Shown here: piece by piece, positions 1 through 64,000 of the stretch | Layout: the number at the start of each line of letters is the position of its first letter | How positions within the stretch are numbered: position 1 is the stretch's first letter | From: a virus | Taxonomy: Duplodnaviria > Heunggongvirae > Uroviricota > Caudoviricetes | Strand: one strand, 5' to 3' | DNA: 64,000 nt | Virus record (IMG/VR): IMGVR_UViG_3300002641_000714 | Position numbers and translations under genes: made by a program | Notes under the pieces: model-generated | Databases searched by the model: none | What the model saw: only the letters and a program-made list of their open reading frames with translations | What the model was told of the DNA's origin: nothing

Positions 1-1914
1 TTTGGCAGTCATGGTTTAAAAGATGGTGAACCTGCAACATTTATGACTGTTAACGGTTTATCTGAAGAAGACGTTTTAGAAATTCTTCAAGAGTTCTTAG
101 ATAATTCTGATACATGTAATGATGCTGAAGCATATATTATAAATAGTGAAGATATATATCTTAATGATAAAGACGGAGAACCTATTGATTATCCACCATA
201 TGATGATATTGAATCTGAAAAAGATTTTCCAGAATATGAAGATATTGAAACTGATGACTTAGATCCTGAAGAAGATGTATTAAATGATGACTTTTTATTA
301 AATGAAGGAGAAGATATTCTTGAAGATGCTCAAGAAGAACTTAGAGGTTTATTATCTAATTTAGGAGAAAATGACAATATCACATTTGATAATGATGTTG
401 AATTAGAGGATTATACAGTTATTTCTATTGAAGCTAATGGTGATATGGAAACTGCAGACGGAGATATTATTAATGCTTTTGATTTAACAGATGCTGATGA
501 TATTTTTACATTATGTGATGTTGTTAAAGATGAATTAGATAATGAAGCTGCATATCCTGATTATGATGATGTTGATGACAAAGAAGATGAACTTCCGAGA
601 TTTGAAAAAATTCATAAAGGACGTCATCTTGATGAAAAGAAAAAGAATAATTGCTGTCCTGGGACAAAAACTGTTAATGAGTCAGCGATTGATACTGTTT
701 TAGCCGATCTTGATGCTAAAATATTAAATGAAGCTAAAGAAGAAGAAAAGAAAAATCAAAAAGAGCTTGAAAAGAAAACTCTTAAGGCATTAACAGAAAA
801 CAAACATTCATTACATGAAAATGTAAGATATAATGGCAAATTATTTGCTAAAATGACTCTTAAAGAATTAAAATCTATTTATGAAACTGTTAAAGCTTCT
901 ATAGATGCATTATCTGAAAGAGCGTTAAATGAAAGTGTAGTAGATACCAAAATGGTAGAAACTATAAACAAAAAGAAACAACTTCTTGAATTCTTAGATG
1001 AAGAAATCACATATAGAACTACCAGAATAGAATGTTTAAACAAACTTAATGAAGATGGCGCTGAGATTTCTGATGAAGAACTTGCTAATTTATTTGGTCC
1101 TGCTCAAGGAGAGGATGAAGCACCTGCAGATAATGGAGGTGATGACGCCAAGAGTGAGACTTCAAATGAAGAAGGAGAAGAGAATAAAGAAGGTAACGAA
1201 GATGAAAATAATGAAGAAAGTGAAGAGGTTGAATTATCTCGTATTGAAATAACATTAAAAGATGCAGAAGCAGCTAATGATTTGAAGCAAGCTTGTTTAG
1301 ATGCAGATATTCCAGAAGATGCATTTGAATTAGAAAATGTAGAGGATGATACATTTGAAGAAGGCGAAGAAAATTCTGAGAAAGAAAATTCTGAGGAAAG
1401 TTCTGAAAAATCAAGTGAAGAAACCACTGATGAAGAAAATTCAGAAGAAGGCACTAATGAATCTTATGAATTTGCCAAATATGTAAAAATGTTAGGTGAA
1501 GGTGAAGTTGCCGATGAACAACCTGCAGATGATGCAGCCGGTGAAGAAGGTGGTGAAGAAGAGAATGGTGCAGAGAATGCAGACGGTGAAGGTGACAAAG
1601 AAAACACTAAAGAAAACTCTGAAGAAGAGGAAGAAGATAAACAACCTAAATTCATTTTAACTAATACTGATTATGCTAGCAAATTGGCCAAAGTATTAGA
1701 AGATGTATATGGAATTTCTAAAGAAGAATTTGAAGATATGATTGGTGGAGAAATCGTCGAAGAAGAACCTAAAGAGGATGAAGAAAATTCAGATAAAGAA
1801 GGTTCTGAAAATTCAGAAGAATCTAAAGGTGAAGAATCTAAAGAGGATTCTGGAGAAAAGAAAGATGATGAAGAGGATGAACTCGATCCATCAGACTTAT
1901 TTAAGAATCTATAA
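1..1914 (+). CDS. Extremely acidic D/E-rich protein (5' partial; the frame is open from the window start)
   Basis: The frame is open from nt 1 (FGSHGLKDGEPATF precedes the first ATG at 43). Long runs of D/E (EEEE, DDD) and repeated SEE/EEN blocks; stop TAA at 1912-1914. The antisense Ser-rich ORFs within it are artefacts of the GAA/GAT repeats. Confidence 0.6.
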   Translation, partial: FGSHGLKDGEPATFMTVNGLSEEDVLEILQEFLDNSDTCNDAEAYIINSEDIYLNDKDGEPIDYPPYDDIESEKDFPEYEDIETDDLDPEEDVLNDDFLLNEGEDILEDAQEELRGLLSNLGENDNITFDNDVELEDYTVISIEANGDMETADGDIINAFDLTDADDIFTLCDVVKDELDNEAAYPDYDDVDDKEDELPRFEKIHKGRHLDEKKKNNCCPGTKTVNESAIDTVLADLDAKILNEAKEEEKKNQKELEKKTLKALTENKHSLHENVRYNGKLFAKMTLKELKSIYETVKASIDALSERALNESVVDTKMVETINKKKQLLEFLDEEITYRTTRIECLNKLNEDGAEISDEELANLFGPAQGEDEAPADNGGDDAKSETSNEEGEENKEGNEDENNEESEEVELSRIEITLKDAEAANDLKQACLDADIPEDAFELENVEDDTFEEGEENSEKENSEESSEKSSEETTDEENSEEGTNESYEFAKYVKMLGEGEVADEQPADDAAGEEGGEEENGAENADGEGDKENTKENSEEEEEDKQPKFILTNTDYASKLAKVLEDVYGISKEEFEDMIGGEIVEEEPKEDEENSDKEGSENSEESKGEESKEDSGEKKDDEEDELDPSDLFKNL

Positions 1915-1935
1915 TACATGAAAAACTAATAAGCG

Positions 1936-1968
1936 CACTGGATTTCAGTCCAGTGTTTGCTCGTTTTT
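1936..1968 (+). terminator. Rho-independent terminator after the acidic-protein gene
   Basis: 7-bp GC-containing stem cactgga (1936-1942) pairs with tccagtg (1949-1955) around a 6-nt loop, followed by the T-run tttgctcgttttt. Confidence 0.55.
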
Positions 1969-2105
1969 CAATTAGTTTTCATTTTTGTGGAGGAATGGCT
2001 TGTGAAAGTCGTTCCTTTTTATTATAAAACAATTAAATAAATTTATTTTATAATATATATAATTTTTGTAATAAATAAGAAGAAAAATGAAAACTAATTA
2101 AAATA

Positions 2106-2294
2106 ATGCAATTATCTGAAATATGTAATAATATTAAAGAACATATTATATCGTGGTATAATATGTTAATTGATTATTTTAAAAAGTTAACATCTAAAAA
2201 ATCAGAAATAAATAATCAAAATGTTGACCAAAATATTCATATTATTAAATATAAGGTAACACATGTTAAGATAAAGAAGAAAAATGAAAACTAA
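2106..2294 (+). CDS. Small hypothetical ORF (uncertain)
   Basis: 62-codon ORF ending TAA. Its start is preceded by the same 22-nt element (aagaagaaaaatgaaaactaat) that precedes the 2301 gene, so it may be a small leader gene or may be spurious. Confidence 0.25.
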   Translation: MQLSEICNNIKEHIISWYNMLIDYFKKLTSKKSEINNQNVDQNIHIIKYKVTHVKIKKKNEN

Positions 2295-2300
2295 TATATT

Positions 2301-3389
2301 ATGGCACAAATTAGATTTTTTCAACACTTAAATGAACAAGATGACAATTTTCAAAAAGTAACAACTTTGGATTATATTGATAATTCAGAAGGTTTTACTA
2401 TGTATTATTTTAAAGATGGCTCAAGATGTAATAAACAATATATTGCACCAGTAAATGCAAATTCGATTGAAGGTTATGAATTTGCTGAAGTTTCAAGTCA
2501 ATATAATATTTGGAAATTAAATTATGTAGTTCCTAAGATAGAAAAAACAAGAACTGCAACAAATGCACAAGGTGAAATAGTTGAAGCACCGACATGGGAA
2601 GAACTTACACAGAGTACCGCTGTCAGAAAACCACGAATTGATGTAATAGGAAAGCCATCAAAGATAGAAAATTATAAAGCTCCTGATGATAGTGAATATT
2701 TTTTTGATTATGATACATATACTGCACAAAAACAAAAAACAGCAGATGTAAAAGAATCTAAATCATTTGATTTTAATAATAATACTACTATAGAAGCACC
2801 TAAACCCGCATCTAAATTTGAAGTTGTAAAAGATACAGATGTAATTTCATATGCTTATAGTTTAGATAAAAATGGAGTATTGCATATTAATGCTGATGAA
2901 TTTTTAAGAAATATTAAATCAGTTCAAATAGAAATTGGCGGAACTGCATGTGAATTATCTACTGAAGATTTTATTGAAAATGCCATTACGCCAAAAGAAG
3001 AAAAAGTAGTTGAAAAAGTAGTTGAAAAAGAAGTATTGGTTAAAACTTCTGATACTGATATTGATCTCGGTGTAAATAATGATCAAAAATCTCTTATTGA
3101 TAATATGATCAATATGTCTAATAAATCAGAATATTCTATTGGCATTGAATTTACATTAAATCTTCCGCCATCTTCAATTTATAAACTAATTAAAACTGCA
3201 TATCCTGAAGAAATGTCTAAAGGTTTTATTAATATTTTAGCAAATAGAATGCAAGTTAAAGAACTTAAAACCTCTGTTGCTGACGGTTTATTAGCTTTTT
3301 ATGATGAAGATATTAATGAAAATCCTTCTATTCAAGAAGAGAATTCAAAAAATAGTGATAAAAAAACCGGGCGTCCAAAAAAAGCATAA
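2301..3389 (+). CDS. Hypothetical protein with a C-terminal basic AT-hook-like tail (KKTGRPKKA)
   Basis: Uninterrupted 362-aa ORF with non-repetitive composition, TAA stop, and no in-frame TAG. Confidence 0.6.
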   Translation: MAQIRFFQHLNEQDDNFQKVTTLDYIDNSEGFTMYYFKDGSRCNKQYIAPVNANSIEGYEFAEVSSQYNIWKLNYVVPKIEKTRTATNAQGEIVEAPTWEELTQSTAVRKPRIDVIGKPSKIENYKAPDDSEYFFDYDTYTAQKQKTADVKESKSFDFNNNTTIEAPKPASKFEVVKDTDVISYAYSLDKNGVLHINADEFLRNIKSVQIEIGGTACELSTEDFIENAITPKEEKVVEKVVEKEVLVKTSDTDIDLGVNNDQKSLIDNMINMSNKSEYSIGIEFTLNLPPSSIYKLIKTAYPEEMSKGFINILANRMQVKELKTSVADGLLAFYDEDINENPSIQEENSKNSDKKTGRPKKA

Positions 3390-3454
3390 CTTAATTAAAT
3401 CTTATAAATATTTAAAAATAATTTGTATCTATAATATTAATGGGAACAATATAT

Positions 3455-3910
3455 ATGACATCTGATAGTGAAACCAAATTGCGATCAATATATTCAAATT
3501 TAAAAAATTATTATATATTAGATGTATAGTCTTTTATAAAAAGTTTAAATTTAGATATGTCAAAAGCAAGTAGTATTTTTATTATCAATGATGAAATTTA
3601 GTCATTAATGACATAGCAATTAAATCTTAAAAAATATAAAGGTGTTATATATATTAATAAACATTTATCAAAAGATTTATTTAATTCTTTTAAATATCAA
3701 TTTAAAAAGGATGGTAATGATATTAGAATAGTACTTATTGATAATGGACAGTTTCCAAAACATTAGGATATAATGGATGTTTTTGATGAAGTTATTTTTT
3801 ATGACAGATTTAAGAAAAATAAAATTGTAGAATTTAATGGATTTGAAAAAAATTCTAATGATATTATTAATAGTATAGATATGGATGAAAATAATTTGTA
3901 TAATGAATAA
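3455..3910 (+). CDS. Hypothetical protein whose gene contains 5 in-frame TAG codons (read as Gln)
   Basis: ATG at 3455. A 152-codon frame with no TAA or TGA but 5 TAGs (3527, 3599, 3614, 3764 and one more). Translation is protein-like (MTSDSETKLRSIYSNLKNYYILDVQSF...). The TAA stop overlaps the next ATG (taATGg at 3908-3912). Missed by the standard-code ORF track. Confidence 0.55.
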
Positions 3911-5304
3911 TGGAAGATGATATATCAATTGGTAGTTTAGACACATTAAATAGTTTACAATCACTAGAAGAACAACAAGATATTTAGCCGGATTTATCAA
4001 AAGTTTAGGAATTACTTGCTAATATTAATACAAATGTTGAATAGGTTAAAGGTATTTCATTTAACCCAGATGGTTCATATGTTGTTAAACAAAGTAAAAC
4101 TCTTCGACAATTAATGGCGATGGTTCAGCAATGGTGGCATATGGTTTGTAATTTAAAAAATATTGATTTTTCTGATTTAAATAATTATGTTGAAGAACAG
4201 CCTGAAGAAAATGGAACAGTTTCTATTAATGCAATGGTTTATATGAATGCTGCTTTTGATATGTATGGTCGTGCATATAGACAAGGTATGGTATGCCCAA
4301 TATGCGGAAAGAAAGCAAGATATTTACCGCCGGGTGGATATTGCTCTACAAAATGTTTACTTCAGGCTGCCAAAAATAAATCACTTGCATTTTTAATGGC
4401 ACCTAATGAAAAATATAAAAGTTTATAGCAAACAGTTAATCAATTATACGGCATTTTAAAACATACGAATTTAATTATTAATGCATTAGTAATGATTCCA
4501 GATATTATTAGAGAATTGGGGTCATTTCCAATTGAATATCGAAATTTTGTTCAATGCAAAATTGCTGAAGGTTTTACAGATTTACAATGTTTAATATAGG
4601 AAGCAATGGTTTATAAAACACAATTATTGCAAAAAATGTTAAAACCCGTTATGACTGGTGTTATTGCAAAACCTGTAGCAACAGGAATGCAAACAATTAA
4701 TTTAATTGTACAATCATTACAAATTGCATAGGAGGCTTTTTAGATTGCATATGACACTATTAAAATTATTATAGATAGATTATCTATTCCAGAAATAGCA
4801 CCGGGATTGGTTATTCCCGCATAGTCACATGCATGGGCATTAACACCTAGATCATTTATTTGCCCTACATTTCCGCCAACGGGAACACCTGATTTAGGTA
4901 AAATATTTGTTATTTTACCAGGCGCAATGAAAAGTCCGCTATACCCTTCATCATTACAAAGTATTAATACATAGTCAATTGATGAAATTGTATAGAAATT
5001 ATTTCCACCATTAACACCAGCTGATTATTATTTAGAACCTGAATTATTCCAAATACGATATTTATTTAGTGATCAAAGCGATTTGGTATCATCTGTAATA
5101 TAGCAATTAGAAGATTTATTAAGATTTGGCCCAGATTATATTCCGGCTTTTGAAAATTTATTACCTGTTAAAGCATATACTGTTAATGGTGATAATGTAT
5201 ATCTTCCAAATGTCGCTTATATATGGTTTGTTTTAGGCCTACTTGATTCGTGGGCACCACATAGTATGGCATTAGTTGGAAATATATTTAATCCAACTGC
5301 ATAA
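3910..5304 (+). CDS. Hypothetical protein (464 aa) with a CxxC...C zinc-ribbon-like segment and 13 in-frame TAG codons
   Basis: I translated it by hand from ATG 3910 to TAA 5302-5304 in one frame. The track's ORF 4114..4428 is an internal fragment bounded by TAGs. There is a TGA stop immediately upstream (3904-3906). Contains GMVCPICGKKARYLPPGGYCSTKC. Confidence 0.6.
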
Positions 5305-5306
5305 AT

Positions 5307-5337
5307 AAAAAGCTAGTAATATTTTTACTAGCTTTTT
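5307..5337. terminator. Bidirectional terminator hairpin between convergent genes
   Basis: Perfect 13-bp stem aaaaagctagtaa / ttactagcttttt around the loop tattt. It lies between the plus gene ending at 5304 and the minus gene ending at 5361. Confidence 0.6.
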
Positions 5338-5360
5338 ATAACTTATTGTAAATCAATTAG

Positions 5361-5690
5361 TTAATAACCAAGTTCAGCGCCAAGTGCCCCCATCACCAAT
5401 GAAGAAGTTAATAATTTTCCAAGAGTTCCATTTTGATCAATACCAAGTATTTTACAAATAGCTCTCATAATTGCTGGGCCTATAGTAGAACCGGCGACAC
5501 CACCAAGTAAAGCAGTAAATAAACCTTCATCCATTATGTCATCAAGTGATTTTCCTTCTTCTTGTGCAATTGCTGCTGATTCAACAATATAATTAAATAA
5601 TTTTTTTGCATTTTGCACTTCTTTAACAGAAACACTTTTTAAATCAACTCCTTCGAATAACTCATTAGTTGCATGTGAATGCTATATCAT
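5361..5690 (-). CDS. Small glycine-zipper membrane protein (1 in-frame TAG)
   Basis: The track ORF 5361..5618 starts at a GTG. The frame stays open upstream through one TAG to an ATG at 5688-5690. C-terminal GLFTALLGGVAGSTIGPAIM...MGALGAELGY is glycine-zipper-like. Confidence 0.45.
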
Positions 5691-5720
5691 AATAAAATAT
5701 ATTATTTTTATTATTTATTT

Positions 5721-5885
5721 TCAAAACAAACCCTTCTTAGATTTAGTTTTTGTTCCAATAATTGTGATTTTCTTTGTTGGTTCTTTTTGTTCTGCCTTTA
5801 TAATTAATGATGGTGCAGATTTTAATTCTAGATTTTTATGTCCGCATCCAGGGCAGAATGTTGCTATTTTCGGAGATAATTTCAT
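5721..5885 (-). CDS. Small zinc-ribbon protein (54 aa)
   Basis: ATG at 5883-5885 and TGA at 5721-5723. Contains CPGCGH. It falls below the track's length cutoff. Confidence 0.4.
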   Translation of the reverse strand: MKLSPKIATFCPGCGHKNLELKSAPSLIIKAEQKEPTKKITIIGTKTKSKKGLF

Positions 5886-6284
5886 TTATTTTTTTATTTG
5901 GTTTATATTATCTAAAGTAAATTTCTTTAGTTTGAATTCATTTGCACCTTTAACAGATGCATTGAATATATAACTATTATTATCAAATTTATGAACTACA
6001 CAGCCTTCATATATTTGTCCGTCTTTTAGTGATTCCCATAAATAAACCGGACGAAGTTGTTCAGCATCAATACCTAAATCCAAATCAAGATTTTTTGTAT
6101 TTATAGTTCTTCTAATTTGATAATATGTTTTTTCTGCTTCTTTTTGAATTTTTTCTTCTTCTTGCTCTTCAGCTTCATCTGCGATATCTTGTTCTTCTTG
6201 TGCTTCTTCTTCTAAATCTTGAATATACATTTCTCGCTCAATATCTCTATTATCGATATCGTATGTTATATCATCTACTACCAT
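5886..6284 (-). CDS. Hypothetical acidic protein
   Basis: 132-aa ORF with a TAA stop and an acidic EEEAQEEQD stretch. Confidence 0.55.
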   Translation of the reverse strand: MVVDDITYDIDNRDIEREMYIQDLEEEAQEEQDIADEAEEQEEEKIQKEAEKTYYQIRRTINTKNLDLDLGIDAEQLRPVYLWESLKDGQIYEGCVVHKFDNNSYIFNASVKGANEFKLKKFTLDNINQIKK

Positions 6285-6335
6285 TTCTTTCTTATTATAA
6301 TTTTTTTTACTATTTATTAAAAATATTTTTAAAAA

Positions 6336-7109
6336 TTATTCACTGAATTTTTCATGCCAATATTCATGACTTGACTTGTAAAATTCATACATATTTTGTG
6401 TATTATAATCAATATTGTCATTTTGTTTATCACGAATATCAGATGGGTTAACATCTTTGTCTTCTTGAATAACTAAAGGAATTGTGCATATATATGTATT
6501 TAGTTCTGGTTTGTCAATCGGTGCACAATATAAAGGTCCATCAGCAACCCAGAAAAATTTGTCAATAAACTCAAGATAATATTCCATACCTTTACGAGAA
6601 AGTGCATACATGGAGGCATTCCATATTGGAACATGTGGATGTTTTACCCAATATTCATCTTTATGATTTAAAACCTCCTCTACTATTCGTTCATCTACAG
6701 TAAAACCACCAAATTGAAGAATATCAAAATCACTAGGAATATTATCTAAATATTTTTCCCACAGTTTTTTATCTTCAATAAAAAGAATATCATCTTCCAT
6801 TATTAAACAATATTGATAGCCTTGATCATATGCTTGCTTTATCATAGAATAATGATTATGTGTACAATCATATTCATTAGGCTTTGTTAATCGCCCTAAT
6901 TTATTTTGATTGAGAACGTGCATCATTACAGTATTATATTTCTTAAATGGAACAGTTGTTCTAATATCAAGATCAGATTGTCTAAAATTATTAGGCAATC
7001 CGAAATCAAATAATTGTTGAATCATTTTATATCGTCTATCTCCTCGAGTTGAAAGATTCAACATAAAAATATGTTTGAATTTCTTTTTAAGTTTTTCAAA
7101 TATTTTCAT
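6336..7109 (-). CDS. Glycosyltransferase family 25-like protein
   Basis: The N-terminal HIFMLNLSTRGDRRYKMIQQL resembles the GT25 (LPS glycosyltransferase) signature VINLxRSxDRR. Has a DD motif (IMEDDILF). TAA stop. Confidence 0.5.
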   Translation of the reverse strand: MKIFEKLKKKFKHIFMLNLSTRGDRRYKMIQQLFDFGLPNNFRQSDLDIRTTVPFKKYNTVMMHVLNQNKLGRLTKPNEYDCTHNHYSMIKQAYDQGYQYCLIMEDDILFIEDKKLWEKYLDNIPSDFDILQFGGFTVDERIVEEVLNHKDEYWVKHPHVPIWNASMYALSRKGMEYYLEFIDKFFWVADGPLYCAPIDKPELNTYICTIPLVIQEDKDVNPSDIRDKQNDNIDYNTQNMYEFYKSSHEYWHEKFSE

Positions 7110-7260
7110 TTTATAAACAAATTAAAAATTTTTAATTATATGGTTTTAATATAAAAAGTTTCTTAAATTCAAATAAATCATTTTTAAGAGACTTTTTTAT
7201 TGTTTTAATGATTTATATATTTTATATATTTTAACTCACCAGAAGTCAAATAAATAAGCT

Positions 7261-8337
7261 CTAATCAAATAATTCATTATTTAATGCTTCTGCACATTCT
7301 TGTATAATTTTTAAACCATATTTTCCAAGTTCGGTTACTATCTCATATGCTTCCTGAATTTGTTCTTTTCTAGGATTATATGCTCTGTATCCCATTGACA
7401 TAATTTTTTCTTCATTCGTCATATCATCAGATATTTTGGTATCCATAATAAGTTTCATATGATCCAAACCATACTTATTAACTAATGCATTCCATTGGGA
7501 TTCTGTAAATACACGAGTGCTGCTATTGTATAATGGGTGGTTTGTATAATATTGAATACCATAAGGAACTTTTGTTGTATTTTTACCATTAGTAACAATA
7601 AAGCATATACACAAATTATACCAATCGATTGACACATCTTTAATAGTCCATTTTGCATATACATCGGTATAATTAATCTTTTCGCCGGTATTCATATCAT
7701 TTATAAATGTAGGGTAATAAAACTTATTTCGCTCGGTAAATAAACAACGGCATTTATTAGTGGCAAATACTAATTTAGAGCCTCTAAGAGATACACAATA
7801 TTCAAGATGTTTCTCCACAATAAACGGAAAATCCATAAACATATCAAAACAAATTTCGCTATCACCATATGCATGATATATGAATTTCAATTTATCACCG
7901 GTATTAAGATCTACCAAATGAAATACCCATGTATATTTATAACTTTTAGGATGATATGACATTACTTTCATTACATAAAAACGGTGTGCTTCTATGTGGC
8001 GTTTATGTGTCCCTAACAATTTGCTATCTCTATAATCAGAATAATCAGATTTATAATTATAATATGAATTATATTCAGACGTTTCATTATCATTAAAGGA
8101 ATAGTCTTTAAACCAATGATATAATTCACAACTTAAATCACCAGATTCATAACGGGAACGAGTAATAGGTAAAAGATATAATATCTCACCTTCGTATGCT
8201 TTAGCATTTTCAAATTGGTAATTGCATGTTTCATCAAAATCTGCATTAGCAAATACTGCAATTGAACTAATAATAATTGATAAGATAATAACTAACCGTT
8301 TCATTATGATTCCTCCTATTTTTAATTTAATATGCAA
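7261..8337 (-). CDS. Secreted hypothetical protein with a signal peptide
   Basis: Internal MKRLVIILSIIISSIAVFA looks like a signal peptide, so the true start is likely near 8304. The stop is TAG (7261-7263). If TAG is read through, there are 5 extra codons to a TGA at 7246. Confidence 0.55.
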   Translation of the reverse strand: MHIKLKIGGIIMKRLVIILSIIISSIAVFANADFDETCNYQFENAKAYEGEILYLLPITRSRYESGDLSCELYHWFKDYSFNDNETSEYNSYYNYKSDYSDYRDSKLLGTHKRHIEAHRFYVMKVMSYHPKSYKYTWVFHLVDLNTGDKLKFIYHAYGDSEICFDMFMDFPFIVEKHLEYCVSLRGSKLVFATNKCRCLFTERNKFYYPTFINDMNTGEKINYTDVYAKWTIKDVSIDWYNLCICFIVTNGKNTTKVPYGIQYYTNHPLYNSSTRVFTESQWNALVNKYGLDHMKLIMDTKISDDMTNEEKIMSMGYRAYNPRKEQIQEAYEIVTELGKYGLKIIQECAEALNNELFD

Positions 8338-8372
8338 AATTAATACTTTTTATTTAAAAGAAAAAATAGAAG
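8320..8372 (-). promoter_or_regulatory. Conserved early/middle promoter-like motif (partial instance)
   Basis: Contains ...gcaaaattaatactttttatttaaaag-aaaaaatagaagc, a member of the ~55-nt family described in the findings. It sits immediately upstream of the 7261..8337 gene. Confidence 0.4.
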
Positions 8373-8418
8373 CTAATTTTTTATTAACTTCTATTATTTT
8401 CTAATATTTGATATCTAA

Positions 8419-9636
8419 TTATTGTACTTTTTCAAGTTCATAGCTGAAAAAAGCTTTATACTTAAAAACCCCATATACAACTTTATAAAGTTTTCTGGTT
8501 TTTCCATCATTAGATCTAGTGTCCAAAATCTCTGCAACACATCCTTTAATACCCATTGATTTAATATATACTAAATCACCTATTTTGAATTTAGCTTTAC
8601 CTGAACGCGGTTCACTTGGAACTTTATCTTCTTTACGGAACTCACAGAATTGAATTGGATTTGTTTTCTTTGGTTTTTCTTTTGCTACTTCAATAGGCTT
8701 CTCATCAAAAATCTGATTACCAAGAATATCCATTACTGAATTAAATTTCAATCGTCCTTCAGCTTCCTCATTCAAAATCTCATAAATATCACAAAATTGT
8801 TCAAATGTAATATCAAATGATTTATTTGTATCAAGTGTCAATTTAATAATATTTACAGTATATCGAGATTTTCCATTTCTTTTACGGTGTTTCAAAAGAA
8901 CCGCATATTCATCTGTAAGTTGTTTATATAATGCAAAATCCTTTTCATTTTTTACATATTCGGGTTTTTGTTTAGGAATATTAACATTATCTAATTCTTT
9001 AATAAGCCGTTCAAATCCAGATTTTGTACAATCTTTTAATTTATTAACTGTGCTTTTAACTGTTTCTTTTGAATCATCTACAGTATTTTTAAAAGCATCA
9101 ATTAATTGGCTGATATCTTTATCAAAATATTTGCGTTCTTTGCAGGTATTAAATTTATCTTGCAACCATTTAAAATCGAAATTACGATTAAATTTAGTAT
9201 CTGGAAAATACTCACTAATGTACTCACTAACAGTTTCAGCATATTTATCTATGCTATCGATAAATGCCATTTCTTTTCCAGCAAGAATAGCCATATTATA
9301 ATCAGAATAAATGAATAAATCATGTTTACCTTCATATAGTAATATTCCATTAATATTATTTTTATACACTTTAATATATGTATGTTCTAAACGTTCACAT
9401 TTACTATTCATCATATCCAATGATATATAAACCTTTACAGGTGTATTTGGATGAGATTTACTAGCAGCATAACCAACCAGCATTTTAACTTTGGTGTCAT
9501 GAATAAACATATCATACTGAAGCTTTTTATAGTCTTCTTTATTTAATGTATTTCCATGATAAAAACCTTTATTTTCATCATATACAACAACATAATCCGG
9601 TTGCATTAACATTTTCTCTAAATATTTGTTACTCAT
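8419..9636 (-). CDS. Hypothetical protein
   Basis: 405-aa uninterrupted ORF with a TAA stop. Confidence 0.6.
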   Translation of the reverse strand: MSNKYLEKMLMQPDYVVVYDENKGFYHGNTLNKEDYKKLQYDMFIHDTKVKMLVGYAASKSHPNTPVKVYISLDMMNSKCERLEHTYIKVYKNNINGILLYEGKHDLFIYSDYNMAILAGKEMAFIDSIDKYAETVSEYISEYFPDTKFNRNFDFKWLQDKFNTCKERKYFDKDISQLIDAFKNTVDDSKETVKSTVNKLKDCTKSGFERLIKELDNVNIPKQKPEYVKNEKDFALYKQLTDEYAVLLKHRKRNGKSRYTVNIIKLTLDTNKSFDITFEQFCDIYEILNEEAEGRLKFNSVMDILGNQIFDEKPIEVAKEKPKKTNPIQFCEFRKEDKVPSEPRSGKAKFKIGDLVYIKSMGIKGCVAEILDTRSNDGKTRKLYKVVYGVFKYKAFFSYELEKVQ

Positions 9637-9656
9637 AATTTATATAATTTTAATTA

Positions 9657-9932
9657 TTATTTCTTTTTCTTATCTGTCCATGTCCATGTAGCGCAATGCT
9701 TCATAATTTCAGGATCAATATCTCTAAAATCATTAAAATCAATTTCAGAAATAGGCATTTTAAGACCGGTTCCCATGTAATTACAACTAATCCATGCATA
9801 ATCTGGATCTGTATTATATGTATTAACACAAATAGGGTGTGAGATTGGTTTTCCCATTTCTTTCAACTTACTTACAATCTTTTCATAAGTCGGATTCGCT
9901 TCTTCTTTTACTGTTTTTGCCATAATTTTCAA
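9657..9932 (-). CDS. Hypothetical protein
   Basis: 91-aa ORF with a TAA stop. The early promoter-like motif lies upstream at 9947-9989. Confidence 0.5.
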   Translation of the reverse strand: MKIMAKTVKEEANPTYEKIVSKLKEMGKPISHPICVNTYNTDPDYAWISCNYMGTGLKMPISEIDFNDFRDIDPEIMKHCATWTWTDKKKK

Positions 9933-9994
9933 TATTTTAATTTAACAATACAAAATTAATACCTTATAATTAAACTAAAAAATAGAAGCTTTAA

Positions 9995-10696
9995 TTATTC
10001 TTCCAAAAATTTAAAATGCCTTTCGTATACATGCAATGAACCTGCATTCCAAATTAATTTACCTCGATAAACAGGACATCCTAATTTTTCAGATAAATCC
10101 TTAATCATCTTGTCAAAAACATACATATGCCAACATGCATCATTACAAAATCCAAAAACTGCATCATTACTTCTCATAAATACATGATAATCAAGCATAT
10201 AACCATCTGCAATATGTCCTTCACTATCTTTAATATCATTCAAAAAACATTGAACTGCATAGGTACAACAAAAATCATGTTTATGATTAGATGTTGCGTC
10301 AACATGCATATTTGGCCTATTATAAATCATGCAAGCTTCTCTTGTTACCAGGTCATTAACTAATTGCCAAATACAATTATTATATTGTGATCCATTTTCT
10401 TTAGAATAAATCATCCAACCATAATTTGAATTAATGTCACCATTTACATCTGCACATTGTTTCCAAATTGTCGGCGCGCCTCCTGGAATATCATTAACAT
10501 TTAATGATTGTGATTCATACCATTCAATTTCACGTTTTGCATAATCATAATTCGGTTCACGAATAATAGAATCTTTGTCAGCTTCAAATTGAATGCCTTG
10601 CAATTCAACCGTTTTTACACCAGTTTTTGTTATTCTGAAATCACCATTTTTATACTTTTCTACTAAAAGTTTCTTTACATCTTCTGTCTTTAACAT
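9995..10696 (-). CDS. dCMP hydroxymethylase (thymidylate-synthase fold, T4 gp42-like)
   Basis: Matches T4 gp42 as I recall it: TKTGVKTVELQGIQF, IEWYESQSLNVNDIPGGAPTIWKQ...GDINSNYGWMIY, MRSNDAVFGFCNDACW, GKLIWNAGSLHVYERHF. Asp in the FGFCND position, where thymidylate synthase has Asn, suggests dCMP specificity. Confidence 0.8.
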   Translation of the reverse strand: MLKTEDVKKLLVEKYKNGDFRITKTGVKTVELQGIQFEADKDSIIREPNYDYAKREIEWYESQSLNVNDIPGGAPTIWKQCADVNGDINSNYGWMIYSKENGSQYNNCIWQLVNDLVTREACMIYNRPNMHVDATSNHKHDFCCTYAVQCFLNDIKDSEGHIADGYMLDYHVFMRSNDAVFGFCNDACWHMYVFDKMIKDLSEKLGCPVYRGKLIWNAGSLHVYERHFKFLEE

Positions 10697-10701
10697 AACT
10701 A

Positions 10702-11262
10702 CTAATTAAACTCTTTTATTATTTCTTCTCGGCTTTTAAACTCATCTGTATTTTCTTTATTAACATAAATTATATGTTTATTTCTTAATAAAGAATGATC
10801 ATATGCAGTTTTGAATAATTCTAATTCTTTTTTAATTAAATCAATATCTGCATTTGATAAAGATTTATTATCATCATTTTTTCTAAGTAATTCCGGTGAT
10901 GTTGATAATAATTGAATATATAAAATATCATCTTGCGGAATTTTCTCTAAAATATGTTTTTCAATAAGCTTTATTGTTTCAAGAATTTGTTCAGGATTTT
11001 CATCTCTATAAAGTTGTCCATAAACATATTCTCCAATATAATACCGATTATATATCAATATATTATTATCATTGTTTATATAATCTTTTATTGCAATATC
11101 AGCTAATGATTTATAATTAATAAATTGGTGATATAATACATTTTGTTTAACTTTTGGTTTACTACAATGAATAACCTTTACAATTTCGTTATTTTCTAAA
11201 ATATTATTAATAAGTGTATTCTTACCGGTATTATCCGGTCCATCAATAATAATTACCTTCAT
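10702..11262 (-). CDS. dNMP kinase (T4 gp1-like)
   Basis: The P-loop IIIDGPDNTGKNTL has the unusual GxxxxGK(D/N)T form of T4 gp1 (GVKRSGKDT). Adjacent to the hydroxymethylase. Ends TAG TAG, then 2 codons and a TAA overlapping the next ATG. Confidence 0.6.
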   Translation of the reverse strand: MKVIIIDGPDNTGKNTLINNILENNEIVKVIHCSKPKVKQNVLYHQFINYKSLADIAIKDYINNDNNILIYNRYYIGEYVYGQLYRDENPEQILETIKLIEKHILEKIPQDDILYIQLLSTSPELLRKNDDNKSLSNADIDLIKKELELFKTAYDHSLLRNKHIIYVNKENTDEFKSREEIIKEFN

Positions 11263-11334
11263 TAAGAATAATTTAATTTTTCATTTAATATTTTATGATA
11301 ATATTTATAAATTGTTTAATAATTAAAAACAAAA

Positions 11335-11356
11335 GGTTGAACTTAAAAATTCAACC
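11335..11356 (-). terminator. Terminator hairpin
   Basis: ggttgaa / ttcaacc stem with an 8-nt loop. On the minus strand it is followed by ttttgttttt. Confidence 0.5.
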
Positions 11357-11377
11357 AAATAATTAAAATATTTCAAA

Positions 11378-11695
11378 TTAAATCATAATAACAAAGTTTT
11401 TTGCAGAATCATATTCATTAGTTGTACAAACCAAAGTATGTGCTTTATTAACTGCCTGTAATGATGTTACATCAAGATTTGGATTAACAGAACCTACAAT
11501 AAATAAATCATAATCATTCAAATTTGTTGCATCCTTCATCTCACCGATTATTGTATTATAATTATCAGTATCAAAATAACGTGTACAAATAACTGCATTT
11601 TCAATCTGACGTGATGCATATTTCTCAAGTTTCTTAATAAATTTTGTCATTTCCAGTCTGTCATTGGTAATAGCTGTTACAATTATTGTTTTCAT
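11378..11695 (-). CDS. Hypothetical protein
   Basis: 105-aa ORF with a TAA stop. Confidence 0.5.
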   Translation of the reverse strand: MKTIIVTAITNDRLEMTKFIKKLEKYASRQIENAVICTRYFDTDNYNTIIGEMKDATNLNDYDLFIVGSVNPNLDVTSLQAVNKAHTLVCTTNEYDSAKNFVIMI

Positions 11696-11847
11696 ATATC
11701 TTTTAAATTATTTTTTATTATTTAATTATTATAAATCTTTATAAAATAATGTTTCAAATTTTACAGTAAAAATGAGTAAAATTTTTCATTTTGCCCATTT
11801 TCTTTTTAATTAAAAATAAATATATTACAAAATAATACATAGTAAAA

Positions 11848-13035
11848 ATGAATAAAAAGATAATATATGAATCTATAATGAGTTTAGTTGCTAAACAAGT
11901 AAAAAATGTGCTTAATGAGTATAGAACTGCCGCACCTGAACATAATATAGATATAACAGATCTTAAACAATTTTTAAAAATGACTATACAGGAATGGATT
12001 TATAAAAAATTTACATCTATTCCAAATTTAACAAATAGATTTTATAGTTTTACATATGAACCTTATGGCAAATTGACTCTTTATATTGGTTCGGTATATT
12101 CAAATCAACCTATAAAACTAACAATTTCTCCTTAGCTTGGTTATTATAATATTAGAGAAGATTTGTAGAAAATTCAAGAATATATTAAAAAACATAAAGA
12201 ATTTAAAATTATATCTTCTAAAATTCAAACATTATAGCAAATACAAGTTGAATATAATTTTAAAAAGGATGATGATTTACAACTTGCACTGGCAGATGCC
12301 GAAAGAAAATTTGATATGGAAGTTGATGCAACTGATACTGATGAATATGCGCCAACAGTAAGAGACTGGATGAAAATGATTGATTATAAAAATAGACATT
12401 CAAATCCAGAAAGAGTTGCAAATTCATGTAAAGATAATAATAAAATAGTTGCCAGATATATTATTGCAAATACATTAGGATGGAAAGAAGCAGTTAAAGC
12501 ATTTAAAGATAGAATATATGATTTGAATATATTAAATGATGCACAGCTTGAAGCATATAGAAGAAAATATGCAACATATAATATACCTGAAGATATAAAA
12601 GAATTAATAGTTGATCTTCAAGAATATGATGAAAAGGGTGGTTTTGGAGAAACAGAACATTCTGAAATATTTCCTGAAAATCTTAAAAAATATATACATT
12701 AGAATAATAATATTAATTCTTATAAAATTGAATTAATTGATGGGGCTCCAGTTAAAGAACATAGAACACAAAGACATAGAATTGATGCACATCATTATGA
12801 TTATCATTCAGATACAGTTCCTCAAGGAACTATTGATCAGGCTAAAGTAACTTTTAAGCTTTTTGATAATTCTGAAGTAGAATTATATTATGTATATAGA
12901 AAAAAGAATGGAAATTATGTTGGACGTTTTTATAAAAGCAAAATTATATTATATGATTGGGATGAATATAGACGGTTATTTAATGCAACATCTGCTGTTC
13001 ATACATTAAAATGGTGTTTTGATGAAGAAGATTAA
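11848..13035 (+). CDS. Leader-family-2 protein (395 aa) with 4 in-frame TAG codons
   Basis: N-terminal MNKKIIYESIMSLVAKQVKNVLNE leader. The track ORFs 11848..12135 and 12316..12702 share one frame and are joined through TAGs at 12133, 12166, 12235 and 12700. Ends TAA at 13033-13035. The late-type motif aaaaataaatatatta is upstream (11812-11828). Confidence 0.6.
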
Positions 13036-13043
13036 AAAACAAA

Positions 13044-13065
13044 GGTTGGAATTAATTTTCCAACC
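13044..13065. terminator. Bidirectional terminator hairpin
   Basis: ggttggaa / ttccaacc 8-bp stem with T/A runs on both sides. It lies between the plus gene ending at 13035 and the minus gene ending at 13071. Confidence 0.6.
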
Positions 13066-13070
13066 TTTTC

Positions 13071-13433
13071 TTACGCACTAAAACTTATAGTTTCATATCC
13101 ATCATCTGTCAATTTTTCTAATTCACATGTAGAATCTGTGCATGGTTGCCAACTTCCGTATTTTGAAGATTCTTGCAATGCATCTACAGTAAATATTACC
13201 CGATCAATATTTGTATCACCTGTTTCTTTAATATAGTCAATACAACATTGAACCAGCCGGTCTTGAAGTTTTTTTGCAAGTTTATTTTGGTTTGGATCTG
13301 CTAATAATTGTTCTCGTTTTTTAATGTCTTCAACTTCTTGCTCAAGCTTTTCAAGATGATGTTTTACAATTCTATCTTTTTTATCTTGAGATAATTTCTC
13401 AAATTGTTCCATAATTTTTTCAGGTTTTCTCAT
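13071..13433 (-). CDS. Hypothetical coiled-coil protein
   Basis: 120-aa ORF with a TAA stop. Confidence 0.5.
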   Translation of the reverse strand: MRKPEKIMEQFEKLSQDKKDRIVKHHLEKLEQEVEDIKKREQLLADPNQNKLAKKLQDRLVQCCIDYIKETGDTNIDRVIFTVDALQESSKYGSWQPCTDSTCELEKLTDDGYETISFSA

Positions 13434-13436
13434 AAG

Positions 13437-13640
13437 TTACTTCACCATTATTACTTTAATTGTTGTATTTTGTTTTTGCATTTCTTCTAATAAAACAATC
13501 TTATGTTCAAGTGAATCTACTTTATTTTGGTTTTCAATAGCAATATTATGGCTGTCTATTGCAATTTCAAAAATCATAAATAATAGAATTCCAATTATAA
13601 CAAATACAATACCTAAAAATATTTTCCAATTCGTTGACAT
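13437..13640 (-). CDS. Small membrane protein (one TM helix plus a coiled coil)
   Basis: Hydrophobic segment IFLGIVFVIIGILLFMIF. TAA stop. Confidence 0.45.
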   Translation of the reverse strand: MSTNWKIFLGIVFVIIGILLFMIFEIAIDSHNIAIENQNKVDSLEHKIVLLEEMQKQNTTIKVIMVK

Positions 13641-13646
13641 AATTTA

Positions 13647-14264
13647 TTACTTATTTAAATATGCATAAAGCAAAGTTAAACCTTCTTTTTTAGCTTCAAC
13701 ACCGGTACCTTCCAAAACACGAGTATCAAATGGATGTGTAATAAAATGCACACCGTGAACTGTTTTTATACATTCAATAATATTATTGTCATGTCCGGAT
13801 TGTGCACGATTTACTTTATTAATAATTTCAATTTGAATTGTTTCATCTTCAGAATCAACATCAATAATCCAGAATTTGTTTCCGTTCGAACCGGATTTCA
13901 TAACAGCAGAATCAAGCATTCCTTTAAGAAGCATTGAAGAACCGCCATTAACCTCATTCTTAATATTTTCCATTACAATAGATTGCAACGAAAAAAGAAC
14001 ATTAAGAATTGGTTTCGGATTAACACAAATATATGCCCGGCACTGATAACGCTTACAAAGTTCAATAATCTCATCTTTTTTATAATCAAAATCCTCAAGA
14101 CTTTGAATATGATAAGATTTAATAGTTCGCTCTTTATGTTCTGCGTTATCCTTTGCACGCATAACAACCCAAATCCAAATAATGGATTTCTTATTATCTG
14201 CTACAAATGTAGTGTCATCACAAAGGAATCGTCTTAGTTTGTCAAAGTTATTAATTTCTTTCAT
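13647..14264 (-). CDS. Hypothetical protein
   Basis: 205-aa ORF with a TAA stop. No confident family assignment. Confidence 0.55.
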   Translation of the reverse strand: MKEINNFDKLRRFLCDDTTFVADNKKSIIWIWVVMRAKDNAEHKERTIKSYHIQSLEDFDYKKDEIIELCKRYQCRAYICVNPKPILNVLFSLQSIVMENIKNEVNGGSSMLLKGMLDSAVMKSGSNGNKFWIIDVDSEDETIQIEIINKVNRAQSGHDNNIIECIKTVHGVHFITHPFDTRVLEGTGVEAKKEGLTLLYAYLNK

Positions 14265-14266
14265 AA

Positions 14267-14569
14267 TTATTTAAGATTTTGTAATTCGCGTTTTCTACGT
14301 TCTGCACAGTATTTACAATTGCCTTTGTGAGCCAAATATCCATAGCCAGTACCCGGCTCGTATCTATTACCAATAAGATACTCACAACTATCAATAACTA
14401 CAGTTCTAAGACAAAGGTCTCCGTATTGTTCATTTACATTAATAATATCTGCTTTTACTTTATATACATCATTGGTTCTTTCAACCTCATGATATATATT
14501 CGTATCAGGTTGTTCGCTACAAGAAGCCATTGCAAATAAAATACTTATTAAAATAAAAATTTTCTTCAT
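14267..14569 (-). CDS. Small lipoprotein
   Basis: Internal start MKKIFILISILFAMASCSEQ (signal peptide plus lipobox). The track's longer N-terminus overlaps the upstream gene and is unlikely to be real. Confidence 0.5.
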   Translation of the reverse strand: MKKIFILISILFAMASCSEQPDTNIYHEVERTNDVYKVKADIINVNEQYGDLCLRTVVIDSCEYLIGNRYEPGTGYGYLAHKGNCKYCAERRKRELQNLK

Positions 14570-14570
14570 A

Positions 14571-14942
14571 TTATTTTGATTTTTTAGTTCTTGTTTTCTT
14601 TGGTTTTTCTTCAATTTCACCTTTAGCAATCTTTTCTGCTTTTTCTTTAGCCTTAGCTTCACGTTTCAACTTTCGTTGTTTATCACCCCACTCCTTTGCT
14701 CTTTCTACAAGTTCTTTATGTTTTTGTTCAGCTTCCTTAGGATGTTCACGTTCCCATTGAATTTGGTCCCATACAAAACTTCCATAACCAAGTTTCCAAC
14801 TATGATAGTGCGGGCACATTAAAAACCAATGCGCATCTTGTCCCTCTTCAATGCATTTACCTTTCATTATGCATGTTTTCTTACAAACATCCTCTTGAAA
14901 TTGAGGAACATCTTTTTTATCATAAAATGATTGATTAGCCAT
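14571..14942 (-). CDS. Hypothetical protein with a basic C-terminal tail
   Basis: 123-aa ORF with a TAA stop. Confidence 0.55.
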   Translation of the reverse strand: MANQSFYDKKDVPQFQEDVCKKTCIMKGKCIEEGQDAHWFLMCPHYHSWKLGYGSFVWDQIQWEREHPKEAEQKHKELVERAKEWGDKQRKLKREAKAKEKAEKIAKGEIEEKPKKTRTKKSK

Positions 14943-14944
14943 AA

Positions 14945-15313
14945 TTATTTTAAAATACGTTCAAAAAAATGTTTCTTTATATCTTCATCACTGTTATAAT
15001 CAATGAAAACACATTGAACTGTAGTTCTTGCTCTCAGATTTCGTTCTCCTATGTTTATATTTGGGTCATTTTTAAAGGCAATTAATTTTTCAATATCATT
15101 TTTATTAATATGCACATATCCTTTATTATCTTGTACACCAAATATTCTAATAAGTCCTCCATAGAACATTATTTTGAAATCGTCATCAGAAAGATGTGAT
15201 AACACTTCCGGAATATTATATTGGTCATCTGCAATAAATGAACCATCTTCATACCACTTAATTATCTCAGACAATAATCTAAATGAGTTATCAAAAAATA
15301 TGTTTCGTATCAT
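14945..15313 (-). CDS. Hypothetical protein
   Basis: 122-aa ORF with a TAA stop. Confidence 0.55.
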   Translation of the reverse strand: MIRNIFFDNSFRLLSEIIKWYEDGSFIADDQYNIPEVLSHLSDDDFKIMFYGGLIRIFGVQDNKGYVHINKNDIEKLIAFKNDPNINIGERNLRARTTVQCVFIDYNSDEDIKKHFFERILK

Positions 15314-15354
15314 TTTATATAAAATTAAAATTATTTACTTAAAATAAAAGTTAT

Positions 15355-15480
15355 GGACCAAAATAACGTATTTGCTGCCCACGCAGCAGTTTGCCATTCT
15401 TTATCTATTAAATAACATCCAATAGCAAAAATAGAAATTGCAATTGTTACAAGACTTAAAAATTTAAGGGTTTTCATACT
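15355..15480 (-). CDS. Small membrane protein (about 41 aa)
   Basis: MKTLKFLSLVTIAISIFAIGCYLIDKEWQTAAWAANTLFWSI. The early promoter-like motif is directly upstream. Confidence 0.35.
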
Positions 15481-15506
15481 TTTAATATTTAAATGTTAAT
15501 ACTATC

Positions 15507-15560
15507 TTTTTTAATTACGATGCAAAGATAATACTTTTTTCTTAAATTAAAAAATAGAAG
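15507..15560 (-). promoter_or_regulatory. Conserved early/middle promoter-like motif
   Basis: ttttaattacgatgcaaagataatacttttttcttaaattaaaaaatagaag. On the coding strand this reads CTTCTATTTTTTAATTTAAGAAAAAAGTATTATCTTTGCATCGTAATTAAAA, ending about 25 nt before the ATG. Confidence 0.55.
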
Positions 15561-15567
15561 TTAATAT

Positions 15568-15732
15568 TCATCTGGATAAAAACCTAATACGATCATTGGT
15601 TCAAATACCTCATCATGGTCTTGTGTGACATCATAAAGATGTGCATTGTCATATGTTTCTGCTTTTATTGTACACTCACTTGGGTCAAAACCATTTTCGT
15701 TTGCATAATCTATTAAATCTTGTAATGTCATA
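15568..15732 (-). CDS. Small hypothetical protein (54 aa)
   Basis: MTLQDLIDYANENGFDPSEC... It sits between two promoter-motif instances. Confidence 0.35.
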
Positions 15733-15760
15733 ATTTTAAATATTTAAAAGTTAATATTAT

Positions 15761-15811
15761 TTTTAATTACGATGCAAAATTAATACTTTTTTCTTAAATT
15801 AAAAAATAGAA
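15761..15811 (-). promoter_or_regulatory. Conserved early/middle promoter-like motif
   Basis: ttttaattacgatgcaaaattaatacttttttcttaaattaaaaaatagaa. Confidence 0.55.
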
Positions 15812-15824
15812 ATTAAAAATAAAA

Positions 15825-15840
15825 GGTGGAATTACCCACC
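15825..15840 (-). terminator. Terminator hairpin after the RNA-ligase gene
   Basis: On the minus strand GGGTGG-gtaatt-CCACC is followed by TTTTATTTTT. Confidence 0.55.
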
Positions 15841-15846
15841 CTTCAT

Positions 15847-17529
15847 TCAATTTTCTTCAGAAGAATCGTCCGTGTATCGTTCTTGCATTTCAATATCATT
15901 AGAACGTCCTTTATCAATATCTTCTGCTTCTTTTCCGAGGAACTTCAAGCACTTAAGTTTAAATGCCTCTGCCATTGGATCATCATTGATTCGAAGAACA
16001 ATGCCTTCACGTGGAAGTTTATTTTTACACAATGGTTCATCCATTTCCATACAGAATTTCTTATCAGATTTCATTGCATTCAAAACATTTTCATGCCAAT
16101 GATTTTTAATATCAATTTCAGGATACAAATTCTTCATATCTCCATTATACAAAATTGGAATAGGAACAATTTGATCTGCATAATGAGTTCCGTGCATATT
16201 ATCAAGCTCTTTAAGAGTAAAAATAAGTGCTCGCTCAGTATAATCGTGAACATCTTGAACATTGAACTCAAATACTTGTCCATCTTCCATTACTCGTTTG
16301 ATACGATAAATCATAAGTTTATTCTCACCAGGTTTGCAACCATAATCGTAAACTTTACCTCCAAGAGATTGAATACCAGAAGTACTGTCAGGAAGATAGC
16401 CTACAATTTCACCATATAAAGTCATTCCTTGCGGAATAATACCTTTAAGGATATCATAGTATTGCTTCCATACATCAACTCCATAAAAACCGTCTTTTTT
16501 AGATTGAATAGGATTTTTAAACAAGTCTTTAATTTTATCCCAGAAAGTTTTAGGTGTTCCGTCTTCATTCAATACACGTTTGTTTTTCTTAAACAATGAA
16601 CGCAGTGTACGTGTAATATGATTATACCAAGTATAAATGTATTGATATACAGCTGCAAGCATATTTTGATTTTTAATTACACTACGAGAACTATAAATTA
16701 CATCATAATCTTCAGTAGTAAATTGCAAGAACTTTGGCAAATATACAAATAGTTTTGAATATAACCCTCTATATTTCGGCTTATGAACTTTTACATTACC
16801 AAAAATTGCTGATGTTCCATGAAGCTTTACTGAAATTGCAACTGAAGTTTCAGGCTGCAATCTTCCAATCTCACGTTGAAGTTGTTGAGTATCATAGTGG
16901 AATGCAAATTGTCCAGGAATCATACGATCATATTTTTTAATTTGTTTTTCATGACGTCCAACTCGATTTCCACGTTTCTCTTCTTTAACTTCAGGAACAT
17001 ATGCCTTTACGAACAAATCACCATTAATGGTATCAAAATCTTCACCAATATGTTGAGACCAATCAAAATGCTCAATAAGAAAAGTCTCATTGTAGGTACT
17101 CATTTGATCAGGTGAAATAAGATATCCCATAGACATAACGCCCTTAATTCGCTTCATACGAACACGACATTTCTTATCAAAGTATCCACGATTAGCTGCA
17201 ATATATGATTTAATATCATCTTCAGATACCCTGTCTGCTTTCATTTGCTCTACATGTTTTTGAATTTCAGAATAATTTGCATTAAGTTCCTCATCCTGAA
17301 ACTCATTGTTATAATGCAAAAAAAGTTGATCAAGCTGGCACTCATTAGATACATAAATCATAATATCGCCCTCTTTAACGCGATCTTTACGAACTACAAT
17401 TTCTCGACCTTCAACCATTACAGTGGCGAGAAAATCAGTTCCTTCAATTGGAGTCAATTCACCCAATTGAACAACAGTGGCACAATACTCATGTGACATG
17501 TCTTTAGATTGTGATAGTAAATTTCTCAT
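15847..17529 (-). CDS. Putative RNA ligase (Rnl2-like nucleotidyltransferase)
   Basis: Motif I VKLHGTSAIFGNV (T4 Rnl2 has KIHGTN), an EGIVLR motif-IV-like element, and an N-terminal extension. TGA stop. Confidence 0.5.
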   Translation of the reverse strand: MRNLLSQSKDMSHEYCATVVQLGELTPIEGTDFLATVMVEGREIVVRKDRVKEGDIMIYVSNECQLDQLFLHYNNEFQDEELNANYSEIQKHVEQMKADRVSEDDIKSYIAANRGYFDKKCRVRMKRIKGVMSMGYLISPDQMSTYNETFLIEHFDWSQHIGEDFDTINGDLFVKAYVPEVKEEKRGNRVGRHEKQIKKYDRMIPGQFAFHYDTQQLQREIGRLQPETSVAISVKLHGTSAIFGNVKVHKPKYRGLYSKLFVYLPKFLQFTTEDYDVIYSSRSVIKNQNMLAAVYQYIYTWYNHITRTLRSLFKKNKRVLNEDGTPKTFWDKIKDLFKNPIQSKKDGFYGVDVWKQYYDILKGIIPQGMTLYGEIVGYLPDSTSGIQSLGGKVYDYGCKPGENKLMIYRIKRVMEDGQVFEFNVQDVHDYTERALIFTLKELDNMHGTHYADQIVPIPILYNGDMKNLYPEIDIKNHWHENVLNAMKSDKKFCMEMDEPLCKNKLPREGIVLRINDDPMAEAFKLKCLKFLGKEAEDIDKGRSNDIEMQERYTDDSSEEN

Positions 17530-17646
17530 AATTTTAAATGTTTTTAATTGTTAATTTTTATTTTCTCCGCCACCAGCGATATTTCTATCGCAATTTATTA
17601 TTATAATTATTATTTATATTTTGTTTCAATCGGTTTATTACATTCA

Positions 17647-17922
17647 TTAATCGACAACTCCTAAAATTTTAGTATTATTGCCATACCAAAACCTCATGCA
17701 AGCAGGCTTATCATAATCATCAAGATAAAATTTATAACTACGAATAATTACTTTTGTATCTTCTGGATATTCTGGTTCACAAAATAAATGTTCTTTTTCA
17801 TAATCAAAATCATAATCTTTGCCTTCTGTCAATGTTGATAATTTTTCATATACAAGAGACATTGGTTTAGTTTCGAATTCACAAAATTCCAAATATAAAT
17901 TATTATAATCAGTTAATGTCAT
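17647..17922 (-). CDS. Hypothetical protein
   Basis: 91-aa ORF with a TAA stop. Confidence 0.5.
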   Translation of the reverse strand: MTLTDYNNLYLEFCEFETKPMSLVYEKLSTLTEGKDYDFDYEKEHLFCEPEYPEDTKVIIRSYKFYLDDYDKPACMRFWYGNNTKILGVVD

Positions 17923-17950
17923 ATCTTATTTTCTCTTTTTATAATTATTA

Positions 17951-18259
17951 TTATGGTACTATTTTCCATTGATAACACCACCATTTGATATTGTATTTTT
18001 CTTTAAGCCAACTCCAATGATTTTCTACTGATTTAAGAGTTCCTATCTTTTTATTTGCAGTACAATAAATAATGGGTTCATTTTCTAATTCTGGAAAATA
18101 AACATCTGCATTTTTCCATTCTATTGTTAATATAAAATTATCTTCCATAATTTTACAATCAAAATATTTTATATCAGCTTTCGAACCGTTTTCAATATCA
18201 ATAGGTAACAACTCGGGTTGTCTTGTTGTCATTGCAATACCTTTTGTAATTGCTTCCAA
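17951..18259 (-). CDS. Hypothetical protein
   Basis: 102-aa ORF. The listed start is TTG, so the true start is uncertain. A degenerate copy of the early motif lies at 18341-18378. Confidence 0.45.
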   Translation of the reverse strand: MEAITKGIAMTTRQPELLPIDIENGSKADIKYFDCKIMEDNFILTIEWKNADVYFPELENEPIIYCTANKKIGTLKSVENHWSWLKEKYNIKWWCYQWKIVP

Positions 18260-18527
18260 TGCAGCTTTGTCTTCACTATGTAATCCGTCAAACCAATTCT
18301 TTATGTCAGGATTTTTACTTATATCCTCAACTGTTTTTATTTTTTAATTACAACGTAAAAATAATAAAAATGGAAGTTAATAATTTCTTTGTTTTCTTTC
18401 AGGTTTTAAACTAACATTAGTTTCAAATAATTCACAACTACAATTTTTTGATTTTTCGCAGTTATTAAATAAGTTGCATATTTTACAATACTGAGATTCC
18501 ATAATTAATTATTGTATTTTAATTTTA

Positions 18528-19109
18528 TTATTTACGTATTCTGAGCTCAGCAAAATCCCATATTTCTTTAATACATTTTTTATTAATGTATGATTCAGGA
18601 TCTAATCCTAATATTTCCTTTTCAGCTAAATCATTAAATACCTCTGTCAAAAAGTGTGCGGTATCTTTATGCATTTTTGCAATTTTCTTTTTGTTTTCCC
18701 ACCACTCAAATTCGCCTTTATATGTAAAATTGTTACCAAGATATGCTTTTGCCGCACCAATATAATCACAAACCATCTCAACTGCATATTTATAGGGCAT
18801 TTTTATGCAAACCGTGCCTTCATCATATCTATCTGTCCAATATTCATAATGATGAGGATTACGGCCTTTATGATGCTGCCATGCTAATGAATACCCTTTA
18901 TCTGCCTTACATACATTGATTGGCGAACTTGTTCCTTGATAATATCTTACAGATTCCCAAAATTCAACCCATGAAAATTTAGACAAATCGTGAGTAATAC
19001 CTTGCCAATACAATCCAGCCTTAAAGCAATAATATGCTACCCAGAATTTATGTACACAAATTTTCTTAAAATGCGCTAATGTATTTTTTAATGTAATTTT
19101 ATGCTTCAT
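18528..19109 (-). CDS. Hypothetical protein (His-rich motifs HHKGRNPHHYEYW)
   Basis: 193-aa ORF with a TAA stop. Confidence 0.55.
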   Translation of the reverse strand: MKHKITLKNTLAHFKKICVHKFWVAYYCFKAGLYWQGITHDLSKFSWVEFWESVRYYQGTSSPINVCKADKGYSLAWQHHKGRNPHHYEYWTDRYDEGTVCIKMPYKYAVEMVCDYIGAAKAYLGNNFTYKGEFEWWENKKKIAKMHKDTAHFLTEVFNDLAEKEILGLDPESYINKKCIKEIWDFAELRIRK

Positions 19110-19114
19110 AATTT

Positions 19115-19336
19115 TTATTTATTAGGCCCTGTAATTTTCATATAGCTTTTTTCTTCTTTTAACTTTTTTTCAAGCCATGTAGCATAATCAGTCCACCAAA
19201 CATTAAGAGTTGTAGTTTTTCCACCAATAACAATAGTATAACCGACCTCTTCACCCTCTGCACATGGTATAAATGTAACATCACCGATAGGATGAATATT
19301 CATTTCTTGTTCAAGATATTCAACAATATATTTCAT
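19115..19336 (-). CDS. Hypothetical protein
   Basis: 73-aa ORF with a TAA stop. Confidence 0.5.
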   Translation of the reverse strand: MKYIVEYLEQEMNIHPIGDVTFIPCAEGEEVGYTIVIGGKTTTLNVWWTDYATWLEKKLKEEKSYMKITGPNK

Positions 19337-19353
19337 AACTTTATTAAATTATT

Positions 19354-19473
19354 TTAACCCAAAAATAAGCCCACAATTACACCTAATATTGCTCCAATTG
19401 CTCCGCAACCTAAAATATATAGAATTGCCAATACCCACACAGGGAATTCAAATTCAAATTTTACCTTTTTCAT
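19354..19473 (-). CDS. Small membrane protein (39 aa)
   Basis: MKKVKFEFEFPVWVLAILYILGCGAIGAILGVIVGLFLG. Its ATG overlaps the stop of the upstream gene (ATGA). Confidence 0.35.
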   Translation of the reverse strand: MKKVKFEFEFPVWVLAILYILGCGAIGAILGVIVGLFLG

Positions 19474-19730
19474 AATCCATGTACTTTAATATGCATATTC
19501 AAACATTTTTCTATTCCGGATTCATATAATTGATTTTGATTTCCATATTCATTTTTCCCATTAATTTCCAAAATGATTCTATATAAAATATATCCATCCT
19601 GTTTAACTTCATCCCATACATAATCAGAATCAACTAAATAATCATAACCACAAATAGAACCTTTATGAGTTTCATATTTATTAGAGATAATATCTCCCCT
19701 TTTCAGCGTTTTAAATTCTTCTTTTGTCAT
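19470..19730 (-). CDS. Hypothetical protein
   Basis: 86-aa ORF with a TGA stop. Confidence 0.5.
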   Translation of the reverse strand: MTKEEFKTLKRGDIISNKYETHKGSICGYDYLVDSDYVWDEVKQDGYILYRIILEINGKNEYGNQNQLYESGIEKCLNMHIKVHGL

Positions 19731-19884
19731 GGTTTAATCATCATTTGAACGTTGTGTACCAAAATAATTTAATTTTTCTTTAAATTTTTGATTCCAATTA
19801 ATAGACATATCAAATTTACTGTTTATTATTTCATTAAGAATTTCTTTAAATGCAAACTCTGCATCAATTTGTTCTACTTTCATA

Positions 19885-21873
19885 TTAATTGAATTTTTGA
19901 AGTTTGTTTAAAATTTGTTTATATGCCAATGCATCATTAGATGTAATAGGACGTTTAACCTTATTTTTAAGTTTCCACCATTTAATGGTTTCTTTAATAA
20001 GCTCGTCACTTACATTAGGAACTTGTCCCTTTAATAATAGTATAAAAGATTCCTCTTGTTTCATTTCTTCCAATAATTGTTTATGAACATTTTCCAACAT
20101 TGGCATAATGCTTAGATAATCTGCGCGATTAATTCGATTATTAAGATAATATTCTACAGTTTCAATATCTAATGCATCATAATTAAGAACTTCACGCGCA
20201 TCAGTATAAACCTTAAATGATATACGGTTTTTTCTATCTGGATCATAATGCCATGTTTTATCTGGCATATATTTAATTACAAAATCACCATGAGAATTTT
20301 TCTCGATTGTATATAAACCGGTTTCTGGAACATTCGGAAGCCCCCATGTGTCATCTTTATCACGGTTCCAAGAATAATATCTTTCATCAAAACGATCTTG
20401 AACACCCATTACATAATTTTGTAAAAATAATATGCGAGAACCAACTTTAATGTCTTTATTAATTTCTGTTACGAAATGCCAATAATCAGGATGCCCATCA
20501 CTAACACGTTTATATTCGGCATCATACACAAATTCAACATATGGAGATTCTAATCCTTCTTTGAATAGGTTAACCGGATTATGCGGAGCCAAAACATCTG
20601 AACGATCAAGCAAACCCTGAAGTAAACAGAAATTAAATTTATATCTGTCTATAAAATCTTCAATTTGTTCTTGTTTATTTTTTCTTATATAGTGTATGCC
20701 TTCCTTCTCCAATTCATCTACAAGTTTTTGAAGCTCATCTTGCTTTGGAAACAAATATGGATGGATAATTAAATCTGCCCAAATTCGATATACGTTATCG
20801 CCATTTCTAACAATAATATATGTTTTTACATCATTCTCGTCTAATTCATTTATTAAATATGGATTATAAACATAATGATGCCCATATTTAATTTCACCAC
20901 CTTGTTTTCCATTTCTGCGAACACGGAATACGCGAACACCTTTCTTAGATACAAATAAATCAAGGTGGTTATTTCTGAGAAGCCATTCGTCAAATTGCTC
21001 AATTTTTGTAAAATCAAGACCACCATCTTTCCAATCACCAACCTCTTCATCCATATAAAGAACCTCTTGGAAGAATTGAATAGGTTCATCAATCGGTGCA
21101 GGCGTACCTTCTTGAATTTGAATAACATCTTCATTGACACCTGTATACAATTCAAGCTGACCAAGAACCCTGCGAATACGTGTCAACTTACGTTCAACAA
21201 CCATTATTGCATCTCTATATTTACGTTGTATTGCTTCAACTTTTTCACGTTGTTCAGCGATACACATTTTAACAATAGCGAGCTTTCGATCCATTTCCTC
21301 TTTAAGAGCAAGTGTGGTATTTTGCGCATTTAAATATGTTTGTTTTGATGCAGATATACTAACAAGTGCTGTACTTTCCTCGTTGGTGTCGTCATCACTT
21401 ATATTATCTGTTTGTAAAAACTCATCATCTTTACCATTAATTGCATCCATACCGCAATTTACATATGCAACTAATTCCTCTTTATTTTTAAAAACCAAAT
21501 AATTTCTTCCATAATCTGTGCCATTAATTGACAATGCTCTAACTTCGGTTCTTTCAGGATTATATCCACCAAAACCAACTTCATATTCTTTATCTATAAA
21601 TGGATCAAATCCTACAACCTTTACATTAAGGTGATATGTATCTAATTCAATTTCTTTACGTTCACCATTTTCAAATTCTAATTTGATGTCTTTTTCCGGT
21701 TCAATAGATACAATACGATAACAACGTGGATCATGCCAAGACATATCAACAATATAATTACCCGGCTGAATATCCTTCTGCCAGTCTTTTGGATGAGTTT
21801 CAAGAGCATTTGCAATCTGTGCATCTCTTGTAACTAATTCTTTACTTTGATATTTTTCAATATTGTTATCCAT
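19885..21873 (-). CDS. Large hypothetical protein (662 aa)
   Basis: Uninterrupted ORF with a TAA stop. No recognisable motif. Confidence 0.6.
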   Translation of the reverse strand: MDNNIEKYQSKELVTRDAQIANALETHPKDWQKDIQPGNYIVDMSWHDPRCYRIVSIEPEKDIKLEFENGERKEIELDTYHLNVKVVGFDPFIDKEYEVGFGGYNPERTEVRALSINGTDYGRNYLVFKNKEELVAYVNCGMDAINGKDDEFLQTDNISDDDTNEESTALVSISASKQTYLNAQNTTLALKEEMDRKLAIVKMCIAEQREKVEAIQRKYRDAIMVVERKLTRIRRVLGQLELYTGVNEDVIQIQEGTPAPIDEPIQFFQEVLYMDEEVGDWKDGGLDFTKIEQFDEWLLRNNHLDLFVSKKGVRVFRVRRNGKQGGEIKYGHHYVYNPYLINELDENDVKTYIIVRNGDNVYRIWADLIIHPYLFPKQDELQKLVDELEKEGIHYIRKNKQEQIEDFIDRYKFNFCLLQGLLDRSDVLAPHNPVNLFKEGLESPYVEFVYDAEYKRVSDGHPDYWHFVTEINKDIKVGSRILFLQNYVMGVQDRFDERYYSWNRDKDDTWGLPNVPETGLYTIEKNSHGDFVIKYMPDKTWHYDPDRKNRISFKVYTDAREVLNYDALDIETVEYYLNNRINRADYLSIMPMLENVHKQLLEEMKQEESFILLLKGQVPNVSDELIKETIKWWKLKNKVKRPITSNDALAYKQILNKLQKFN

Positions 21874-21886
21874 AAAATTATTTTAT

Positions 21887-21938
21887 TTTTAATTTCGATG
21901 CAAATTTAATACATTTTTCTTAAATTAAAAAATAGAAG
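21887..21938 (-). promoter_or_regulatory. Conserved early/middle promoter-like motif
   Basis: ttttaatttcgatgcaaatttaatacatttttcttaaattaaaaaatagaag. Confidence 0.55.
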
Positions 21939-21939
21939 C

Positions 21940-23046
21940 TTAATTAGTTTCCATTAAATATGCTTTAATAAATTCATCAATATTTCCATTCATAACAGAA
22001 TCTACATCAGAAGTTTGATAATTTGTTCGATGATCTTTTACACGTTTATCATCAAAAACATAACTTCTAATTTGTGCGCCCCAGCCAATTGGCATCTTTT
22101 TATTTTCTATTTCTGCTTGAACTTGACGACGTTTTTCAAGCTCTAATTCATATAATTGGCTGCGCAAATGTTGCATTGCAATTTCTCTGTTTTTCGGTTG
22201 GTCTCTTGATTCTGTACTTTCTGCTACCAATTCATCTTCCTGTCCGGTTAACGGATTAATAAACTTATAATGAAGTCTTACCCCAGATTCAACTTTATTT
22301 ACATTCTGCCCGCCTGCGCCAGAAGATCTAAATGTATCCATTGTAATATTTGCAGGATTAATATTAACTTCAATAGAGTCATCTACTAATGGACATACAA
22401 ATACACTTGCAAAACTTGTCATACGTTTTCCTTGTGCATTATATGGACTTACCCGCACTAATCTGTGTATACCTGTTTCTCCTTTAAGATGGCCATATGC
22501 AAAATCTCCATATACATTAAATGAAACAGTTTTAATTCCTGCAGTATCGCCTTTTTGATAGTTTGTTATTTCTCCTGTAAAATTGTGATTTGCAAAATAA
22601 GATAGATACATTCGCATTAACATTTCGGCCCAATCTTGTGCTTCAGTTCCACCTGCTCCAGCCACAATTTTTAAAACTGCAGGCATTTTATCCTCATCAT
22701 TATTTAGCATTGTTTGCATTTCATATTTAGAAATCGTTTCTAAACATGTATTATATAATGATTTGGACTCCTCTTGAGACAATTCTTCATCAGATAACAA
22801 TTCTAAATAAGTAATGTTATCATCAGTTAAATTAATATCATATAGCAAGTTAGATAAATTTTTCCAATCTTTCGAAATTTTTTCTGCCATTTTTGCATCA
22901 TTCCAAAAAGCTGGATCATGCATTCGCATATTCAACTCATTTTCTTGATTCTTTTTATCTTCAAAATGGATACAATTTTTTAAATATTCAAATCGCTTTC
23001 GAAGTTCTTTAACATTAATATTTGAATTTAACATTTTCATTCCCAT
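21940..23046 (-). CDS. prfB: Class-I peptide chain release factor, RF2-like
   Basis: Has the GGQ motif (SSGAGGQNVNKVESGVRL). The tripeptide anticodon region reads RLVRVSPYNAQGKRMTSF (SPF-like SPY, not the PxT of RF1). Continuous ORF with no +1 frameshift site. Confidence 0.8.
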   Translation of the reverse strand: MGMKMLNSNINVKELRKRFEYLKNCIHFEDKKNQENELNMRMHDPAFWNDAKMAEKISKDWKNLSNLLYDINLTDDNITYLELLSDEELSQEESKSLYNTCLETISKYEMQTMLNNDEDKMPAVLKIVAGAGGTEAQDWAEMLMRMYLSYFANHNFTGEITNYQKGDTAGIKTVSFNVYGDFAYGHLKGETGIHRLVRVSPYNAQGKRMTSFASVFVCPLVDDSIEVNINPANITMDTFRSSGAGGQNVNKVESGVRLHYKFINPLTGQEDELVAESTESRDQPKNREIAMQHLRSQLYELELEKRRQVQAEIENKKMPIGWGAQIRSYVFDDKRVKDHRTNYQTSDVDSVMNGNIDEFIKAYLMETN

Positions 23047-23339
23047 ATATCATTTTCTTCAACCCAATCTATTTTAACATTCGGACGTTCATTACTATTT
23101 ACACAATATTTCATATAATATTCATAATCAGAATGAACACCAAGTGATTTTATTTCTTCATCATTTGTCCAATCAATATCCTCTATAAGTCCATACATTA
23201 TAGTAATACGATTCTGCATATTTATGTAATTTATCCCAACAATATGTCCTGAATAATTACTATATTTTTGTGCTAATGGTTCCCAAATACGATAATTAAC
23301 ATGTTGGTTAAAATCATATTTATTATCTATTTGTATCAT
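23037..23339 (-). CDS. Hypothetical protein
   Basis: 100-aa ORF with a TGA stop. Confidence 0.5.
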   Translation of the reverse strand: MIQIDNKYDFNQHVNYRIWEPLAQKYSNYSGHIVGINYINMQNRITIMYGLIEDIDWTNDEEIKSLGVHSDYEYYMKYCVNSNERPNVKIDWVEENDIWE

Positions 23340-23350
23340 TTTATTTAATT

Positions 23351-23728
23351 TTATTTTTTATAGTTGTAAATATTTTCTTGCAAATATGCATTTAACAAAC
23401 ATTTAAAATGTGTTAATGCATTTTTATCTGCAATATTATTTTCTAAATGTTTAAAAAATTTGCAATTTAACTTTTCAATAAATGCATCCCTATAATAATG
23501 CCTAACATTTTTTGGAAGGCAATTATAATATATACCAGTTTCATGAATAATTCTAGAAAATACATTAATAAACCAATATTGCATATTATCATCTCCATTA
23601 GTAATAATATCTTCACAAACATCTACAATATTTTGTAAACCATTATGCTTTTCAGGAATTAGTGAATGCAGTTGATTAAATAATGATTGCATTGTTTTTT
23701 CACTGTAATGTTTAATATTTGTTTTCAT
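23351..23728 (-). CDS. Hypothetical protein
   Basis: 125-aa ORF with a TAA stop. Confidence 0.5.
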   Translation of the reverse strand: MKTNIKHYSEKTMQSLFNQLHSLIPEKHNGLQNIVDVCEDIITNGDDNMQYWFINVFSRIIHETGIYYNCLPKNVRHYYRDAFIEKLNCKFFKHLENNIADKNALTHFKCLLNAYLQENIYNYKK

Positions 23729-24123
23729 TTTTCTGTTGGATTTGTTTTAAAATAATTATCAAATTTTTCCTGTTCCCACCAATTGATATTATCAATTAGA
23801 CTTTTAATAGATTTTTCCATTGCTTTATAACTTCTAAATGGTTTTCTACTTCGTAACCAAAATAAATATGATGGATGTTTATCACTTCCATCTACAAGAA
23901 TTTCCCATTTTCCATCACTATAATTTCGATTTATACATCTAAAAAGTTTACCAAGCCTAATAAAATCATTACAAAAGAAAAATATCATATATCTTTCTTT
24001 TAAATGTCCGCAACAGCTTTCCAAAGTTTCAATACCATCTAAAGAATTAAGTTTTTCACATAATTCAATACATTCCTTATCCATATCTTCAATAGGAAGA
24101 TCTATCTTTTTTCCATTAATCAT
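23725..24123 (-). CDS. Hypothetical protein
   Basis: 132-aa ORF with a TGA stop. Confidence 0.5.
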   Translation of the reverse strand: MINGKKIDLPIEDMDKECIELCEKLNSLDGIETLESCCGHLKERYMIFFFCNDFIRLGKLFRCINRNYSDGKWEILVDGSDKHPSYLFWLRSRKPFRSYKAMEKSIKSLIDNINWWEQEKFDNYFKTNPTEK

Positions 24124-24125
24124 AA

Positions 24126-24593
24126 TTAATTGTAATTTTTTATAAAATATGTTGAATATACCGGGTATGGTTCCCCAAGCATTGCATTCATATAATCAAA
24201 TCTTCTATGATTCATTTCTGCTTCTTTCTTAAGATAATCAGTATAAGATATTTCTGGATGAATTTTGTTCCATTCTTCAATAAACTTATTATGAGAATCT
24301 TGATAAATCTTCGGAACTTGGATAGGTTCAAAGTATTTCCCATTAATTAACTTAATGAGATCTCTGAATTTATCAGTGAATTTGTATTTTTCATAAAATT
24401 CACCAGCCTTATCAACAAACTGTGCATATAAATCGGCAATGGTAATAATCTCTCGTAAATCATTTGTTCGTTTAATACCCATATCGCCAGTATAACTAAT
24501 ACCCCAAGTATCAATTAGCCAAATAACCTCAAAATCCTCACCAAATTGTATGGCAAGTTGACGAATTTCTTTAAGCATTTTGTTGTACGTCAT
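24126..24593 (-). CDS. Hypothetical protein
   Basis: 155-aa ORF with a TAA stop. Confidence 0.5.
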   Translation of the reverse strand: MTYNKMLKEIRQLAIQFGEDFEVIWLIDTWGISYTGDMGIKRTNDLREIITIADLYAQFVDKAGEFYEKYKFTDKFRDLIKLINGKYFEPIQVPKIYQDSHNKFIEEWNKIHPEISYTDYLKKEAEMNHRRFDYMNAMLGEPYPVYSTYFIKNYN

Positions 24594-24596
24594 AAT

Positions 24597-24893
24597 TTAC
24601 AATGTTTTAGTTAATACTCCATATTTTTCTGTTATAAGATTTCCATTTTTATCAATGGTTCCAGTTTTTTCTAAATCTCCACAATCTTCAATCAAGTTAT
24701 GTTTTTCATCAAACCACTGATTTGGTTTAATTTCATAGTTATTTAATTTTTTTATTTCTATATGCAAACATGCAGGATCATTTAAAAACCTCAATACTTG
24801 TTTTAATACTTCTAATTTCCCGTAAAGCACTCTTTTCATACTAGCATGATATGAGTGTAATTCCTGATAGTAATATTCATTTTCTTGTTTCAT
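24597..24893 (-). CDS. Hypothetical protein
   Basis: 98-aa ORF with a TAA stop. Confidence 0.5.
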   Translation of the reverse strand: MKQENEYYYQELHSYHASMKRVLYGKLEVLKQVLRFLNDPACLHIEIKKLNNYEIKPNQWFDEKHNLIEDCGDLEKTGTIDKNGNLITEKYGVLTKTL

Positions 24894-25471
24894 ATCTCAT
24901 TATTAAAATACCGCATTCTATTAAAATTAAAATAACCAATTATATTACTATGATTAATTACATCATTATTTAATATACCTATCCATTCATTTAATGGAAC
25001 ATTATTTACTAAAAAATTATGTAATTGTAAACTAAAGTATCTTCCATATTGGTTAATATCAATATCAATATCATCATAATCTGATTGTGCAAATGTTATT
25101 CCGTGTTGGTCTGCTTCACTTTCATTTGAAATAAACATTCCAGTAAAAAACCCATGCAAATGATGTGTTTCGGCAAAATCTGCTGCATAACACCATGAAC
25201 CAATAACATTCCGTGCATGAATTAAATGCACATTATTTTCATGAATAATGTATTGTCCTGAATTCAAATTTGGATGAAGTAATCCTTGTGTGGTTCCATG
25301 TCCACACATAATTAATGTATCATTTTCTGACATAATGGCCGCATCAACAATATCCTCATAATCTTCTGTGTCATGAGTTATTTCAATAATTCGATCAGGA
25401 TTCAAACCCTCCCATATTAATTGAAGAAGTTGAGTATCTTGATCGCCAAAATTTGAATAAATTATAGTCAT
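24890..25471 (-). CDS. Hypothetical protein (MCGHGT motif)
   Basis: 193-aa ORF with a TGA stop. Confidence 0.5.
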   Translation of the reverse strand: MTIIYSNFGDQDTQLLQLIWEGLNPDRIIEITHDTEDYEDIVDAAIMSENDTLIMCGHGTTQGLLHPNLNSGQYIIHENNVHLIHARNVIGSWCYAADFAETHHLHGFFTGMFISNESEADQHGITFAQSDYDDIDIDINQYGRYFSLQLHNFLVNNVPLNEWIGILNNDVINHSNIIGYFNFNRMRYFNNEI

Positions 25472-26109
25472 TTTTCTTCATTAGTTTCATTAAACATCGG
25501 AACTTTTGCTAATCTTTCTATCAACTCGTCTGGAATATCATGCCAGTCAAGCCAATCCCATTTTGCAATATAAAATACTGCACCATTTTCTGTCGGTTTC
25601 CAATATTCGTCAAAAATCCCATTCCAAACTTTACTGCGTTGTTTCCATTGTTGCCATGATAAATCTAGGTCAGGATCTCCAGAATCACCATACCAATAAT
25701 CATCAACAATAGTCATTATCAAATCTCTATTTTCTTGACAATGATCACATCCAAAATAATTTCCATATAAATTTCCATGATATGGATATATCATTACTTG
25801 TAATGAATAGTCTAAATCACCATTTAACCGAGCTTCATCATCTTTACGACTGCCTAAATACCGAATAATTTCAAACTTTGCTTTTAAAAGGTTTTGTTCA
25901 GACGGATCATTTTTATATGCAATAATATCTTCTTTAAGGTATTGATTCATTTTATGGTCAAGTCCCACAAGAAGACCGATATAATTACCATGCAACAATG
26001 AATTGGCCATATTTTTTAAGGCCTGCTTTCTAATAGATTTCAAAGAATCTACTGCCTTTTCAAAACTCTTTGTTCGGAATTTAATTCCTGTATATACATT
26101 AAAACTCAT
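25468..26109 (-). CDS. Hypothetical protein
   Basis: 213-aa ORF with a TGA stop. Confidence 0.5.
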   Translation of the reverse strand: MSFNVYTGIKFRTKSFEKAVDSLKSIRKQALKNMANSLLHGNYIGLLVGLDHKMNQYLKEDIIAYKNDPSEQNLLKAKFEIIRYLGSRKDDEARLNGDLDYSLQVMIYPYHGNLYGNYFGCDHCQENRDLIMTIVDDYWYGDSGDPDLDLSWQQWKQRSKVWNGIFDEYWKPTENGAVFYIAKWDWLDWHDIPDELIERLAKVPMFNETNEEK

Positions 26110-26124
26110 AATATACTATATTTT

Positions 26125-26400
26125 TTATTTTCTACAAATAAATTTAAAAATTTTTTCTTTACGTTCTTGACTTTTTCTATATTGTTCAGCACGTTCTTTA
26201 TTAATTTTATTATGTTTTTCAATTAATCTTTTTCTTTCCTCATCACTACAATGTATAGTTATTTTTCCAATAGGGCCACAATATTTCCAGCCTTGAATTT
26301 TATATTCTTCTTCATACCATATATGATCTTTAATAGTAGCAATACATAAAATAACAAAAGCTATAAATCCAAGTATTGCTATTAATTTTTGTATTATCAT
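26125..26400 (-). CDS. Small membrane protein
   Basis: N-terminal TM helix IIQKLIAILGFIAFVILCIATI. TAA stop. Confidence 0.5.
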   Translation of the reverse strand: MIIQKLIAILGFIAFVILCIATIKDHIWYEEEYKIQGWKYCGPIGKITIHCSDEERKRLIEKHNKINKERAEQYRKSQERKEKIFKFICRK

Positions 26401-26417
26401 ATTTTATAATTTTTTAT

Positions 26418-26468
26418 AATTTTTATGTTGCAAAAATAATACTTTTTATTTAAATTAAAAAATAGAAG
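26418..26468 (-). promoter_or_regulatory. Conserved early/middle promoter-like motif (variant)
   Basis: ttttatgttgcaaaaataatactttttatttaaattaaaaaatagaag. Confidence 0.5.
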
Positions 26469-26556
26469 TTTATTATTTTAATTATTATAATTTAAAATGG
26501 GAAAATGTTTCACAACATCTTCCCACCCAATATATAATTAAAAATAATATCATTTT

Positions 26557-27723
26557 TCACTTTTTGATATTCAAATCATGAAAACATTGTTGAATTTCTG
26601 TTTCATCTCCCATTACCTTTCCGGCATCATCGCTCACTTTAATGCAATGAACCCATGGACTATTTGCATTCATTCTGCATTGCATTAATTTCATTACAAT
26701 ATTCTGGCTTGGCGTATTCGTATCACATGTAAGGTTTGTTCCAATGCCAGCTGAACATTTAATTTTGCCTTTACAATAATCAGCAATCTCTTTATATTTC
26801 GGAAATGTCAATGCATTTGAAAATACAATAGTTTTATCTTTAGGATCAATTCCCTTAGCTTTGTATGCATCAATTACCATCTGTGTATATTCATATTCAT
26901 CTCCCGAATCATGACGAACACCATCAAATAATTTTGCATGTTTCATTGTAAATGTATCAAAGAATGCTTTAGAACCATATGTATCAGTTAATGCAATTCC
27001 AAGATTTCCATCATAAACAGAAACCCAGTCTTCATATGATTTATAATTCGCATTTCGATAACCAAATTGTGCTGCATGGAACATAATCCATTCATGTGCG
27101 ACAGTTCCAATAGGTTTCATACCATACTTCATTGCAAGATGAACATTGGATGTTCCTACACAATAAAGCGCATTTTCTTTAAGACGTTTTACTACAGCAT
27201 CTTGAACATTATAGCTAAAACGGCGGCGGGTACCAAACTCACTAAATACCAAGCTATACTCATTTGACAATGCAATCTTTGCATCAAGCCGTTTCAACAT
27301 ATCTGCCATATTAATTATATGAACACGATTTGATACTTCGGAAACAATAGCAAGACATGCAATTTCCCAAAAAGTCAGACGATATAATTTATCGGTTGCC
27401 TCGATATGAAGAATTTTATTATCATCAAGATATACCTTAACTTTACTTGCATCAAATCTAAAACCGCGAAGCCACTCCCAGTAAAATTCAGGAATATAAG
27501 GAATATGTTTTACGCACCAATTAAACTCATCTTCTGTTAAATACAAATCCTCAAGTTTTTTAATTTCATTAAGGATTTGTTCTACGTCAGATTGTGTCCG
27601 TTTAACTCGATTACGATCACAAAACTCAAATACTCCTTCAGCTTCAGGATAAAGCTTCATATATGCATAACTCATACTGAGTTTATACAAATCTGTATCT
27701 AAAATACTTTTAATTACTCCCAT
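26557..27723 (-). CDS. pncB: Nicotinate phosphoribosyltransferase
   Basis: ILDTDLYKLSM, FSEFGTRRRFS, GTSNVHLAMKYGMKPIGTVAHEW, LGIALTDTYG, RHDSGD and SAGIGTNLTCD all match E. coli PncB blocks. Confidence 0.85.
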   Translation of the reverse strand: MGVIKSILDTDLYKLSMSYAYMKLYPEAEGVFEFCDRNRVKRTQSDVEQILNEIKKLEDLYLTEDEFNWCVKHIPYIPEFYWEWLRGFRFDASKVKVYLDDNKILHIEATDKLYRLTFWEIACLAIVSEVSNRVHIINMADMLKRLDAKIALSNEYSLVFSEFGTRRRFSYNVQDAVVKRLKENALYCVGTSNVHLAMKYGMKPIGTVAHEWIMFHAAQFGYRNANYKSYEDWVSVYDGNLGIALTDTYGSKAFFDTFTMKHAKLFDGVRHDSGDEYEYTQMVIDAYKAKGIDPKDKTIVFSNALTFPKYKEIADYCKGKIKCSAGIGTNLTCDTNTPSQNIVMKLMQCRMNANSPWVHCIKVSDDAGKVMGDETEIQQCFHDLNIKK

Positions 27724-27731
27724 AAATCACT

Positions 27732-28415
27732 TTATTTAAATTGTTTTTCTTTTAATGCATTCAATTCATTTTCAACTTTTTTAAGTTGTATTTTTGCATT
27801 CTCAGCTTTACGTATAATTTTATTTAACTGCTTTATTTTATGTGTTAATTCACTAACACGATATTCATATATTTCAGTTTTTATTTTATTAATATACTTA
27901 TCAAACTCATCAAGTTTGTATCCAACAACCTGCATATTTACATTAATGCCCAAATCACATGAATGATCCAATACAATATCTTGAAAATACTTGAATTCCA
28001 TCCGTTCTATATAATCACTACCATATAGCCATTTATTTCCAAAATATTTTTCAGTATAATAATAGCCAACAAAAATTGGTTCTGTGCATTCAACATTTAT
28101 AAATTTATATGTTGTGTGCAATTTGTCAGCTTCATTATTGCTATTTTTATATATTGACCATATATCACTTGTTAGATTATTCTTAATAATATCTGCTGAA
28201 ATACCAGTAACAAGACTTACATATTTGCAAAATGCATTTACGTCATTTTCTCGTTCTTTAATATATAAATCTATATGTTTTTTACCACTAATAATAAATC
28301 CATGTCCACAAACAGGAGGCATGTAGTTATATATAAACTCTTTAATATATGGACATAAATCTTTTGGAGAAAATGCCGCAAAATTTTTAGGATCGACTTC
28401 AATTAAATTTTCCAT
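27732..28415 (-). CDS. Hypothetical protein with a C-terminal coiled coil
   Basis: 227-aa ORF with a TAA stop. Confidence 0.55.
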   Translation of the reverse strand: MENLIEVDPKNFAAFSPKDLCPYIKEFIYNYMPPVCGHGFIISGKKHIDLYIKERENDVNAFCKYVSLVTGISADIIKNNLTSDIWSIYKNSNNEADKLHTTYKFINVECTEPIFVGYYYTEKYFGNKWLYGSDYIERMEFKYFQDIVLDHSCDLGINVNMQVVGYKLDEFDKYINKIKTEIYEYRVSELTHKIKQLNKIIRKAENAKIQLKKVENELNALKEKQFK

Positions 28416-28458
28416 TATTAACTTTAATTTTTAAAATTTATAATGTTTACTAATGTTT

Positions 28459-28719
28459 TTAAATTAAACCAATATGAGTACCACAAACCAAACAATCCCT
28501 ACTATACCATCCGCAACCTGTTGGTGTATCAATAAAAATATGAAATTTACATTCGCCATTTTTATTATAATATTCCAAAGCTTCTTCAACTTCTTTTTGT
28601 GTTGCCTCACGTACAGTAGAACCGCCACATTGGCAATGCACATACGTATCATTTTCAGAACACCGCGCTGAAATAATTTGTTTAGTTCTATTTGATATTT
28701 CTACAAATCCTTTTAACAT
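28459..28719 (-). CDS. Small Cys-rich protein
   Basis: 86 aa with multiple Cys pairs (CQCGG, CLVCG). TAA stop. Confidence 0.45.
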   Translation of the reverse strand: MLKGFVEISNRTKQIISARCSENDTYVHCQCGGSTVREATQKEVEEALEYYNKNGECKFHIFIDTPTGCGWYSRDCLVCGTHIGLI

Positions 28720-28742
28720 AATATTAATTTTTACTTAAAAAT

Positions 28743-29018
28743 CTACACATAAATGACTTTGTATATTGTATGCCAAGTTTTTCTTCGTGTCAATACATAA
28801 TATTTACGACGTTCTTTAACATAATAACAATCCTTAATATAATGTGCATCACCATCATTAATAACAGTGGTTTTTCCATTAACCCGAATCATTTCACCTG
28901 GCAATGGCACACGAGTTGCATATGTATGCCACTTTAGCTCTTTGTTAAAAAACTTTGCAATTTCTTTTGCAGTCATTACATACTTTGTAATTTTTACAGG
29001 AATAACTTCATAACCCAT
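28743..29018 (-). CDS. Hypothetical protein
   Basis: Internal start MGYEVIP avoids overlap with the cca gene. The stop is TAG, with 3 further codons to a TAA. Confidence 0.4.
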   Translation of the reverse strand: MGYEVIPVKITKYVMTAKEIAKFFNKELKWHTYATRVPLPGEMIRVNGKTTVINDGDAHYIKDCYYVKERRKYYVLTRRKTWHTIYKVIYV

Positions 29019-29022
29019 ACTT

Positions 29023-30480
29023 TTAAAATTTATAATGTTCATCAATATACTTATATAATGCATCTGGTGTATTCTCAACAATATTATCAAGAACTGCATC
29101 TTTAATAAGTTGTTTAATTTCACCGACTTGCCGACTTGGTGTCAAATGATAACGAATCATAATATCATCTCCAGATACACATGGTTGGAACAATCGCACA
29201 TAATCTTTTTGCTTAAGATCTTCAATACGTTGTTTCAATTCATCATATTGTTTCCAGAAATTTTTCTTCTTCTCTTCATGTTTCGTTGTAATATCGGCTT
29301 TTGCCAAAATTAACAACTCATCAATATAACCATTTGCATCATGAACAAGACGACGTACAGCAGCATCAGTTACACCCTCATCACAAATTGCTTGAGGCCT
29401 CATATGCATACGAACCATAGTCTCTACAAAGTCCATATTTTCATCCAGAGGCATCTTCATGCGGCTGAATATAGATTTTATCATCTTAGCTCCTACATAT
29501 TCGTGGTTGTCAAAAGACCAGCCTTTATGAGCATTCCAAGATCTGGTTTTCATTTTACCAATATCATGAAATAATGCGGCAATACGAAGCCATACATTAT
29601 CAGACTGTTTAGTAACATTGTCAAGTACATGCAAAGTATGCCAGAAAATATTTTTGTGGCCACGTACATACTCAGATACAGTTGAAGCTCTGGTAGTATC
29701 CATTTCTACCAATTCTGGTAAAAACTTTTTAAGTAAACCAAAATTTTTCAGAATTTCAATTCCGTCTTTTGCATGATTAGATGCCATGATTTTCATAAAC
29801 TCTGTAGTAATTCGCTCAGCAGAAATAATATCAAGACGATCTACATTTCGTATAATTCCATCTTGAGTTTTCTGATCAATTCCGAAATCAAGCTTGCACA
29901 TAAAACGAACAGCCCGAAGCATACGTAGTGGGTCATCACTGAATGTAGTATCAGGATCTACAGGAGTCCGAATAATTTTATTCTTCAGATCTTCAATTCC
30001 GTTAAACGGATCAACCAACTCACCAAAATGTTCAGCATTAAGTTGAATAGCCATAGCATTAATTGTAAAATCACGGCGAAGCTGATCATCTTCAAGAGTT
30101 CCATCCTCTACAATAGGTTTACGAGAACCACGTTCATATGATTCTTTACGAGCACCGACAAATTCTACTTCCCAATTTCCAAAATGAACCTGGGCTGTAC
30201 CAAAGTTTTCAAATATTGATAATTTAATATTGTCAAAATTTGATTCCCTTTTCAAATATTCTGTAAAAGCCTCTGCAATTTTCTGTCCCTTTCCGACTAC
30301 CACAACGTCAATATCATCATTGGGCCTGCCAAGAATTAAATCACGAACATAACCGCCGACAACATAACATGGATATTGTAAAGTGTCAGCAACCTTCTGA
30401 ATATTGCAAAGAACTCCAAAAATATCTGGAGTTTTTTGAATTTCTTTTAGAATTGTATTTTTATCAAATTGTGTTAACAT
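29023..30480 (-). CDS. cca: CCA-adding tRNA nucleotidyltransferase with an HD domain
   Basis: GGYVRDLILGRPNDDIDVVV and RRDFTINAMA (class-II nucleotidyltransferase head) plus HD-domain motifs HTLHVLD and HDIGK. Confidence 0.8.
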   Translation of the reverse strand: MLTQFDKNTILKEIQKTPDIFGVLCNIQKVADTLQYPCYVVGGYVRDLILGRPNDDIDVVVVGKGQKIAEAFTEYLKRESNFDNIKLSIFENFGTAQVHFGNWEVEFVGARKESYERGSRKPIVEDGTLEDDQLRRDFTINAMAIQLNAEHFGELVDPFNGIEDLKNKIIRTPVDPDTTFSDDPLRMLRAVRFMCKLDFGIDQKTQDGIIRNVDRLDIISAERITTEFMKIMASNHAKDGIEILKNFGLLKKFLPELVEMDTTRASTVSEYVRGHKNIFWHTLHVLDNVTKQSDNVWLRIAALFHDIGKMKTRSWNAHKGWSFDNHEYVGAKMIKSIFSRMKMPLDENMDFVETMVRMHMRPQAICDEGVTDAAVRRLVHDANGYIDELLILAKADITTKHEEKKKNFWKQYDELKQRIEDLKQKDYVRLFQPCVSGDDIMIRYHLTPSRQVGEIKQLIKDAVLDNIVENTPDALYKYIDEHYKF

Positions 30481-30526
30481 ATTAAATTATAATTAATTTT
30501 TGTAATTTGTTTCTGTATATGTTTAA

Positions 30527-30766
30527 TTAATCACATTTATATTCGTTAATTAACTCATCAAGATTATAAAATACAACTCTTCCATCACATGGCTGATAAA
30601 ATCGTACATCAATTAAATATGTATATTTTAATGTACAATTTATATCATTCATTTCATCTGCAACTATTCTTGAATATAGTGAACCTCCCATTGTATTAAA
30701 TAGTTCAGATTTCTTTTTTAATTCACAAAGTAAATCATAAATATCTTTTTTGTTTTCTATATTCAT
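30527..30766 (-). CDS. Hypothetical protein
   Basis: 79-aa ORF with a TAA stop. Confidence 0.45.
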   Translation of the reverse strand: MNIENKKDIYDLLCELKKKSELFNTMGGSLYSRIVADEMNDINCTLKYTYLIDVRFYQPCDGRVVFYNLDELINEYKCD

Positions 30767-30776
30767 AATTATAATA

Positions 30777-30829
30777 TTTTTAAATTCGATGCAAAATTAA
30801 TACTTTTTTCTTAAATTAAAAAATAGAAG
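30777..30829 (-). promoter_or_regulatory. Conserved early/middle promoter-like motif
   Basis: ttttaaattcgatgcaaaattaatacttttttcttaaattaaaaaatagaag. Confidence 0.55.
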
Positions 30830-30832
30830 TCA

Positions 30833-31441
30833 TTAATACATATTATGATTTAATAGAAGCTTTACAACTTTAGGCAATTTCTTAATATTTTCCTGATCAT
30901 AACCTGCAAATGCAAAATGTTTATAGTATTCTGGTTCATTTCCGAATCCACAAATAATATTAGTTATTTTAATTTCACTGTCGGCAATCATCATACAACC
31001 GTCTATATCAGTTACATCTATATATTTTGTACCAGCAGGAACTTCTACAATACCGATTGCTGGATAATGAGAGGTTTTTGTAAAATGTGCAATATTATAA
31101 AGAATATTACTAAAGATGTTTGCACTGTTATCAGTCATTTGAAAATCAAATACCAATGGCATCTCTTGCAAGCAATTTCCACATTTGATAGTAATTGCAT
31201 CATTACTATTATTATCTTCATCATACAATTTCAAATCATGAAATTTAACATTGCCATGCAAATATTTAGCATTAACCGTTCTAAACATTCCAGTTGGCCA
31301 ATAATGATGAAGAAGAATATCTCCATAAATGTCAATTTCCAATGGAATTGCATACTTACAAGTTTCTTTAGTTGTTTGAAGTTTTTTAAGTTCTTTTGTG
31401 GTGAAAACTTCTTGTTCTCCAAATGTTTTAATTGTTGCCAT
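30833..31441 (-). CDS. Hypothetical protein
   Basis: 202-aa ORF with a TAA stop. Confidence 0.55.
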   Translation of the reverse strand: MATIKTFGEQEVFTTKELKKLQTTKETCKYAIPLEIDIYGDILLHHYWPTGMFRTVNAKYLHGNVKFHDLKLYDEDNNSNDAITIKCGNCLQEMPLVFDFQMTDNSANIFSNILYNIAHFTKTSHYPAIGIVEVPAGTKYIDVTDIDGCMMIADSEIKITNIICGFGNEPEYYKHFAFAGYDQENIKKLPKVVKLLLNHNMY

Positions 31442-31453
31442 AGTTGATATTAT

Positions 31454-31505
31454 TTTTAATTACGATGCAAAATTAATACTTTTTATTTAAATTAAAAAAT
31501 AGAAG
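31454..31505 (-). promoter_or_regulatory. Conserved early/middle promoter-like motif
   Basis: ttttaattacgatgcaaaattaatactttttatttaaattaaaaaatagaag. Confidence 0.55.
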
Positions 31506-31570
31506 TTAATAAAATATCAAAAAACACTACCTAAAATTAGGTAGTGTTATATTATCTATTAATTATTTCA

Positions 31571-32395
31571 TTATCGTCTAATATTCCACATATGTTGGGA
31601 AGAACCATCAAACAATACATCAATATTTGCGCCTTGCTTTTGTTCAATAATAGACCATGCACGTAATTGAATATATTGATCCGGAGACAAATTCATTTCA
31701 CGCATATACGCTTTATCAGCTTTTGCACGTTGTTTTTCCGCTGATTCTCGAACAGTTTCCATTTCTTTTAAACGTTCTTGAGTTTTAGTTTTCTGAATAG
31801 CAGCCGCGGTAAGATTCATTTCTTTCTTTTGTTCCTCATTAGGACTAGCTTTTCCTGTTGTGACAGAAATAATTCTAATTGGCATATCAGCATCTTGTGA
31901 TTTATACTCGACATATTTACGCATATATTCTAATACAATAGAGTCAATTTTTGCATTTACTTCACGATTAGAAATCAAATCGAATGGGCTATACAATGAA
32001 ACACAATCCCTTACTTTATTTCGATAAACCTGTTGAATATTATTTTTATACCAATCGCTTCCATAATTTTGTAATAGAATTGGTGTTTTACCTTTCTCAA
32101 CCTGTATAACAATATATGTGCTAAAATCCAAAGGTGTATTATCATTTGAAAAAATATCATCAAATGTTTCATCATATTGTACTGGAACAATTTTAAACGG
32201 AACACCATATGTAGTTACTGCACACCATTCCAGACCGGTACTAACAGGTGATTTATCTACACCACCATGGCCAAAAAACCAGGGTTGCATAACAAGTACA
32301 GCTTCCTCATCAGCGTTAACCTCTACTGAATGACATGAAGACAAAGTAAACATTGCAAATACTGCAATACTGAAAAAATAAAAAATTTTCTTCAT
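31571..32395 (-). CDS. Lipoprotein with an SPFH/band-7-like coiled region
   Basis: Signal peptide plus lipobox (FTLSSC). TAA stop. Confidence 0.5.
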   Translation of the reverse strand: MKKIFYFFSIAVFAMFTLSSCHSVEVNADEEAVLVMQPWFFGHGGVDKSPVSTGLEWCAVTTYGVPFKIVPVQYDETFDDIFSNDNTPLDFSTYIVIQVEKGKTPILLQNYGSDWYKNNIQQVYRNKVRDCVSLYSPFDLISNREVNAKIDSIVLEYMRKYVEYKSQDADMPIRIISVTTGKASPNEEQKKEMNLTAAAIQKTKTQERLKEMETVRESAEKQRAKADKAYMREMNLSPDQYIQLRAWSIIEQKQGANIDVLFDGSSQHMWNIRR

Positions 32396-32418
32396 AATTA
32401 AAATAAATTTTATTGTTT

Positions 32419-33081
32419 TTAAATAATATTAATTTGACATGATTTCATTACTTCAAGTGCAGCTTTGTGTTTTTCTGGAGTAACTCCAGCACAACATTTG
32501 CTATCCACTGTAATCTCTGCAAAATTATATGTATATGCTTTAAGAATAAGTGCATTAGAAACTACACAAATATCTGTACAGAATCCACACATTTCAATTT
32601 CCATTGGAATATAATTAATATGCCCATTATTTTTAATAATATGATTAATAAATCCATTGTTTTTAATATGTTGAAATGTTCGGTCTTTTTCAAAATTTAA
32701 AACGGTGTCTTTAAGAGTTGATGCAATTTCACCATCTTCAATATAAACTGGATCAACAGAACCAAATGTATTTTTACGAATATATTTAATTTCACATCCT
32801 TGTTTAGCTTTTACTAAGACTGCTTGATAAATAGATTCTTCAATTCGCCACCCTTCACTATTGACCATACAATGTTCAACCGGAAGTTTTTTACCTTCTG
32901 ATGTATCAAGATAATCAAAATAATGAGTGTCCATTGTTAGATAAATTGCATCACCATCAAATGATAAAATTTTGTCAACAATATTTAGAACTGCTTTTTG
33001 AGCATCTTTATTTGCTAATGTGCCAGTAATAAAATCATTCTGTGCATCAACTACTACTAAAACTTTAATCTTATTTTCCAT
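32419..33081 (-). CDS. pncA: Nicotinamidase (isochorismatase family)
   Basis: VLVVVDAQNDFITG and HCMVNSEGWRI match E. coli PncA (LLLVDLQNDF, HCVQNSEGAQL). Catalytic-Cys block IEMCGFCTDICV. Confidence 0.8.
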   Translation of the reverse strand: MENKIKVLVVVDAQNDFITGTLANKDAQKAVLNIVDKILSFDGDAIYLTMDTHYFDYLDTSEGKKLPVEHCMVNSEGWRIEESIYQAVLVKAKQGCEIKYIRKNTFGSVDPVYIEDGEIASTLKDTVLNFEKDRTFQHIKNNGFINHIIKNNGHINYIPMEIEMCGFCTDICVVSNALILKAYTYNFAEITVDSKCCAGVTPEKHKAALEVMKSCQINII

Positions 33082-33083
33082 AA

Positions 33084-33878
33084 TTAAATTAATGTTTTTG
33101 CTTTTTCTAACAAATCTTTAAAACAATTCATAAAATTCTCTGCCATTTCTTTTGTTGGAAAAGATAATGGTTGTGATATTGAAGAATATTGCATAATATT
33201 AATTTTGTTGAGCCGATAACCAATACACCAGTATACTTCAGCATTATTCCAAACAGGCTTCCAATCACGAATCCATGCTTTACGCAATCTAATTAAGCGT
33301 CCAAATGCAATAAGTGCATCTGCATCATCCCCATCAAAGCCGTGTGCAAATTTTGGAATATAATGCGTATGCTTTTCATATGGATAAAAATTATCACAGT
33401 AATCATCCCATGTTTTTGGATATTTTGGTTTTAATTCATCTTCAGTAAAAGCTCTAAGAGCAAATTCACGGAGTTTTCCACCGGCATTATACATTTCTTG
33501 TGCTTCTTCTAATGTAAGTTTAAATGCCCGTGTATTTTCATCTATATCACCATATCGATTTTTAATAACTACTCCATCTACCATAACTTTGTTTGCACAA
33601 TTTTTAAATTTATTTGCAGAGTCAATAGTATTTAATGTAGTTTTATCAAACTCCAAAGTTACGGTAGAATTAACAATTCCATTATTAGATTTAGGTATAA
33701 AATTATCTACTTTCTCTAGTTGGTATGAATAAAAATATGTATTTGGCAACTCTTTAAGTATATATATATTTCGTTTATCACCATTAATATATCTTACATA
33801 ACAAATTGTATATATTTTATTATTTGCCTGATCTTTGCGGTGAACCTTATCGCCAACTTTAAATTTAGATTTTTCCAT
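33084..33878 (-). CDS. Hypothetical protein
   Basis: 264-aa ORF with a TAA stop. Confidence 0.55.
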   Translation of the reverse strand: MEKSKFKVGDKVHRKDQANNKIYTICYVRYINGDKRNIYILKELPNTYFYSYQLEKVDNFIPKSNNGIVNSTVTLEFDKTTLNTIDSANKFKNCANKVMVDGVVIKNRYGDIDENTRAFKLTLEEAQEMYNAGGKLREFALRAFTEDELKPKYPKTWDDYCDNFYPYEKHTHYIPKFAHGFDGDDADALIAFGRLIRLRKAWIRDWKPVWNNAEVYWCIGYRLNKINIMQYSSISQPLSFPTKEMAENFMNCFKDLLEKAKTLI

Positions 33879-33905
33879 AAGTTTTTAAAATTTTAAAATT
33901 TATAA

Positions 33906-34316
33906 TTAATTATCTGTAATATCTTTAGTTTCTCCACATTCATTACATTTAATATTTACACAATGTCCTAATCCTCCCGGAGTAATTTCATATGTAAATT
34001 GTTGTTTCATTGTAGATAAGAATGTTTTACTTTGTTCTGAGTCTTCAATATGGGAATGCGTATTTTTAAATTCCATTGCTGCTTTAGTTTCATTATCTGT
34101 TAATTCAAAAACAATATTTGTTTTCCCATTTTGATAACATGGTTCCAAATCAATATTTTTTCCAGTATTTGGATGTCCGCATATTGGACATTTCCATACA
34201 TATTCGTCATTTGCAACTTTTGGCATTCCAAATTGTAAAGCAGACTCATGCATATCATCAATACTTGCAACAAAATCTCTATTACAATATTCACAATGAC
34301 ATTTATAATATGTCAT
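33906..34316 (-). CDS. Hypothetical zinc-ribbon protein
   Basis: CHCEYCN...CPICGH...CNECG Cys pairs. TAA stop. Confidence 0.5.
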   Translation of the reverse strand: MTYYKCHCEYCNRDFVASIDDMHESALQFGMPKVANDEYVWKCPICGHPNTGKNIDLEPCYQNGKTNIVFELTDNETKAAMEFKNTHSHIEDSEQSKTFLSTMKQQFTYEITPGGLGHCVNIKCNECGETKDITDN

Positions 34317-34383
34317 ATAATATTCCTTTTCTGCCTAATCTAGTGTTCTAATCATATATTTTTATTTTAATTTTTATTTATTT

Positions 34384-35151
34384 TTAGTCCCACCAACCTT
34401 CAATTCCAGATCCATCAAATAATTCTACCTGTGCATCATAAGAACTAAAGTTCTTCTTTTCCTCTTCAGATAATGATTCATATTTTTCTTTAACCATTTG
34501 GCCAAGTTTATCATTATCTTGCCCGAGAATTAATTTAAATATTTTATCATAATGAGCTTTACGTGCTTTCTTTAATGCATTAGCATGACGTTCTTTAGCT
34601 TTTGCAACGGTTTCATCATCTTTATAATTGAATGATACTGAACCATCTGAATATTTTATGATTTTTTCAAGATATGTATCTCGAGGAAAACGCTCATCTA
34701 CTTCTAATTCATAATCTCGCTTAATTTCGGTAATTAACTCTTTAATTGCTGCTATTTTTTTATTACGAGATGCTTCTTCTTCATAACCATAATATTCCAT
34801 TGTATTTGCAAGTTGTTTAAGTCCAAATACAAATAAATCCAATTGGTATTCATAACTCCATGAACGCCATGATTTAATCATTGGTTGAAAACGTTTCAAA
34901 TTACTAAAATACCATTTTGTATCAATCCACCAATCTCTTACATTCCAACCAATACGGAATACAAAAAAATCTTTTATCTTTTCATACCATTTTTTATTAT
35001 TATGACGATCTTCAAAATCATCTTTAAAATAATCATCAAAACTAGTCCATTCCTTAACCGGAACAGCCTCTTTAGCTTTTTCAATTGATTGTTTAGCATT
35101 TTCAAGATTAAATCTTTTGATGCCTTTTTCACTTAATACTTGACTTTTCAT
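34384..35151 (-). CDS. Hypothetical protein
   Basis: 255-aa ORF with a TAA stop. Confidence 0.55.
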   Translation of the reverse strand: MKSQVLSEKGIKRFNLENAKQSIEKAKEAVPVKEWTSFDDYFKDDFEDRHNNKKWYEKIKDFFVFRIGWNVRDWWIDTKWYFSNLKRFQPMIKSWRSWSYEYQLDLFVFGLKQLANTMEYYGYEEEASRNKKIAAIKELITEIKRDYELEVDERFPRDTYLEKIIKYSDGSVSFNYKDDETVAKAKERHANALKKARKAHYDKIFKLILGQDNDKLGQMVKEKYESLSEEEKKNFSSYDAQVELFDGSGIEGWWD

Positions 35152-35154
35152 GTT

Positions 35155-35499
35155 TTAAATATTTTTATTTTCAAAATATGTATTTATACTTGGAAATAAT
35201 TCCCCATCATTTTCATTGTTAATATTTTTTGCATATTTTTTAAATGCTTCAATAAATGCATTCACATCTTCATAATATGAAGTGTCTGGATCATACCAGT
35301 CAAAATTAGGAAATCTTTTACATATAATTCGAGATATTTCATCTGAAAATACTTTATGATATAATTTTTCCCATGCAGTATCATCATATATTTTACTATA
35401 ATCATGATTATTTTCAAAAGCTTTATCACGTGCTATATTATATAAATATTCCAAATATTCTGCGATTTCTTGTGCAGATGCGGTTTCAATTGTTTTCAT
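35155..35499 (-). CDS. Hypothetical protein
   Basis: 114-aa ORF with a TAA stop. Confidence 0.5.
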   Translation of the reverse strand: MKTIETASAQEIAEYLEYLYNIARDKAFENNHDYSKIYDDTAWEKLYHKVFSDEISRIICKRFPNFDWYDPDTSYYEDVNAFIEAFKKYAKNINNENDGELFPSINTYFENKNI

Positions 35500-35547
35500 G
35501 AATTTTATTGTTTATAATTTTATTTCAAAATTCAAAAAAGTTTCTAA

Positions 35548-35985
35548 TTATTTGAATTCCCAATATCCGTAAACACATCGCTCACCATCACGGCCACAAT
35601 CATATGTATCATTAATAACACCATTAATAACCGCGGTCAAGTGCTTACTGACACTACATACGATTTTTCCTTGCATAGGAATTTCATTAACACGAAGGTG
35701 TGCTTTACAACCGGTTCCAATACCCATTAATGGATGCCATGTGCCACCAAGTTGTTTTGCCACTTTTTTACAAATAGATTTCTTTACACCATTGCGCGGT
35801 GATTCTTTTGCATTCTTGAATATAAGATTATATACTTCTTTATAATCTTTACCAGCTGCAATTGCAAATGCACGAGTTACACAATCACCGACTTTTTGTG
35901 CTTTGAAATACCGTGATCTGCCTCCGTCATTGTATTGGAATGCAAGATTCTTTCCATCACTGTCTCTTTGAATTAGTTGTGCCAT
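35548..35985 (-). CDS. Hypothetical protein
   Basis: 145-aa ORF with a TAA stop. Confidence 0.5.
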   Translation of the reverse strand: MAQLIQRDSDGKNLAFQYNDGGRSRYFKAQKVGDCVTRAFAIAAGKDYKEVYNLIFKNAKESPRNGVKKSICKKVAKQLGGTWHPLMGIGTGCKAHLRVNEIPMQGKIVCSVSKHLTAVINGVINDTYDCGRDGERCVYGYWEFK

Positions 35986-35996
35986 ATAACTATAAA

Positions 35997-36485
35997 TTAT
36001 TTGCTAAAAACTTCTTTAAATTCATTAATTGCTTTTATTTCATCTTCTGTTGCAAGACGATAACAATGATCTGTATGAACAGTTTCCCATTCTGGCGATA
36101 GATTTGTAGTGTTTACTGCATATTCTAAATAAGATTCGCCCATAATAGTTAATTTTACAATTCCTGCCAAATGTGCATTTGCAACATAATCACCTACTTC
36201 AAAACCTGTTGACAAACATATAATTTTATCACCATTTTCAAGAATACCATCATTTTTGCATAACAATAAATTAGAATCATTTTCTTTTTTGAAAATAAAA
36301 TATTCTATTTTATTTTCTTCAAAAATTCCAACACACCGAAGTTTAGAATCATCTGACTCTAATTTAAATTTTCTAATATATCCGAATCGTATATCTAAAT
36401 AAATATATTCATTATTTAAATATATTTCTTCATAATCTTCTTTATTTAAAACATTTGGTAAAAGTGTATAAACTGTTGTTTTCAT
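35997..36485 (-). CDS. Hypothetical protein
   Basis: 162-aa ORF with a TAA stop. The promoter-like motif is upstream at 36496-36548. Confidence 0.5.
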   Translation of the reverse strand: MKTTVYTLLPNVLNKEDYEEIYLNNEYIYLDIRFGYIRKFKLESDDSKLRCVGIFEENKIEYFIFKKENDSNLLLCKNDGILENGDKIICLSTGFEVGDYVANAHLAGIVKLTIMGESYLEYAVNTTNLSPEWETVHTDHCYRLATEDEIKAINEFKEVFSK

Positions 36486-36495
36486 AACTATATTA

Positions 36496-36548
36496 TTTTT
36501 AATTACGATGCAAAATTAATAAAATTATTTCAAACTAAAAAATAGAAG
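36496..36548 (-). promoter_or_regulatory. Conserved early/middle promoter-like motif
   Basis: ttttaattacgatgcaaaattaataaaattatttcaaactaaaaaatagaag. Confidence 0.5.
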
Positions 36549-36561
36549 TTAAAAAATAAAA

Positions 36562-36585
36562 GAGGAAACTCTTTCGAATTTCCTC
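36562..36585 (-). terminator. Terminator hairpin downstream of the putative capsid gene
   Basis: gaggaaa / tttcctc stem. On the minus strand it is followed by TTTTATTTTTT. Confidence 0.55.
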
Positions 36586-36632
36586 CTATTATCGAAATTA
36601 TTGTAATAATTTCTTAAGCTTTAACTTATTAA

Positions 36633-38552
36633 TTAAAGTCCTACGCAGTTTACATAGAATGTAATATATTGTGTTTCAGGATAGAAACCTGCATCTACAA
36701 GAGCGTAACGAGATTTAATCATAAGTTTTGGAGCCATTGTACCTTCAGCGATAATACGTACAACTTCAGCCATTACATATGGGCAGAAGTGAACACCTGG
36801 TTCATCTTTACCACCTTTACGACCAACTAATACACGAGTATCATTAGCTTTCATCAATGGATCAACGTAAACAGTTAAACCGCAAACAGTACCGATTGGG
36901 TAAAGTTGACCAGCAGTTTGTTTAACAGTATTCTCAATTGGTGAGAAGCTATAGTGTGCATCAGATTGTAACAATGTAGCAACACGGATATTAGTTACAA
37001 CGAATGTAGCAGCACCGTAACGACCACGTTGTTGGATCCAGTTAGAAGCAGCTAAGATGTTTGTGAAGATTCTCTTGATAAGAGTGTCACGGTTCTCGAA
37101 GTTAGCACCTTCAATAACACCCATTGGAAGTACTGGTATGCTAACCATTCTTTGAGAAGCATAACGTTGTTCTTGTTCAAGATATTCACCTTCTGGAATT
37201 GCATATGTAGCCCAGTCAAGATTACTAGGATTTTCTGCATCGAATTTTCTGAAGTTTAAGTTTAAGCATGCGCCAAGACCTTCAACTTCTACCATACGAG
37301 CGTGGTTTTTCCAACCAAGAGCAAACAAACGAGATGTGATGTGACGGTTGATAGTTTGAGAAAGTTCGTTTACACCAGCATTCTCAACAATCTTTAATAC
37401 ATCAATACCCCATTGTTTTTGGAGGTCAGTAACTTGTTCTTGAGTTACAGCACAAGCAACTTGGATAGTACCAACTTGGATGTTCTTTGTGAAGAGTTGT
37501 AATGAGATTTGACGAGCAGGAGTCATTTCACCTGTTGCACGGCTCATTGGTTCAAAAAGAACAGTACCATCTTGATATGTACCAGCCCATGCATCTTCAT
37601 CATGGTCACCAGCACCAGCAAAACCAAGAAGTTGATCCTCTAACATAGAGATTAATTTAGCACCTCTAACTGTAAGAGTAATTGCAGGAGTTTCACTTAC
37701 AAGTTCAACATCCTTTAAGAATGTTTCACCAAGAGATTGGTCGCCATCAACAACTTTGAACATTGGATCACCATCAATACGGCTCCAACCAATAAATTCA
37801 ACTGTAAGATGTTTATCAGCATCCTCAAATCTTACACCAGCTTTTAAACCAGCTTGTTCAAGCTCATATTTGTATTTAACAACTGGATCTGAACCTTGTG
37901 GAACAAGAACAGCTTTAAATGCATGTGGAAGTCCATAAAGACGGAAAGCAGCTGCGCCATTAATTGGTTTTTCTTCATTTGGCCAATTCTCTGGGAATGC
38001 TTTTGTAGAAGAATCAACAGCCATACGACGTTTGTTATAAACATGTGGATTAGCGCTGAATCTATCATATGCAGGAGTTGCACCATATGGTTGTTTGCTA
38101 CCGCTATATACATAGTCCATATAAGGAAGAACACCACTAGGACCTGCAAGAGGAGTAGTATTTACAAGTTCAAAACCAATAGTTTTAGCAGCAACCTTCA
38201 TTGCTAATGGAAGAAGTGCAGGGAATTTGTCACCTGAACCAAGAATTTTATCATCAGCCTATTGTGCGCCGGTCATTGCAGCCATTTTAGGAGCAACTAC
38301 ATTACCAACACCAAGAGTATTGTAAAGGTTGTTATATGGAGCATATGCACCACCGAACTCTGAGAATGCGTTAGCACCCATTTCAGGAGCAGATTCATTT
38401 AAGGATTTAGCTGTGTTGTGAGCAAGTTGACTCATCCAAGCAAGCTTTTCTGGATCCTTAACACCAGTTGTACGAGTAATCATTGGAGCCCAAGCTTCAT
38501 TGATCATTTGCTCTGCATTTTTAGCAGTAGCTTTTTGATTGTTTACTTTCAT
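36633..38552 (-). CDS. Putative major capsid protein (639 aa, 1 in-frame TAG)
   Basis: The track ORFs 38259..38552 and 36633..38201 share one frame ((38552-36633+1)/3=640) and are joined through the TAG at 38259-38261. The region is visibly more GC-rich with biased codons (ggt, gca, aac, ttc, atc), as expected for a highly expressed structural gene. The Gly/Ala-rich N-terminus is typical of processed capsid proteins. The late-type motif is upstream. The functional call is tentative. Confidence 0.5.
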
Positions 38553-38822
38553 ATTATTTTTTATAATTATTTTTTATTTAGTGTGTTATCTATAAAAAAG
38601 ATAACGGATAATCATTTTTCTAAATCTTTAATTAATCTTAATCATTTAATATGTCTATTTCGTAAATTTATTTTCTCTATACTAATAAATCTCTAAAATG
38701 AACGAGATGTGTTTTTGTTTCTTACATTACTCTTTCATATTAATTAAGACAGAAAGATAATTATATTTGTATTTTATTTATTTATTTTCTTAAAAAATGT
38801 TAAAAATGCAAAAATGCATATT

Positions 38823-39551
38823 TTATTCTTCTTCATCTTCAATACCGCCATTATTAAATATATTCTCTAAATCAATAGCTAATTCACGAACAGCTAATAA
38901 ATTTATTTGTTCATCATCTGTAGAAATACATAAAATAGAACCAAAGGCTTTACCATGAATATCTTTAAGATTTAATACGGCATATGATTTAGCATTAATA
39001 TAATCCATTTGTTGTGCTAAATATCTATCAGCTTTTTCAAATTCTTCTTGTGTATAATAAAGCAATTTGTTTTTGCCTAAATCTTCTGATAACAAAATAT
39101 CATAACGTGCAACAATATCATCACGGAATTTTTCAATAGCTACATATTTTGCATTGTCTGTTGCTACTTCAAGAGTCATATCAAAACGACAAAATTGAAC
39201 ACCTGTCATTACGTTTTCAGAACCATTATGGTATTCAATTAAAAATATATATTCTGAATTAGTCAATGAAATATATTCTTGCATTGTATGTTTTGCTAAT
39301 GCATATGCTTGACGGGATGCCTCAAAATTTGCTCTGTGTGTAGCTTTATTTCTTTCATCTCTGTCATCTAATGAATTAGTTACCGCTTCAGATACAGATT
39401 TTTGTTGCATTGAATTATTTATAAAAGAGGTTACCACTGGGCCCATTAAGATCCATACCACAGCAATAGTGAAAAGTGTTTTGAACCACCATTTATCACC
39501 CCATTTATCAAACACTTTTGTTAAAAAATTCTCAGATATTTTTGTTTCCAT
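38823..39551 (-). CDS. Membrane protein (one TM helix), hypothetical
   Basis: TM helix WWFKTLFTIAVVWILMGPVV. TAA stop. Confidence 0.55.
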   Translation of the reverse strand: METKISENFLTKVFDKWGDKWWFKTLFTIAVVWILMGPVVTSFINNSMQQKSVSEAVTNSLDDRDERNKATHRANFEASRQAYALAKHTMQEYISLTNSEYIFLIEYHNGSENVMTGVQFCRFDMTLEVATDNAKYVAIEKFRDDIVARYDILLSEDLGKNKLLYYTQEEFEKADRYLAQQMDYINAKSYAVLNLKDIHGKAFGSILCISTDDEQINLLAVRELAIDLENIFNNGGIEDEEE

Positions 39552-39661
39552 GTTTTATTGATATTTTGTTGATTAACATTCTTTCTTTTATTATTTATTA
39601 AAGAATTAAAAATAAAAATTTTATTTTTTAATAATATATAAAATTTAATAAATATATTGAT

Positions 39662-40483
39662 ATGAAAAACTATAAACAAATATTAGAAGCAATTAATCGT
39701 GGTATTAAATTTGCATTAGACGATTTTGAAGATCAAGATGATATTCAAGGTTAGGATAATAGTAAAGTTAAGTATAAAGGCGGAATTAAAGACTGGTTAG
39801 ATTTAATGAGTGATGTTGTTGATTTAGGACTACCTTCAGGAACTCTTTGGTGCAAGTATAATTTGGGATGTGAAACTGAATTATTAAATGAAGAAGGTGA
39901 AAATAGTGTAGCTGATTGGTGGCAAGGTGATTATTTTGCCTGGGGTATTAATCAGCATAATGATTTTTTTACATGGGGGTCTTATGATTATTCAGACTGG
40001 GCTATAAAAATGTTGCCTAATTTAAAAACAGAAAATTGGGTTCTTAAATTATTTAAATATTGTTATGAAAAAGATACAGTTGCATCTATATGTGATGAAC
40101 CTGATAATAAAATGAAACTTGATTTGGAAGATGATGCAGCTTATGTAAAAAATAACAAATACTGCATACCGTCTACAGAACAATTTCAAGAATTATTAGA
40201 TAATACAAAACATAAATTTGTTGCAAATTATAATAATATTTCCGGACTAAACGGTATATTATTTGCATCTATCTATAATCAAAATACAATATTTTTTCCG
40301 CTTGCAGGTTATATGAATGAAGAAAATATCAGAAGAAAAAATACACAAGGTTTTTATTGGACATGTGATTTAAGCCCAAAATATCAAACATGCGCAAATT
40401 CATTTAATTTAACAAAGAAAACAGTAGAAGTTGGAAGTTATAGACGTGACCAAGGTTGTTCAATAAGGCCTGTATTAAAATAG
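39662..40483 (+). CDS. Leader-family-1 protein A with a DUF1566-like domain (1 in-frame TAG)
   Basis: ATG at 39662. Leader MKNYKQILEAINRGIKFALDDFEDQDDIQG, then TAG (39752-39754) exactly where paralogs E and F have Gln (QGQ), then DVVDLGLPSGTLWCKYNLG, YFAWG, IPSTEQFQELL and a C-terminal SIRPVLK. Confidence 0.65.
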
Positions 40484-40501
40484 TAAAAAAAACTCTAAAA
40501 T

Positions 40502-41341
40502 ATGAAAAATTATAAACATATATTAGAAGCTATAAATAGAGGAATTAAATTTGCATTAGATGACTTTGATGATAATGAAATTCAAGGTTAGATTAGTAGT
40601 AAAGTTAATCATCAACATGGAACTAAAGAATATCTAGACTTTGTGAATGAAGTTGTTGATTTGGGGCTTCCTTCAGGAACTTTGTGGTGCAAATATAACT
40701 TAGATGTTAATCCTAATCAGTTAACTAAACCTGAAGACTGGTATGGAAAATATTATGCATGGGGCGAATTAGGAGGAAATAAAACTAATAAAGATGGTAT
40801 AATTTATTTTTATTGGTCTAATTATAAATTTGGAAAATATGATTTAACTAAATATTGTAATGATTCAGAACATGGATTAAATGGTTTTACTGATAATTTA
40901 ACAGAACTTCAACTAGAAGATGATGTTGCATATCAAAACAAAAAACTTTATAATTATAAATTCCATATACCAACTAAAGAACAGTGTGAAGAATTATTGA
41001 AATATACTAATAATTATTGGGTTGTTAATTATAATCCTAATAAAACTATTCATAATCCAAAAGATGATGGCGGAATTCAAGGTTTGGATGGTGGAATATT
41101 TGAAGGAAGAAATGGAAATCAATTGTTTATTCCAGCAGCCGGATTCCGATAGGATTTATGTCGCTATCATGTTGGTTTTTATGGTCACTTGTGGTCTTCT
41201 AGTCTTTACTTAAAAGATTGTAGCAATGCTTACTGCTTAAGCATTAATTCAAACATTATCAATATATACAATGAGGAGCATACATATAATTATGGAGAAC
41301 GTATATATGGTTATAGTATTCGTCCAGTATTAAATTTATAA
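40502..41341 (+). CDS. Leader-family-1 protein B with a DUF1566-like domain (2 in-frame TAGs)
   Basis: Leader MKNYKHILEAINRGIKFALDDFDDNEIQG-TAG. The track ORF 40643..41152 is internal. Read-through of the TAG at 41150 gives the conserved C-terminus ...GYSIRPVLNL and a TAA at 41339-41341. Confidence 0.65.
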
Positions 41342-41354
41342 ATTAATTATTTAA

Positions 41355-42554
41355 ATGAAAAACTATAATAAAATATTAGAAGCTGTTAATAGAGGAATTA
41401 AATTTGCATTAGATGACTTTGATGATAATGAACTTCAAGGTCAAGTTAGCGGTAAAATCAATAATAAAAGTAATCTTAAAGATTGGCTTGAGTGGCAAGA
41501 ATGGATTAAAAAAATTGAAGCTAGAAGTTTAAAAACAGTAAAAGATATATAGGAATTAGCAGATTTTTCAAAATCAAGCAGATTTAAATATGAGGTTGGG
41601 AATAACCGTAATTTATTAATATCTTTAATTAATTATATAATTGAAATTGATTCAACTGCTGATTTAAACTGGATTGACGTATCTAAAATAACAGATATGA
41701 CACAATTATTTGATAATAGTAAATTTAATGGTAATATATCTGAATGGGATGTGTCTAATGTTGTAACAATGCGTCAAATGTTTATATTTTCTCATTTTAA
41801 TGGTAATATATCTAATTGGAATGTATCTAATGTTAAAGATATGCATAATATGTTCAGATGCTCTTATTTTAATGGTGATATATCTAATTGGAATGTATCT
41901 AATGTTAAAAATATGTCTGGTATGTTTAAAGATACATTTAATTTTAATAAACCATTAAATAATTGGAATGTTTCTGGTGTTGAAAATATGAGTGAAATGT
42001 TTCACGGATCTAGAAGATTTAATCAACCACTTAATAATTGGAATGTTTCTAATGTTAAAGATATGGCACAAATATTCTGTAATTGTAAATTTAATCAAGA
42101 TATTAATAATTGGGATGTTTCTAATGTGGAAGATATGCGTTGTATGTTTATGCAAAATCAATATTTTAATAAACCGCTTAATAATTGGAATGTTTCTAAT
42201 GTTAAAATGTTTGCAAGTATGTTTTGCGCATCTATATTTAATTAGCCGATTGGAAAATGGAATATGTCTAAAGCAATATCTCTTAGTGGAATGTTTAAGG
42301 GTTCAAGATTTAATTAGAATATTAATAATTGGAATGTTTCTGGTGTAAAATAGATGCATGAAATGTTTTGTAATTCCCGTTTTAATAAACCATTAGATAA
42401 ATGGAATGTTAGCAATGTTTGGGATATGGAATACATGTTTCAATCATCACAATTTAATCAAGATATATCAATGTGGAATATAAATCCTAATGTAAAAACA
42501 ATTTGTATATTTAAAGATGCTGTTATATAGAAAGAATATAAACCAAAAGTATTA
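41355..42554 (+). CDS. Leader-family-1 protein C with about 10 DUF285-like repeats (5 in-frame TAGs)
   Basis: Leader with QGQ (CAA). The track fragments 41355..41552 and 41697..42245 are in the same frame. Repeats have the form FNGNISNWNVSNVKDMHNMF. TAGs fall at repeat positions that are Q in sister repeats (FN-TAG-PIG vs FNQPL). TAA at 42552-42554. Confidence 0.65.
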
Positions 42555-42564
42555 AGAAAATATA

Positions 42565-43501
42565 AATGATAAATTATAAACAAATATTAGAAGCGGTTAA
42601 CAGAGGTATTAAATTTGCTTTAGATGACTTTGAAGATCAAGAAGATATTCAAGGTTAGATTAATAGTAAGGTTAATAATAAAAGTAATATTAAAGAATAT
42701 TTAGAATGGAATAAATGTCTTGATTTATTATTTAAGAATGTTGATACTAATTATTTTAATAAAATGGTTAAATTATCAAAAATAATTGGTATACAATATA
42801 AAGTTAATGATATAGATACATTAAAAAATATTATAAATTGGTCTTGCCAGATATGTCCGAATAATGATGCAAATTTAAATTGGTTAGATGTTTCTGAATT
42901 AACATCAATGTATGGTTTATTTGGAAATGATTATACTAAAAATTTTAATGGTGATATTTCTAAATGGGATGTATCTAATGTTGAAGATATGAATTATATG
43001 TTTTATAAAAGCAATTTTAATGGTAATATTTCTAAATGGGATGTGTCAAAAGTTAAACATATGAATTATATGTTTTCACACTCTATATTTAATGGTGATA
43101 TTTCTAATTGGAATGTATCAAAAGTTGAAACTATGATTGGTATGTTTAAAGAAGTTAGACCATATGATTACCCATTGGATAATTGGGATGTATCTAATGT
43201 TAAAAATATGTCTGACATGTTTAGTGATTCATGGTTTAACCAACCATTAAATAATTGGGATGTATCTGGTGTTGAAAATATGGCACATATGTTTTCTGGC
43301 TCACAATATGATTAGCCATTAGATAAATGGGATGTATCTAATGTTAAAAATATGGATTCAATGTTTTCTGCATCTCATTTCAGACAAAATATTAGTAATT
43401 GGAATATTAGTAAAGACTGTAATACTAATAATATGTGGAGATTAGGCATGTAGTATGATATTAATAAACCGCCAAAAACAAGATTAAGATATAGACGTTA
43501 A
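42565..43501 (+). pseudogene. Leader-family-1 paralog D, frameshifted in its leader, with a DUF285-repeat body
   Basis: From ATG 42565 the sequence MINYKQILEAVN is followed by an extra C (gttaacCagaggt at about 42600) that puts RGIKFALDDFEDQEDIQG-TAG-... and the repeat body (track ORF 42764..43315, read on through a TAG to the TAA at 43499-43501) in the +1 frame. This is a sequencing error, a pseudogene, or expression from the internal start at 42764. Confidence 0.4.
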
Positions 43502-43502
43502 A

Positions 43503-43532
43503 AAATCTCTAAGATATATTTCTTAGAGATTT
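43503..43532. terminator. Bidirectional terminator hairpin
   Basis: Perfect 12-bp stem aaatctctaaga / tcttagagattt between the plus island and the minus polymerase gene. Confidence 0.6.
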
Positions 43533-43536
43533 TCTT

Positions 43537-45084
43537 TTAGAATAATGATGAAACATAACATAAATCTGAAGTAAAAGGTTGATATCCGAGAATTTCAATA
43601 ATTCTGTTTAACGGTGTTAAAACTAAATCTTCAAATTGTTGGTTATAATCAATCGGCAAAGCAAATTCTAATGGATACTTTCCAGGTGTAAAACCGAAAA
43701 CAGGATAATTAGGATCTGTAGTTTTATAGAATTTTACCTTGTCACGAGTTTTAATTGTTTCATATTTTAATTTATATTTCTTATTCTTTGGATTATTTAA
43801 TATATAATTATAAATTCCTGCAGCTTTAACATGAATTGGACAATGCTCGCCAAACACAAAATTATTTTTATCATCTAGAATAAATTTATCATAATCAGAA
43901 ATCTGAACACTTTTGCAAATATCTTCCGGATTTTGTTTAATAAAATCATCTTTAAATTTCTTAAGCATTGCATAAATATCATCAAATTCCGGTGCATTAT
44001 TATGTGTAATATACCAATTCATAATGCTTCTAATAAATTGATCTTGACATTTTTTTGCAAATGGTGGAGTAGAACCTTGAATTAATTCAAGTCCCTTATA
44101 GATAACATGTTCACCCGGCGTTACATAGATATTTGGTTCAAGAAAACATTCTGACATTGCATAATGTTTCTTTGCAATCATAATTGCAGTATCAGCAACT
44201 TTTTCAAGTTCAAGATTTTCAAGATTAACATCACAGTTGAATTTTTGTGCATACTCATCATATTTTTTATTCATATATGGGCCAATTCCGTAATTCCACA
44301 TATCAACAACAAAACGTGTCGCTTTATTAAAATCGTGTATTCCTAAAAATGTTGTAACACGCCCAAATTCAACATAAATTGAATCAGTATCACCATTTAT
44401 TGTTAAACTACATGTTGGATCATCTTCCAAATATGATGTTTTGCCCATATATGCAAACGGGTTTTCCTTAGAATTTAATGGATTTTTAGCTTTTAGTGCT
44501 AATGAATTAAGTGGTTCATTTTGTGTAATTTTGCCTTTATTAATTTCAAATTCTTTTATTTTTTCGTAAGGTTCTCCAAGATATTCGCCAAAAGATGTTT
44601 TAACTGAAACTTTTTTAAGTAAAGCTTTCATTTCTTTTGATAAATTATCTTGATCTTTAACTTCATTTTTACTTATTGGCAATTTAACTAAAACCCATTG
44701 TTTATCCGGTGTTTTAGCATAAAAATCATCAGTGGTTTCAATATCATATTTTTCCATCCACTCGAATAAAGGAACATAAATAATTCTGTTATATTCTTCT
44801 TGTGATTGAAAAATTCCCCTAAAATACTTATTGACACAGTTTTCTGAATAGTGGTTCAAATCCTGTCCTTGAAGTGTAATTGATTCAGCGACTGCGGTAT
44901 TATGACCAACGAAATACTTACTTGCGCAACTTCCATATACCGAATTAATAAATGTTTTAATAGCCAATTGTTTAGTTTCGTAATATCCTGATAAACTTTT
45001 ACACTCATTAATTGCATTATATAATTCTTCTTTAGAACAATTATCCGGATCTATTTCTATAAATTTGCTTTTATAAACTGCCAT
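43537..45084 (-). CDS. Family-B DNA polymerase, C-terminal fragment (motifs B and C plus thumb)
   Basis: KTFINSVYGSCA (KxxxNSxYG, motif B) at residue ~43 and INGDTDSIYV (motif C). The exonuclease domain and motif A are absent from this ORF and from the adjacent ORFs. Confidence 0.75.
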   Translation of the reverse strand: MAVYKSKFIEIDPDNCSKEELYNAINECKSLSGYYETKQLAIKTFINSVYGSCASKYFVGHNTAVAESITLQGQDLNHYSENCVNKYFRGIFQSQEEYNRIIYVPLFEWMEKYDIETTDDFYAKTPDKQWVLVKLPISKNEVKDQDNLSKEMKALLKKVSVKTSFGEYLGEPYEKIKEFEINKGKITQNEPLNSLALKAKNPLNSKENPFAYMGKTSYLEDDPTCSLTINGDTDSIYVEFGRVTTFLGIHDFNKATRFVVDMWNYGIGPYMNKKYDEYAQKFNCDVNLENLELEKVADTAIMIAKKHYAMSECFLEPNIYVTPGEHVIYKGLELIQGSTPPFAKKCQDQFIRSIMNWYITHNNAPEFDDIYAMLKKFKDDFIKQNPEDICKSVQISDYDKFILDDKNNFVFGEHCPIHVKAAGIYNYILNNPKNKKYKLKYETIKTRDKVKFYKTTDPNYPVFGFTPGKYPLEFALPIDYNQQFEDLVLTPLNRIIEILGYQPFTSDLCYVSSLF

Positions 45085-45110
45085 ATAATTTTATTAATTT
45101 TATTTTATAA

Positions 45111-45293
45111 TTATATGTTTTTATTATTTTTTGTTTTAATTAAATATTCAATGAACTTCCAAAAATGTTGTTCAAGTAAAACTTCATTATATGTTTCGTC
45201 TATTTTTTCTAAACTAGATTTTGGAACTCCAGAAATCTCATATATTTTTTGTTTAAAATAATCTAAATCAATTGTTTCCATTATATTTCTCAA
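45111..45293 (-). CDS. Small hypothetical ORF (TTG start; uncertain)
   Basis: 60-aa ORF with a TAA stop. It overlaps a possible read-through extension of the HNH gene. Confidence 0.3.
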   Translation of the reverse strand: MRNIMETIDLDYFKQKIYEISGVPKSSLEKIDETYNEVLLEQHFWKFIEYLIKTKNNKNI

Positions 45294-45366
45294 AATAAAA
45301 TTTTATTTCTTGCGGATGTTCTTCTACTAAACCATACTTAATCATCATTCGATATGTAAAATTTCG

Positions 45367-45579
45367 CTAGCAACATATCAATCCATGTTGTAATTCTTCT
45401 CTAAATCCTTCTATATCATTGGAGCCTTTTCTAAAATTACATGCTCTGCATGATGGATTTAGATTTTCTATAGAATCATCACCTGTATAATCTTTTGGTA
45501 ATAATTTTTCTTTATCTTTTTCAGACCAATTATGAAATACAGGTTTAATGTGATCTACCTGCATATCTTTATAATCCAA
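45367..45579 (-). CDS. HNH homing endonuclease
   Basis: VDHIKP...ENLNPSCRACNFRKG is an HNH motif. It lies immediately upstream of the truncated polB. The stop is TAG. If read through, the frame stays open for about 33 more codons to a TGA at about 45268. Confidence 0.7.
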   Translation of the reverse strand: MDYKDMQVDHIKPVFHNWSEKDKEKLLPKDYTGDDSIENLNPSCRACNFRKGSNDIEGFREELQHGLICC

Positions 45580-45604
45580 TTCGCATCCGCAATATGCGCA
45601 GTGT

Positions 45605-46072
45605 TTATTGTATTTGTTCCAAATTTGTTCCCTCTATATTTTGTTTAGTTTCATTATTATCTTCTGCTAATTTTTTAAGTGCAAATAGAACAATAGATTC
45701 CATTGAATCATTATATGTTTGACATGAACATTTATATATTTCATTTTCACTTACCCACCATATTCCATGCCAAAGTGGGAAAAAATATTCAGTAGTTTCT
45801 ATTTCTTTTCTTTCAATAAATCTATGAGGTTCAACCCATATTTTCAGATTTTTTATTTCTCTCAACCAATCACATATTTGTGATAAAGTTGGTGCAGACA
45901 TTACTGCATTATAGATTGCATTTTCACATTCTTCATTCCAGTCTCTATATTCGCCTTCTTCATATAATTCATATTCTGCATTTGATGTTTTTGCTAAATA
46001 GAAACTATTGGTTTTTTCGTGAAAACCAACTTTTTGCAATAATTTAGCTATTTCAATTGATACTTTTTTCAT
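45605..46072 (-). CDS. Hypothetical protein
   Basis: 155-aa ORF with a TAA stop. Confidence 0.5.
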   Translation of the reverse strand: MKKVSIEIAKLLQKVGFHEKTNSFYLAKTSNAEYELYEEGEYRDWNEECENAIYNAVMSAPTLSQICDWLREIKNLKIWVEPHRFIERKEIETTEYFFPLWHGIWWVSENEIYKCSCQTYNDSMESIVLFALKKLAEDNNETKQNIEGTNLEQIQ

Positions 46073-46077
46073 AATTA

Positions 46078-46839
46078 TTACTTATCTGTTTGTTCTAATT
46101 GTTTAATTTGTAACTTATTCCATAATTTAATTACTTCATGTTCTTTTTCATATTTTAAATCTAAATTATATTTAGATTCATCTTCAACACGATTCAAAAT
46201 ATCCGGATTATAACCAAATTCTTTCATAGCATCACGCAATGCGATATTCCATACAATATCTCCGTTTTCATCATTATTAAGAACTTCAACTTTATATTTA
46301 GAAAAAGCCTGAGAAGATGTGTCAAGCATCATTGCAGAAAGCTCAATTGTATCTTTTCCCATTTGTAAAATTTTTCTTGAACTATCCCATAAATTTTTTG
46401 TGGTGATGCTTAATGTATCAATTCTATACGGGTTTTCAAAATTGACAATTCTGGCCAGATTTGCAACATACATATCTTCTGTATATAACACTGCTGTATA
46501 TTTTGAAAAATCAATATTATATTTTTTGAAATATTCGTCTCGACTAATATTCGGAAGTGGTGTATCATTATGGACTTCAGTAACTATTAAAATAATATAA
46601 TCACCAAATTCCCGTTTTGACATACGCCACGTACTATTTACAATTTCATTAATAATCTCTTCGGAATATCTGGATTTTTCAAAAATTGCATAATAATGTT
46701 CACATTCGATATGCTTACATTTGCCAATTTCACCAGCAGTATAATAAAACTCTAAATCTTCTGGATATTTGATAGTTGTTTCACACATTTCATTCCATCC
46801 AGAAACTTTAATTTTTTGTTCAATCAATTTTGTTTTCAT
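46078..46839 (-). CDS. Hypothetical protein
   Basis: 253-aa ORF with a TAA stop. Confidence 0.55.
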   Translation of the reverse strand: MKTKLIEQKIKVSGWNEMCETTIKYPEDLEFYYTAGEIGKCKHIECEHYYAIFEKSRYSEEIINEIVNSTWRMSKREFGDYIILIVTEVHNDTPLPNISRDEYFKKYNIDFSKYTAVLYTEDMYVANLARIVNFENPYRIDTLSITTKNLWDSSRKILQMGKDTIELSAMMLDTSSQAFSKYKVEVLNNDENGDIVWNIALRDAMKEFGYNPDILNRVEDESKYNLDLKYEKEHEVIKLWNKLQIKQLEQTDK

Positions 46840-46853
46840 ATATTTAATATTTT

Positions 46854-48524
46854 TTAGTTAATTGCTTTTGTTATTTCTATTTTTGAAAAACCGTCTTTTG
46901 TTACACTAATGATTTTATTAAAATTATCAAGATATAAATCAGTATGTGAAACAATAAAACAACTTAAATTATTTTCTTGTGCAAAATGTCTCAAGAAATC
47001 AAGAACTAATCCGGATGTTTCATTGTCAAGTGAAGATAAAACTTCATCAATAGATAATATATTAATTGATGGAAATCTTCTCTTCAATAATTTAAATAAA
47101 CTACAAAGAACAATTAAATCCACGCGTGTTTCTTCACCATCTGATAATGATTCTGGCGTCAATTCAACTCCAAGTTCTTTGAGGTGTGGTTCAAATTTAG
47201 TGTCAATTTCCAATTGATATGGGAAATTAACCAAGTCCAGATTATCTTCAATTTCTTTATTCAAGATTGGTAAATAATTTACAATAACTTTTTGTTTAAC
47301 ACCGTCAATAGAATAAACAATTGCTAATGTCTGTAATTCTTTTAATTTTGCAGAATCTTCAGACAGTTGTTTATTAATATCTTCTATTTGTTTTGTTGTA
47401 TTATTGATAATATTATTAATTCCCTGGAACTCTGCATTATTCTTAAGTTGTTCATTCAATGCATTATTCTGTGCAGTTAATTGCTGAATATCAGAATTTA
47501 ATTGATATATTGCAGTATTCAGTTTTCCAATATATTCTGTTATTGCATTATAATCTACATTTGCTTTTTCTAATTGTTTATTAAGTTCTATAGTTATATT
47601 ATCTTTTTCTGCTTTAAGATTTAAAAGTTTAGTTTTCAAATCTTTAACAGAATCTGTTGAGAATGACATTCCGCATGTCGGGCATTTGTCTTGAGAATAC
47701 AAATCAATTTTTTGGTGAATAACTTGAATATTATAATTATTCTCATATTGTTTTTGCTTGATTTCTGTAATGCTTCCTAATGCTTCAGTTTGTTTTTGAG
47801 TATAAGTTGACAATGCATCTGTCAATTTTTTAATATTCTCATTATCTTTTGAAATCTTTTCAGTATTTGTTCTAATAATTTCTTTATTCTCTTCAGTTTG
47901 TGAAGATTGTTGAAGTTTTGATAATTCAATATTTGCATTATTCAAAGTTTGTGTCAATTGGAACAAAGTATTATTATTAGAATTAATCATATTTCCAATT
48001 TCACGGGCGTCTTTTTTAATTTTCTCAAATGCAATATTGACAACTTCAAGATTGAAAACTCTATCAATAATTTCTTTTCGATCTGCTGGAGACATAGTTA
48101 AAAATGATTTGAATTTCTTCATAGAAATAGAAATCATATTAGAAAATGCCTTAATAGGAATATCTGCAATTTCTTTATCAATATAATCTTGTGCAGATGA
48201 AACACCATAAGAATTGATATTAACTCCATCACGGAAAACCTGCAAATCATTAGGAGTGAATGAACGTTCAATAATATATTCATGCCCGCCTTTTTCAATA
48301 ACAGCTTTAACCCAGCCATGTTTATTGATTCGGTTATGAATTGCAGATTTTGTCAATCCTGGAGTTTTTCCAAATAATGCTATACATGGAAGTGAGAGAA
48401 TTGTAGATTTTCCGGAACCTGAAATTCCTTTTAACAAAACTAATTCTCCATCAACAAATTCAACTTTTTGAATTTCTTCTCCAAATGATCTAATATTTTT
48501 CCACTCAATCGATTTAAATTTCAT
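46854..48524 (-). CDS. sbcC: SbcC/Rad50-like recombination ATPase (T4 gp46-like)
   Basis: Walker A LKGISGSGKST, long coiled coil with a zinc-hook CPTCG, ABC signature LSDGE, Walker B LSIDEV. Confidence 0.8.
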   Translation of the reverse strand: MKFKSIEWKNIRSFGEEIQKVEFVDGELVLLKGISGSGKSTILSLPCIALFGKTPGLTKSAIHNRINKHGWVKAVIEKGGHEYIIERSFTPNDLQVFRDGVNINSYGVSSAQDYIDKEIADIPIKAFSNMISISMKKFKSFLTMSPADRKEIIDRVFNLEVVNIAFEKIKKDAREIGNMINSNNNTLFQLTQTLNNANIELSKLQQSSQTEENKEIIRTNTEKISKDNENIKKLTDALSTYTQKQTEALGSITEIKQKQYENNYNIQVIHQKIDLYSQDKCPTCGMSFSTDSVKDLKTKLLNLKAEKDNITIELNKQLEKANVDYNAITEYIGKLNTAIYQLNSDIQQLTAQNNALNEQLKNNAEFQGINNIINNTTKQIEDINKQLSEDSAKLKELQTLAIVYSIDGVKQKVIVNYLPILNKEIEDNLDLVNFPYQLEIDTKFEPHLKELGVELTPESLSDGEETRVDLIVLCSLFKLLKRRFPSINILSIDEVLSSLDNETSGLVLDFLRHFAQENNLSCFIVSHTDLYLDNFNKIISVTKDGFSKIEITKAIN

Positions 48525-48619
48525 GTTCTAATTACAATTTTACTTAATTATTATATATAAAAATAATGAATTGTTTCTTAAATAAATATATTGTATAAAT
48601 AAAAAATATAATTAAATAT

Positions 48620-49123
48620 ATGAAAAGCGTTAGCAAAAAAGCTTTATATGAAAGCATTATGACTTCGGTTGCTAAACAAGTAAAGAAAACATTGAATGAG
48701 AATAATAATGTGAATGATAATGCAGATTAGTTGAAGGAGTTAATTGCAGAGCATGAAAGTAGGCTTAGAGTATTAAAAAGAAAGCTTGCAGTATTAGAAA
48801 GTGAAAAGGAAATAATAGATGCGTTTGCAAAAGGTATTAATGACTGGACTGATTGGCATGATTCACATTATAGCAATTATATTCGTGAAGGTGAAGAAGG
48901 AAAAGAGTTAATAGAAGCCAGTGGTGGAATATGTAATTATATATATGAAACTGGTTGTAAAGATATGTATTCGTTTATTGAAGATTGTTTAGATGATATA
49001 GATATAGATATAGATGATGATGATTTTGAATTTGATGAAGATTTTATAGAGGATTTTATTAAAGAACATGATGAAGAAATTAATGGTGTATTGGCATCAG
49101 ATTATGGATATGTCTTTGAATAA
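48620..49123 (+). CDS. Leader-family-2 protein, acidic (1 in-frame TAG)
   Basis: ATG 48620. Leader MKSVSKKALYESIMTSVAKQVKKTLNE, TAG at 48728, then track ORF 48731..49123 in the same frame. The late-type motif cttaaataaatatattgtataaataaaaaat is upstream. A terminator hairpin lies at about 49164-49192. Confidence 0.6.
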
Positions 49124-49250
49124 TGATTAATTATATAATTTATTAAAAAATATAAAATTAAAGAAATCGGATTTCTTTCCTTTTTATTTCTTATTATTTT
49201 TGAAATTTATCACAATAAATAAATATATTATAAAAAATAATATAATAATT

Positions 49251-49661
49251 ATGAAAAGAGATAACAAAAAAGCTTTATATGAAAGCATTATGACTTCTGT
49301 AGCTAGAGAAGTTAAAAAGACTTTAAATGAAACTGTAGTAGATACAGAAGATAATGAAACTGAGACAATCAATCATTGTTTAGATGAGATTAAACATTGT
49401 TTGTATAATGGCTGTGATTTTACACAATATAACAAGTATATTGATAGTAAAAAATTTTATGTAATAACTGGATGTATATATGATTGTATTTAGCAAGCTA
49501 GCAATATTGCAAAAAATCTTACAACACTCGCTGAAAATTCTGCAGTATATAAATAGAATTTAAATAATAGTATATCTATATCTATGTTAGAAAAATGCAG
49601 CAATCAATTAGAAGATCTTGATAGTCTTATGAGACGGTTAAAACGCGCATTAAATTATTAA
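49251..49661 (+). CDS. Leader-family-2 protein (2 in-frame TAGs)
   Basis: Leader MKRDNKKALYESIMTSVAREVKKTLNE. The TAG at 49491 is read through (second TAG at 49554) to the TAA at 49659-49661. Upstream motif acaataaataaatatattataaaaaataatat. Confidence 0.55.
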
Positions 49662-49790
49662 TATTAAAAAGGCGGATTTTATTAATTTTAATTAATAAAA
49701 GAGAGAATCAAAGAAATTTGGTTCTCTTTTATTTTTGTCTAATTATTTCTTAAATAAATAATAAAAGAAATAAAAGTATATATTATAATT

Positions 49791-50696
49791 ATGCGAAAAA
49801 ATTCTGATTTATATAATAAAATAATGGAGCAAGTTGCAAAAGAAGTTAAACGTTCTTTAAATGAAGTTGACGATATTGCTCCAGTTAAACAAGAAGTTTC
49901 TGGTGAAGTTTATTTAGTTCGCTGCGATGGAATGAATAAGAAAACATTAGATATGTTATCATCTAAATTACCAGCATTTGATAATTATGGTTCCGGTTCT
50001 ATCAGAGTAACATGCAAAACTCATGAAGAAGTTATTAAAGTCATTTCTTTATTGGTTAATTCAAATGTTTTAGATATTGATAATTCTCTTGGACAATCTC
50101 CTAGAATTTCAATTCAAAAAGTTAATAAGAATTCTGTTAATGATTCTGTTAATGAAAATCGTCAAGAGTTATCACGTGATTATATTCAAATGAGCAAAAT
50201 TAAAACACCAAGGCAACGAGTTAAATTTGAAATAATCCAAAAAATTAATAAAGGTGAAATTCCTGCAACTCCTGAAGCAATCCGTGCAGAAATTGATAAA
50301 TCCGGTGAATGGATAGATCGTTCTGAACCAAGAATTCAAATGGATGTTGATCTTATTATGAGAAAAACTACTGATGAAATAATGGAAGGTGATTTTATAA
50401 CAGATTTCATATATTCAAAAGATAATTATGAACCTGGTGAATTTAGTAATGGAATGGAAGCTGCAGAAAATCATGTTAAATGGTTAAAAAAGCATGGGCT
50501 TGGTGTAAGGGTTGAAGAAGGTAGATATTCATTTAAATATTATATTCATTATAGCACTAAAAAACAATTTAATGATTTAGTTCAATGGATGGCATGGCAT
50601 TGTGGATTTACTGATACAATAACAAATCCACCATCAAAAGAAGATAGAAAATATTTTGAAGAAATTGTTAAATCAGGAAAGAAAACTACATGGTAA
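49791..50696 (+). CDS. Leader-family-2 protein (301 aa)
   Basis: Leader variant MRKNSDLYNKIMEQVAKEVKRSLNE. TAA stop and no TAG. Confidence 0.6.
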   Translation: MRKNSDLYNKIMEQVAKEVKRSLNEVDDIAPVKQEVSGEVYLVRCDGMNKKTLDMLSSKLPAFDNYGSGSIRVTCKTHEEVIKVISLLVNSNVLDIDNSLGQSPRISIQKVNKNSVNDSVNENRQELSRDYIQMSKIKTPRQRVKFEIIQKINKGEIPATPEAIRAEIDKSGEWIDRSEPRIQMDVDLIMRKTTDEIMEGDFITDFIYSKDNYEPGEFSNGMEAAENHVKWLKKHGLGVRVEEGRYSFKYYIHYSTKKQFNDLVQWMAWHCGFTDTITNPPSKEDRKYFEEIVKSGKKTTW

Positions 50697-50707
50697 AACA
50701 AATAATA

Positions 50708-50732
50708 AAGGAATCAAATTAAATGATTCCTT
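50708..50732. terminator. Bidirectional terminator hairpin
   Basis: aaggaatca / tgattcctt 9-bp stem between the plus gene (ends 50696) and the minus sbcD (ends 50738). Confidence 0.55.
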
Positions 50733-50737
50733 TATTT

Positions 50738-51859
50738 TTAATCATTTGCAATTTCTGCTTCAGCATCTTTTAAATACTGATCACTTGTTTTTATTAATTG
50801 CAATTTAAATTCTTCACTGACATCTAAATCATTAATAGCTTCATTTATTAGTTCAGATGTTGTTTTTTCTTTATATTCTATATTCTCATCAACATTAACA
50901 CTTAGTGTTTGTCTGCTAATAACGGGTTTGACAAATTTTGCGGTTGTTCCAATTCCTAAATTATAAATATCAAATTTCTTTTTATATTCTGGAATATTTT
51001 CTTCTTTAATGATAATATAATTATAATTGTTGTTTAGAAATTCTTGTCGTTCTCCAATAGACATTTCAACATATTTTTCCATTAATAAACTGTGATATAT
51101 TGGGCTATAATGATTTTCAATAAATTCATGTTTATTAGTTTTAAGATTAAGCAAATATAATCCTTTTTGATTTCCAATATCTTTTTTATCCATATGATAT
51201 GGTGAACCAACATATATACATTTCTTTGTTTCTTGACGTTTATGAATATGTCCTGAATAAACAACCCCATTAAATGCATCTGTATTGACACCTTCAGTAA
51301 TAAGCATTCCATTGTCAAATCGCATTTTTGCTAAATCTGTATGCATAAATGCATATTTGGCTTTATTGTTTTCTATTAAACAATTTGTTTCTTGTGAATG
51401 ATCGCCTAAATATGGAATTGCAATAATTTTAGTATGTTTAGCACCTTCATAATTTATATTCAATATAGTTGGTTCAGTAATAAGATGGACATTATTTATA
51501 TATTGAATCGCACGAAGTGAAGTGTTTCCTGTATTAGTTTTCTTTGCTAAATCATGATTTCCATTTATAATATAAGTTTCTATTTCTTTAGCAATATCTT
51601 CAAATACATCAATTGCTAAATTATAAACATTAATATCAGTGGCTCTGCGATCATTAAAAGTATCCCCAAGGTTCACCAGAACCATTCTTTCACCATCTTT
51701 TAATGAGGTTTTAAGTTCTTTAACCTTTGGAATAAAAAAGTCATAGAAATAGTTTTTCATATTCTCTTGCCACTCTTCTGAATTAACATGAGTGCCAAAA
51801 TGAATATCAGAAATCATTAAAATATGCGATGCTTTAATGTCTATTTGTTTTGTTTCCAT
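50738..51859 (-). CDS. sbcD: SbcD/Mre11-like nuclease (T4 gp47-like calcineurin-fold phosphoesterase)
   Basis: ILMISDIHFG, GDTFND, GNHD and GHIH phosphoesterase motifs. Confidence 0.8.
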   Translation of the reverse strand: METKQIDIKASHILMISDIHFGTHVNSEEWQENMKNYFYDFFIPKVKELKTSLKDGERMVLVNLGDTFNDRRATDINVYNLAIDVFEDIAKEIETYIINGNHDLAKKTNTGNTSLRAIQYINNVHLITEPTILNINYEGAKHTKIIAIPYLGDHSQETNCLIENNKAKYAFMHTDLAKMRFDNGMLITEGVNTDAFNGVVYSGHIHKRQETKKCIYVGSPYHMDKKDIGNQKGLYLLNLKTNKHEFIENHYSPIYHSLLMEKYVEMSIGERQEFLNNNYNYIIIKEENIPEYKKKFDIYNLGIGTTAKFVKPVISRQTLSVNVDENIEYKEKTTSELINEAINDLDVSEEFKLQLIKTSDQYLKDAEAEIAND

Positions 51860-51956
51860 TATTTAATAAAACATTTTTATATTATAAATTATATACAAAA
51901 ATTTGAAATGGTTTAATCTAAATAAATATATTGATAATAAAAAATAATTTAATAAT

Positions 51957-52403
51957 ATGAAAAAGATAGTAAAAAAAGCTTTATATGAAAGCATTATGAC
52001 ATCTGTGGCTAAAGAAGTTAAGAAAGTATTGAATGAATCAGATTCATTAAGTGATTCATTAAATGATATTAAAAAACAACTTATTGAAAATGGTGATGGA
52101 ATATATTTTGTATATAGCGATTATATATCACGTGATGCAGCATACCTTTATGTTGTTAAAAATGGAGAAATTATTCATCAAGAACACCCAAGTTGTTTTA
52201 TGACACTTAATTATTATGGCGATGGTAAGCCATGCGGTATTATTCCTTCATTAAATAAATTAATTCGTGAATATTATGAATTAAATTTATATGTAGCAAA
52301 TAAAGGCTGGTATACATTTCCGCAAAAATGGAGAGAATGTGATTGGACTACAACACTTGAAAAATATGGTATTAATTCTACACTAATAAATATTGATATT
52401 TAA
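51957..52403 (+). CDS. Leader-family-2 protein (148 aa)
   Basis: Leader MKKIVKKALYESIMTSVAKEVKKVLNE. TAA stop. Upstream motif ctaaataaatatattgataataaaaaataat. Two tandem hairpins follow, at about 52413-52437 and 52466-52496. Confidence 0.6.
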   Translation: MKKIVKKALYESIMTSVAKEVKKVLNESDSLSDSLNDIKKQLIENGDGIYFVYSDYISRDAAYLYVVKNGEIIHQEHPSCFMTLNYYGDGKPCGIIPSLNKLIREYYELNLYVANKGWYTFPQKWRECDWTTTLEKYGINSTLINIDI

Positions 52404-52522
52404 TTAAAATAAAAGGAATCATTTAATTTGGTTCCTTTTATTTTAATTTTAGTTTAATTTTAATAAAATAAAAAGAGAACCAAATTTTTTTGATTCTCTT
52501 TTCTTTATTATGTTTTTCAGAA

Positions 52523-55500
52523 TTATTGATCTGATAAACGTTGAAGTGTGAACTTTTGAATAATTTTCTCCATTCCGTGATTCATCCACAAGTTGATTTC
52601 TACAACACATGCATCTGCTTCAATAACATCTGGTGTGTTATTAGTTTCATCACAAATAATTTCATAACGAACTAAAGCACCAGAGATTTGCATTGCAGAA
52701 AGAATTGGAGTAAGTTGTTGAACAATATTTGCACGAACTGCAGGAGTATTGTATTTAAAGTTATATTTCTTAAGAACTTTCTCACATTCAATTTCAGCAG
52801 TGTTAAGATTTTCACGAACATGAAGTTTATTAAAGTCTGACTTCATTGCTTGATAAGCTGTTTGATTACCATAAATCATGATAGAACCTTGATCCTTAAT
52901 AATTGTATTAACACCGAATGGTTCAAGATATTCACGATCTGTTAAGTCTGCTAAGAACTCAAGACCTTTAAGATATCTATTAGATAAGATACCGTTTTGG
53001 TTAGCACAAATTGCATATGGATCATTGATACCATTGAATTTACGATTCAAAACATTTGCTACATCAGCTGCTGGTGGAACTACAATCTCTTTACCATTCT
53101 CTTGGTAAATCAAGTGTGGCCAGAAGCATGCTGTAAACTTAGCACCGTCTTCTTCACTTGGTAAGCTGAAGATAACAGTTGAACCCATTTCAGTATTACC
53201 GCCTTCAGGAATATATTTAGTATTCATTGATGGACGAGCCTCAGCACCTGGAGTATAAGTATCACAGAAATAAGGATTAGAACTTACTGCAAATTGTTTT
53301 GCTGATGGCAAGTTAAGAATTGCAGTACATTTACCTCTTTCTTGTGCAGTAATTGATAACCAGCGTTTACCACCAAGTTCTGAATTAAGACCATATGACA
53401 TTGAGTCAATAATATAACGGTAGTCAACCATTGCAGGATTCATTAAACCGCGTTTGATACCTTCATCATTCAATACTGAATAAACTTTTTCAATACCGTC
53501 TTCGATATTAAGTTGACCATTTGAATCATAGCCTGGACGATGACGTGATGTAATTGTAAGACCCTTCATAGGAATAAATCTTAATGAACCTGAAATTCTA
53601 TCATCAGAAATTGGTAATTGACGAATAATTTCATTATTTTCAATAAGAACAGGAGCAGTACAAGTTACCAAATAGAAACCAAATTTACCGGTTGAGAACT
53701 CTGCATAATTACCATTATAATCATATGATACACCTTGATAAGAAATCTTATTATCAGTTTTATTATATGGAATAAATTGTTTTCTAATTACACGAGCAAG
53801 ACCTGGAATAAGTTGGTATTCTTCTGTTTGTCCAGCTTCATTTTTATATGTAATATTATGTACATAGTCACCAAGTTTAACCTTTGCATCAGACCATTGT
53901 GAAGCATCTGTAATAATAAACATATTCTTAGTATCTGCTGATACAGGAGCAACATCACCCCATAATGTTGGATCACTAAAGTATTTAACATTAGATATTG
54001 TTTCTTGAACACCGTCTTTATCAGCTTCAACATAATTATATGATAAGAAATTAATACCATAGTATTCATCTAATGCCTTATTTTCATCTACTTTATTTTC
54101 ATTTAATACTAGCAAACCATCTTTTTCTTCAGCAGATACAATATATAATTGTTTAGTACTTGGATCTTGTTTAACGCCTACAGTATATGATTCGCAGAAT
54201 GTTGAATTATCTAAAATAAAGAATGCAGAAACATCAACAGTATCATTATCTAATACTTTATCTTTACTAAGTTCAATATCAAAATATAATGTTTTTGTAG
54301 ATAATGTACCAGTATTAGAAACAACATAATAATTGTTATTTAACAAATCAGCTACATTTGCTTTACTGTATATTGAATTATCAAGCATTGTAACATCTTT
54401 AAGGAATTCAGATGCAACAAATTTACCTGGGCGAATTGCATCAACAAAATCATTAATAGATGGATTACTATAAAGTGATACATCAGCAATAGACGGATTA
54501 TCAACCTTTACTAATTCTGTTAATTCAAATGCAGGTGATTTATAAAATTTCTTTCTATCTGAATTATAAACATAGACACTTGCATCAATTGTATCTAAAA
54601 TTGGTGCTTCTATCCATTTTTTATCAACTGGTTCTTTTTTCATAAATGCTTCATGACCAACCATATCAACAATATATTTAGCAACAGATTCGCCACCTGC
54701 AACCTCACCGCTATTGTCAATATCTAATCCCCAGCATCCAGAATCAGGATCACTAGAACCAGTATCTTTACCAGAATAATCATATGTAAGAACATTTGCA
54801 AGATCTTGGTTAAATGACATTAACAAACCTGTTCTTTCAGTAGCAGCATTAACTTTCTTTTCAAGGTTAAGCATATTACCTTGTTTATCAGTAAAATCGG
54901 GAATAATACATCCAGTCCATGAACCAAGAACTGTTACACCTTCAGCACTCATGAATTGATTAATACGATTCTTGATAATACCTTTTTTATCAAAGAAACC
55001 TTTCCATACAGGATCTGTAGAAAGAACCGGATAATTAGACCAGTTACCTTTAACACAAACTACTTGAAGGAAATAATCAGAAATATTATCATATGGACGA
55101 ATCCAGCCAAACGGAATATTTTCACGGCCACCGAACCAAGATTCAGCAGTTACTTCATAACCTGGCATACTAGCTGGTTTGAATACCAAAATAGAAATCT
55201 CTTCTGTTCCAACATTTACAAAGTTAAGTAAGTTACCATTTTCAAATGTATATGAAGTAGGATTTTCTGGAGCATTCAAATTACGAGCAGCTTCGGCAGT
55301 TAACAAATCTTTATCTGGAACCCAGAAACGTGATCTGTTAAATACACTAGCAAACGGAGTTTTTGCTACATATGGAATATTATCACCTTTAACTGTTCCA
55401 TAAATAACTCTATCTATAGAATCTGCCAAATAATCATATTCTCCATATGTATTATCTGAACTATTACATGCAGGGTTAGCCTCACCAGCACTCATTGATA

Positions 55501-55837
55501 ATACTGCAAGGTTAACTTGATCTGGACCGCTATAAGCAGTAGATACATTTAATAAGTTAAGTGCAATAACAGGGCCACCGTTTAATAAGGTTCTTAACAT
55601 TCTATTAAAGTAGCTTCCTTTATGCTCTAATTTTGTATCAATATCACCAAATACTCTTACTCTGTCAGTATCATCCTATAATAAAACAGGACGGTTAAAA
55701 GGCCCTTTATTAGAGAAACCAACTAACATGCGTAAAGAATCAGTTGCTTCATCGATAGCTCTGACGGTGTTATCAACTTCAAGAGTATAAATACCAGCAG
55801 CTTTAAAAGAATTTAAATCAATACTAATTTTACCCAT
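52523..55837 (-). CDS. Contractile tail sheath protein (T4 gp18-like, 1104 aa, 1 in-frame TAG)
   Basis: The C-terminal VRYEIICDETNNTPDVIEADACVVEINLW matches the gp18 C-terminal block YRVVCDTTNNTPSVIDRNEFV. The track ORF starts at 55600, but the frame continues upstream through a TAG (...RPVLL-TAG-DDTDRVRVFG...) to an ATG at 55835-55837 (MGKISIDLNSFKAAGIYTLEVDN). Confidence 0.85.
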
Positions 55838-55972
55838 ATTATTTAAATTTATTATTTTTTATCTTTTTATTTTTATATTTATTTTATATTCAATTAGCAA
55901 AAATATAATTTATATAATAATACAATATTATACTTTTATTATTTATTTTCAGTTGAAAAAAGAAAAAATAAA

Positions 55973-56000
55973 AAGTGATTCAATTATTTTTGAATCACTT
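55973..56000 (-). terminator. Terminator hairpin after the primase gene
   Basis: 11-bp stem aagtgattcaa / ttgaatcactt. It overlaps the primase stop codon. Confidence 0.55.
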
Positions 56001-57162
56001 AAACATTTAATGCATCTAACAAATTATTTGAAAAATATTGGTTCCATATTATTCGTGGATTTAGTTTTATATCTCTAAAATATTTTTTAATATCTGTTAT
56101 ATCCCATTTCTTTTTATTTCCAGATGATATATATGGATTAATTTCCGGAATATTAAATTCTGTCATAAATTTTTTCCATAAGAAAACATTATAGCCTTGT
56201 TTCATTTTGTCCATTGCATGCTCATTACCAGTATCATCTTTATCAAATATATACCAAAATGGGAATTGCATTGCAAAGTTTTTTCCGGCACCGGCAAGTG
56301 CAATACAATTTGGAAGTAAAAATGCATCAAATGGGCCTTCAGTAACAAATATTGGTTTAAAAGATGTATGTGCAAAATCAACATTAAATATATTGAATAT
56401 TAATGAGAGCTTGAGAATAGTTTCCGGAACCGGTGTTTTATCACCAAGCATTGTCTGTCTCATCTTTTCAATAGTCATTGTCAAATATTTAGGTTGGCCT
56501 TGCTTTGGTGTTAAATTTCTAATTTGCATTCCAAGAACTCTATCATCAACCAAATTCAATATAAGAATTTGATTATATTTGTCAGAATATAAAAATCTCT
56601 CATGATTTTGATATTGGCATCTGTTAATTAAATAGTTATATGCAATTGGTGTTGTTACACGCCCAATATCTTGCAAACCTAAAACATCCCTAATGTAATT
56701 TCTGTCTATAGCCCATTTATAAGCTTCCTCTTTATTAATAATGTTAGATGTTATATTATTTGAAAGTTCTTGAGAATTTGCTTCAGGATTAGTATAATTA
56801 TTTGAAATATAATTTATATCTGTCAAAGAAAGATCTGTCCCGAAATGCTTAAAAAACTTTTTTAGAGACATAGATCCACAACTATTAAAACAAGTATAAA
56901 GTCCTGCATGACGGCCTCTAAATGCAATATGCCCACGTTTCTTTCTTGGATCAAATGCAGAATCATGACAAATAGGACAAGCAAAATTAATTCCTGTTGT
57001 CTCCTTTTTAATATATTGTTTTTGACGAGTTTCTGGAAATTCTTTTTGTAGAATTAACTGAACTTTTTCTTGAATACCAGCTTCAAATTGTTCTTCAGTT
57101 ATATTAGCAGCTGTCAAACTTGACGAATCAAAATCTATTTTTAAAAAATTATTCTCTTCCAT
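55999..57162 (-). CDS. DNA primase (zinc-ribbon plus TOPRIM, DnaG/gp61-like)
   Basis: CPICHDS...RGHIAFRGRHAGLYTCFNSCG zinc-binding region. TOPRIM-like VTEGPFDAFLLPNCIALAGAG. Confidence 0.6.
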   Translation of the reverse strand: MEENNFLKIDFDSSSLTAANITEEQFEAGIQEKVQLILQKEFPETRQKQYIKKETTGINFACPICHDSAFDPRKKRGHIAFRGRHAGLYTCFNSCGSMSLKKFFKHFGTDLSLTDINYISNNYTNPEANSQELSNNITSNIINKEEAYKWAIDRNYIRDVLGLQDIGRVTTPIAYNYLINRCQYQNHERFLYSDKYNQILILNLVDDRVLGMQIRNLTPKQGQPKYLTMTIEKMRQTMLGDKTPVPETILKLSLIFNIFNVDFAHTSFKPIFVTEGPFDAFLLPNCIALAGAGKNFAMQFPFWYIFDKDDTGNEHAMDKMKQGYNVFLWKKFMTEFNIPEINPYISSGNKKKWDITDIKKYFRDIKLNPRIIWNQYFSNNLLDALNV

Positions 57163-57209
57163 TTTTAATTATTTAGTTAATAATTATATGATGAAAGAGA
57201 ATTTTGTTT

Positions 57210-57980
57210 TTACAAATTTATTACTGGACGAATTGGAAGCCCTTTGTAACGAGCGCACTAAGCACAAAAAATTTCAGGTTTTAATTTATTAGTATTAAAA
57301 TTTAATGTCATGCCATATTGCATATTATTAATTTTAGAATTAATAACTGTATTAGTCCAATAATTTCCATTTGTAGGATATTCATTTACATCTTTTTCTC
57401 CACATTTTTTACATGCTGGAAAAAATAATTCATTACCATTTTTCCCTATAAATAACCAGCCATCTAAATAATATACATTTCTATATTTTTCAACTGGTTT
57501 ATTTATTGTATTTTTTATTAATTCATTAAACTATTCAGGTGTTGGTATGCAAAACTTTAAATTACTATTCTAATACGCAGCATCATCTTCAGATAGTAAT
57601 GTATTTAAATTATCTTTATTATTATATTTAGTTAATTCTTTTCCAAATTTATATGTTTCCCATGAATATTCTGGCTTTGTCCCTAATTCTGTTTCACCCC
57701 AAGCAAAGTAATCACCATACCAATCTAAATATGTAGTATAATAAGGATCTTTATTTAAAAACCTCCAATCACACCCAAGATTATATTTACACCAAAGAGT
57801 TCCTGAAGGAAGTCCAAGATCAACTACTTCATTCATTAAATCTAACCATTCTTTAGTTCCACCTTTATACTTAACTTTACTACTAGTTTGACCTTGAATA
57901 TCATCTTGATCTTCAAAATCATCTAAAGCAAACTTAATGCCTCTATTAACAGCTTCTAATATTTTATTATAGTTTTTCAT
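57210..57980 (-). CDS. Leader-family-1 protein E with a DUF1566-like domain (3 in-frame TAGs)
   Basis: The track ORF 57570..57980 (leader with QGQ, DLGLPSGTLWCKYNLG, YFAWGE) ends at a TAG. Read-through gives ...CIPTPEQFNELIKNT... and the family C-terminus GLPIRPVINL, with a TAA at 57210-57212. Confidence 0.6.
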
Positions 57981-59959
57981 ATATTATTAATATCTTCCTT
58001 ATTTACAACAGCTCTTATTTGTAATCCAACACATCTATCAATATCTTTAATTGACGGTTTTACATTTTTGAATATATTTAATTCATATGCCATGTATTCT
58101 TTACCTTTAATATTTTCACATGCCCAATAATAACCGCCATATTTATAGATACTTAATTTATCTTTTTCCATAATATTTGTATATGGCATAAATAATTTTT
58201 CTTTATTAATTTTACTGATAAATGTAATACCGTTTAATCCTGTAATTCCTTGATAATCCTATTCAAATTTTATTTTAGTATTTTTTAATAATTCTTCAAA
58301 TTGTGCTTTTGATGGAATACAAAAATTAAAATTAAAAGATTTAGTTAATTTTTGAACAGCTGCATCATCATCTGGTATAAGCGTATTTAATTTATCAAAT
58401 CTGACATTATATTTAGGATTATTACCATATTTAGTTAATTTATCCCATGCACCGTTTGCATACTTATAAGTTGTCCAATCATATTGTGCTTTTGGTTCCA
58501 ATTCACCCCAAGCATAATAATTACCTATCCAATCTTTAGCATTATCTAATTTATCAATATTAACACCTAAATTATATTTGTGCCATAATGTTCCTGAAGG
58601 CAATCCTAAATCAACAACTTCTTTCTTTATATCTAAATATTCTTTCCAACTACCTTTATAATGGTTTGTTTTACTGCTAGATTGACCTTGAAGTTCTTCA
58701 TCATTATCAAAATCATCTAAAGCAAAACGAACATTATTATAATTAAATGATTCATTTAAATTTACTTTATTTTGATATGGACGTAATGTTACTTGCATTA
58801 TATAACATACTGTTGGAAATAAATTTTTCCATAAATAATTTTTGGGATCTGTTTTCTTTTTAAGATCAAATACGACAGGATCATTATTATTTAAAATAAA
58901 ATTAATATATAATTTCTTATTTTCAGCAAAATTAACTGTAAAATAAAAACCAAAATCAGTTTTTTCTAATCCAGTAATTTCAATAGTATCAACTAATGCA
59001 TCTTTTAATAATAATGTTCTTGTAATATTTTTATAAATTAATTTTTCATATTCTTTATTAAAATAGTCAAGTGCAAGATCAATACGTTTTTCTCTTGGCA
59101 CCGGTAAACGTCCAAGTGAATCTGTTTCTTCTCGGAAATATGTATATGGTATCATTAAAAAATGTAAATTCTAAATATATGTATTATATTCATTAATTTG
59201 TTCATTATATTCATCTATTTCATTTTCCGGATGATTGTTTATTTCTGCATAATTACGATTATCTTGCAAATCATCAACTAATTTTTGATAATGCTACTGT
59301 AATTTATAAAATTCTATATATTTTTTATTACTTTCACCTGTATTATATTTGTCATAACAATCATTTATAAAATCAACTAAATATTGTTCAAGATCCATTT
59401 TTATTTCATAGGTATCTTCTAATAACTTATTTTCAATTCCAATTTTATTATTTTCTTTGCTTTGTAATGAATTAGAATTTAAACTGTATTTTAATTCATA
59501 ATATTTTTTAACAGATTGATAACGTTCTAATAATGTTTTATCATTAGAAGACAAATCCAAACAATCTCTTGATTTAATATTAATTGTTGCCGCATTTTGT
59601 TTAATATATTGTGTAAATGTAGAACGTGTCTGAATTGTATTTTCTAAATATTCTAATAGATATTTAATAAAATTTTTAGGTTCATACATTAAAAATGATT
59701 CAAGATCCTGATACTTCTATGCACCATTTATCATTCCATAAAAATCATGAATATCATTTTGAGTATATTTAGTTTTATTATTTCTTAAATATTGAAGATA
59801 ACTATATATTTTTTTAATAATATTTTCAGATTTACCGCATTTTTCTTTTGGTAAACCATATTTTAAACCTACTTCTAATTTTTCTGATTTAGAAGGAACC
59901 TAATCTTTGATATGTAATAAATCTTGTCTAACTTCAAATTCTGAAATTTTATTTTCCAT
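57977..59959 (-). CDS. Leader-family-1 protein F: long N-terminal extension, internal leader remnant, DUF1566-like domain (about 5 in-frame TAGs)
   Basis: Track fragments 59294..59689, 58259..59155 and 57977..58189 are co-linear in one frame, and the frame stays open further upstream to an ATG at about 59959. Contains ...NVRFALDDFDNDEELQGQSS...VVDLGLPSGTLWHKYNLG...YYAWGE...CIPSKAQFEELL...ITGLNGITF...GLQIRAVV. Its TGA (57977-57979) overlaps the ATG of gene E. My coordinates are within about 1 nt. Confidence 0.5.
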
Positions 59960-60001
59960 AATTTTATATATACATTTCTATTCAATATATTTATTAAAAC
60001 A

Positions 60002-60029
60002 AATGACTCTAGAAAAATCTAGAGTCATT
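60002..60029 (-). terminator. Terminator hairpin after the gp32-like gene
   Basis: Perfect 12-bp stem aatgactctaga / tctagagtcatt with a 4-nt loop. On the minus strand it is followed by ttgtttt and then the late-type motif of gene F. Confidence 0.6.
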
Positions 60030-60069
60030 CTTAAAAGAAGAATTTACTTATAATAATTACTCATCATAA

Positions 60070-61188
60070 TTATAGTATTTGTCCATTAAGAACATCATTC
60101 AAATCAAGTGCCATTGACGGAGCTGCTTGTTTCGGAGCTTCTGCACCTGTATTAAGCAATGCGTCAACATCCGGAATATTAGTAGGTTGGAAACCCGTAG
60201 GAGATGTTTGTGCAATGCCAAGTCCGTCAAGTCCAAATTGTGGTGCAGGTGCAGCTGGCATTTGAGGAGTTACCGGTGCAGCTGGCATTTGAGGAAGTTG
60301 AACAGGTGCTTGTGCAGTTTGAGCTGCCATTGGTTGTGTTGCAACTTGTGGTACACCTGGATTTTGAGCAGCTGCTGCAGCTTGAATAGATGCTTGAGGA
60401 TTAGAATAAATTCGAATACACTCATTTACAAATTCTGTTTCCTCTGTAGTCCAAGGATGATATTCATACTTGTCTGTATCAGGTGCATTCTCTTTAAGAT
60501 AATTGAATACTGCAGCCTTACCTTGTTCTGTTGCAATAGTAGCGGTAGTTACTACAGAAATTTGGGGTTGGCCTTGTGCATTATTTACTACAATACGCAT
60601 ACCTGATTGCTCAAGAGCTAAATCAAAGAATTGACATGCATCATAATTTGGAAAACCGCTAACCTCTTTTACTTGAACACTAAATGGACGTCCGGTAAAA
60701 AGATTGAATGGATTGTGTCCTTCACCCATAGGAGGATTCATTTCAGCATTAATCTTTTCTAAAATTTTAATTCCATATTTCCAAACTAAAATCTTATTAA
60801 CAAGGCTTGGATCTGACTTACAAGAAATAACCTGAACAAGTGAAACACATTGTTGCTTACGTGAAAATTGTTTAGAATTCTCTTGAAGAATAGGATTAGC
60901 AGCATTACGAAGTGCAAAGAATGTGTTTTGAATTGGATCTTGTTGACCAACTGTTGAAGGACAATCAATGTTCTTTTTTACTTGTGAAACCGGGTGAGTC
61001 AAATAAGCATAATACTTAGTAATAATAGACTTGTTTGCCGGATCCTTTGGATTAGGGAGGAAGCGAACTACTGCTTCAAAAACTCCATTTTGTCCTTTTT
61101 TAGGATTAGGACGAAACTCTGTTAATTGTGTTGGTTGTTGTTCTTGAACAACTGGTTTTGCATTAAAAAAATCATCAAAATTTTGCAT
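60070..61188 (-). CDS. ssDNA-binding protein (T4 gp32-like) with a Q/A/P-rich C-terminal tail
   Basis: GVFEAVVRFLPNPKDP matches gp32 GQAVIRFLPSKNDE. VKEVSGFPNYDACQF matches VKQVSGFSNYDESKF. The C-terminus is low-complexity AQ/PA-rich and more GC-rich. Confidence 0.8.
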   Translation of the reverse strand: MQNFDDFFNAKPVVQEQQPTQLTEFRPNPKKGQNGVFEAVVRFLPNPKDPANKSIITKYYAYLTHPVSQVKKNIDCPSTVGQQDPIQNTFFALRNAANPILQENSKQFSRKQQCVSLVQVISCKSDPSLVNKILVWKYGIKILEKINAEMNPPMGEGHNPFNLFTGRPFSVQVKEVSGFPNYDACQFFDLALEQSGMRIVVNNAQGQPQISVVTTATIATEQGKAAVFNYLKENAPDTDKYEYHPWTTEETEFVNECIRIYSNPQASIQAAAAAQNPGVPQVATQPMAAQTAQAPVQLPQMPAAPVTPQMPAAPAPQFGLDGLGIAQTSPTGFQPTNIPDVDALLNTGAEAPKQAAPSMALDLNDVLNGQIL

Positions 61189-61434
61189 TTTAAATATAAA
61201 TTAATTTTTATTTTTTCGACTTAATAATTGTATAAAATATTTCAAAAAAGGTTTCAATAAAATTAAACTTAAACTTAAAAAATTCTTAATAAAATAAAAT
61301 TCAAAAATCTTAAATAAAATAAATCACTAAATCATTAAATCTAAACATCAAAACCAGTTGCAAGAACCAATAAAAAGTTCTGCGTTGGTTTGTCTGTTTT
61401 GTATATTATATTTATTTATAAAAATAAAGTTTAT

Positions 61435-62397
61435 TTACATATTTTTAATAACAGAATTTATGCGTTCTGTATGTTTTTTAATAATTGGATCATTTAAAAA
61501 CGGTTTATAATATCTGGCAAACCATGTATGATATGCATAAGGCTCATTCCTATCATTTAATAGAACTGTTGTTATACCGGAATTATCCATTTTTGTTTCT
61601 TTGTCAGTATATAAATCAGAGCCAAAGAAATAATATATTGGCATTTTAGTCGCAAAAACAACCGCTTCTTCAATTAAATAATATAGTTCCATATTTGTTT
61701 TGACATTATCTTTAAAAGAATATGGAATTTGATGCGGTTCATAATTATTAGTTGGGTCATTTCTAACTATAGATGCATGCGGAGGTTCTTGCTTAAAATT
61801 CTTTTCTCTGTATTCTTTTCCTAATTGAATCATATTATTAGCCGCATTATCTATAATATTATATAATTCACTATTTTTATATTCTTTAAGTTTATTTACA
61901 AATATCTGATATGGATTTGGAATTTGAGAAAAAACATTTAAATTATTTGTATATCTATCATAATTTTCTCTAATTGCTTTTATATTCCAAAAACTTAAAA
62001 AAGTATTTACTAATAATTTAGACTGATTCCTATGACAAATCATTCCGCCATCTTGCAATCCCGCCAAACAATAATTTCCTGATTTAAATTTATCAAATTC
62101 TTTTACTAATAACTCAATATTTTTTATAAAACAATCTTCATCAATATATATTGCATATTCAAAATATTCATATTGAGATTGTACAAGTGTAAATATCATT
62201 TCATTAAATGCTTTTAATCCGTAATATGGTTTATTATTTTTAAATCCCGGAATACAAATAAAACTATTATCTGGAATATAATCAATATATGTTTTTAAAG
62301 AATGTAAAAACAAAGAACCAGGAAATTCTGAAATACTATTAGTTACGAAACATACTTTGCTATCTGCAAAATATTGTTTAATTTCTTCTTTAGTCAT
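61435..62397 (-). CDS. Hypothetical protein, possibly a GT-A-like nucleotide-sugar transferase
   Basis: 320 aa with a DxD-like YIDEDCF. The assignment is weak. TAA stop. Confidence 0.35.
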   Translation of the reverse strand: MTKEEIKQYFADSKVCFVTNSISEFPGSLFLHSLKTYIDYIPDNSFICIPGFKNNKPYYGLKAFNEMIFTLVQSQYEYFEYAIYIDEDCFIKNIELLVKEFDKFKSGNYCLAGLQDGGMICHRNQSKLLVNTFLSFWNIKAIRENYDRYTNNLNVFSQIPNPYQIFVNKLKEYKNSELYNIIDNAANNMIQLGKEYREKNFKQEPPHASIVRNDPTNNYEPHQIPYSFKDNVKTNMELYYLIEEAVVFATKMPIYYFFGSDLYTDKETKMDNSGITTVLLNDRNEPYAYHTWFARYYKPFLNDPIIKKHTERINSVIKNM

Positions 62398-62494
62398 TTA
62401 ATTAAAAATATATTTTATATTATAAAACAAAATTATTGATTGGTTTTTCTATAAACATTAAAATAAATATTTTGATAATAAAATTTGACTTATT

Positions 62495-62514
62495 TTAGTT
62501 ACAGTGGTAACTAA
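62495..62514. promoter_or_regulatory. Perfect palindrome (possible operator) in a divergent intergenic region
   Basis: ttagttac-agtg-gtaactaa, 25 nt upstream of the phoH ATG, with the late-like motif aaaataaatattttgataataaaa just upstream. Confidence 0.35.
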
Positions 62515-62539
62515 ATTATCAAAATTATTTTAATTATAT

Positions 62540-63268
62540 ATGAGTGGAAAAAGTAAAAAAGTTCACGGAACTAAACAAACTTTAGAATTTGTTGAGGAAG
62601 AGAAAAAGCTTCATGTTAAACAAATTAAATGCATGAACCCTCGCCAAAAAGAATTTTTAAAATCTATCGAAACACATGAGGTAACCATTTGTTCTGGTAC
62701 ACCAGGTTCTGGAAAAACATTTTTATCTTTGTATTCATTTTTAAAAATGTTGGAGAAAAATCAAATAGAACAAATTTTACTAGTTAAATCAGTTACGCAA
62801 ATTCCTCATGAAGAAGTTGGATTTTTAAAAGGATCATTAGAGGACAAATTATCGCCATCAATGCAATCATACTTTCATAATATTGACAAATTAATTGGTG
62901 AAGAACAAAGAAAAAAATTAATAGCGCAGAACAAAATTAAAGTTGTTCCATTAGCATTTATACGTGGTTGTCAATTTGATAATGCTGGATTAATAATGGA
63001 TGAAGTTCAGAATATTACAATGGATATATTTAAATCTTTAATAACACGTATTGGTTATAATAGCAAATATATATTTCTTGGAGATATAGAACAATGTGAT
63101 TTGCATAATAAAAAAGATGAAGCATTATCAAAAATAATAAAAATTTTTAATGATGATAAAAATATTGGTATTATATAGTTTAATGATGAAGATTGTGTTA
63201 GAAATCCAATTATTCCTAAAATATTATAGAAATTAAGAAATTATGAAAATGAAAATAAAATGAAATAA
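62540..63268 (+). CDS. phoH: PhoH-like ATPase (2 in-frame TAGs)
   Basis: Walker A ICSGTPGSGKTF, then IRGCQFDNAGLIMDEVQNIT and LGDIEQCDL. The track ORF ends at the TAG at 63176. Read-through gives NIGII-Q-FNDEDCVRNPIIPKIL, which matches the conserved PhoH C-terminus (..DVVRHPLV..). A second TAG and then a TAA at 63266-63268. Confidence 0.8.
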
Positions 63269-63291
63269 ATATTAAAATATAATTTATTTTT

Positions 63292-63405
63292 CTCCCTACA
63301 TAAACTTAAAAAATAAATTATATATAATTTTTAAATGTTTTTATTTGTTAAAATTATATTTTTAGAAGTAGGGAGCTTTAAATATAATAACAAATAAAAA
63401 CATTT
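63292..63405 (+). promoter_or_regulatory. Interleaved inverted repeats upstream of the GIY-YIG gene
   Basis: A=ctccctac (63292-63299) pairs with A'=gtagggag (63368-63375). B=aaatgtttttatttgtt (63333-63349) pairs with B'=aacaaataaaaacattt (63389-63405). They are arranged A-B-A'-B'. Confidence 0.35.
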
Positions 63406-63433
63406 TATTTTATAAAAATTAATTATTAAATAT

Positions 63434-64000
63434 ATGATAAAAGAAGCCTACGTTTATTCATATGTGAATAAAATTACAAAGAAAACCTATATAGGTAGTA
63501 GAAGTGGATATAACACATCTGCCGAAGAAGATTTTAATATTAAATATAAATCATCTAGTAAAAATAAAGAATTTTTAAATGATATGAATAATAATTTATT
63601 GGATGGATATATTATATTAAAAATAAATTGTGAAAATTCTAATAAAAAAATAGTTCAAATAGAACATAAATTAATATAGGCATATTGGAATAAATTTGGT
63701 AAAGAAAATTCTTACAATAGATATTGCAATGGAAATTTTAGTATGGCTGGACATAAACATTCAGAAGAAACCAAAGAAAAATGGTCAATACATCGCCGAG
63801 GAGAAAATAGTCCTACATTTGGAAGACATTTAACAGAAGAACAAAAATCCCATTTACGAACATTTTGTGGAGAAAAATCATCAATGTATGGTAAGAAACA
63901 TTCAAAAGAAGCATGTGAAAAAATAAGTAAAGCTTTAAAAGGCAGAACTTTTTCAGAAGAAACTAGACAAAAACTTAGTATTGCAGGAAAAAGTAGACAT
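63434..64000 (+). CDS. GIY-YIG homing endonuclease with NUMOD3 repeats (3' partial, at least 1 in-frame TAG)
   Basis: YVYSYVNKITKKTYIGSRSG is a GIY...YIG motif. After the TAG at 63677 the frame continues with repeated GxKHSEETKEKxS / GKKHSKEACEKISKALKG / RTFSEETRQKLSIAG NUMOD3-like units to the window end. Confidence 0.7.

Follow-up and report, generated by a model that had tools for sequence, protein, structure and literature searches.

Late genes of phage T4 have promoters that carry TATAAATA at -10 and are read by gp55/gp33 together with the sliding clamp. Earlier work on the stop-codon recoding model reportedly includes that of Ivanova et al. in 2014. In the Lak phages of Prevotella, TAG is reassigned to glutamine, and a suppressor tRNA and a release factor 2 (RF2) have been described (Devoto et al. 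2019, PMC6784885; Crisci et al. 2021, PMC8346664). A model in which TAG is a stop early in infection and a sense codon late was previously published for Lak and other recoded phages (Devoto 2019, PMC6784885; Borges et al., bioRxiv 10.1101/2021.08.26.457843), and Lak replication genes are mostly alternatively coded (Borges et al., bioRxiv 10.1101/2021.08.26.457843).

The 64-kb stretch of DNA analysed here (the window) is, by its predicted proteins, a piece of a Lak-like Prevotella megaphage, a giant gut phage. Its major capsid protein (MCP) is 61% identical to the Lak-A/B/C MCPs, and the 15 best matches to it all belong to Lak genomes (61-62% identity), a hallmark-gene affiliation made by matches, without a tree. 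The likeness extends to a gp23-like MCP, a GC content of ~26-28%, a large T4-like replication set, the reading of TAG as glutamine together with a phage-encoded RF2, and the absence of TAG over large genome regions with its presence where structural proteins are encoded. However, the lineage is distinct, since a 464-amino-acid (aa) protein described below shares only 27% identity with the orthologue in Lak-A/B/C. A nucleotide search of positions 3000-9000 against a phage collection returned no match. With the window, the known cases of amber recoding in phages come to include a divergent Lak-like lineage.

Two adjacent TAG-rich genes on the plus strand, hereafter the pair, and the elements around them are as follows.

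3403..3410, plus strand: TATAAATA octamer, candidate late promoter of the pair, 29 nt from its end to the ATG at 3440
3440..3910, plus strand: gene for a small conserved protein, 156 aa from the ATG at 3440 or 151 aa from the ATG at 3455, with 4 in-frame TAGs
3910..5304, plus strand: gene for the 464-aa protein, with 11 in-frame TAGs and a start codon that overlaps the stop of the gene before it (TAATG)
5305..5339, no strand assigned: terminator-like hairpin with a 15-bp stem, common to the convergent genes
5361..5690, minus strand: gene for a 109-aa protein whose C-terminal half is hydrophobic and glycine-rich; codon 3 is TAG (5682-5684), and AATAAATA closely precedes the gene (~5712-5719)

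The open reading frames that a preliminary description had placed at 3455-3910 and 3910-5304 are both real, and open with respect to TAA and TGA only. The 5 and 13 TAGs attributed to them were miscounted: there are four in the small gene (3527, 3599, 3614, 3764) and eleven in the large one (3985, 4006, 4042, 4426, 4597, 4729, 4741, 4822, 4972, 4993, 5101), a density of 24-26 per 1000 codons. Orthologues of the small gene in relatives L001 and L003-L006 hold 4-7 TAGs each. In a DNA-level alignment, the codons of relatives opposite TAG are CAA/CAG in 47 of 116 cases, against a glutamine background of 5.8%, with glutamate second. Judged by these codon exchanges, TAG is shown to stand for glutamine in the pair. 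Were the TAG-interrupted frames instead decaying pseudogenes or separate short genes in the standard code, this would account for the fragmentation of both under that code, and would suit Pfam and PHROG scans in which neither pair protein (nor the 109-aa protein) matched any family. Such a reading is barely credible and effectively refuted by the open frames, the homologues and the alternation of codons. TAA and TGA are absent from 464 + 156 codons at 25-30% GC, compared with 8-29 in the other two frames of the small gene and 19-43 in those of the large gene; homologues conserved in relatives are full-length at 44-97% identity, with ~100 invariant residues; single alignment columns hold TAG in some sequences and CAA/CAG in others; and synteny is kept.

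The pair is a translationally coupled late operon that lies behind TATAAATA and ends at the hairpin terminator, and it is an ordinary late operon of the Lak kind rather than a special case. The TATAAATA octamer is identical to the T4 late-promoter consensus and keeps its position in four relatives (57-61% aa identity) with diverged flanks; Lak-A1 has AATAAATA there. One or the other element is kept upstream of both the pair and the 109-aa gene in 5-6 genomes. The 109-aa gene retains its codon-3 TAG and upstream AATAAATA in all five close genomes, and its Lak-A1 orthologue carries one TAG, likewise with AATAAATA upstream.

Across the window, in-frame TAG is confined to a subset of genes, as the preliminary description had proposed. 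When genes are counted by promoter class, with 'early' and 'late' denoting promoter resemblance only, the 46 minus-strand genes behind host-type promoters in the 5.7-36.5 kb block hold no internal TAG versus 289 CAA/CAG, and 12 further replication or unclassified genes (polB, gp46/47-like, primase, gp32 and others) hold none versus 159, together 12,826 codons with 448 CAA/CAG. The 18 late-class genes contain 47 TAGs versus 205 CAA/CAG (Fisher p = 2e-17 in the window, where late-class assignment was made partly with knowledge of TAG content). The further claim that roughly 60 minus-strand genes are uninterrupted is borne out by the 46 and fails for 5361-5690, with its TAG at codon 3, and for 33906-34355, with TAG at codon 7. 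Conserved genes that carry in-frame TAG and are free of TAA/TGA interruption are those for DUF285, phoH and HNH proteins, the pair, and two structural genes.

36633..38552, minus strand: gp23-like major capsid protein, 1 TAG in 639 codons
52523..55837, minus strand: tail sheath, 1 TAG in 1104 codons

Mutation bias by strand or region, or avoidance of CTAG restriction sites, could in principle generate this partition with no relation to translation: in the window the minus strand holds most TAG-free genes and the plus strand many TAG-bearing ones, and the sign of GC skew flips between blocks. We regard this explanation as very improbable, and the frame specificity of the pattern contradicts it. 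The frequency of off-frame TAG does not differ between the classes (frame +1: 18-22 per 1000), so that the partition reflects no general depletion of TAG. Moreover, TAG-free genes at 43-3389 sit directly upstream of the pair on the same strand, a contrast kept in four relatives (in L001 and L003-L005 the pair is TAG-rich and its same-strand upstream neighbours lack internal TAG, those of L005 having 0-1), and late genes on the minus strand (57210-60028, sheath, MCP, HNH) do carry TAG.

Two families of putative promoter elements follow this division.

8333..8346, minus strand: host-type promoter core GTATTAATTTTGCA, containing TAATTTTG, first of nine
9949-9962, 15521-15534, 15773-15786 and 21899-21912, minus strand: GTATTAATTTTGCA cores two to five
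26429-26442, 30790-30803, 31466-31479 and 36509-36522, minus strand: GTATTAATTTTGCA cores six to nine
11814..11826, plus strand: late-type motif AAATAAATATATT, first copy
39646-39658, 48580-48592, 49217-49229, 51920-51932 and 62461-62473 (phoH), plus strand: further copies of AAATAAATATATT
55872-55884 (sheath) and 59984-59996, minus strand: copies of AAATAAATATATT

The 14-nt host-type core has 21 matches versus 4.35 expected; it was used in place of a 42-nt early-promoter consensus that, at up to 3 mismatches, was too strict and gave no match. At the nine sites, TAATTTTG within GTATTAATTTTGCA fits the Bacteroidota -7 consensus TAnnTTTG. A -33 TTTG ~20 nt upstream of the -7 element is absent, the conserved upstream stretch being CTTCTATTTTTTAATTTAA, and we therefore call these elements host-type-like rather than proven host promoters. 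All genes downstream of the cores are free of internal TAG. The late-type motif AAATAAATATATT has 26 matches versus 13.9 expected, and its copies given above precede TAG-bearing genes with the exception of 51957-52403, which is one of three late-motif genes that lack TAG (the others being 38823-39551 and 49791-50696). A possible 'middle' motif, CATATAATTATTAA, is weakly enriched upstream of replication genes (19 matches versus 11.6 expected). Taken together, the motif positions support a placement of TAG-bearing genes behind a T4-late-like (A/T)ATAAATA candidate element.

The same association is found across the complete gene set of Lak-A1. There an unbiased k-mer screen ranked AATAAATA first among the 8-mers upstream of TAG-bearing genes (49/105 versus 8/144, p = 1.6e-14), with its 3' end peaking at 20-29 nt from the ATG (63 of 98 cases), and a TAnnTTTG-type motif, for which TATCTTTG is the Lak-A1 -7 form, upstream of TAG-free genes (38/144 versus 1/105). 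With the motifs fixed beforehand, TAG was present in 63 of 81 versus 9 of 67 genes (p = 1e-15). These counts show that predicted promoter class and TAG use are linked here and across Lak-A1. The two phages differ in the host-type core itself, which is GTATTAATTTTGCA here versus GTATCTTTGTA in Lak-A1, where GTATTAATTTTGCA has 2 matches. They also differ in the genes concerned: recombination and replication genes are TAG-free in the window, whereas several of their orthologues in Lak-A1 carry TAG, including a gp46-like gene with 19. The partition is therefore lineage-specific and not fixed by gene function.

Genes for a change of code, and genes in which TAG may act as a stop, are located as follows.

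21940..23046, minus strand: phage RF2 (Pfam PCRF and RF-1), TAG-free, in a co-directional run downstream of the host-type promoter at 26429-26442
29023..30480, minus strand: CCA-adding tRNA nucleotidyltransferase (tRNA maturation), TAG-free
10699..10704, minus strand: TAG TAG stop of an early kinase-like gene
7261-7263 and 28743-28745, minus strand: other TAG stops of early genes
45268..45654, minus strand: HNH homing endonuclease adjoining a polB fragment, with a TGA stop at 45268 and TAGs at 45634-45636 and 45367-45369

The release factor matches RF2 in the PDB at E = 2.6e-82 and RF1 at 7e-42; it keeps GGQ and has SPY (22441-22449) in place of SPF, and is thus predicted to read TAA and TGA but not TAG. 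A search for a suppressor tRNA (CUA) that covered the 64-kb window and the ±10 kb loci of L001-L003, three relatives, found none. Lak-A1 encodes tRNA-CUA twice, and by analogy with Lak genomes we infer that this phage carries its own outside the window. Four genes had been described as ending in TAG with a TAA or TGA close behind. This is correct for those at 7261, 10702 and 28743, where TAA/TGA follows 4-5 codons later, the TAG TAG stop at 10702 also being kept in L001. The TAG at 45367 of the HNH gene is, by its sequence context, a sense codon: the next TAA/TGA is 33 codons downstream, and the match to the PHROG HNH profile spans the TAG. The spacing itself is not above chance, and we reject the idea of back-up stops: of the genes here that end in TAA or TGA, 54% likewise have a second in-frame TAA/TGA no more than 5 codons on (median 5).

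We propose as the probable arrangement that only some of the phage's genes are read in code 15 (TAG = Gln), with genes partitioned between early host-type and late T4-like promoters, and that the pair is a late operon made TAG-rich by neutrality. Genes transcribed from the host-type, Bacteroidota-like promoters would be translated by the unmodified host and would thus have no internal TAG, with TAG still serving as the stop in a few of them; this TAG-free set includes the phage RF2 and the CCA-adding enzyme. With suppressor tRNA(CUA) produced and TAG weakened as a terminator, genes behind (A/T)ATAAATA would be translated through their TAGs. The TAGs in the pair would keep its expression conditional on the code switch, with a yield that falls as (read-through efficiency)^n. 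The earlier suggestion that TAG is a stop early and a sense codon late is, in its general form, supported by the association of promoter class and TAG here and in Lak-A1, and the model had already been published.

The 464-aa protein combines a CPxCG...C..C zinc-ribbon-like motif with long helices. Most of its homologues carry an N-terminal Peptidase_M15_3 domain, and more distant ones carry CHAP or M15, while no M15 catalytic domain is present at 3910-5304 or elsewhere in the window. The protein is therefore not classed as a hydrolase, and its family context identifies it as the non-catalytic, hydrolase-less module of a megaphage cell-wall-hydrolase scaffold family. A PDB profile search gave one weak match, to an M15 carboxypeptidase, which stems from the N-terminal domain of the relatives. 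An AlphaFold model from a 36-sequence alignment (mean pLDDT 62, pTM 0.34) was not used for functional claims, and in a Foldseek search against viral structures this poor model gave nothing below E = 0.05. The pair would thus comprise a small partner protein and a non-catalytic scaffold, the family of which elsewhere bears an N-terminal M15 or CHAP peptidoglycan hydrolase. Judging from these domain fusions, its product is most likely a low-abundance virion-associated or lysis-associated cell-wall protein. In T7 gp16, a virion-associated peptidoglycan hydrolase, the lytic domain lies at the N terminus of a large internal/ejection protein. The 464-aa family resembles such hydrolases and modular endolysins in the N-terminal fusion of M15 or CHAP to one large conserved helical module, but differs from them in lacking detectable sequence or fold similarity to solved or annotated proteins and, for the window's copy, in lacking the catalytic domain.

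The TAG/CAA ratio is 0.68 in the pair, 0.28 in other late genes, 0.04 in MCP plus sheath and 0.01 in early genes, against a neutral expectation of ~1 or more by a crude proxy from Leu, Lys and Glu codon ratios; TAG makes up 37% of glutamine codons in the pair and 3% in capsid and sheath. That the rate in the pair is far above that elsewhere is true inside the window (24-26 versus 0-15 per 1000 codons; p = 0.003 against other late-class genes) but not beyond it, because ~10% of TAG-bearing genes in Lak-A1 exceed 27 per 1000, the densest reaching 48. The TAG content of the pair seemingly reflects a lack of selection against TAG rather than enrichment. Such selection appears graded, from absolute in early genes through strong in the abundant capsid and sheath to about zero in the pair. 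High TAG density is thus poor evidence of special regulation, as at 26-28% GC a neutral TAG glutamine codon is expected to be about as common as CAA.

The preliminary description had taken the density as a sign of an especially tight gate, and Borges et al. (bioRxiv 10.1101/2021.08.26.457843) have made a comparable argument for lysis genes. Here selection would keep many TAGs in a tuned translational timer, with output an ultrasensitive function (~r^11) of suppressor activity, which would delay a dangerous cell-wall-active complex or keep it from being expressed too early. Several observations are in keeping with this: the high TAG load of the pair is kept in five close genomes and Lak-A1; TAG accounts for 46-62% of codons at conserved glutamine columns in each of the five genomes; the 464-aa family is linked to M15/CHAP hydrolases; and the neighbouring hydrophobic 109-aa protein has its conserved codon-3 TAG. 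Heavy recoding also converges on lysis genes of crAss-like and Agate phages (Borges et al.), and the stretch that separates the pair from the TAG-free genes before it showed no terminator, so that transcripts could read through into the pair. We nevertheless consider a timer unlikely, and the special tightness of the gate does not follow from the density. The ratio of 0.68 is near neutral and not above the composition-based expectation, a single TAG already suffices to block translation, TAG positions are random (p = 0.58) with no position-specific conservation in comparisons between relatives, many Lak-A1 genes at unrelated locations reach 27-48 TAG per 1000 codons, and the protein in the window retains its TAG load despite the loss of the hydrolase domain. 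An extended form is similarly doubtful, in which selection holds the number of TAGs, rather than their positions, high in the pair and the 109-aa gene. Combined with the T4-late-like promoter, a TAG number kept high in this way would make up an ultrasensitive timer of two layers that releases cell-wall-active virion or lysis proteins only near complete suppression, and the matching of promoter to codon class (host-type with the standard code, late with code 15) would be a general, previously undescribed principle of Lak genomes.

Two promoter motifs predict TAG use gene by gene in the window and in Lak-A1, a handle absent from the published descriptions consulted. It makes the code-switch model of infection testable on metatranscriptomes (transcription start sites and timing), of which Lak-positive ones are available (Devoto 2019), and on metaproteomes without a cultured host. 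As in T4, late-type genes are preceded at a short and constant spacing by TATAAATA or AATAAATA, and the phage has gp23-, gp32- and gp46/47-like genes; compared with T4 late promoters, the candidate elements stand 20-29 nt from the ATG, which implies very short leaders. Our results agree with the model of Borges et al. (bioRxiv 10.1101/2021.08.26.457843) in that the standard code suffices for early genes, among them RF2 of the code-change machinery, while structural and cell-wall-related genes are recoded, as is a homing endonuclease inside the early region. That study contains no test of preferential recoding among Lak gene families and does not mention promoters. The promoter link is a modest addition to the published model: here, TAG use follows two promoter classes, and the heavy recoding of the cell-wall pair lies at the neutral expectation rather than being demonstrably enriched.

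With only TAA and TGA counted as stops, ~77 genes were resolved in the window, the GC content of which is 23-34%. Since its capsid protein best matches those of 15 Prevotella Lak megaphage genomes in the phage collection (61-62% identity), where no nucleotide-level match to 3000-9000 was found, the window is a piece of a megaphage genome that is Lak-like but divergent. Lak phages read TAG as Gln and encode tRNA(CUA) and RF2; large regions of their genomes are TAG-free, and TAG is used where structural proteins are encoded (PMC6784885; PMC8346664). Recognisable genes include gp32-, gp46- and gp47-like proteins, a primase, a family-B polymerase fragment, thymidylate synthase, NAPRTase and the following:

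36633-38552, gp23-like major capsid protein
52523-55837, tail sheath
21940-23046 (-), release factor 2
29023-30480, CCA-adding enzyme, TAG-free
39662-43501 (+), 57210-60028 (-) and also 11848, 48620, 49251, 49791, 51957 (+), two paralogous families with conserved N-terminal leaders

The leaders, MKNYKQILEAxNRGIKFALDDF and KKALYESIMTSVAKxVKKxLNE, may be targeting or processing signals.

In-frame TAG had been described as confined to a subset of genes, and this is largely borne out. Internal TAG is absent from the 46 genes of the minus-strand block at 5.7-36.5 kb (0 TAG vs 289 CAA/CAG) and from 12 further genes, comprising replication/recombination genes and the three plus-strand genes directly upstream of the TAG-rich pair 3440/3455-3910 and 3910-5304 (0 vs 159), whereas 18 genes that we assigned to the late class, partly knowing their TAG content, contain 47 TAG vs 205 CAA/CAG (Fisher p = 2e-17). 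Off-frame TAG frequency is equal in all gene classes. In four close relatives (L001, L003-L005), the same-strand genes directly upstream of the pair have no internal TAG or use TAG as stop only, except for one TAG in L005's orthologue of 43-1914. The contrast is gene-level and conserved among relatives. The gene at 43-1914 (+) encodes an extremely acidic (Asp/Glu-rich) 623-aa protein without family match; of the five close genomes, only L005 has a TAG in it, and its orthologue in Lak-A1 (MK250015.1) has three TAGs.

Three early genes, so called from promoter resemblance, do end in TAG with TAA/TGA 4-5 codons later, but such back-up stops are background for an AT-rich genome, because 54% of TAA/TGA-terminated genes also show a second stop within 5 codons. 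A fourth example, an HNH gene said to stop at TAG 45367, proved wrong: the next stop lies 33 codons on, the PHROG HNH profile match spans the TAG, and the gene has two sense TAGs. It is one of two homing-endonuclease-type genes with in-frame TAGs, the other having one (at 63677):

45268-45654 (-), HNH gene, adjoining the polB fragment at 43537-45084
63434-64000 (+), GIY-YIG-like gene, running off the window end

Codon class is paired with promoter class. GTATTAATTTTGCA, embedded in a longer conserved stretch, is common to nine intergenic sites on the minus strand, and this motif has 21 hits with ≤2 mismatches vs 4.35 expected. Its core includes TAATTTTG, which matches TAnnTTTG, the Bacteroidota -7 promoter consensus; because the -7 match is present but a -33 TTTG was not seen at these sites, we call these candidate promoters host-type-like. 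No gene downstream of them has an internal TAG. The late-type motif of the preliminary description, AAATAAATATATT(G/A), stands ahead of TAG-bearing genes, and the pair is preceded by a candidate late promoter:

3403-3410 (+), TATAAATA octamer, the T4 late-promoter consensus

This octamer is kept at the same position in 4/4 close relatives although the spacer around it differs, and Lak-A1 has AATAAATA there. Several other motifs were seen. The motif search also hit GGTATTAAATTTGCA, the DNA encoding GIKFA of the leader, which resembles the host-type core; AAGAAGAAAAATGAAAACTAAT recurs directly upstream of ATG 2106 and ATG 2301 (~2075-2100 and ~2270-2295, +); and a possible third ('middle') motif, CATATAATTATTAA, is weakly enriched (19 hits vs 11.6 expected), standing ahead of TAG-free genes for a glycosyltransferase, polB, gp46-like protein, primase and gp32:

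7129-7142, 45104-45117, 48544-48557, 57177-57190 and 61221-61234 (all -), CATATAATTATTAA candidate motif

An unbiased 8-mer screen was run over the 80-nt upstream regions of TAG-bearing and TAG-free genes in the Lak-A1 genome (541,664 bp; 551 code-15 genes called, 202 with internal TAG). The top 8-mer ahead of TAG-bearing genes was AATAAATA (49/105 vs 8/144, p = 1.6e-14), and that ahead of TAG-free genes was TGTATCTTTGTA, again TAnnTTTG (38/144 vs 1/105). With motifs fixed in advance, TAG occurs in 9/67 genes behind TAnnTTTG vs 63/81 behind AATAAATA (p = 1e-15). Of 98 AATAAATA occurrences, 63 have their 3' end 20-29 nt from the ATG, which is how a positioned promoter element behaves. Promoters are unmentioned in the Lak and recoding literature examined, and a library search combining 'late promoter' with alternative-code phages found no paper with that term.

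The pair itself had been recognised correctly as TAG-rich ORFs, but with 5 and 13 in-frame TAGs rather than the actual 4 and 11. Its reading frames hold no TAA/TGA; for the large gene, the two alternative frames hold 19 and 43. The 464-aa product has 46 homologues aligned end to end (closest 97% identity, the rest 44-63%). The orthologous pairs of the four relatives carry 4-7 TAGs (small gene) and 15-18 (large gene), and codons facing a TAG in their DNA are CAA/CAG in 47/116 cases against a 5.8% Gln background, with GAA second; these codons confirm, non-circularly, TAG = Gln.

The density of TAG in the pair is the highest in the window (24-26 per 1000 codons), and TAG makes up 37% of its Gln codons vs 15% in other late-class genes (p = 0.003); the density had been taken as a sign of a tight translational gate. 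An adaptive timer would explain this load, but we consider it improbable. The TAG/CAA ratio expected if TAG were selectively neutral, derived from the T:C ratio at synonymous first positions of Leu codons and the G:A ratio at the third positions of Lys and Glu codons, is ~1 or more, and the pair does not exceed it.

Observed TAG/CAA by gene class
The pair: 0.68
Other late-class genes: 0.28
Capsid and sheath: 0.04
Early/unclassified genes: 0.01

TAG-bearing genes of Lak-A1 have a 90th percentile of 27 per 1000 codons and reach 48, and the orthologue of the large gene stands 93rd among 464 there, leaving a special significance of the pair's density unsupported. At the 13 columns with Gln conserved in all five orthologues, TAG accounts for 46-62% of codons in every genome, and the columns carrying it vary at random (variance test p = 0.58). 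The data are most simply explained by purifying selection of graded strength against TAG, which would be absolute where translation has to come before the switch, strong in virion proteins made in abundance and negligible in the pair. A single TAG would already make a gene conditional on suppression; with eleven, yield would fall as r^11. This implies that little product is made or that late suppression is very efficient, without requiring selection for more TAGs.

Neither pair protein has a match in Pfam or PHROGs. Homologues of the 464-aa protein are mostly ~700 aa long, with an N-terminal Peptidase_M15_3 domain and low-complexity linker before the conserved module; no M15 domain occurs anywhere in the window. 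Among 1.84 billion representatives, a profile search returned just 102 relatives, and among ten longer ones scanned, three have an N-terminal CHAP and one an M15 domain. Because two unrelated peptidoglycan-hydrolase domains swap onto one module, the 464-aa module probably serves a cell-wall-degrading protein as its non-catalytic part. From its size, its long helices (a low-confidence prediction) and a CPxCG…C..C motif resembling a zinc ribbon, we infer that a virion-associated (ejection or tail) lysin would be a better match for it than a soluble endolysin. The conserved small upstream gene, with a TAATG stop/start overlap, is its translationally coupled partner. Downstream lie:

5305-5339, predicted hairpin terminator closing the operon
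5361-5690 (-), 109-aa gene convergent with the pair, C-terminal half hydrophobic and Gly-rich

The 109-aa gene has TAG at codon 3 in 5/5 close genomes, and AATAAATA stands 22-23 nt ahead of its ATG in each; its product is a candidate small membrane protein (borderline Kyte-Doolittle signal, 1.54) adjoining the hydrolase-scaffold operon.

As for the switch machinery, the release factor matches RF2 structures at E = 2.6e-82 vs 7e-42 for RF1, conserves GGQ and has SPY (22441-22449, -) as codon-recognition tripeptide where bacterial RF2 has SPF. Its gene is TAG-free, within a co-directional run downstream of the host-type promoter-like site 26429-26442. No tRNA genes, including tRNA(CUA), were found in the 64-kb window; Lak-A1 has two tRNA(CUA) copies. 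At 225329-226308, these flank a 256-codon gene with 11 TAGs vs 6 CAA/CAG, among the densest of that genome. A further ARAGORN call, at 290204-290276, is a tRNA whose anticodon is UUA, as reported by Crisci et al. (PMC8346664).

Miscounts and one example aside, the preliminary description was largely right. Its mechanism, with TAG a stop early and sense late, is the published model for these phages, to which the promoter evidence adds support. What is new is limited to a Lak-like lineage, the link between promoter class and codon class, and the recognition of the large TAG-rich gene as a hydrolase-scaffold family. The recoded HNH and GIY-YIG-like genes parallel the recoded intron endonuclease of Agate phages (Borges et al.). 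All ten Lak-A1 orthologues of TAG-bearing window genes also carry TAG, as do 8/15 orthologues of TAG-free ones, in agreement with the remark that alternative coding prevails among Lak replication genes (Borges et al., bioRxiv 10.1101/2021.08.26.457843). The set of genes 'allowed' TAG thus shifts from one Lak lineage to another: in that of the window, recombination and replication genes remain in standard code, whereas the gp46/SbcC-like gene, TAG-free in the window (46854-48524), is recoded with 19 TAGs in Lak-A1 (92681-94357; 52% identity).

Follow-up and report, generated by a model that had tools for sequence, protein, structure and literature searches.

A predicted T4-type dCMP hydroxymethylase paired with a thymidylate-kinase-fold kinase in a TAG-recoded, Lak-like megaphage

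A stretch of phage DNA of 64,000 nucleotides (the window) carries, next to each other on the minus strand, genes for a nucleotide kinase and for a homologue of the dCMP hydroxymethylase (dCH) of phage T4. The reading that we consider probable is that a folate-dependent dCH of the T4 gp42 type and a coupled kinase of the RB69 gp45 subfamily would together provide 5-hydroxymethyl-dCTP (5hm-dCTP) for the phage DNA. The two genes are:

10690 to 11262, minus strand: nucleotide kinase with the thymidylate-kinase fold, RB69 gp45 / YorR-like subfamily (assigned by fold, profile and motifs)
9995 to 10696, minus strand: T4-type deoxycytidylate 5-hydroxymethyltransferase (dCH, gp42 homologue), 233 aa (assigned by Pfam, PHROG, PDB and active-site residues)

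The source is a TAG-recoded, Lak-like megaphage of ~28% GC. Its major capsid protein is 60% identical to that of the Prevotella Lak megaphages, the relationship to Lak being established at the protein level alone, through this protein; a megablast search of positions 9000-13000 against INPHARED gave no match. Close relatives are contigs of 263-498 kb, and the full genome of the window phage probably measures several hundred kb. With the Lak megaphages (Lak-A1, -B, -C; Devoto et al. 2019) it has in common a low GC content, the TAG-to-Gln recoding and genes for the kinase, for a GT25-family glycosyltransferase and for a 320-aa protein of GT-A fold, homologues of all three being present in the complete genome of Lak-A1. 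However, Lak-A1 possesses a canonical ThyA, and dCH was not found anywhere in its genome. Thymidylate synthase, hydroxymethylation and DNA modification are not mentioned in the papers on Lak or in the preprint on Jug phages.

The initial annotation had described the minus-strand ORF 9995-10696 as a homologue of T4 dCMP hydroxymethylase, a claim borne out by a near full-length match to PDB 1b49 (T4 dCH; E=1.7e-56, residues 5-231 against 9-225). The ThyA-family profile search that it had proposed as a check, together with an inspection of the active site, returned Pfam PF00303 (Thymidylat_synt; 47.5 bits, cutoff 24.3) and found the hydroxymethylase residues kept; among PHROG families the product matches phrog_160 (E=2e-42). 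Its identity is 45% to the T4 enzyme and 50% to that of CkP1, compared with 20% to RB69 gp48 and 21% to E. coli ThyA, and tblastn against T-even gp42 gives 43-49%. With T4 gp42 (PDB 1B49, 1B5E, 6A9A) it shares the fold, the length class and 43-45% identity, but it has an insertion of ~11 residues after the catalytic strand and lacks the last ~20 residues of the T4 protein. The kinase-dCH module does not represent a novel type of system; more than 2,800 gp42-like proteins are found in the database at E<=1e-10.

A study of the T4 ternary complex named 24 residues as catalytic or ligand-binding, of which 20 are identical in the window enzyme. They include Glu60, Ser94, Tyr96, Asp145, Cys148, Asp171 and Asp179 and also His216, Tyr218 and Arg220. 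The catalytic Cys (T4 C148) corresponds to Cys144, the folate-activating Glu (T4 E60, E. coli E58) to Glu56 and the pyrimidine-specificity Asp (T4 D179, Asn177 in E. coli) to Asp186 in the motif FGFCND, each of them invariant in 120/120 metagenomic homologues. The hydroxymethylation signature of T4 (D145, which is L143 in E. coli, with Ser94 and Tyr96) is present as Asp141, Ser90 and Tyr92, while the position of E. coli D169 / T4 D171 is occupied by Asp178 (RSND). Overall the active-site signature is kept in 118-120 of the 120 homologues. Judged from these alignments, the catalytic residues are strongly conserved across the clade and the family is under selection. The window enzyme departs from T4 at four ligand contacts (V85C, R124E, S144H, R177C). 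In T4 gp42 the partner subunit contributes two arginines that bind the phosphate; R124, a Glu in the window protein, is one of them. In thymidylate synthase the equivalent arginine is dispensable.

Since the protein belongs to the Pfam family Thymidylat_synt, PHROG and NCBIfam name such proteins 'thymidylate synthase' and no separate ThyA is seen in the window, three other identities have to be considered: thymidylate synthase (with dTMP as product), dUMP hydroxymethylase (5hm-dUMP) and dCMP methyltransferase (5-methyl-dCMP). All three are very improbable and were rejected because of the active-site residues. Asp in place of Asn at E. coli N177, the feature of FGFCND already pointed out in the initial annotation and now aligned as Asp186 with T4 Asp179, rules out dUMP specificity, and Asp in place of Leu at L143, with the Ser/Tyr pair, is a signature of hydroxymethylation and not of methyl transfer. 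Moreover, the scores with the NCBIfam ThyA equivalogs, 18-25 bits, are far below the cutoffs of 174-405, and E. coli ThyA as query finds the Lak-A1 ThyA at E=6e-60 but the window protein at 3e-06. On the evidence of its sequence, the ORF is a T4-type dCMP hydroxymethylase and, as had been claimed from the start, not a thymidylate synthase.

Another group of ThyA homologues lies close in its key residues. The RB69 gp48-type enzymes have recently been described as 5-hydroxy-dCMP synthases (Lee et al., NAR 2026, PMC13326640), and production of 5hodCMP was shown for gp42-like ThyA homologues that carry N177D and L143D/E (PMC13326640). RB69 gp48 and DLP3 gp80 have in common with the window enzyme the ThyA superfamily, N177D, an acidic residue at L143 and a thymidylate-kinase-like kinase nearby, as well as sugar-nucleotide genes in some relatives: 5hodCMP synthases are accompanied by such kinases and by UDP-galactopyranose mutase, and in one relative (L003) a mutase of this name adjoins dCH. 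A flavin/O2-dependent synthase would lead to DNA with glycosylated 5-hydroxycytosine rather than 5hmC, but it is scarcely credible for the window. Asn at the E. coli D169 position is diagnostic of 5hodCMP synthases (PMC13326640), and RB69 gp48 has this Asn along with a Phe at the E58 position. In contrast, the window protein has Asp178 (Asp in 118/120 homologues) and keeps the Glu58 equivalent, hence it is not of the flavin type. In addition, it is only 20% identical to RB69 gp48 versus 45-50% to the T-even dCH enzymes, and homologues of the T4 alpha- and beta-glucosyltransferases, which act on hmC, occur in relatives.

The kinase ORF covers 10702-11262 (minus strand, 186 aa) when read with code 11, and its 3' end reads AAT TAG TAG TTA TGT TAA. 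In the Lak-type code (code 15, TAG = Gln) it covers 10690-11262 and encodes 190 aa; near-identical database proteins end in ...FNQQLC. The initial annotation took the product for a gp1-like dNMP kinase because of its P-loop. The loop, GPDNTGKNT, is indeed there, but the pattern is not diagnostic and no similarity to T4 gp1 extends beyond it. With hhalign, 34 columns (the first 34 residues) were aligned at 52% probability; phmmer against the PDB, T4 gp1 (1DEK) included, gave no match to the kinase; structural similarity to 1DEK was not found; and T4 gp1 as a tblastn query matched nothing in the window or in Lak-A1. Membership of the gp1 family was rejected, the likeness being confined to the P-loop region and the fold being that of thymidylate kinase. 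The profile comparison with RB69 gp45, on the other hand, reaches 97.3%, and the Tmk fold, the P-loop and an (N/D)R...VYG motif are shared with the RB69 gp45 / YorR-like subfamily, to which the kinase belongs; among known structures it is likened to YorR of the B. subtilis phage SPbeta (PDB 2AXP/3KB2). What remains in common with T4 gp1 (PDB 1DEK) is the P-loop form GxxxxGK(D/N)T and, plausibly, an analogous role in converting hm-dCMP to hm-dCDP. The T4 enzyme accepts hm-dCMP, dTMP and dGMP as substrates, but not dCMP.

In code 11 there are 5 nt between the kinase and dCH genes, and in code 15 they overlap by 7 nt, the dCH start codon included; from this arrangement the two genes are read as translationally coupled. 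The closest relative has the same pair, and in a 498-kb relative (L029) both genes are inverted together, with the flanking genes unchanged. In L017-L020, whose dCH is 53-60% identical to that of the window, kinases of the window family are found <5 kb from dCH. One of these, L019, displays the order kinase then dCH, with a genuine T4 beta-glucosyltransferase (PF09198, E=1.5e-24) coming next, and its kinase reaches 99.5% in hhalign. Given the coupling and the recurrence next to dCH in diverged phages, the kinase could phosphorylate hm-dCMP.

However, this kinase family belongs to the core genes of Lak and also occurs in the dCH-less Lak-A1, next to gp32 (SSB) and ~5 kb from the canonical ThyA, and may thus simply be the dTMP kinase of the phage, thymidylate kinase being its fold. 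The comparison with characterized clusters points in two directions. In the modification clusters of DLP3, RB69 and RL38J1, thymidylate-kinase-like nucleotide kinases and the ThyA homologue are 1-2 genes apart (PMC13326640), but phosphorylation of modified dCMP in RB69 was demonstrated for the gp1 homologue and not for gp45 (PMC13326640). RB69 and DLP3 have such a gp1-type dNMP kinase in addition to the thymidylate-kinase-like one, the kinases RB69 gp45, DLP3 gp78 and RL38J1 gp214 are without demonstrated substrate, and their clusters make 5-hydroxycytosine and not 5hmC. Unlike them, the window family is a core gene of dCH-less Lak phages too, and in L003 the kinase adjoining dCH is a different one (28% identical). 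It is therefore conceivable, if not the reading we favour, that dCH is genuine while its neighbour is a general dTMP/dNMP kinase in an incidental position and the hm-dCMP kinase, for instance one of the gp1 type, is encoded elsewhere. Such a view has to accommodate the coupling of the two genes and their joint inversion, the same kinase family beside dCH in far more distant phages, one of them with a T4 beta-glucosyltransferase, and a gp1 homologue that is undetectable in the window and in Lak-A1.

The coupled genes have the character of a two-gene cassette, situated at a locus that varies within a lineage of TAG-recoded, Lak-like megaphages of Prevotella. The genes that flank the dCH locus (105, 91, 405, 358 and 132 aa) have no homologues in Lak-A1. 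Two further features of this neighbourhood are:

7261 to 9932, minus strand: three genes between dCH and the GT25 gene, of 91, 405 and 358 aa (recognized by synteny)
11335 to 11356, minus strand: terminator-like hairpin with a T-run after it, located between the kinase gene and the 105-aa gene upstream of it (terminator scan)

The three genes are kept with the dCH locus in L003, L013 and L028, whereas tblastn found no match to them in the whole Lak-A1 genome. Their products have no Pfam, PHROG or PDB match, that of 358 aa begins with a signal-like segment, and an IMG/VR scan with the 405-aa protein returned the known contig as the sole hit. The hairpin is the only terminator-like site in 5500-12500, and kinase and dCH may form a transcription unit of their own that begins there; as the scan expects ~1.1 sites by chance, it is weak evidence. 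A sigma-70 promoter scan of the same interval yielded 52 sites versus 63 in shuffled sequence, with a consensus that is inappropriate for a Bacteroidota host. Inverted-repeat arms flank the pair (9971-10002/11264-11295, 75% complementary; 9923-9942/11361-11380, 90%), but in DNA of 72% A+T they are indistinguishable from chance; as a sign of mobility they were rejected and are not used here.

A broader reading can be put forward tentatively: a mobile cassette that pairs a T4-type dCH with a kinase of the RB69 gp45 type might have turned one sub-lineage of TAG-recoded, Lak-like Prevotella phages into phages with hmC-DNA, the kinase serving as a dedicated modified-dCMP kinase in place of gp1, and relatives might add different decorations at or near the hotspot. 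These decorations would involve either a T4 alpha-glucosyltransferase or the UDP-galactopyranose mutase that adjoins dCH in L003 together with a 376-aa protein of the same phage which has no useful PDB match.

As to sugar decoration in the window phage itself, two proteins had been named as candidate modifiers:

6336 to 7109, minus strand: GT25-family (GT-A) glycosyltransferase, 257 aa (Pfam PF01755, phrog_2835, PDB)
61435 to 62397, minus strand: 320-aa GT-A-fold glycosyltransferase-like protein (invariant D86-x-D88 motif)

The glycosyltransferase folds are real. The first protein matches Glyco_transf_25 (PF01755; 40.9 bits, cutoff 24; E=2.6e-10), phrog_2835 and, in the PDB, the GT25 protein 8xlz and procollagen galactosyltransferase, and it contains a DxD-type motif within MEDDILF; a PDB search with the 320-aa protein gave nothing useful. 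The suggested connection with hmC, in contrast, is weakened. The GT25 gene keeps its relative position in dCH-positive relatives. Each of the 15 Lak A/B/C genomes also encodes a counterpart of its product with 49-52% identity, and of these genomes Lak-A1, the one checked in full, lacks dCH. Both proteins are conserved in this dCH-less phage (44-50% identity) and thus have no specific link to hmC; the 320-aa GT-A gene, 50 kb from the kinase-dCH module, is probably unrelated to it. No homologue of the T4 alpha- or beta-glucosyltransferase (PF11440, PF09198) was found in the 64-kb window by Pfam and PHROG scans or by tblastn with T4 beta-GT and the alpha-GT homologue of L029 as queries. The setting thus differs from that of T4, there being no adjacent beta-GT and the host genome being that of a TAG-recoded Lak-like megaphage. 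In L029, a homologue of the T4 alpha-glucosyltransferase (E=1.1e-11 to 1xv5) lies ~7 kb from the kinase-dCH pair.

How far cytosine would be replaced is a separate matter. The 64-kb window contains no detectable dCTPase/MazG (tblastn with T4 gp56; Pfam and PHROG scans of ~70 ORFs), and no dCMP deaminase, gp1-type kinase, UDP-sugar enzyme or C-DNA nuclease was found in it, so there is no sign in the window of dCTP being excluded from the nucleotide pool. Palindrome avoidance was uninformative as a sign of DNA protection: for all 16 four-base palindromes the observed/expected ratios of the window and of dCH-positive relatives are similar to those of Lak-A1 (window versus Lak-A1, GATC 0.75 vs 0.59, CATG 0.73 vs 0.72). 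Several relatives encode C5 DNA methyltransferases near dCH, which make little sense without unmodified cytosine. Together with the dCH-less Lak-A1 and the missing dCTPase and C-DNA nuclease, this could mean that 5hm-dCMP is made while the replacement of cytosine is partial or conditional, or that the gene is a recent accessory with little effect on virion DNA. We regard this as rather unlikely, since the ~64 kb examined belong to a genome that probably measures several hundred kb, the dCH catalytic residues are strongly conserved across the clade and relatives carry dedicated hmC glucosyltransferases. Synthesis of 5hmC by the window phage is well supported, and its DNA probably contains modified cytosine.

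In the proposed pathway, Cys144 would attack C6 of dCMP, with Asp186 reading and protonating the cytosine and Glu56 activating methylene-THF. A water molecule placed by Asp141, Ser90 and Tyr92 would then convert the exocyclic methylene into the hydroxymethyl group. The kinase would bring its substrate, most likely hm-dCMP and perhaps dTMP, to the diphosphate, after which 5hm-dCTP would be made and incorporated into the phage DNA.

If this is true, some of the largest known gut phages would contain hydroxymethylated cytosine, which in some relatives is probably glycosylated. Hydroxymethylation or glycosylation makes DNA resistant to many restriction enzymes and to many CRISPR nucleases, and modified DNA can bias library preparation, restriction-based methods and base-calling, which would have a bearing on the detection and quantification of uncultured Lak-like phages. 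The recurrent association of dCH with a kinase of thymidylate-kinase fold also suggests a function for the kinase class found in the hypermodification clusters of RB69, DLP3 and RL38J1. Finally, since the trait varies within the group, Lak-A1 having ThyA and no dCH, these phages offer a natural comparison for the benefit that hmC may bring to a megaphage.

The two genes at the centre of the locus lie head to tail:

9995-10696 (-), ThyA-like dCMP hydroxymethylase (dCH), 233 aa
10702-11262 (-), kinase, 186 aa, upstream of the dCH

The dCH scores 47.5 bits against Pfam Thymidylat_synt, above the threshold of 24.3. Among solved structures, those of T4 dCH are by far the closest (E=1.7e-56, residues 5-231), true thymidylate synthases reaching only about E=2e-3, which upholds the reading of the initial annotation that the enzyme is T4-like and not a thymidylate synthase. 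In tblastn searches, gp42 genes of T-even-like phages rank best among 982 matching records, with 49% identity to Citrobacter phage CkP1 and 43.5% to T4. The protein was aligned with T4 gp42, RB69 gp48, two other T-even-type enzymes, seven metagenomic relatives and E. coli ThyA. When the catalytic and ligand-contacting residues named in a study of the T4 ternary complex (PMC6400193) are mapped on this alignment, 20 of 24 are identical (T4 numbering: K28, N53, Y56, R59, E60, I81, W82, S94, Y96, R123, D145, F146, C148, S169, D171, F174, D179, H216, Y218 and R220) and four are changed (V85C, R124E, S144H and R177C). The Asp of FGFCND pointed out at the outset does occupy the specificity position (T4 D179, E. 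coli N177).

Since N177D and L143D are both present, a thymidylate synthase or a dUMP hydroxymethylase is rejected; a dCMP methyltransferase is rejected less firmly than the other candidates. The same N177D and L143D/E are found in RB69 gp48 and DLP3 gp80, gp42-like ThyA homologues that use flavin and O2 to make 5-hydroxy-dCMP, and such synthases are diagnosed by Asn at the residue equivalent to E. coli D169 (Lee et al., NAR 2026, PMC13326640). At this position the window dCH carries Asp178 (RSND), as in T4; it retains the folate-activating Glu, which is Phe in RB69 gp48, and is only 20% identical to the latter, so that a 5-hydroxy-dCMP synthase is rejected. The 120 closest metagenomic homologues all share E58, L143D, C146, R166, S167, N177D, H207 and Y209, and 118 of the 120 have Asp at D169. 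On the strength of these residues, the low identity to gp48 and the conservation among homologues, the dCH is very probably a 5hm-dCMP synthase, i.e., a T4-type dCMP hydroxymethylase. The virion DNA of this phage likely contains 5hmC.

The kinase had been annotated as a gp1-like dNMP kinase. The P-loop (GPDNTGKNT) is indeed there but is the sole resemblance to T4 gp1: hhalign aligns the first 34 residues and nothing further (52% probability), phmmer against all PDB sequences gives no match, and the gp1-like identity is rejected. A 32-sequence family profile matches only weakly, to PPK2, SPbeta protein YorR and guanylate kinase. In hhalign runs made like for like, the family matches RB69 gp45 (97.3% probability, E=2.6e-11; 35% for E. 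coli Tmk), as well as the kinase adjoining the dCH of L019, a 15.7-kb IMG/VR contig (99.5%). RB69 gp45, DLP3 gp78 and RL38J1 gp214 are thymidylate-kinase-like “nucleotide kinases” of three cytosine-hypermodification clusters, each encoded one or two genes away from the ThyA homologue; RB69 and DLP3 have a separate gp1 homologue besides (PMC13326640).

Under code 11, kinase and dCH are separated by 5 nt. The kinase 3' end reads AAT TAG TAG TTA TGT TAA (window 10690-10704), and the closest database kinases (98% and 82% identical) end in ...FNQQLC, TAG TAG being aligned with QQ; the kinase gene model of the closest contig is not translatable under code 11. With TAG as Gln, the kinase stop and the dCH start overlap by 7 nt. 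The arrangement is repeated in the closest relative (L028), and in a 498-kb contig (L029, identical to L013) both genes are flipped together, still bounded by the 105-aa and 91-aa genes. In L017-L020, a kinase of the same family lies within 5 kb of a dCH that is only 53-60% identical; L019 runs kinase, dCH, DUF7487, Mom-like protein and a clear T4 beta-glucosyltransferase (PF09198, E=1.5e-24). Occurrence of the kinase family in Lak-A1, a reference genome of the Prevotella Lak megaphages, where it adjoins gp32, counts against the pairing, as does the different kinase found beside the dCH in L003. Action of the adjoining kinase on hm-dCMP is plausible, and slightly favoured.

The L019 genes belong to a compact putative DNA-modification cluster (470-8181) that also comprises a UDG-like and a CofD-like protein, its kinase being thymidylate-kinase-like. 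Imperfect inverted repeats at 9923-10002 and 11264-11380 (32 nt, 75% complementary; 20 nt, 90%) flank the window pair and may well be due to chance in such AT-rich DNA. A close relative, the 263-kb JGI contig Ga0139362_1000225 of L003 / L012 (most neighbouring proteins about 75-95% identical), carries another cassette at the same site (10001-13489): dCH, a different, thymidylate-kinase-like kinase (28% identical), a 376-aa protein without known function and UDP-galactopyranose mutase. Its resemblance to the RL38J1 cluster suggests that this phage decorates modified cytosine with galactofuranose. In several unrelated-looking contigs, the gp42-like dCH has a C5 cytosine DNA methyltransferase gene (PF00145) as neighbour or within a few kb (L005, where it is immediately upstream, L015, L018, L024, L025 and L029).

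Two further window proteins had been proposed as hmC modifiers:

6336-7109 (-), GT25-family protein
61435-62397 (-), GT-A-fold protein, 320 aa

Both fold guesses were right, because the former is a genuine GT25 protein and the latter, which has no sequence-family match, is modelled with confidence as a GT-A fold and has an invariant DxD motif. A dedicated role in hmC modification is nevertheless disfavoured by their conservation in Lak-A1, which has no dCH. The T4 hmC transferases also differ from both in fold class. In L029 an alpha-GT homologue (E=1.1e-11 to PDB 1xv5) is encoded about 7 kb away from kinase and dCH; the 64-kb window contains no homologue of this protein, of T4 beta-GT or of the L003 mutase. 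The suggested search for a dCTPase (gp56-like, MazG) found none in the window, nor a dUTPase or dCMP deaminase (Pfam and PHROG on about 70 ORFs, several re-translated with TAG as Gln; tblastn with T4 gp56). This is absence of evidence only, since the window represents a minor share of a genome that likely spans several hundred kb.

The whole Lak-A1 genome (MK250016.1, 541,643 bp) was retrieved and searched locally. It has no match to the window dCH, T4 gp42 or RB69 gp48, and no homologue of the 105-, 91-, 405-, 358- or 132-aa genes bordering the dCH locus, so the dCH is an accessory gene confined to one Lak-like sub-lineage. This dCH-less phage does share the kinase (522461-523000, 37%) and both glycosyltransferase-like genes (GT25 49%, 320-aa protein 44%) with the window. 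Its ThyA, at 528202-529209, is canonical (34% identity to the E. coli enzyme, E=6e-60). Within about 8 kb (521047-529209), Lak-A1 groups a gp32-like SSB, the kinase homologue and ThyA; the gene upstream of SSB is the kinase in Lak-A1 and the 320-aa GT-A-like gene in the window. Palindrome statistics do not separate the window from Lak-A1.

At the nucleotide level, nothing in the INPHARED phage collection is related to the window (G+C about 28%). The major capsid protein (36633-38201(-)) shares 60% identity with its counterpart in the Prevotella Lak-A, -B and -C megaphages. Other gene content is consistent with a very large T4-related myovirus and includes gp32-like SSB, gp46/47-like SbcCD, primase, a family-B polymerase fragment, tail sheath, RNA ligase, tRNA nucleotidyltransferase, an RF-1-domain protein and PhoH. 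Evidence points to TAG encoding glutamine (code 15), the same recoding as in Lak phages: coding sequence rises from 51.9 to 57.4 kb when TAG is counted as sense, many fragments fuse into long ORFs, and one fused ORF of 464 aa, interrupted by 11 in-frame TAGs, corresponds to a gene called at 463 aa in the closest contig.

21940-23046 (-), RF-1-domain release-factor gene
3910-5304 (+), TAG-as-Gln ORF
11848-13035 (+), TAG-as-Gln ORF
57977-60028 (-), TAG-as-Gln ORF

Paralogues of a multi-copy family, read with TAG as Gln, lie at 39662-43501(+), at 57210-57980(-) and in the C-terminal part of 57977-60028(-). They share a near-identical N-terminus, MKNY(K/N)(Q/K)ILEA(I/V)NRGIKFALDDF, followed by differing C-terminal domains; one member has DUF285 repeats (Pfam E=5e-97) and two code-11 fragments match phrog_17273 and phrog_3649. 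The match of the polymerase ORF (43537-45084(-), 515 aa) to phrog_262, a profile of the full-length enzyme, falls mainly in the C-terminal region (573-841 of 856), so the polymerase may be split. A candidate HNH endonuclease, recognized by eye, lies directly upstream (45268-45744(-), TAG as Gln).

Enzymes like gp42 are already known in numbers (more than 2,800 proteins in the database at E<=1e-10), and no mention of DNA modification was found in the Lak phage papers that were searched. The novelty is modest and resides in three points: hmC genes occur in a sub-lineage of Lak-like megaphages, the dCH locus behaves like a cassette, and the partner of the dCH is a gp45-type kinase.

Follow-up and report, generated by a model that had tools for sequence, protein, structure and literature searches.

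A repeated, putative host-type promoter and leader cassette in a Lak-related phage resembles the promoter-early stem-loops of T4-like phages

Composite promoter cassettes and phage promoters

T4-like myoviruses carry cassettes that combine a terminator with an early promoter, known as promoter-early stem-loops (PeSLs; Arbiol et al. 2010, PMC2839356; Comeau et al. 2014, PMC4122927). Recombination between tandem PeSL copies yields deletions or minicircles, as shown experimentally for RB49/phi1 (PMC2839356, PMC4122927). In general, a genome holds many intergenic copies of these elements, nearly identical and in the same orientation as the genes, and each joins an AT-rich upstream part and a promoter for the host primary sigma factor to a 3′ end that carries the translation-initiation region and the start codon, with a stem-loop terminator immediately upstream. 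They are concentrated in the ORFan-rich variable region and not in the structural or replication core, may flank single small ORFs as tandem copies, and lie at insertion, deletion or replacement junctions between close relatives. Decayed "half" copies are also found. The early promoters of T4 depend on host sigma-70, are unusually strong and have a consensus that extends well beyond the -35 and -10 elements. Dozens of copies are present, with conservation running through an upstream UP-like A/T region and the spacer, and they drive small genes of mostly unknown role in host takeover at the start of infection.

In Bacteroidota, the consensus for the primary sigma factor (sigma-ABfr) is -33 TTTG / -7 TAnnTTTG (Bayley et al. 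2000, as cited in PMC7366714 and PMC6847099). Some members of the phylum have a -33 element that is weak or escapes detection (PMC7366714). A strong promoter from a Bacteroides fragilis phage, P_BfP1E6, serves as a building block in synthetic biology (Whitaker et al. 2017, as described in PMC11554821 and bioRxiv 2025.03.18.644028). According to these later accounts, it is a Bacteroidales phage promoter that is read by the RNA polymerase of the uninfected host and can exceed native promoters; its source is an unrelated small phage. To our knowledge, no Lak-type megaphage has been brought into culture, and there is no account of how these phages are transcribed. The Lak and recoding papers (PMC6784885; bioRxiv 2021.08.26.457843) contain no description of promoters.

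A repeat of about 58 nt at gene starts

The window, that is, the whole 64-kb stretch of DNA analysed here, contains nine intact copies and one decayed copy of a repeated motif of ~58 nt, originally put at ~55 nt. Its core, AAAAGTATTANYTTTGCATCG, has eight matches in the window when up to three mismatches are allowed, all on the minus strand, against 0.04 expected. A profile search of the window with nhmmer recovers nine copies with E-values from 1e-9 to 2e-15, and the next match has E = 0.6. With the first base of the conserved box, C1, taken as position 1, the intact copies begin at 8372, 9988, 15560, 15812, 21938, 26468, 30829, 31505 and 36548, in agreement with the copy list of the original prediction. 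All nine are intergenic in a map that is 92% coding (chance probability ~2e-10), and each is oriented, on the minus strand, towards the gene that follows it, as had been claimed; coding regions, in which recurrence had been named as a refutation, hold none of them. The count of "at least ten intergenic copies" becomes nine intact ones plus a remnant (at "18341"), while their intergenic position stands. These copies are confined to 8.3-36.6 kb, among ORFs that mostly lack a Pfam match, and none is in the replication or structural part, a distribution that is also typical of PeSLs. The nine first ORFs behind the copies have no Pfam match either. Finally, the transcription units headed by the motif span from one to about ten genes, and are not the "many one- or two-gene units" first envisaged.

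The copy originally reported at 15507-15560 (minus strand, as are all features described here) reads as described and is now placed at 15505-15560 (E = 2e-15), with the box CTTCTATTTTTT at 15560-15549 and the -7 element TATCTTTG at 15530-15523. Its box abuts the TAA stop of the upstream ORF without a hairpin, and the ATG of a 48-aa ORF follows at 15477. Together with the copy at 15757-15812 (box TTTCTATTTTTT; -7 element TAATTTTG at 15782-15775; ATG at 15731, 56-aa ORF; E = 4e-14), it forms a tandem pair that brackets one small ORF, as PeSLs do. Immediately upstream of this second copy, a GC-stem hairpin with a T-run (15817-15848, GGGTGGGTAATTCCACC..TTTT, dG -20.3) ends a gene of 560 aa (15847-17529) whose sole Pfam match is a weak one, to the PHA02142 OB-fold. 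The copy at 8317-8372 (-7 element TAATTTTG at 8342-8335; ATG at 8304, 347-aa ORF; E = 6e-12) is the sole one in the window with a Shine-Dalgarno-like AGGAGG in its leader, and its own box supplies the 3′ arm and T-tract of a terminator-like hairpin at 8367-8393 (TAGAAGTTAAT-AAAAA-ATTAGCTTCTA, then TTTTTT; dG -12.1) in which six of six box bases are paired. The most diverged of the intact copies, at 9933-9988 (..TTTGTATTG..; -7 element TAATTTTG at 9958-9951; ATG at 9923, 88-aa ORF; E = 1e-9), abuts the stop codon of a thymidylate-synthase-like gene.

The copy at 21883-21938 (-7 element TAAATTTG at 21908-21901; ATG at 21873, 662-aa ORF; E = 2e-14) stands directly after the stop codon of the RF2 gene, where the entire intergenic gap is 66 nt. 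That gene (21940-23046) is in turn the last of ~10 co-directional genes headed by the copy at 26413-26468 (-7 element TATTTTTG at 26438-26431; ATG at 26400; E = 1e-10). About 30 nt upstream of this copy, after the NAPRTase gene, lies an imperfect hairpin at approximately 26498-26528 (TGGGAAGATGTT-GTGA-AACATTTTCCCA plus TTTT), which was read by eye from the sequence and not called by the terminator scan. The next copies are found at 30774-30829 (-7 element TAATTTTG at 30799-30792; ATG at 30766, 79-aa ORF; E = 6e-14) and at 31450-31505 (-7 element TAATTTTG at 31475-31468; ATG at 31441, 202-aa ORF; E = 1e-14), the latter 17 nt downstream of a GC-stem hairpin with a T-run (31523-31548, AACACTACCTAATTTTAGGTAGTGTT, dG -14.6) that ends an eight-gene run. 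The last one, at 36493-36548 (-7 element TAATTTTG at 36518-36511; ATG at 36485, 162-aa ORF; E = 5e-12), is the first copy downstream of a TAG-recoded capsid gene, at the start of a TAG-free block; just upstream of it, another GC-stem hairpin with a T-run (36560-36587, AGGAGGAAATTCGAAAGAGTTTCCTCTT, dG -17.6) ends this gp23-like capsid gene. By contrast with the intact copies, the tenth copy (18321-18376) has a box, CTTCCATTTTT, joined almost directly to TATTTTTAC-GTTG-TAATTAAAAAA. It lies in a 295-nt gap and keeps the box and the -7/leader half; because ~18 nt of spacer are lost, no ORF stands behind it and its nhmmer E-value is 1, it is regarded as decayed, much like the half copies of PeSLs.

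The anatomy of the motif is regular. At the 5′ end there is a TAA or TAAAG that often doubles as the stop codon of the preceding gene, followed by the invariant box CTTCTA-TTTTTT at about -42 to -31 (numbers of this kind are relative to the inferred start site), whose T-run stands where host promoters carry the -33 TTG. An 18-nt A/T spacer, AATTTAAGAAAAAAGTAT, leads to the -7 element TAnnTTTG and then CA. TA and TTTG are fixed while nn varies among copies (AT, TC, AA, TT); TAnnTTTG is present in nine of the nine window copies, and a filtered collection of copies holds 79 exact-offset TAnnTTTG and 9 TAnnTTTA, although the 84 tabulated copies were gathered with search patterns that themselves account for part of the conservation seen in the box and in TA..TTTG. 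After the CA comes a T-C-G, of which the G at position 43 is probably the start site, with the conserved C42-G43 as a plausible -1/+1 pair. The leader would then be ~21-23 nt long, and it is A-rich, of the form (T/A)AATTAAAAATAA.., and devoid of a Shine-Dalgarno sequence, with something similar to one in only 4 of 75 leaders. Relative to the ATG, A reaches 72-89% at -15 to -12, 69% at -6 and 68% at -3. From the G of the -7 element to the ATG there are most often 26-28 nt when all copies are considered, and 26-46 nt in the window copies, which places the ATG ~9-30 nt past the end of the conserved block, roughly the 15-30 nt first given. This composition matches the A-rich leaders without Shine-Dalgarno sequence of Bacteroidota (PMC6847099). 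Judged by it, the motif ends, over its 3′ third, in a translation-initiation region of the Bacteroidota type, a part that the original prediction overlooked and that corresponds to the 3′ end of PeSLs.

The motif is not restricted to the window. About 75 further copies come from IMG/VR contigs that are related, low in GC and as long as 380 kb, for a set of 86 unique copies, with at least 18 in a single contig of 262 kb. In 17 of 17 multi-copy loci, all copies are on one strand. Beyond about -8 to +57, the flanks of the aligned copies hold no information, and the copies can thus be treated as independent sites. In three relatives (L013, L052 and L076), copies also stand ~275 nt upstream of tRNA arrays; a tRNA scan of the 64-kb window gave none, so that this link is seen only in the relatives.

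Likeness to host promoters, phage lineage and timing

The identification of the core with the -7 element of Bacteroidota sigma-ABfr promoters, made originally, is supported by several features. The motif has the exact element, including the free nn. In Bacteroidota genomic loci, TTG peaks 19-20 nt upstream of TA, and this spacing equals that from the phage T-run to the -7 element. The CA after TTTG is also shared: among 117 other candidate promoters, mostly from Bacteroidota loci, C is found in 58% and A in 52%, compared with 85% and 99% in the phage copies. The A-rich leader without Shine-Dalgarno sequence is a further common trait. An E. coli-type promoter was considered as well and rejected, as a sigma-70 scan showed no enrichment over shuffles (135 vs 152; 153 vs 143). 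The conserved GCATCG flank had been proposed as the site of an additional factor, but its CA belongs to the ordinary host consensus and its TCG is best read as start-site context; if such a site exists, CTTCTATTTTTT is a possible candidate.

There are also clear differences. The G of the host -33 TTG, which about half of the sampled host promoters have, occurs in 0 of 84 phage copies and its position is taken by TTTTTT, so that the motif lacks the -33 TTTG element. Neither the invariant CTTCTA nor the G at about -16 (GTAT) of the phage motif is enriched in the host. In 854 kb of mostly Bacteroidota DNA, the box gave 13 chance CTTCTATTTT matches, none of them with a -7 element. By this comparison, CTTCTATTTTTT is specific to this phage lineage.

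As for the lineage, the capsid protein shares 60% identity with its counterpart in Prevotella Lak megaphages, tblastn matches include T4-like cyanophages and Lak phages, and Pfam domains for a Gp23 capsid, a sheath, a gp32-like SSB, SbcC/SbcD-like proteins and PolB are present. From its gp23 capsid, gp32 and gp46/47-like genes, the phage, a huge one of the gut or rumen, is classed as Lak-related and distantly T4-like, and it is thus distantly tied to the carriers of PeSLs, which are T4-like myoviruses. It is absent from deposited phages (INPHARED, 2025) according to a megablast of 24 kb, where the sole match was a stretch of 500 nt, at 72%, in Lak-A2/C1. With the motif as a blastn query against phages, the only relevant matches, all weak, are in Lak-B genomes, and these led to a diverged version in Prevotella phage Lak-B1, TTTTTT-N18-TATCTTTG-TATYG-TTAATAAA, which has the same spacing and is missing the CTTCTA box. 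Matches in Lactococcus, Listeria and other phages were discarded as coding sequence or low-complexity chance. A 19-mer of the motif is found mostly in Bacteroidota genomes with a -33 TTG 19-20 nt upstream, a result whose value lies in this bias of taxon and context and not in the count, given that ~70 chance matches are estimated for the genome-wide scan. Taken together, the capsid identity, the bias of the 19-mer and the A-rich translation start without Shine-Dalgarno sequence make a host in the Bacteroidales very likely, in line with the Bacteroidota host first suggested.

Our preferred explanation, to which we assign a probability of about 0.72, is that the motif is a portable gene-start cassette, composed of a host-type promoter and a ribosome-loading leader and sometimes fused to an upstream terminator, at whose edges gene cassettes have been gained and lost in a Lak-related, T4-like phage of a Bacteroidales host. 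The RNA polymerase of the host, still unmodified and carrying its primary sigma factor, would initiate at the motif early in infection, transcribing units of 1-10 genes and, in relatives, tRNA arrays. The genes led by the motif would be translatable in the standard code of the host, before TAG is reassigned.

The timing in this explanation comes from the distribution of TAG codons. First ORFs behind the motif contain 5 TAG in 11,043 codons (0.45 per 1000), compared with 454 in 106,520 (4.3 per 1000) for other ORFs of the same contigs, a control taken from a crude greedy ORF map. In the window, the block at 13071-36485 is TAG-free, while the capsid, sheath and other genes are recoded, and the RF2 gene lies within a motif-led operon. 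Because TAG is nearly absent from the first ORFs and commoner elsewhere, and because this fits the code-switch model of infection (bioRxiv 2021.08.26.457843), the data support a pre-late class for the motif-led genes, expressed before the code switch. Of the early or middle transcription by host RNA polymerase that was originally claimed, the pre-late timing therefore agrees with the TAG counts, which do not settle between early and middle. As a separate observation, a AATAAATATATTGA motif is associated with TAG-recoded genes.

The strongest competitor to a promoter read by the host machinery alone, which we nevertheless consider unlikely, is that these are middle-type or activator-dependent promoters that fire after a first wave of phage proteins. 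Here, the -7 element would be read by the host sigma factor and the CTTCTA-T6 box by a phage factor (compare MotA/AsiA) or by a phage sigma factor. The lack of the -33 G and the absence of CTTCTA from the sampled host loci and from Lak-B1 mean that recognition may need more than the host sigma factor, and a box that is both invariant and phage-specific would suit an activator. The middle promoters of T4 are built alike, with a good -10 element and a phage box in place of the -35 one. Moreover, PmSL cassettes are built on Mot boxes in phage nt-1 (PMC4122927), and sigma factors have been reported in Lak phages (PMC6784885). On the other hand, the T-run, the spacing and the -7 element persist in Lak-B1 although it lacks CTTCTA, and the box is thus not needed for the conserved architecture. 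The weakness of the -33 element in some Bacteroidota (PMC7366714) likewise lessens the weight of its loss here, the -7 region and its CA remain close to host promoters, and a role in termination (see below) accounts for the box in many copies. Besides, no sigma factor, MotA/AsiA-like or other DNA-binding protein is recognised among the ~50 window ORFs that were scanned, the window being only part of the genome; Pfam searches of the nine first ORFs and most ORFs of the block gave nothing informative, and no sigma or transcription factor.

Cassette junctions, hairpins and their meaning

The copies of the motif are also found where related genomes differ, which the original prediction had overlooked. 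Comparison with relatives that are 85-92% identical (L002, L062, L009 and L070) places five indel breakpoints 0-4 nt from a motif edge, where ~0.2 are expected within 4 nt, with the reservation that BLAST alignments tend to stop at the edges of shared repeats, which sharpens the apparent coincidence. For instance, the copy at 30829 and its ORF form a single cassette (30514-30831) that is missing from L002, a relative with 89-92% identity, and against the same genome an indel of 2.4 kb and three genes (31506-33929) has its junction at the 5′ edge of the box at 31505. Similarly, a junction with respect to L062 lies 3 nt from the 3′ edge of the copy at 15812, and indels relative to L039 flank the copy at 26468. 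By their sequence context, then, the copies sit at cassette indel junctions like PeSLs. Under the portable-cassette explanation, the dispersal of nearly identical stretches of ~58 nt across a region rich in ORFans would offer homology for recombination, and promoter-plus-ORF cassettes could thereby be inserted, deleted or swapped at motif edges, as has been proposed for PeSLs.

These junctions, the close likeness of the copies over 58 nt and the decayed copy at 18376 might instead indicate that the repeat is chiefly a recombination or mobility sequence, either a recombinase or homing site or a MITE-like element, whose likeness to a promoter is incidental. This is very improbable. The orientation of the copies is strictly tied to the downstream gene and their distance to the ATG is fixed, tRNA arrays are preceded by copies, and neither terminal inverted repeats nor target-site duplications are present. 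In addition, the pattern of conservation obeys the grammar of a promoter and a translation-initiation region, with no constraint on nn and with A conserved at -3, -6 and -12/-13 relative to the ATG, and the architecture is kept in Lak-B1 despite divergence of the sequence.

The relation between the motif and hairpins is looser than first stated. Each copy was said to lie just downstream of a hairpin, and this holds for five of the nine window copies: a called GC-stem/T-run terminator precedes those at 15812, 31505 and 36548, the one at 26468 has the imperfect hairpin and that at 8372 uses its own box, while the other four (9988, 15560, 21938 and 30829) have none and follow immediately on the upstream stop. 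At 11335 and 13044, two of the examples first given, there are indeed terminators, yet neither is followed by a copy of the motif. Considering all copies, ~34 of 86 (~40%) have an adjacent stem-loop, which is a separate GC hairpin in ~12-14 and has the box as its 3′ arm in ~20. In these ~20, about a quarter of the copies, the hairpin has a dG of -9.7 or below and the T-run acts as its T-tract. A complement of CTTCTA, with G-U pairs tolerated, is found upstream of 19 of 86 copies, against ~3.4 expected. In this subset, the box would also end the upstream transcript by pairing with a TAGAAG-type arm and supplying the T-tract.

One could go further and propose that the block acts mainly as RNA, as a terminator, processing site or structured leader, and not as a DNA promoter. 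The quarter of copies just mentioned fit this proposal, as do the stand-alone TAGAAG..CTTCTATTTTT hairpins without a promoter half that occur in L013. Yet ~60% of copies have no hairpin partner, the -7 half and the leader are A/U-rich without an evident stem, and the conservation pattern of TAnnTTTG is a signature of DNA recognition; nor does the window match any Rfam family at threshold, which leaves a known RNA element unsupported. There is, consequently, very little to recommend it. Finally, three further readings were rejected: a transposon or MITE, for want of inverted ends and of duplications; a repeat for replication or packaging, since the copies are dispersed and gene-coupled; and an operator with dyad symmetry, as no dyad was found.

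By analogy, then, the portable gene-start cassette resembles a known system of T4-like phages that is undescribed for the Lak-like group. It appears to share with PeSLs the makeup of AT-rich part, host primary-sigma promoter and translation start, but its promoter grammar is that of sigma-ABfr (-7 TAnnTTTG) and not of sigma-70 (-35/-10), its leader lacks a Shine-Dalgarno sequence, its -33 element is replaced by the T-run and the lineage-specific CTTCTA, and its upstream stem-loop is present in only part of the copies. For PeSLs, a box that doubles as 3′ arm of the stem and as T-tract has not been reported. With T4 early promoters, it has in common conservation through the upstream A/T region and spacer in many copies and, perhaps, the kind of genes that are driven; it differs in host phylum and sigma grammar, and in forming one ~58-nt block that includes the translation leader. 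A more speculative and doubtful extension is that the CTTCTA-T6 box might serve both as terminator arm and as docking site for a phage factor that redirects the sigma-ABfr holoenzyme, and that the cassettes might be a recombination substrate for ORFan gain and exchange, contributing to very large genomes. We know of no sigma-appropriation system in Bacteroidota.

If the preferred explanation is correct, the motif would provide a working promoter and leader consensus that marks the starts of transcription units across a clade of phages of 100-550 kb, and would set apart the genes in the standard code, which precede the switch, from the late ones that are TAG-recoded. The code-switch programme of infection would in this way become testable, for RF2, the tRNA arrays and the motif-led ORFans should then precede the other genes in expression. 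The 58-nt module is also a candidate for a strong and compact expression part for Prevotella and Bacteroides. More generally, cassettes of the PeSL style, and the gene gain and loss that go with them, would extend past the T4-like phages of Proteobacteria to another host phylum and another promoter grammar.

Occurrence of the motif in the window and in relatives

The ~58-nt motif consists of a box (CTTCTA followed by TTTTTT), an 18-nt spacer, a -7 element (TAnnTTTG, followed by CA), a TCG triplet and a leader that runs to the ATG; its copies are named here by the minus-strand position of the first base, C1. Read directly, minus strand 15560-15505 is CTTCTATTTTTTAATTTAAGAAAAAAGTATTATCTTTGCATCGTAATTAAAAAAGA, as described in the original prediction. 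The 21-nt core, with up to three mismatches, has eight matches in the window, 8/8 on the minus strand, where shuffles expect 0.04. A profile built from the nine copies, which it then recovers, finds the same nine in the window with E values of 1e-9 to 2e-15, the following match having E = 0.6. Thus, nine intact copies on a single strand stand from the predicted "at least ten", while the "degenerate" tenth (18376-18321; profile E = 1) is only a remnant. Judged by eye, it is a real one, in which the box and the -7/leader half survive, about 18 nt of spacer have been lost and no ORF lies behind.

On gene maps drawn from simple greedy ORF calls, the predicted placement outside coding regions holds for 9/9 intact copies, which lie in the gaps of a 92%-coding map (chance probability ~2e-10), and the orientation of each (9/9) targets the next gene. 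Tandem copies may surround single small ORFs, as 15812 and 15560 do (252 nt apart), and likewise in two relatives (L074, L072). Pairs also occur at a spacing of 198 nt, neither copy having an ORF behind it (L072, 5598-5656 and 5796-5855; L068, 4573-4629 and 4769-4827), and shortly follow a tRNA-like 3′ end (GGTTCGAATCC); these may drive small non-coding RNAs.

IMG/VR was scanned with exact patterns for either motif half and then by profile search, which gave 86 unique copies in the window and in low-GC contigs (26-33% GC). There are at least 18 copies in a contig of 262,727 bp, 11 in one of 380,519 bp and 10 in one of 120,854 bp, and in 17/17 multi-copy loci all copies share one strand. Information content, which the search patterns partly impose at positions 1-11 and at TA..TTTG in the copy table, is high from about -1 to +56 and zero in the flanks; therefore, the copies are separate sites and not one orthologous locus resampled. 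A diverged version, TTTTTT-N18-TATCTTTG-TATYG-TTAATAAA..AACAATTAAAAATA..ATG, occurs in Prevotella phage Lak-B1 (MK250020.1, 100000-149999), with five co-oriented plus-strand copies in 50 kb, at 66, 21177, 23719, 23840 and 47867 of that segment. Its T-run-to-TA spacing is identical to that in the window, but it lacks the CTTCTA box. The Lak paper (PMC6784885) and the recoding preprint (bioRxiv 2021.08.26.457843) make no mention of promoters.

Probable promoter grammar and leader

We infer the promoter activity, start site and timing of the motif from sequence. TA and TTTG are constant within the -7 element, and the middle pair varies (AT, TC, AA and TT in the window). The primary sigma factor of Bacteroidota, sigma-ABfr, has the signature TAnnTTTG (PMC7366714, PMC6847099), and the motif core bears this signature, in agreement with the original prediction. 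The flank GCATCG had been taken to suggest an additional factor-binding site. Sampling of 854 kb of bacterial DNA, most of it from Bacteroidota, gave 117 other candidate promoters (TTG-N19/20-TAnnTTTG), in which TTTG is followed by C in 58% and then by A in 52%, compared with 85% and 99% in the phage copies; consequently, GCA is host grammar and was not added by the phage. The T-C-G that follows is not enriched in the host candidates. It lies 3-5 nt past the -7 G, which makes C42/G43 plausible as the -1/+1 pair of a transcription start.

In Bacteroidota genomic matches from a genome-wide 19-mer scan, which is informative through taxon and context bias only, TTG is most frequent at 19-20 nt upstream of TA, and the matches sit before tRNA and other genes. 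This host TTG position corresponds to the T-run, T7-T12 in motif coordinates, and the G of the -33 TTG is found in no motif copy of the copy table. Directly upstream of the T-run lies the CTTCTA box, whose invariance is partly search-imposed, which occurs in no promoter context in the sampled host loci and which is missing from Lak-B1.

When leaders are aligned on the ATG, A reaches 72-89% at -15 to -12, 69% at -6 and 68% at -3, T reaches 88% at -1, and a Shine-Dalgarno-like sequence occurs in 4/75. Initiation regions in Bacteroidetes are A-rich and devoid of a Shine-Dalgarno sequence (PMC6847099), and the motif leader is of this type. The distance from the -7 G to the ATG has a main mode of 26-28 nt and a second of 42-49 nt. 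At the opposite edge, the base before C1 is A in 82/84 copies, and the TAA stop of the upstream ORF adjoins C1 in 18/73 and lies within 3 nt in 31/73.

Terminators and cassette junctions

It had been proposed that each copy lies downstream of a hairpin, which is borne out for some copies only. A terminator scan called minus-strand GC-stem/T-run hairpins before three copies (15848-15817, 31548-31523 and 36587-36560), an imperfect one (~26528-26498, minus strand) precedes another, and copy 8372 forms one with its own box, but 4/9 copies begin immediately behind the stop codon of the preceding ORF. At 11335 and 13044, both cited as examples, the hairpins are true terminators, but neither has a motif behind it. 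When the 50 nt upstream of each copy were folded together with the box, (A/G)CTTCTA with its T6 tail formed the 3′ arm of a hairpin in ~20/86 copies (dG ≤ -9.7 kcal/mol), for instance in window copy 8372 and as AATAGAAGCT-AAAAATAA-AGCTTCTATTTTTT in L064. A G-U-tolerant complement of CTTCTA lies upstream of 19/86 copies, where an estimated ~3.4 are expected. In another 12-14 of the 86, a distinct GC-rich hairpin carries a T-run of its own, and the remainder lack a hairpin. TAGAAG..CTTCTATTTTT hairpins that stand alone, with no promoter half attached, also occur in one relative (L013; minus-strand index 2131 and 10283, plus-strand 4315), one of them adjoining a tRNA gene; thus, in this phage group the box sequence also serves as a terminator arm of the ordinary kind.

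In a minority of copies, then, the box would double as a terminator arm, a role that leaves its invariance in most copies unexplained. The main rival reading gives the box a use of its own, in a middle-type promoter that depends on an activator or a phage sigma factor; next to a -7 element of apparent host type, we consider this unlikely, if still the strongest of the alternatives.

Comparison of the window with loci of the relative IMGVR_UViG_3300011005_000050 (85-92% identity), the comparison genomes being fragments retrieved through the motif itself, gives three indel junctions. Locus L062 lacks 14949-15753 (three ORFs and copy 15560); here, the 3′ edge of copy 15812 is 3 nt from the junction. 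Two segments are missing from locus L002. One, 30514-30831, consists of precisely copy 30829 and its 79-aa ORF, inserted directly after the upstream stop codon; the other, 31506-33929 (three genes), has its junction at the 5′ edge of copy 31505. Indels lie on both sides of copy 26468 in L039, and a 1.4-kb motif-led insertion at window ~52460 is found in L009, L070 and L049, where the distance between junction and motif edge is 1-3 nt (L070, L009) or 32 nt (L049). Altogether, 5/38 breakpoints are no more than 4 nt away from a motif edge, the estimated expectation being ~0.2. At one indel junction, the terminator type switches with the upstream cassette and the motif is unchanged; therefore, the terminator is part of the upstream unit, and the motif goes with the downstream gene. 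Such junctions and hairpins might suggest a pure recombination element or a pure RNA-level element, each of which is very improbable, as the position-specific conservation follows promoter and translation-initiation grammar, and orientation and ATG distance are fixed.

Phage lineage, recoding and timing

The window has 28% GC and encodes a Gp23-family capsid protein, tail sheath, gp32-like SSB, SbcC/SbcD-like proteins and family-B polymerase, as well as RF2, NAPRTase, CCA-adding enzyme, a thymidylate-synthase-like protein and many ORFans. Over its full length, the capsid protein shares 60% identity with that of Prevotella Lak megaphages, with more distant matches in T4-like cyanophages and other myoviruses. 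With the T4-type genes and the TAG recoding described below, this identifies the source as a Lak-related, distantly T4-like huge phage, whose host is very probably Prevotella or another member of the Bacteroidales. The polymerase ORF (43537-45084, minus strand, 515 aa) has a partial Pfam domain match, the best stretch covering profile 147-203 of 453, and may be split or interrupted. TAG-recoded proteins (39662-43501, plus; 57210-60028, minus) form a paralogous family with the shared N-terminus MKNYKQILEAINRGIKFALDDFEDQ..IQGQ, followed in some members by DLGLPSGTLWCKYNLG-type domains and in others by FNGDISNWNVSNV-type repeats; their genes give spurious TAnnTTTG matches because the conserved N-terminal coding sequence contains TAAATTTG. 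A second, small paralogous family, with shared N-terminus ..KKALYESIMTSVAK(Q/E)VKK(T/V)LNE.., consists of plus-strand genes between minus-strand core genes (48620-49123, 49251-49661, 51957-52403 and 11848-13035).

A subset of genes, capsid and sheath included, uses TAG as a sense codon, with 1-15 in-frame TAGs each in 3440-5304 (+), 11848-13035 (+), 36633-38552 (-), 39662-43501 (+), 52523-55837 (-) and 57210-60028 (-). The motif-bearing block, 13071-36485 (-), has essentially none and contains the gene for RF2 (21940-23046), the last of the unit led by copy 26468. According to published work (bioRxiv 2021.08.26.457843; PMC6784885), Lak phages and other recoded phages have such a pattern. RF2 is part of the proposed code-switch machinery. 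The pattern, the RF2 gene within the block and the lack of tRNA in the window fit the code-15 model of "late-gene recoding" in Lak-type phages. Behind 82 motif copies, the first ORFs hold 5 in-frame TAGs in 11,043 codons (5/82 ORFs), compared with 454 in 106,520 codons (141/433) for other ORFs of at least 80 codons at the same loci. None of the window's nine first ORFs has a Pfam match, and early takeover genes typically have none. In relatives, tRNA arrays lie ~275 nt downstream of a motif copy (L013 3182-4291, L052 7987-9634, L055 5455-7219, L076 2743-3089, L068 5620-5776; Trp, Lys, Val, Arg, Phe, Cys, Ser and Leu), with no CUA suppressor tRNA identified in these arrays. Some Rfam tRNA matches in relatives are 107-157 nt long and missed by ARAGORN; they may contain introns, as tRNAs of Lak phages are reported to do. 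TAG depletion, the lack of Pfam matches, RF2 and the tRNA arrays together argue for a motif that drives expression while the standard code is still in use in the cell, which would apply to immediate-early and middle genes alike.

Genes outside the early block have a second upstream motif, AATAAATATATTGA, 1-65 nt before their ATGs, with exact copies at 39647-39660 (+), 51921-51934 (+) and 59982-59995 (-) and one-mismatch copies at 48581 (+) and 62462 (+); with up to two mismatches there are 30 matches, where 13.8 ± 4 are expected. A hairpin terminator often precedes this second motif, several of the genes behind it are TAG-recoded, and it resembles the T4 late promoter TATAAATA, which makes it a candidate late-promoter class.

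Promoter-early stem-loops (PeSLs) of T4-like phages are small sequences that combine a terminator with an early promoter and comprise an AT-rich upstream part, a promoter of host-sigma type, a translation start region and the ATG; they cluster in hyperplastic ORFan regions, at indel or replacement junctions, and leave degraded half-copies (PMC4122927, PMC2839356). The motif matches this description in ORFan-region clustering, junction placement and degraded copies, and with its probable host-type promoter would match it in composition. In contrast to PeSLs, its stem-loop is facultative, its box overlaps the terminator arm, and T6 with CTTCTA takes the place of the canonical upstream element. 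Two further differences, the Bacteroidota-type promoter grammar and the leader without Shine-Dalgarno sequence, are expected as host adaptations. Judging by its sequence, the motif would belong with PeSLs and T4 early promoters, in a new phage clade and a new host phylum.

Follow-up and report, generated by a model that had tools for sequence, protein, structure and literature searches.

Genes and Transcription Units at the Locus

The window analysed here is a 64-kb stretch of DNA from a Lak-like gut megaphage in which TAG is recoded, as evidence within the window itself indicates, and it covers only part of a genome of roughly 0.5 Mb. The putative host group is Bacteroidales. On the minus strand of the window lie genes for an RNA ligase, a tRNA nucleotidyltransferase and a release factor, every one of a kind already known from large phages. 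These genes and the features around them are as follows:

15817..15848, minus strand: terminator-like hairpin with a 14-bp stem and a T run, immediately after the ligase stop codon
15847..17529, minus strand: Rnl5-type ATP-dependent RNA ligase of a PHA02142-like subfamily, 560 aa
18528..19109, minus strand: DUF5662 protein in the unit of the ligase (Pfam, 2e-32)
19885..21873, minus strand: conserved 662-aa protein, at the head of the unit whose last gene is the ligase
21896..21938, minus strand: copy of a 43-nt motif, in the gap separating RF2 from the 662-aa gene
21940..23046, minus strand: release factor 2 (RF2, prfB), 368 aa, a single ORF without frameshift
26426..26468, minus strand: copy of the 43-nt motif, leading a nine-gene run that ends with RF2
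26557..27723, minus strand: nicotinate phosphoribosyltransferase PncB (Pfam and NCBIfam), last gene of the CCA-enzyme unit
29023..30480, minus strand: class II tRNA nucleotidyltransferase, predicted CCA-adding type, with a C-terminal HDIG phosphohydrolase domain, 485 aa
30787..30829, minus strand: perfect copy of the 43-nt motif, upstream of a 79-aa gene and the CCA gene
31523..31548, minus strand: terminator-like hairpin, upstream boundary of the block
32419..33081, minus strand: PncA-like nicotinamidase of the isochorismatase family, beyond the three-gene block

The ligase, RF2 and CCA genes do not form one operon; they belong to three successive units, and one 43-nt promoter-like motif leads every unit. 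It includes a Bacteroidetes -7 box, occurs in six copies in the window against an expectation of 0, and is kept in relatives. Some 20 genes, for the most part of unknown function, separate the three, and the 79-aa gene separates the CCA gene from its motif copy. None of the three genes has an in-frame TAG and their units as a whole are TAG-free, whereas other genes of the window contain TAG and are preceded by another class of motif. From the literature, the genes that bring about a code change in recoded phages are themselves written in the standard code. The block had originally been described as early, and the TAG-free genes and the common host-type promoter motif are in keeping with that description, but early expression is unproven because the same strand run includes a gp23-like capsid gene, and sequence does not reveal timing.

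Among the neighbouring genes, PncB passes two NCBIfam models, scoring 419 bits against a cut-off of 379 for NF003704 and 383 against 270 for TIGR01514. The 662-aa protein matched no family or structure in Pfam, PHROG, NCBIfam and PDB searches, and has syntenic homologues in relatives that are 69% identical. The DUF5662 protein carries HD-like metal ligands that are invariant in 58 sequences (H20, H40-D41, H80, H86-H87 and E111) and gives a weak hhalign match to the H..HD motif; elsewhere the domain is fused to the RNA-repair domain HAD_SAK_2.

A Divergent Rnl5-Type RNA Ligase

The ligase ORF lies exactly where the original prediction had placed it, with the KLHGTS motif I encoded at 16810-16827, and the lysine nucleophile and motifs III-V, chosen beforehand as the features on which the assignment should stand or fall, are all found: K235 (motif I), E374 (motif III), E508 (motif IV) and K524 and K526 (motif V) are invariant across 56 homologues, as is H237 within KLHGTS. 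The protein matches PHROG 968, annotated "RNA ligase", at 9e-39. It begins with an OB domain (approximately residues 1-180) followed by the nucleotidyltransferase domain, and an OB domain N-terminal to the adenylyltransferase domain is the hallmark of the Rnl5 family. In alignment with NgrRnl, K235 corresponds to K170, and E508 and K526 correspond to E312 and K326. Two insertions enlarge the protein, one helical and within the OB domain (approximately residues 65-125), the other a lineage-specific stretch of 50 aa at residues 295-344.

The same comparisons of domains and structure overturn the earlier label of an Rnl2-type ligase. Enzymes of the Rnl2 family, to which T4 Rnl2 and trypanosome REL1 belong, need a C-terminal domain for nick sealing, and here only 34 residues follow K526, modelled as two short helices with no appended domain. 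The label is understandable from the motif alone, as KLHGTS resembles motif I of T4 Rnl2 (KIHGTN). Against the curated equivalog model TIGR02306 (RNA_lig_DRB0094) the protein reaches 22.7 bits, with a cut-off of 151, and the motif I region alone matches. By its sequence, then, the enzyme is classed as a divergent, enlarged Rnl5 subfamily and not as an equivalog of DraRnl. Members of the Rnl5 family seal nicked duplex RNA; their physiological role is uncharted, with an effect on DNA repair in Deinococcus (PMC5397189).

A Predicted CCA-Adding Enzyme and Release Factor 2

The predicted CCA-adding enzyme with an HD domain is encoded exactly at 29023-30480. Pfam recognizes the PolyA_pol head (PF01743), the RNA-binding domain (PF12627) and the HD domain, and the HDIG model of NCBIfam is passed above its cut-off. 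Motifs A-D of the Pol-beta head and the RNA-binding body are present, the motifs being at least 98% conserved among approximately 120 homologues; GGxVRD, DxD, RRDFTINA, DDPLRxLRAxRF and H..HD are all kept, and with them the catalytic and HD residues. CCA-adding specificity is assigned by homology, which leaves a rival to be considered, namely that the protein is of the A-adding kind, or acts as a poly(A) polymerase tagging RNAs for decay. Its best PDB matches are indeed to the Aquifex A-adding enzyme (4wby and 1vfg, 9e-39), with the Thermotoga CCA enzyme close behind, and it stays below every NCBIfam equivalog cut-off (the best being TIGR02692, 340 versus 438.8). Yet it shows 55-64% identity, across 93-95% of its length, with Prevotella and Prevotellaceae proteins listed by NCBI as CCA tRNA nucleotidyltransferases, and its head, RNA-binding and HDIG domains are arranged as in the CCA enzymes of M. 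tuberculosis and E. coli, whose activity is proven, an architecture not shared by the poly(A) polymerase of E. coli (PMC10673834). We regard an A-only or poly(A) activity as very improbable. The gene looks like a capture from a Bacteroidales or Prevotella-type host, separate from that of RF2.

RF2 was likewise found exactly at 21940-23046, with PCRF and RF-1 domains, and the homology claimed for it is confirmed by TIGR00020 (prfB; 417 bits, cut-off 370), while the RF1 models score 207-231, under their cut-offs. It is 60-65% identical to RF2 of Bacteroidales and 49% to that of Lak-A2, and it too looks like a host capture in its own right. The GGQ motif is invariant. At the SPF position stands the tripeptide SPY (residues 200-202), the same in 16 of 16 aligned phage and Bacteroidales RF2 sequences, and SPY may be taken as the functional equivalent of SPF. 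From its family membership, the protein would be expected to terminate at UAA and UGA, not UAG. Such a factor suits a TAG-recoded programme, as had been proposed. The window itself confirms the recoding, which has also been published for Lak phages, whose genomes encode RF2 together with a CTA suppressor tRNA (PMC6784885). No suppressor tRNA or aminoacyl-tRNA synthetase was detected next to RF2 by ARAGORN and Rfam over the 64 kb and by Pfam domain scans.

Gene Order and Content in Related Phages

The order PncA-CCA-PncB-...-RF2-66x aa-DUF5662-ligase is kept in relatives, in which the PncA-like gene is syntenic with those for the CCA enzyme and PncB; relative L004 has the same DUF5662 neighbourhood. 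In Lak-A2 and Lak-C1, 72-74 kb of sequence lie between RF2 and the ligase, and a 50-kb stretch around the Lak-A2 RF2 contains none of the other genes of the block. Since the two genes are separated in Lak-A2, the clustering is specific to the lineage of the window phage. Further afield, Desulfovibrio phage 7757 has ligase and CCA homologues 57 kb apart, and among actinophages the ligase homologue of Gordonia phage Bantam lies at most 6 kb from a Pol-beta nucleotidyltransferase and a T4-type polynucleotide kinase. The content of the region varies even among relatives, where a small ligase, a cREC gene, a radical SAM gene, a DNA methylase and TnpB come and go. The small ligase is a second, minimal PF09414 protein, and cREC_REC is a predicted cyclic phosphoesterase with a link to RNA ligases (PMC7824862); both are absent from the window phage.

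A Proposed Translation-Upkeep Set in a Recoded Phage

The explanation that we favour, at a probability of about 0.5, is that these are three standard-code units of a Lak-like, TAG-recoded Bacteroidales megaphage which together make up a co-regulated set for the upkeep of the translation apparatus, and not a self-contained repair operon of the T4 type. One unit would supply the host-derived CCA-adding enzyme with its HD phosphohydrolase domain, along with PncB; another would end with the host-derived RF2, and the third with the Rnl5-type nick-sealing ligase, followed by the terminator. All three would be transcribed by host RNA polymerase, either ahead of the genes that contain TAG or independently of them. 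RF2 would keep up termination at TAA and TGA and, being unable to read TAG, leave that codon to a suppressor tRNA whose gene lies in another part of the genome, and the CCA enzyme would build or rebuild tRNA 3' ends, its HD domain perhaps clearing a 2',3'-cyclic phosphate or 3'-phosphate. The ligase, using ATP via lysyl-AMP on K235, may seal 3'-OH/5'-PO4 nicks in duplex RNA, for example in broken tRNA stems. That tRNA repair is tied to the recoding is something we infer; what the window contains is three neighbouring genes that have a type of promoter in common, and not a demonstrated repair machine.

A role in counter-defence had been proposed originally, with ligase and CCA enzyme as the classic answer to host nucleases that cleave tRNAs and the CCA enzyme perhaps also maturing a suppressor tRNA. 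On such a reading the two would form a dedicated system that protects the suppressor tRNA as well, and the 5'-kinase and 3'-phosphatase would reside elsewhere in the approximately 0.5-Mb genome. The answer of T4 to anticodon nucleases is Pnkp plus Rnl1. Pfam scans of the approximately 70 window proteins returned no polynucleotide kinase or HAD-phosphatase domain and no 2H, RtcB or Rnl1, and tblastn with the Bantam kinase found no T4-type enzyme in the 64 kb; the sole small P-loop protein is a thymidylate kinase. ARAGORN and Rfam detected no tRNA gene, suppressor included, in the 64 kb. We know of no anticodon nuclease in the host that could serve as the target. Moreover, Rnl5 enzymes seal duplex nicks, and single-stranded anticodon-loop ends are joined by Rnl1, not Rnl5 (PMC1807946). 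The complete ligase motifs and the common promoter motif do speak for the proposal, as do the Bantam homologue beside its kinase, the cREC_REC protein and second ligase of relatives (though lacking here), and the HD-like ligands and HAD_SAK_2 fusions of DUF5662. Healing of 3' ends could also come from the CCA enzyme, since HD domains of such enzymes have phosphatase activity on damaged 3' termini (PMC10673834). With no Pnkp, tRNA or Rnl1 in the 64 kb, however, the anti-anticodon-nuclease reading is only partly supported, and as a full account we consider it improbable. About as improbable is a wider scheme in which the 43-nt promoter would define a standard-code "translation take-over regulon", combining the RF2 code switch with kinase-independent tRNA repair and so shielding suppressor tRNA and translation apparatus from host defences that target tRNA or deplete NAD. 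There, healing of 3' ends would fall to the CCA enzyme's HD domain together with the HD-like DUF5662 protein, their rebuilding to the CCA enzyme and the resealing of nicked tRNA to the enlarged Rnl5 ligase, and PncA and PncB would provide NAD salvage within the same regulon.

A rival of lower probability than the favoured explanation is that the genes have no functional link and sit in a variable island of accessory genes, each gained independently and all of one promoter class. RF2 would then serve the code change, the CCA enzyme only the maturation of phage tRNAs, PncA and PncB the salvage of NAD, and the ligase would work in replication or repair, on nicks of DNA or RNA-DNA hybrids that have a 3'-ribonucleotide. 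The differing content among relatives, the dispersal of the genes in Lak-A2 and Lak-C1, the distance between the homologues in phage 7757 and the appearance of separate host captures for RF2 and the CCA enzyme would all fit, and DraRnl tolerates DNA in the 5'-PO4 and template strands, its loss slowing genome reassembly (PMC5397189). What argues against independence is the common 43-nt motif, the gene order kept within the lineage, and the fact that three of the functions that can be identified concern tRNA or translation.

For now, the analysis is chiefly of use for annotation, correcting the family of the ligase and placing RF2 and the CCA enzyme as probable captures from Bacteroidales hosts. 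If the three genes do cooperate, a recoded phage would be guarding the tRNA pool that its altered code relies on, and the Rnl5 family, were this true, would gain a testable substrate. In addition, the division of TAG-free from TAG-containing genes by two classes of promoter-like motif makes the idea of "standard code first, recoded genes later" testable.

Comparison with Known Systems

As in the defence of T4 by Pnkp and Rnl1 against PrrC, a phage-encoded ATP-dependent RNA ligase could reseal broken tRNA here; unlike T4, the window has neither Pnkp nor an Rnl1-type ligase, and its enzyme comes from a nick-sealing clade. The closest known system for that enzyme is Rnl5 itself, from which it differs in an Rnl2-like KxHG in place of KxDG at motif I, in a length of 560 aa versus approximately 340 aa, and in both inserts. 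The CCA enzyme shares its head, RNA-binding and HDIG architecture with E. coli Cca, M. tuberculosis Rv3907c, Prevotella Cca and the CCA enzymes of jumbo phages; compared with the bacterial class II enzymes, it is phage-encoded and falls under the curated equivalog cut-offs. The "code change module" of Jade phages consists of a suppressor tRNA, TrpRS and RF1, and the window RF2 has in common with it a standard-code gene and matched stops. The RF2 proteins of Lak and Agate phages are likewise matched to the two codons left as stops under TAG recoding.

The ligase, the CCA-adding enzyme and RF2

The original prediction placed a candidate Rnl2-type ligase, a full CCA-adding enzyme with an HD domain and an RF2 homologue in one RNA repair and translation module, and all three open reading frames are present:

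15847–17529, minus strand, RNA ligase (KLHGTS encoded at 16810–16827)
21940–23046, minus strand, RF2
29023–30480, minus strand, CCA-adding enzyme

Across 56 aligned homologues of the ligase, K235, H237, G238, E374, G377, E508, G509, K524 and K526 are invariant, covering motifs I, III, IV and V. [quoted passage not shown] Neither the KxxG lysine nor any of motifs III–V, chosen beforehand as the test of the candidate, is missing, and with the nucleophile and these motifs invariant the ligase looks active. The Rnl2 label, by contrast, did not survive, as membership in that family is excluded by the domain architecture. Pfam finds the PHA02142 N-terminal OB domain and nothing else, the sole NCBIfam match is the model for DraRnl, the other Rnl5 prototype, and the approximately 34 residues after motif V carry no further domain. 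Since an N-terminal OB domain with nothing appended past motif V defines the Rnl5 architecture (PMC1807946; PMC5397189), this is the architecture of the ligase. It differs from the Rnl5 prototypes in length (560 aa versus about 340 aa), in a helical insertion within its OB domain, in a 50-aa insert (residues 295–344) confined to its closest relatives, and in the motif I His, which resembles that of Rnl2. The protein is about 30% identical to Lak proteins and falls in PHROG 968; its subfamily is frequent in phages (377 records, mostly from mycobacteriophages and Gordonia phages, annotated “RNA ligase”), and phage Rnl5 homologues have been noted since 2007 (PMC1807946).

The nucleotidyltransferase has a class II head, an RNA-binding domain and an HD domain, and passes the HDIG model. 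It passes none of the curated equivalog models for CCA, A-adding or PcnB enzymes (highest score 340 versus a cut-off of 438.8), and its nearest solved structures, an A-adding enzyme from Aquifex and a CCA enzyme from Thermotoga, are almost tied, so that its specificity cannot be read from structure matches. The evidence favours a full CCA-adding enzyme because the protein is 55–64% identical, over 93–95% of its length, to Prevotella and Prevotellaceae proteins named CCA tRNA nucleotidyltransferase, keeps the GGxVRD, DxD, RRDFTINA, DDPLRxLRAxRF and H..HD..H..D motifs, and shares its three-domain architecture with the experimentally proven CCA enzyme of M. tuberculosis. The HD domain of the latter has phosphatase activity, and the E. 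coli poly(A) polymerase is without an HD domain (PMC10673834). By analogy, the HD domain of the phage enzyme could clear 3′ cyclic phosphates.

RF2 contains PCRF and RF-1 domains and clears the curated cut-off for prfB (417 bits versus 370), with RF1 models well under their cut-offs. The gene is one uninterrupted reading frame and thus has no programmed frameshift. The protein carries GGQ, and SPY stands in place of the RF2 tripeptide SPF. All 16 RF2 sequences in the alignment, from phages and Bacteroidales, carry SPY; since every aligned Bacteroidales RF2 has it, the tripeptide is ruled out as an alteration of codon recognition peculiar to phages. Identity is 60–65% to the RF2 proteins of Paludibacteraceae and further Bacteroidales versus only 49% to RF2 of the Prevotella megaphage Lak-A2, a sign that the gene was captured from a Bacteroidales host. 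A search for an exact match to the window's RF2 found no record. RF2 in Lak-type phages has already been published (PMC6784885). In Lak-A2 itself, a tRNA-Leu(UAA) gene (23298–23384 of the stretch L006, at about 286.3 kb in the Lak-A2 record) is located some 860 nt upstream of RF2. Since CAA, not CCA, comes after its discriminator, this tRNA would need a CCA-adding enzyme.

Source phage and TAG recoding

G+C content across the window is 23–34%. The only phage matches at the DNA level are two short stretches of about 72% identity, in the Prevotella phages Lak-A2 and Lak-C1, and the close relatives (65–97% protein identity) are metagenome contigs only, one reaching 491 kb. When TAG is read as sense, many fragments merge into long reading frames, for example:

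3910–5304, plus strand, 11 in-frame TAGs
41355–42569, plus strand, 5 in-frame TAGs
57977–60028, minus strand, 6 in-frame TAGs

The window thus belongs to a Lak-like megaphage that recodes TAG. With TGA as sense, the extended frames mostly overlap minus-strand genes and hold several in-frame TGAs each. In-frame TAG is nearly absent from the long minus-strand run 13071–39551, which the supposed “early” genes share with a gp23-like capsid gene. The latter, a major capsid gene (36633–38201, minus strand, possibly to 38552 via one TAG), is without a copy of the 43-nt motif described below.

Two families of paralogues were also seen. Members of one, at 39662–43501 (plus) and 57210–60028 (minus), contain TAG and have the common N-terminus MKNYKQILEAxNRGIKFALDDF, with long NWNVSNV-type repeats in two of them. 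The other, with plus-strand starts at 11848, 48620, 49251, 49791 and 51957, has the common N-terminus K(K)ALYESIMTSVAKEVKK, and most members are preceded by the motif AAATAAATATATTG. In the family B DNA polymerase region (43537–45084, 45268–45744 and 45605–46839, all minus) the polymerase frame matches the Pfam model only in part, and right upstream of it is an HNH endonuclease frame containing 3 in-frame TAGs; a mobile element may therefore have split the polymerase gene.

Promoter-like motifs and transcription units

Reading of the intergenic regions revealed a 43-nt promoter-like motif, CTTCTATTTTTTAATTTAAnnAAAAnGTATTAATTTTGCATCG, in which a Bacteroidetes −7 box (TAnnTTTG) stands about 33 nt ahead of the next ATG. 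It occurs in six copies, all on the minus strand, versus none expected, and always upstream of TAG-free minus-strand genes:

31463–31505, minus strand, motif copy
30787–30829, minus strand, before a 79-aa gene and the CCA gene
26426–26468, minus strand, before the run ending in RF2
21896–21938, minus strand, before a 662-aa gene, in a unit ending with the ligase
15770–15812 and 15518–15560, minus strand, downstream of the ligase
8333–8345, 9949–9961 and 36509–36521, weaker cores
15848–15817, terminator-like hairpin directly past the ligase stop codon
31548–31523, terminator-like hairpin

Together, the motif positions and hairpins place the CCA enzyme, RF2 and ligase in three consecutive units that share a single type of promoter-like motif. 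The related contigs L001–L003 keep the motif, with a copy in the equivalent slot. A sigma-70 consensus scan gave no enrichment (143 sites versus 141 expected).

The second motif, AAATAAATATATTG, has 8 copies versus 1.0 expected (11814–11827, 39646–39659, 48580–48593, 49217–49230, 51920–51933 and 62461–62474, plus; 59983–59996, minus). It stands just upstream of mostly TAG-containing genes, including those at 11848, 39662, 48620, 49251 and 62540, recalls the T4 late TATAAATA box, and may be a late-class promoter. The placing of CTTCTATTTTTTAATTTAAnnAAAAnGTATTAATTTTGCATCG before TAG-free genes and of AAATAAATATATTG before mostly TAG-containing ones would fit the published idea that genes for the code change are kept in standard code and expressed first.

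Neighbouring genes and their order in relatives

The three genes span 14.6 kb with about 20 genes in between. The identifiable neighbours are:

32419–33081, minus strand, PncA-like nicotinamidase, just upstream of the three-gene stretch
Band 7 protein, likewise just upstream
26557–27723, minus strand, PncB nicotinate phosphoribosyltransferase, above curated cut-offs
19885–21873, minus strand, conserved 662-aa protein
18528–19109, minus strand, DUF5662 protein

PncB and the nicotinamidase form an NAD salvage pair that directly flanks the CCA gene in relatives and may act against NAD-depleting defences. The 662-aa protein, which every relative carries at the same position (about 69% identity), matches nothing in Pfam, PHROGs, NCBIfam or among PDB sequences. 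In the DUF5662 protein, H20, H40-D41, K44, E49, H80, N84, H86-H87 and E111 are invariant, an HD-like set of metal ligands. Its profile has no match among PDB sequences, alignment to HD domains by hhalign is weak (probability 18%), and a single-sequence AF2 model is too poor to use (pLDDT 48). Homologues are fused to HAD_SAK_2, the HAD domain found in RNA repair proteins of the “Swiss army knife” type; other fusions involve 2-thiouracil desulfurase, cytidylyltransferase-like and PLP-decarboxylase domains.

Relatives share the gene order PncA-CCA-PncB-...-RF2-66x aa-...-DUF5662-...-ligase at 45–83% identity, with varying gene content. Some have a 225-aa minimal PF09414 RNA ligase immediately upstream of RF2 (L002 9159–9836; L004 1640–2317) with KLDG, EGVVFK and KVKTKWW, truncated to 174 aa in L001 and L003, and a 136-aa cREC_REC protein also occurs (L001 7329–7739); both were looked for in the window and are absent. 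In L004, the 491-kb relative, radical SAM, DNA methylase and TnpB genes are inserted and the RF2 slot is without RF2; the IS605 OrfB/TnpB (Cas12f-like) gene, at 8314–9525, sits directly upstream of the ligase gene. The 50 kb around RF2 in Lak-A2 hold no other genes of the block, the ligase being about 72 kb away. It follows that clustering is a trait of this lineage, not an obligatory arrangement.

An RNA repair role and comparison with known systems

The classic T4 pathway requires Pnkp and Rnl1. ATP-dependent ligases require 5′-PO4 and 3′-OH ends, and those of jumbo phages usually accompany kinases and phosphoesterases (PMC7824862). Pfam scans of about 70 window proteins, with TAG read as Q where needed, found no PNK, HAD phosphatase, 2H, RtcB or Rnl1, the window being 64 kb out of perhaps 0.5 Mb of genome. 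The search for a kinase-phosphatase that the original prediction called for was equally negative among window proteins in PHROGs and by tblastn of the window with the T4-type PNK of the Gordonia phage Bantam. The one small P-loop protein, at 10690–11262, was excluded as PNK, being a thymidylate kinase that adjoins a thymidylate-synthase homologue. Nor does the 64-kb window contain any tRNA or Rfam structured RNA.

In Bantam, a homologue of the ligase lies no more than 6 kb from a nucleotidyltransferase and a polynucleotide kinase. Because this arrangement, DUF5662 and the HD domain stand against the lack of PNK, Rnl1 and tRNA in the window, a repair role is plausible but incomplete on the evidence within these 64 kb, and a dedicated system against anticodon nucleases is unproven. 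The functional reading in the original prediction finds support in part: it stands as far as co-regulated, standard-code translation-related genes are concerned (43-nt motif, TAG-free), but not in the family of its ligase, which is Rnl5. Large phages repeatedly carry CCA enzymes and RNA ligases (PMC7824862); the ligase, RF2 and CCA enzyme are real and well identified, and each is of a kind already known from such phages.
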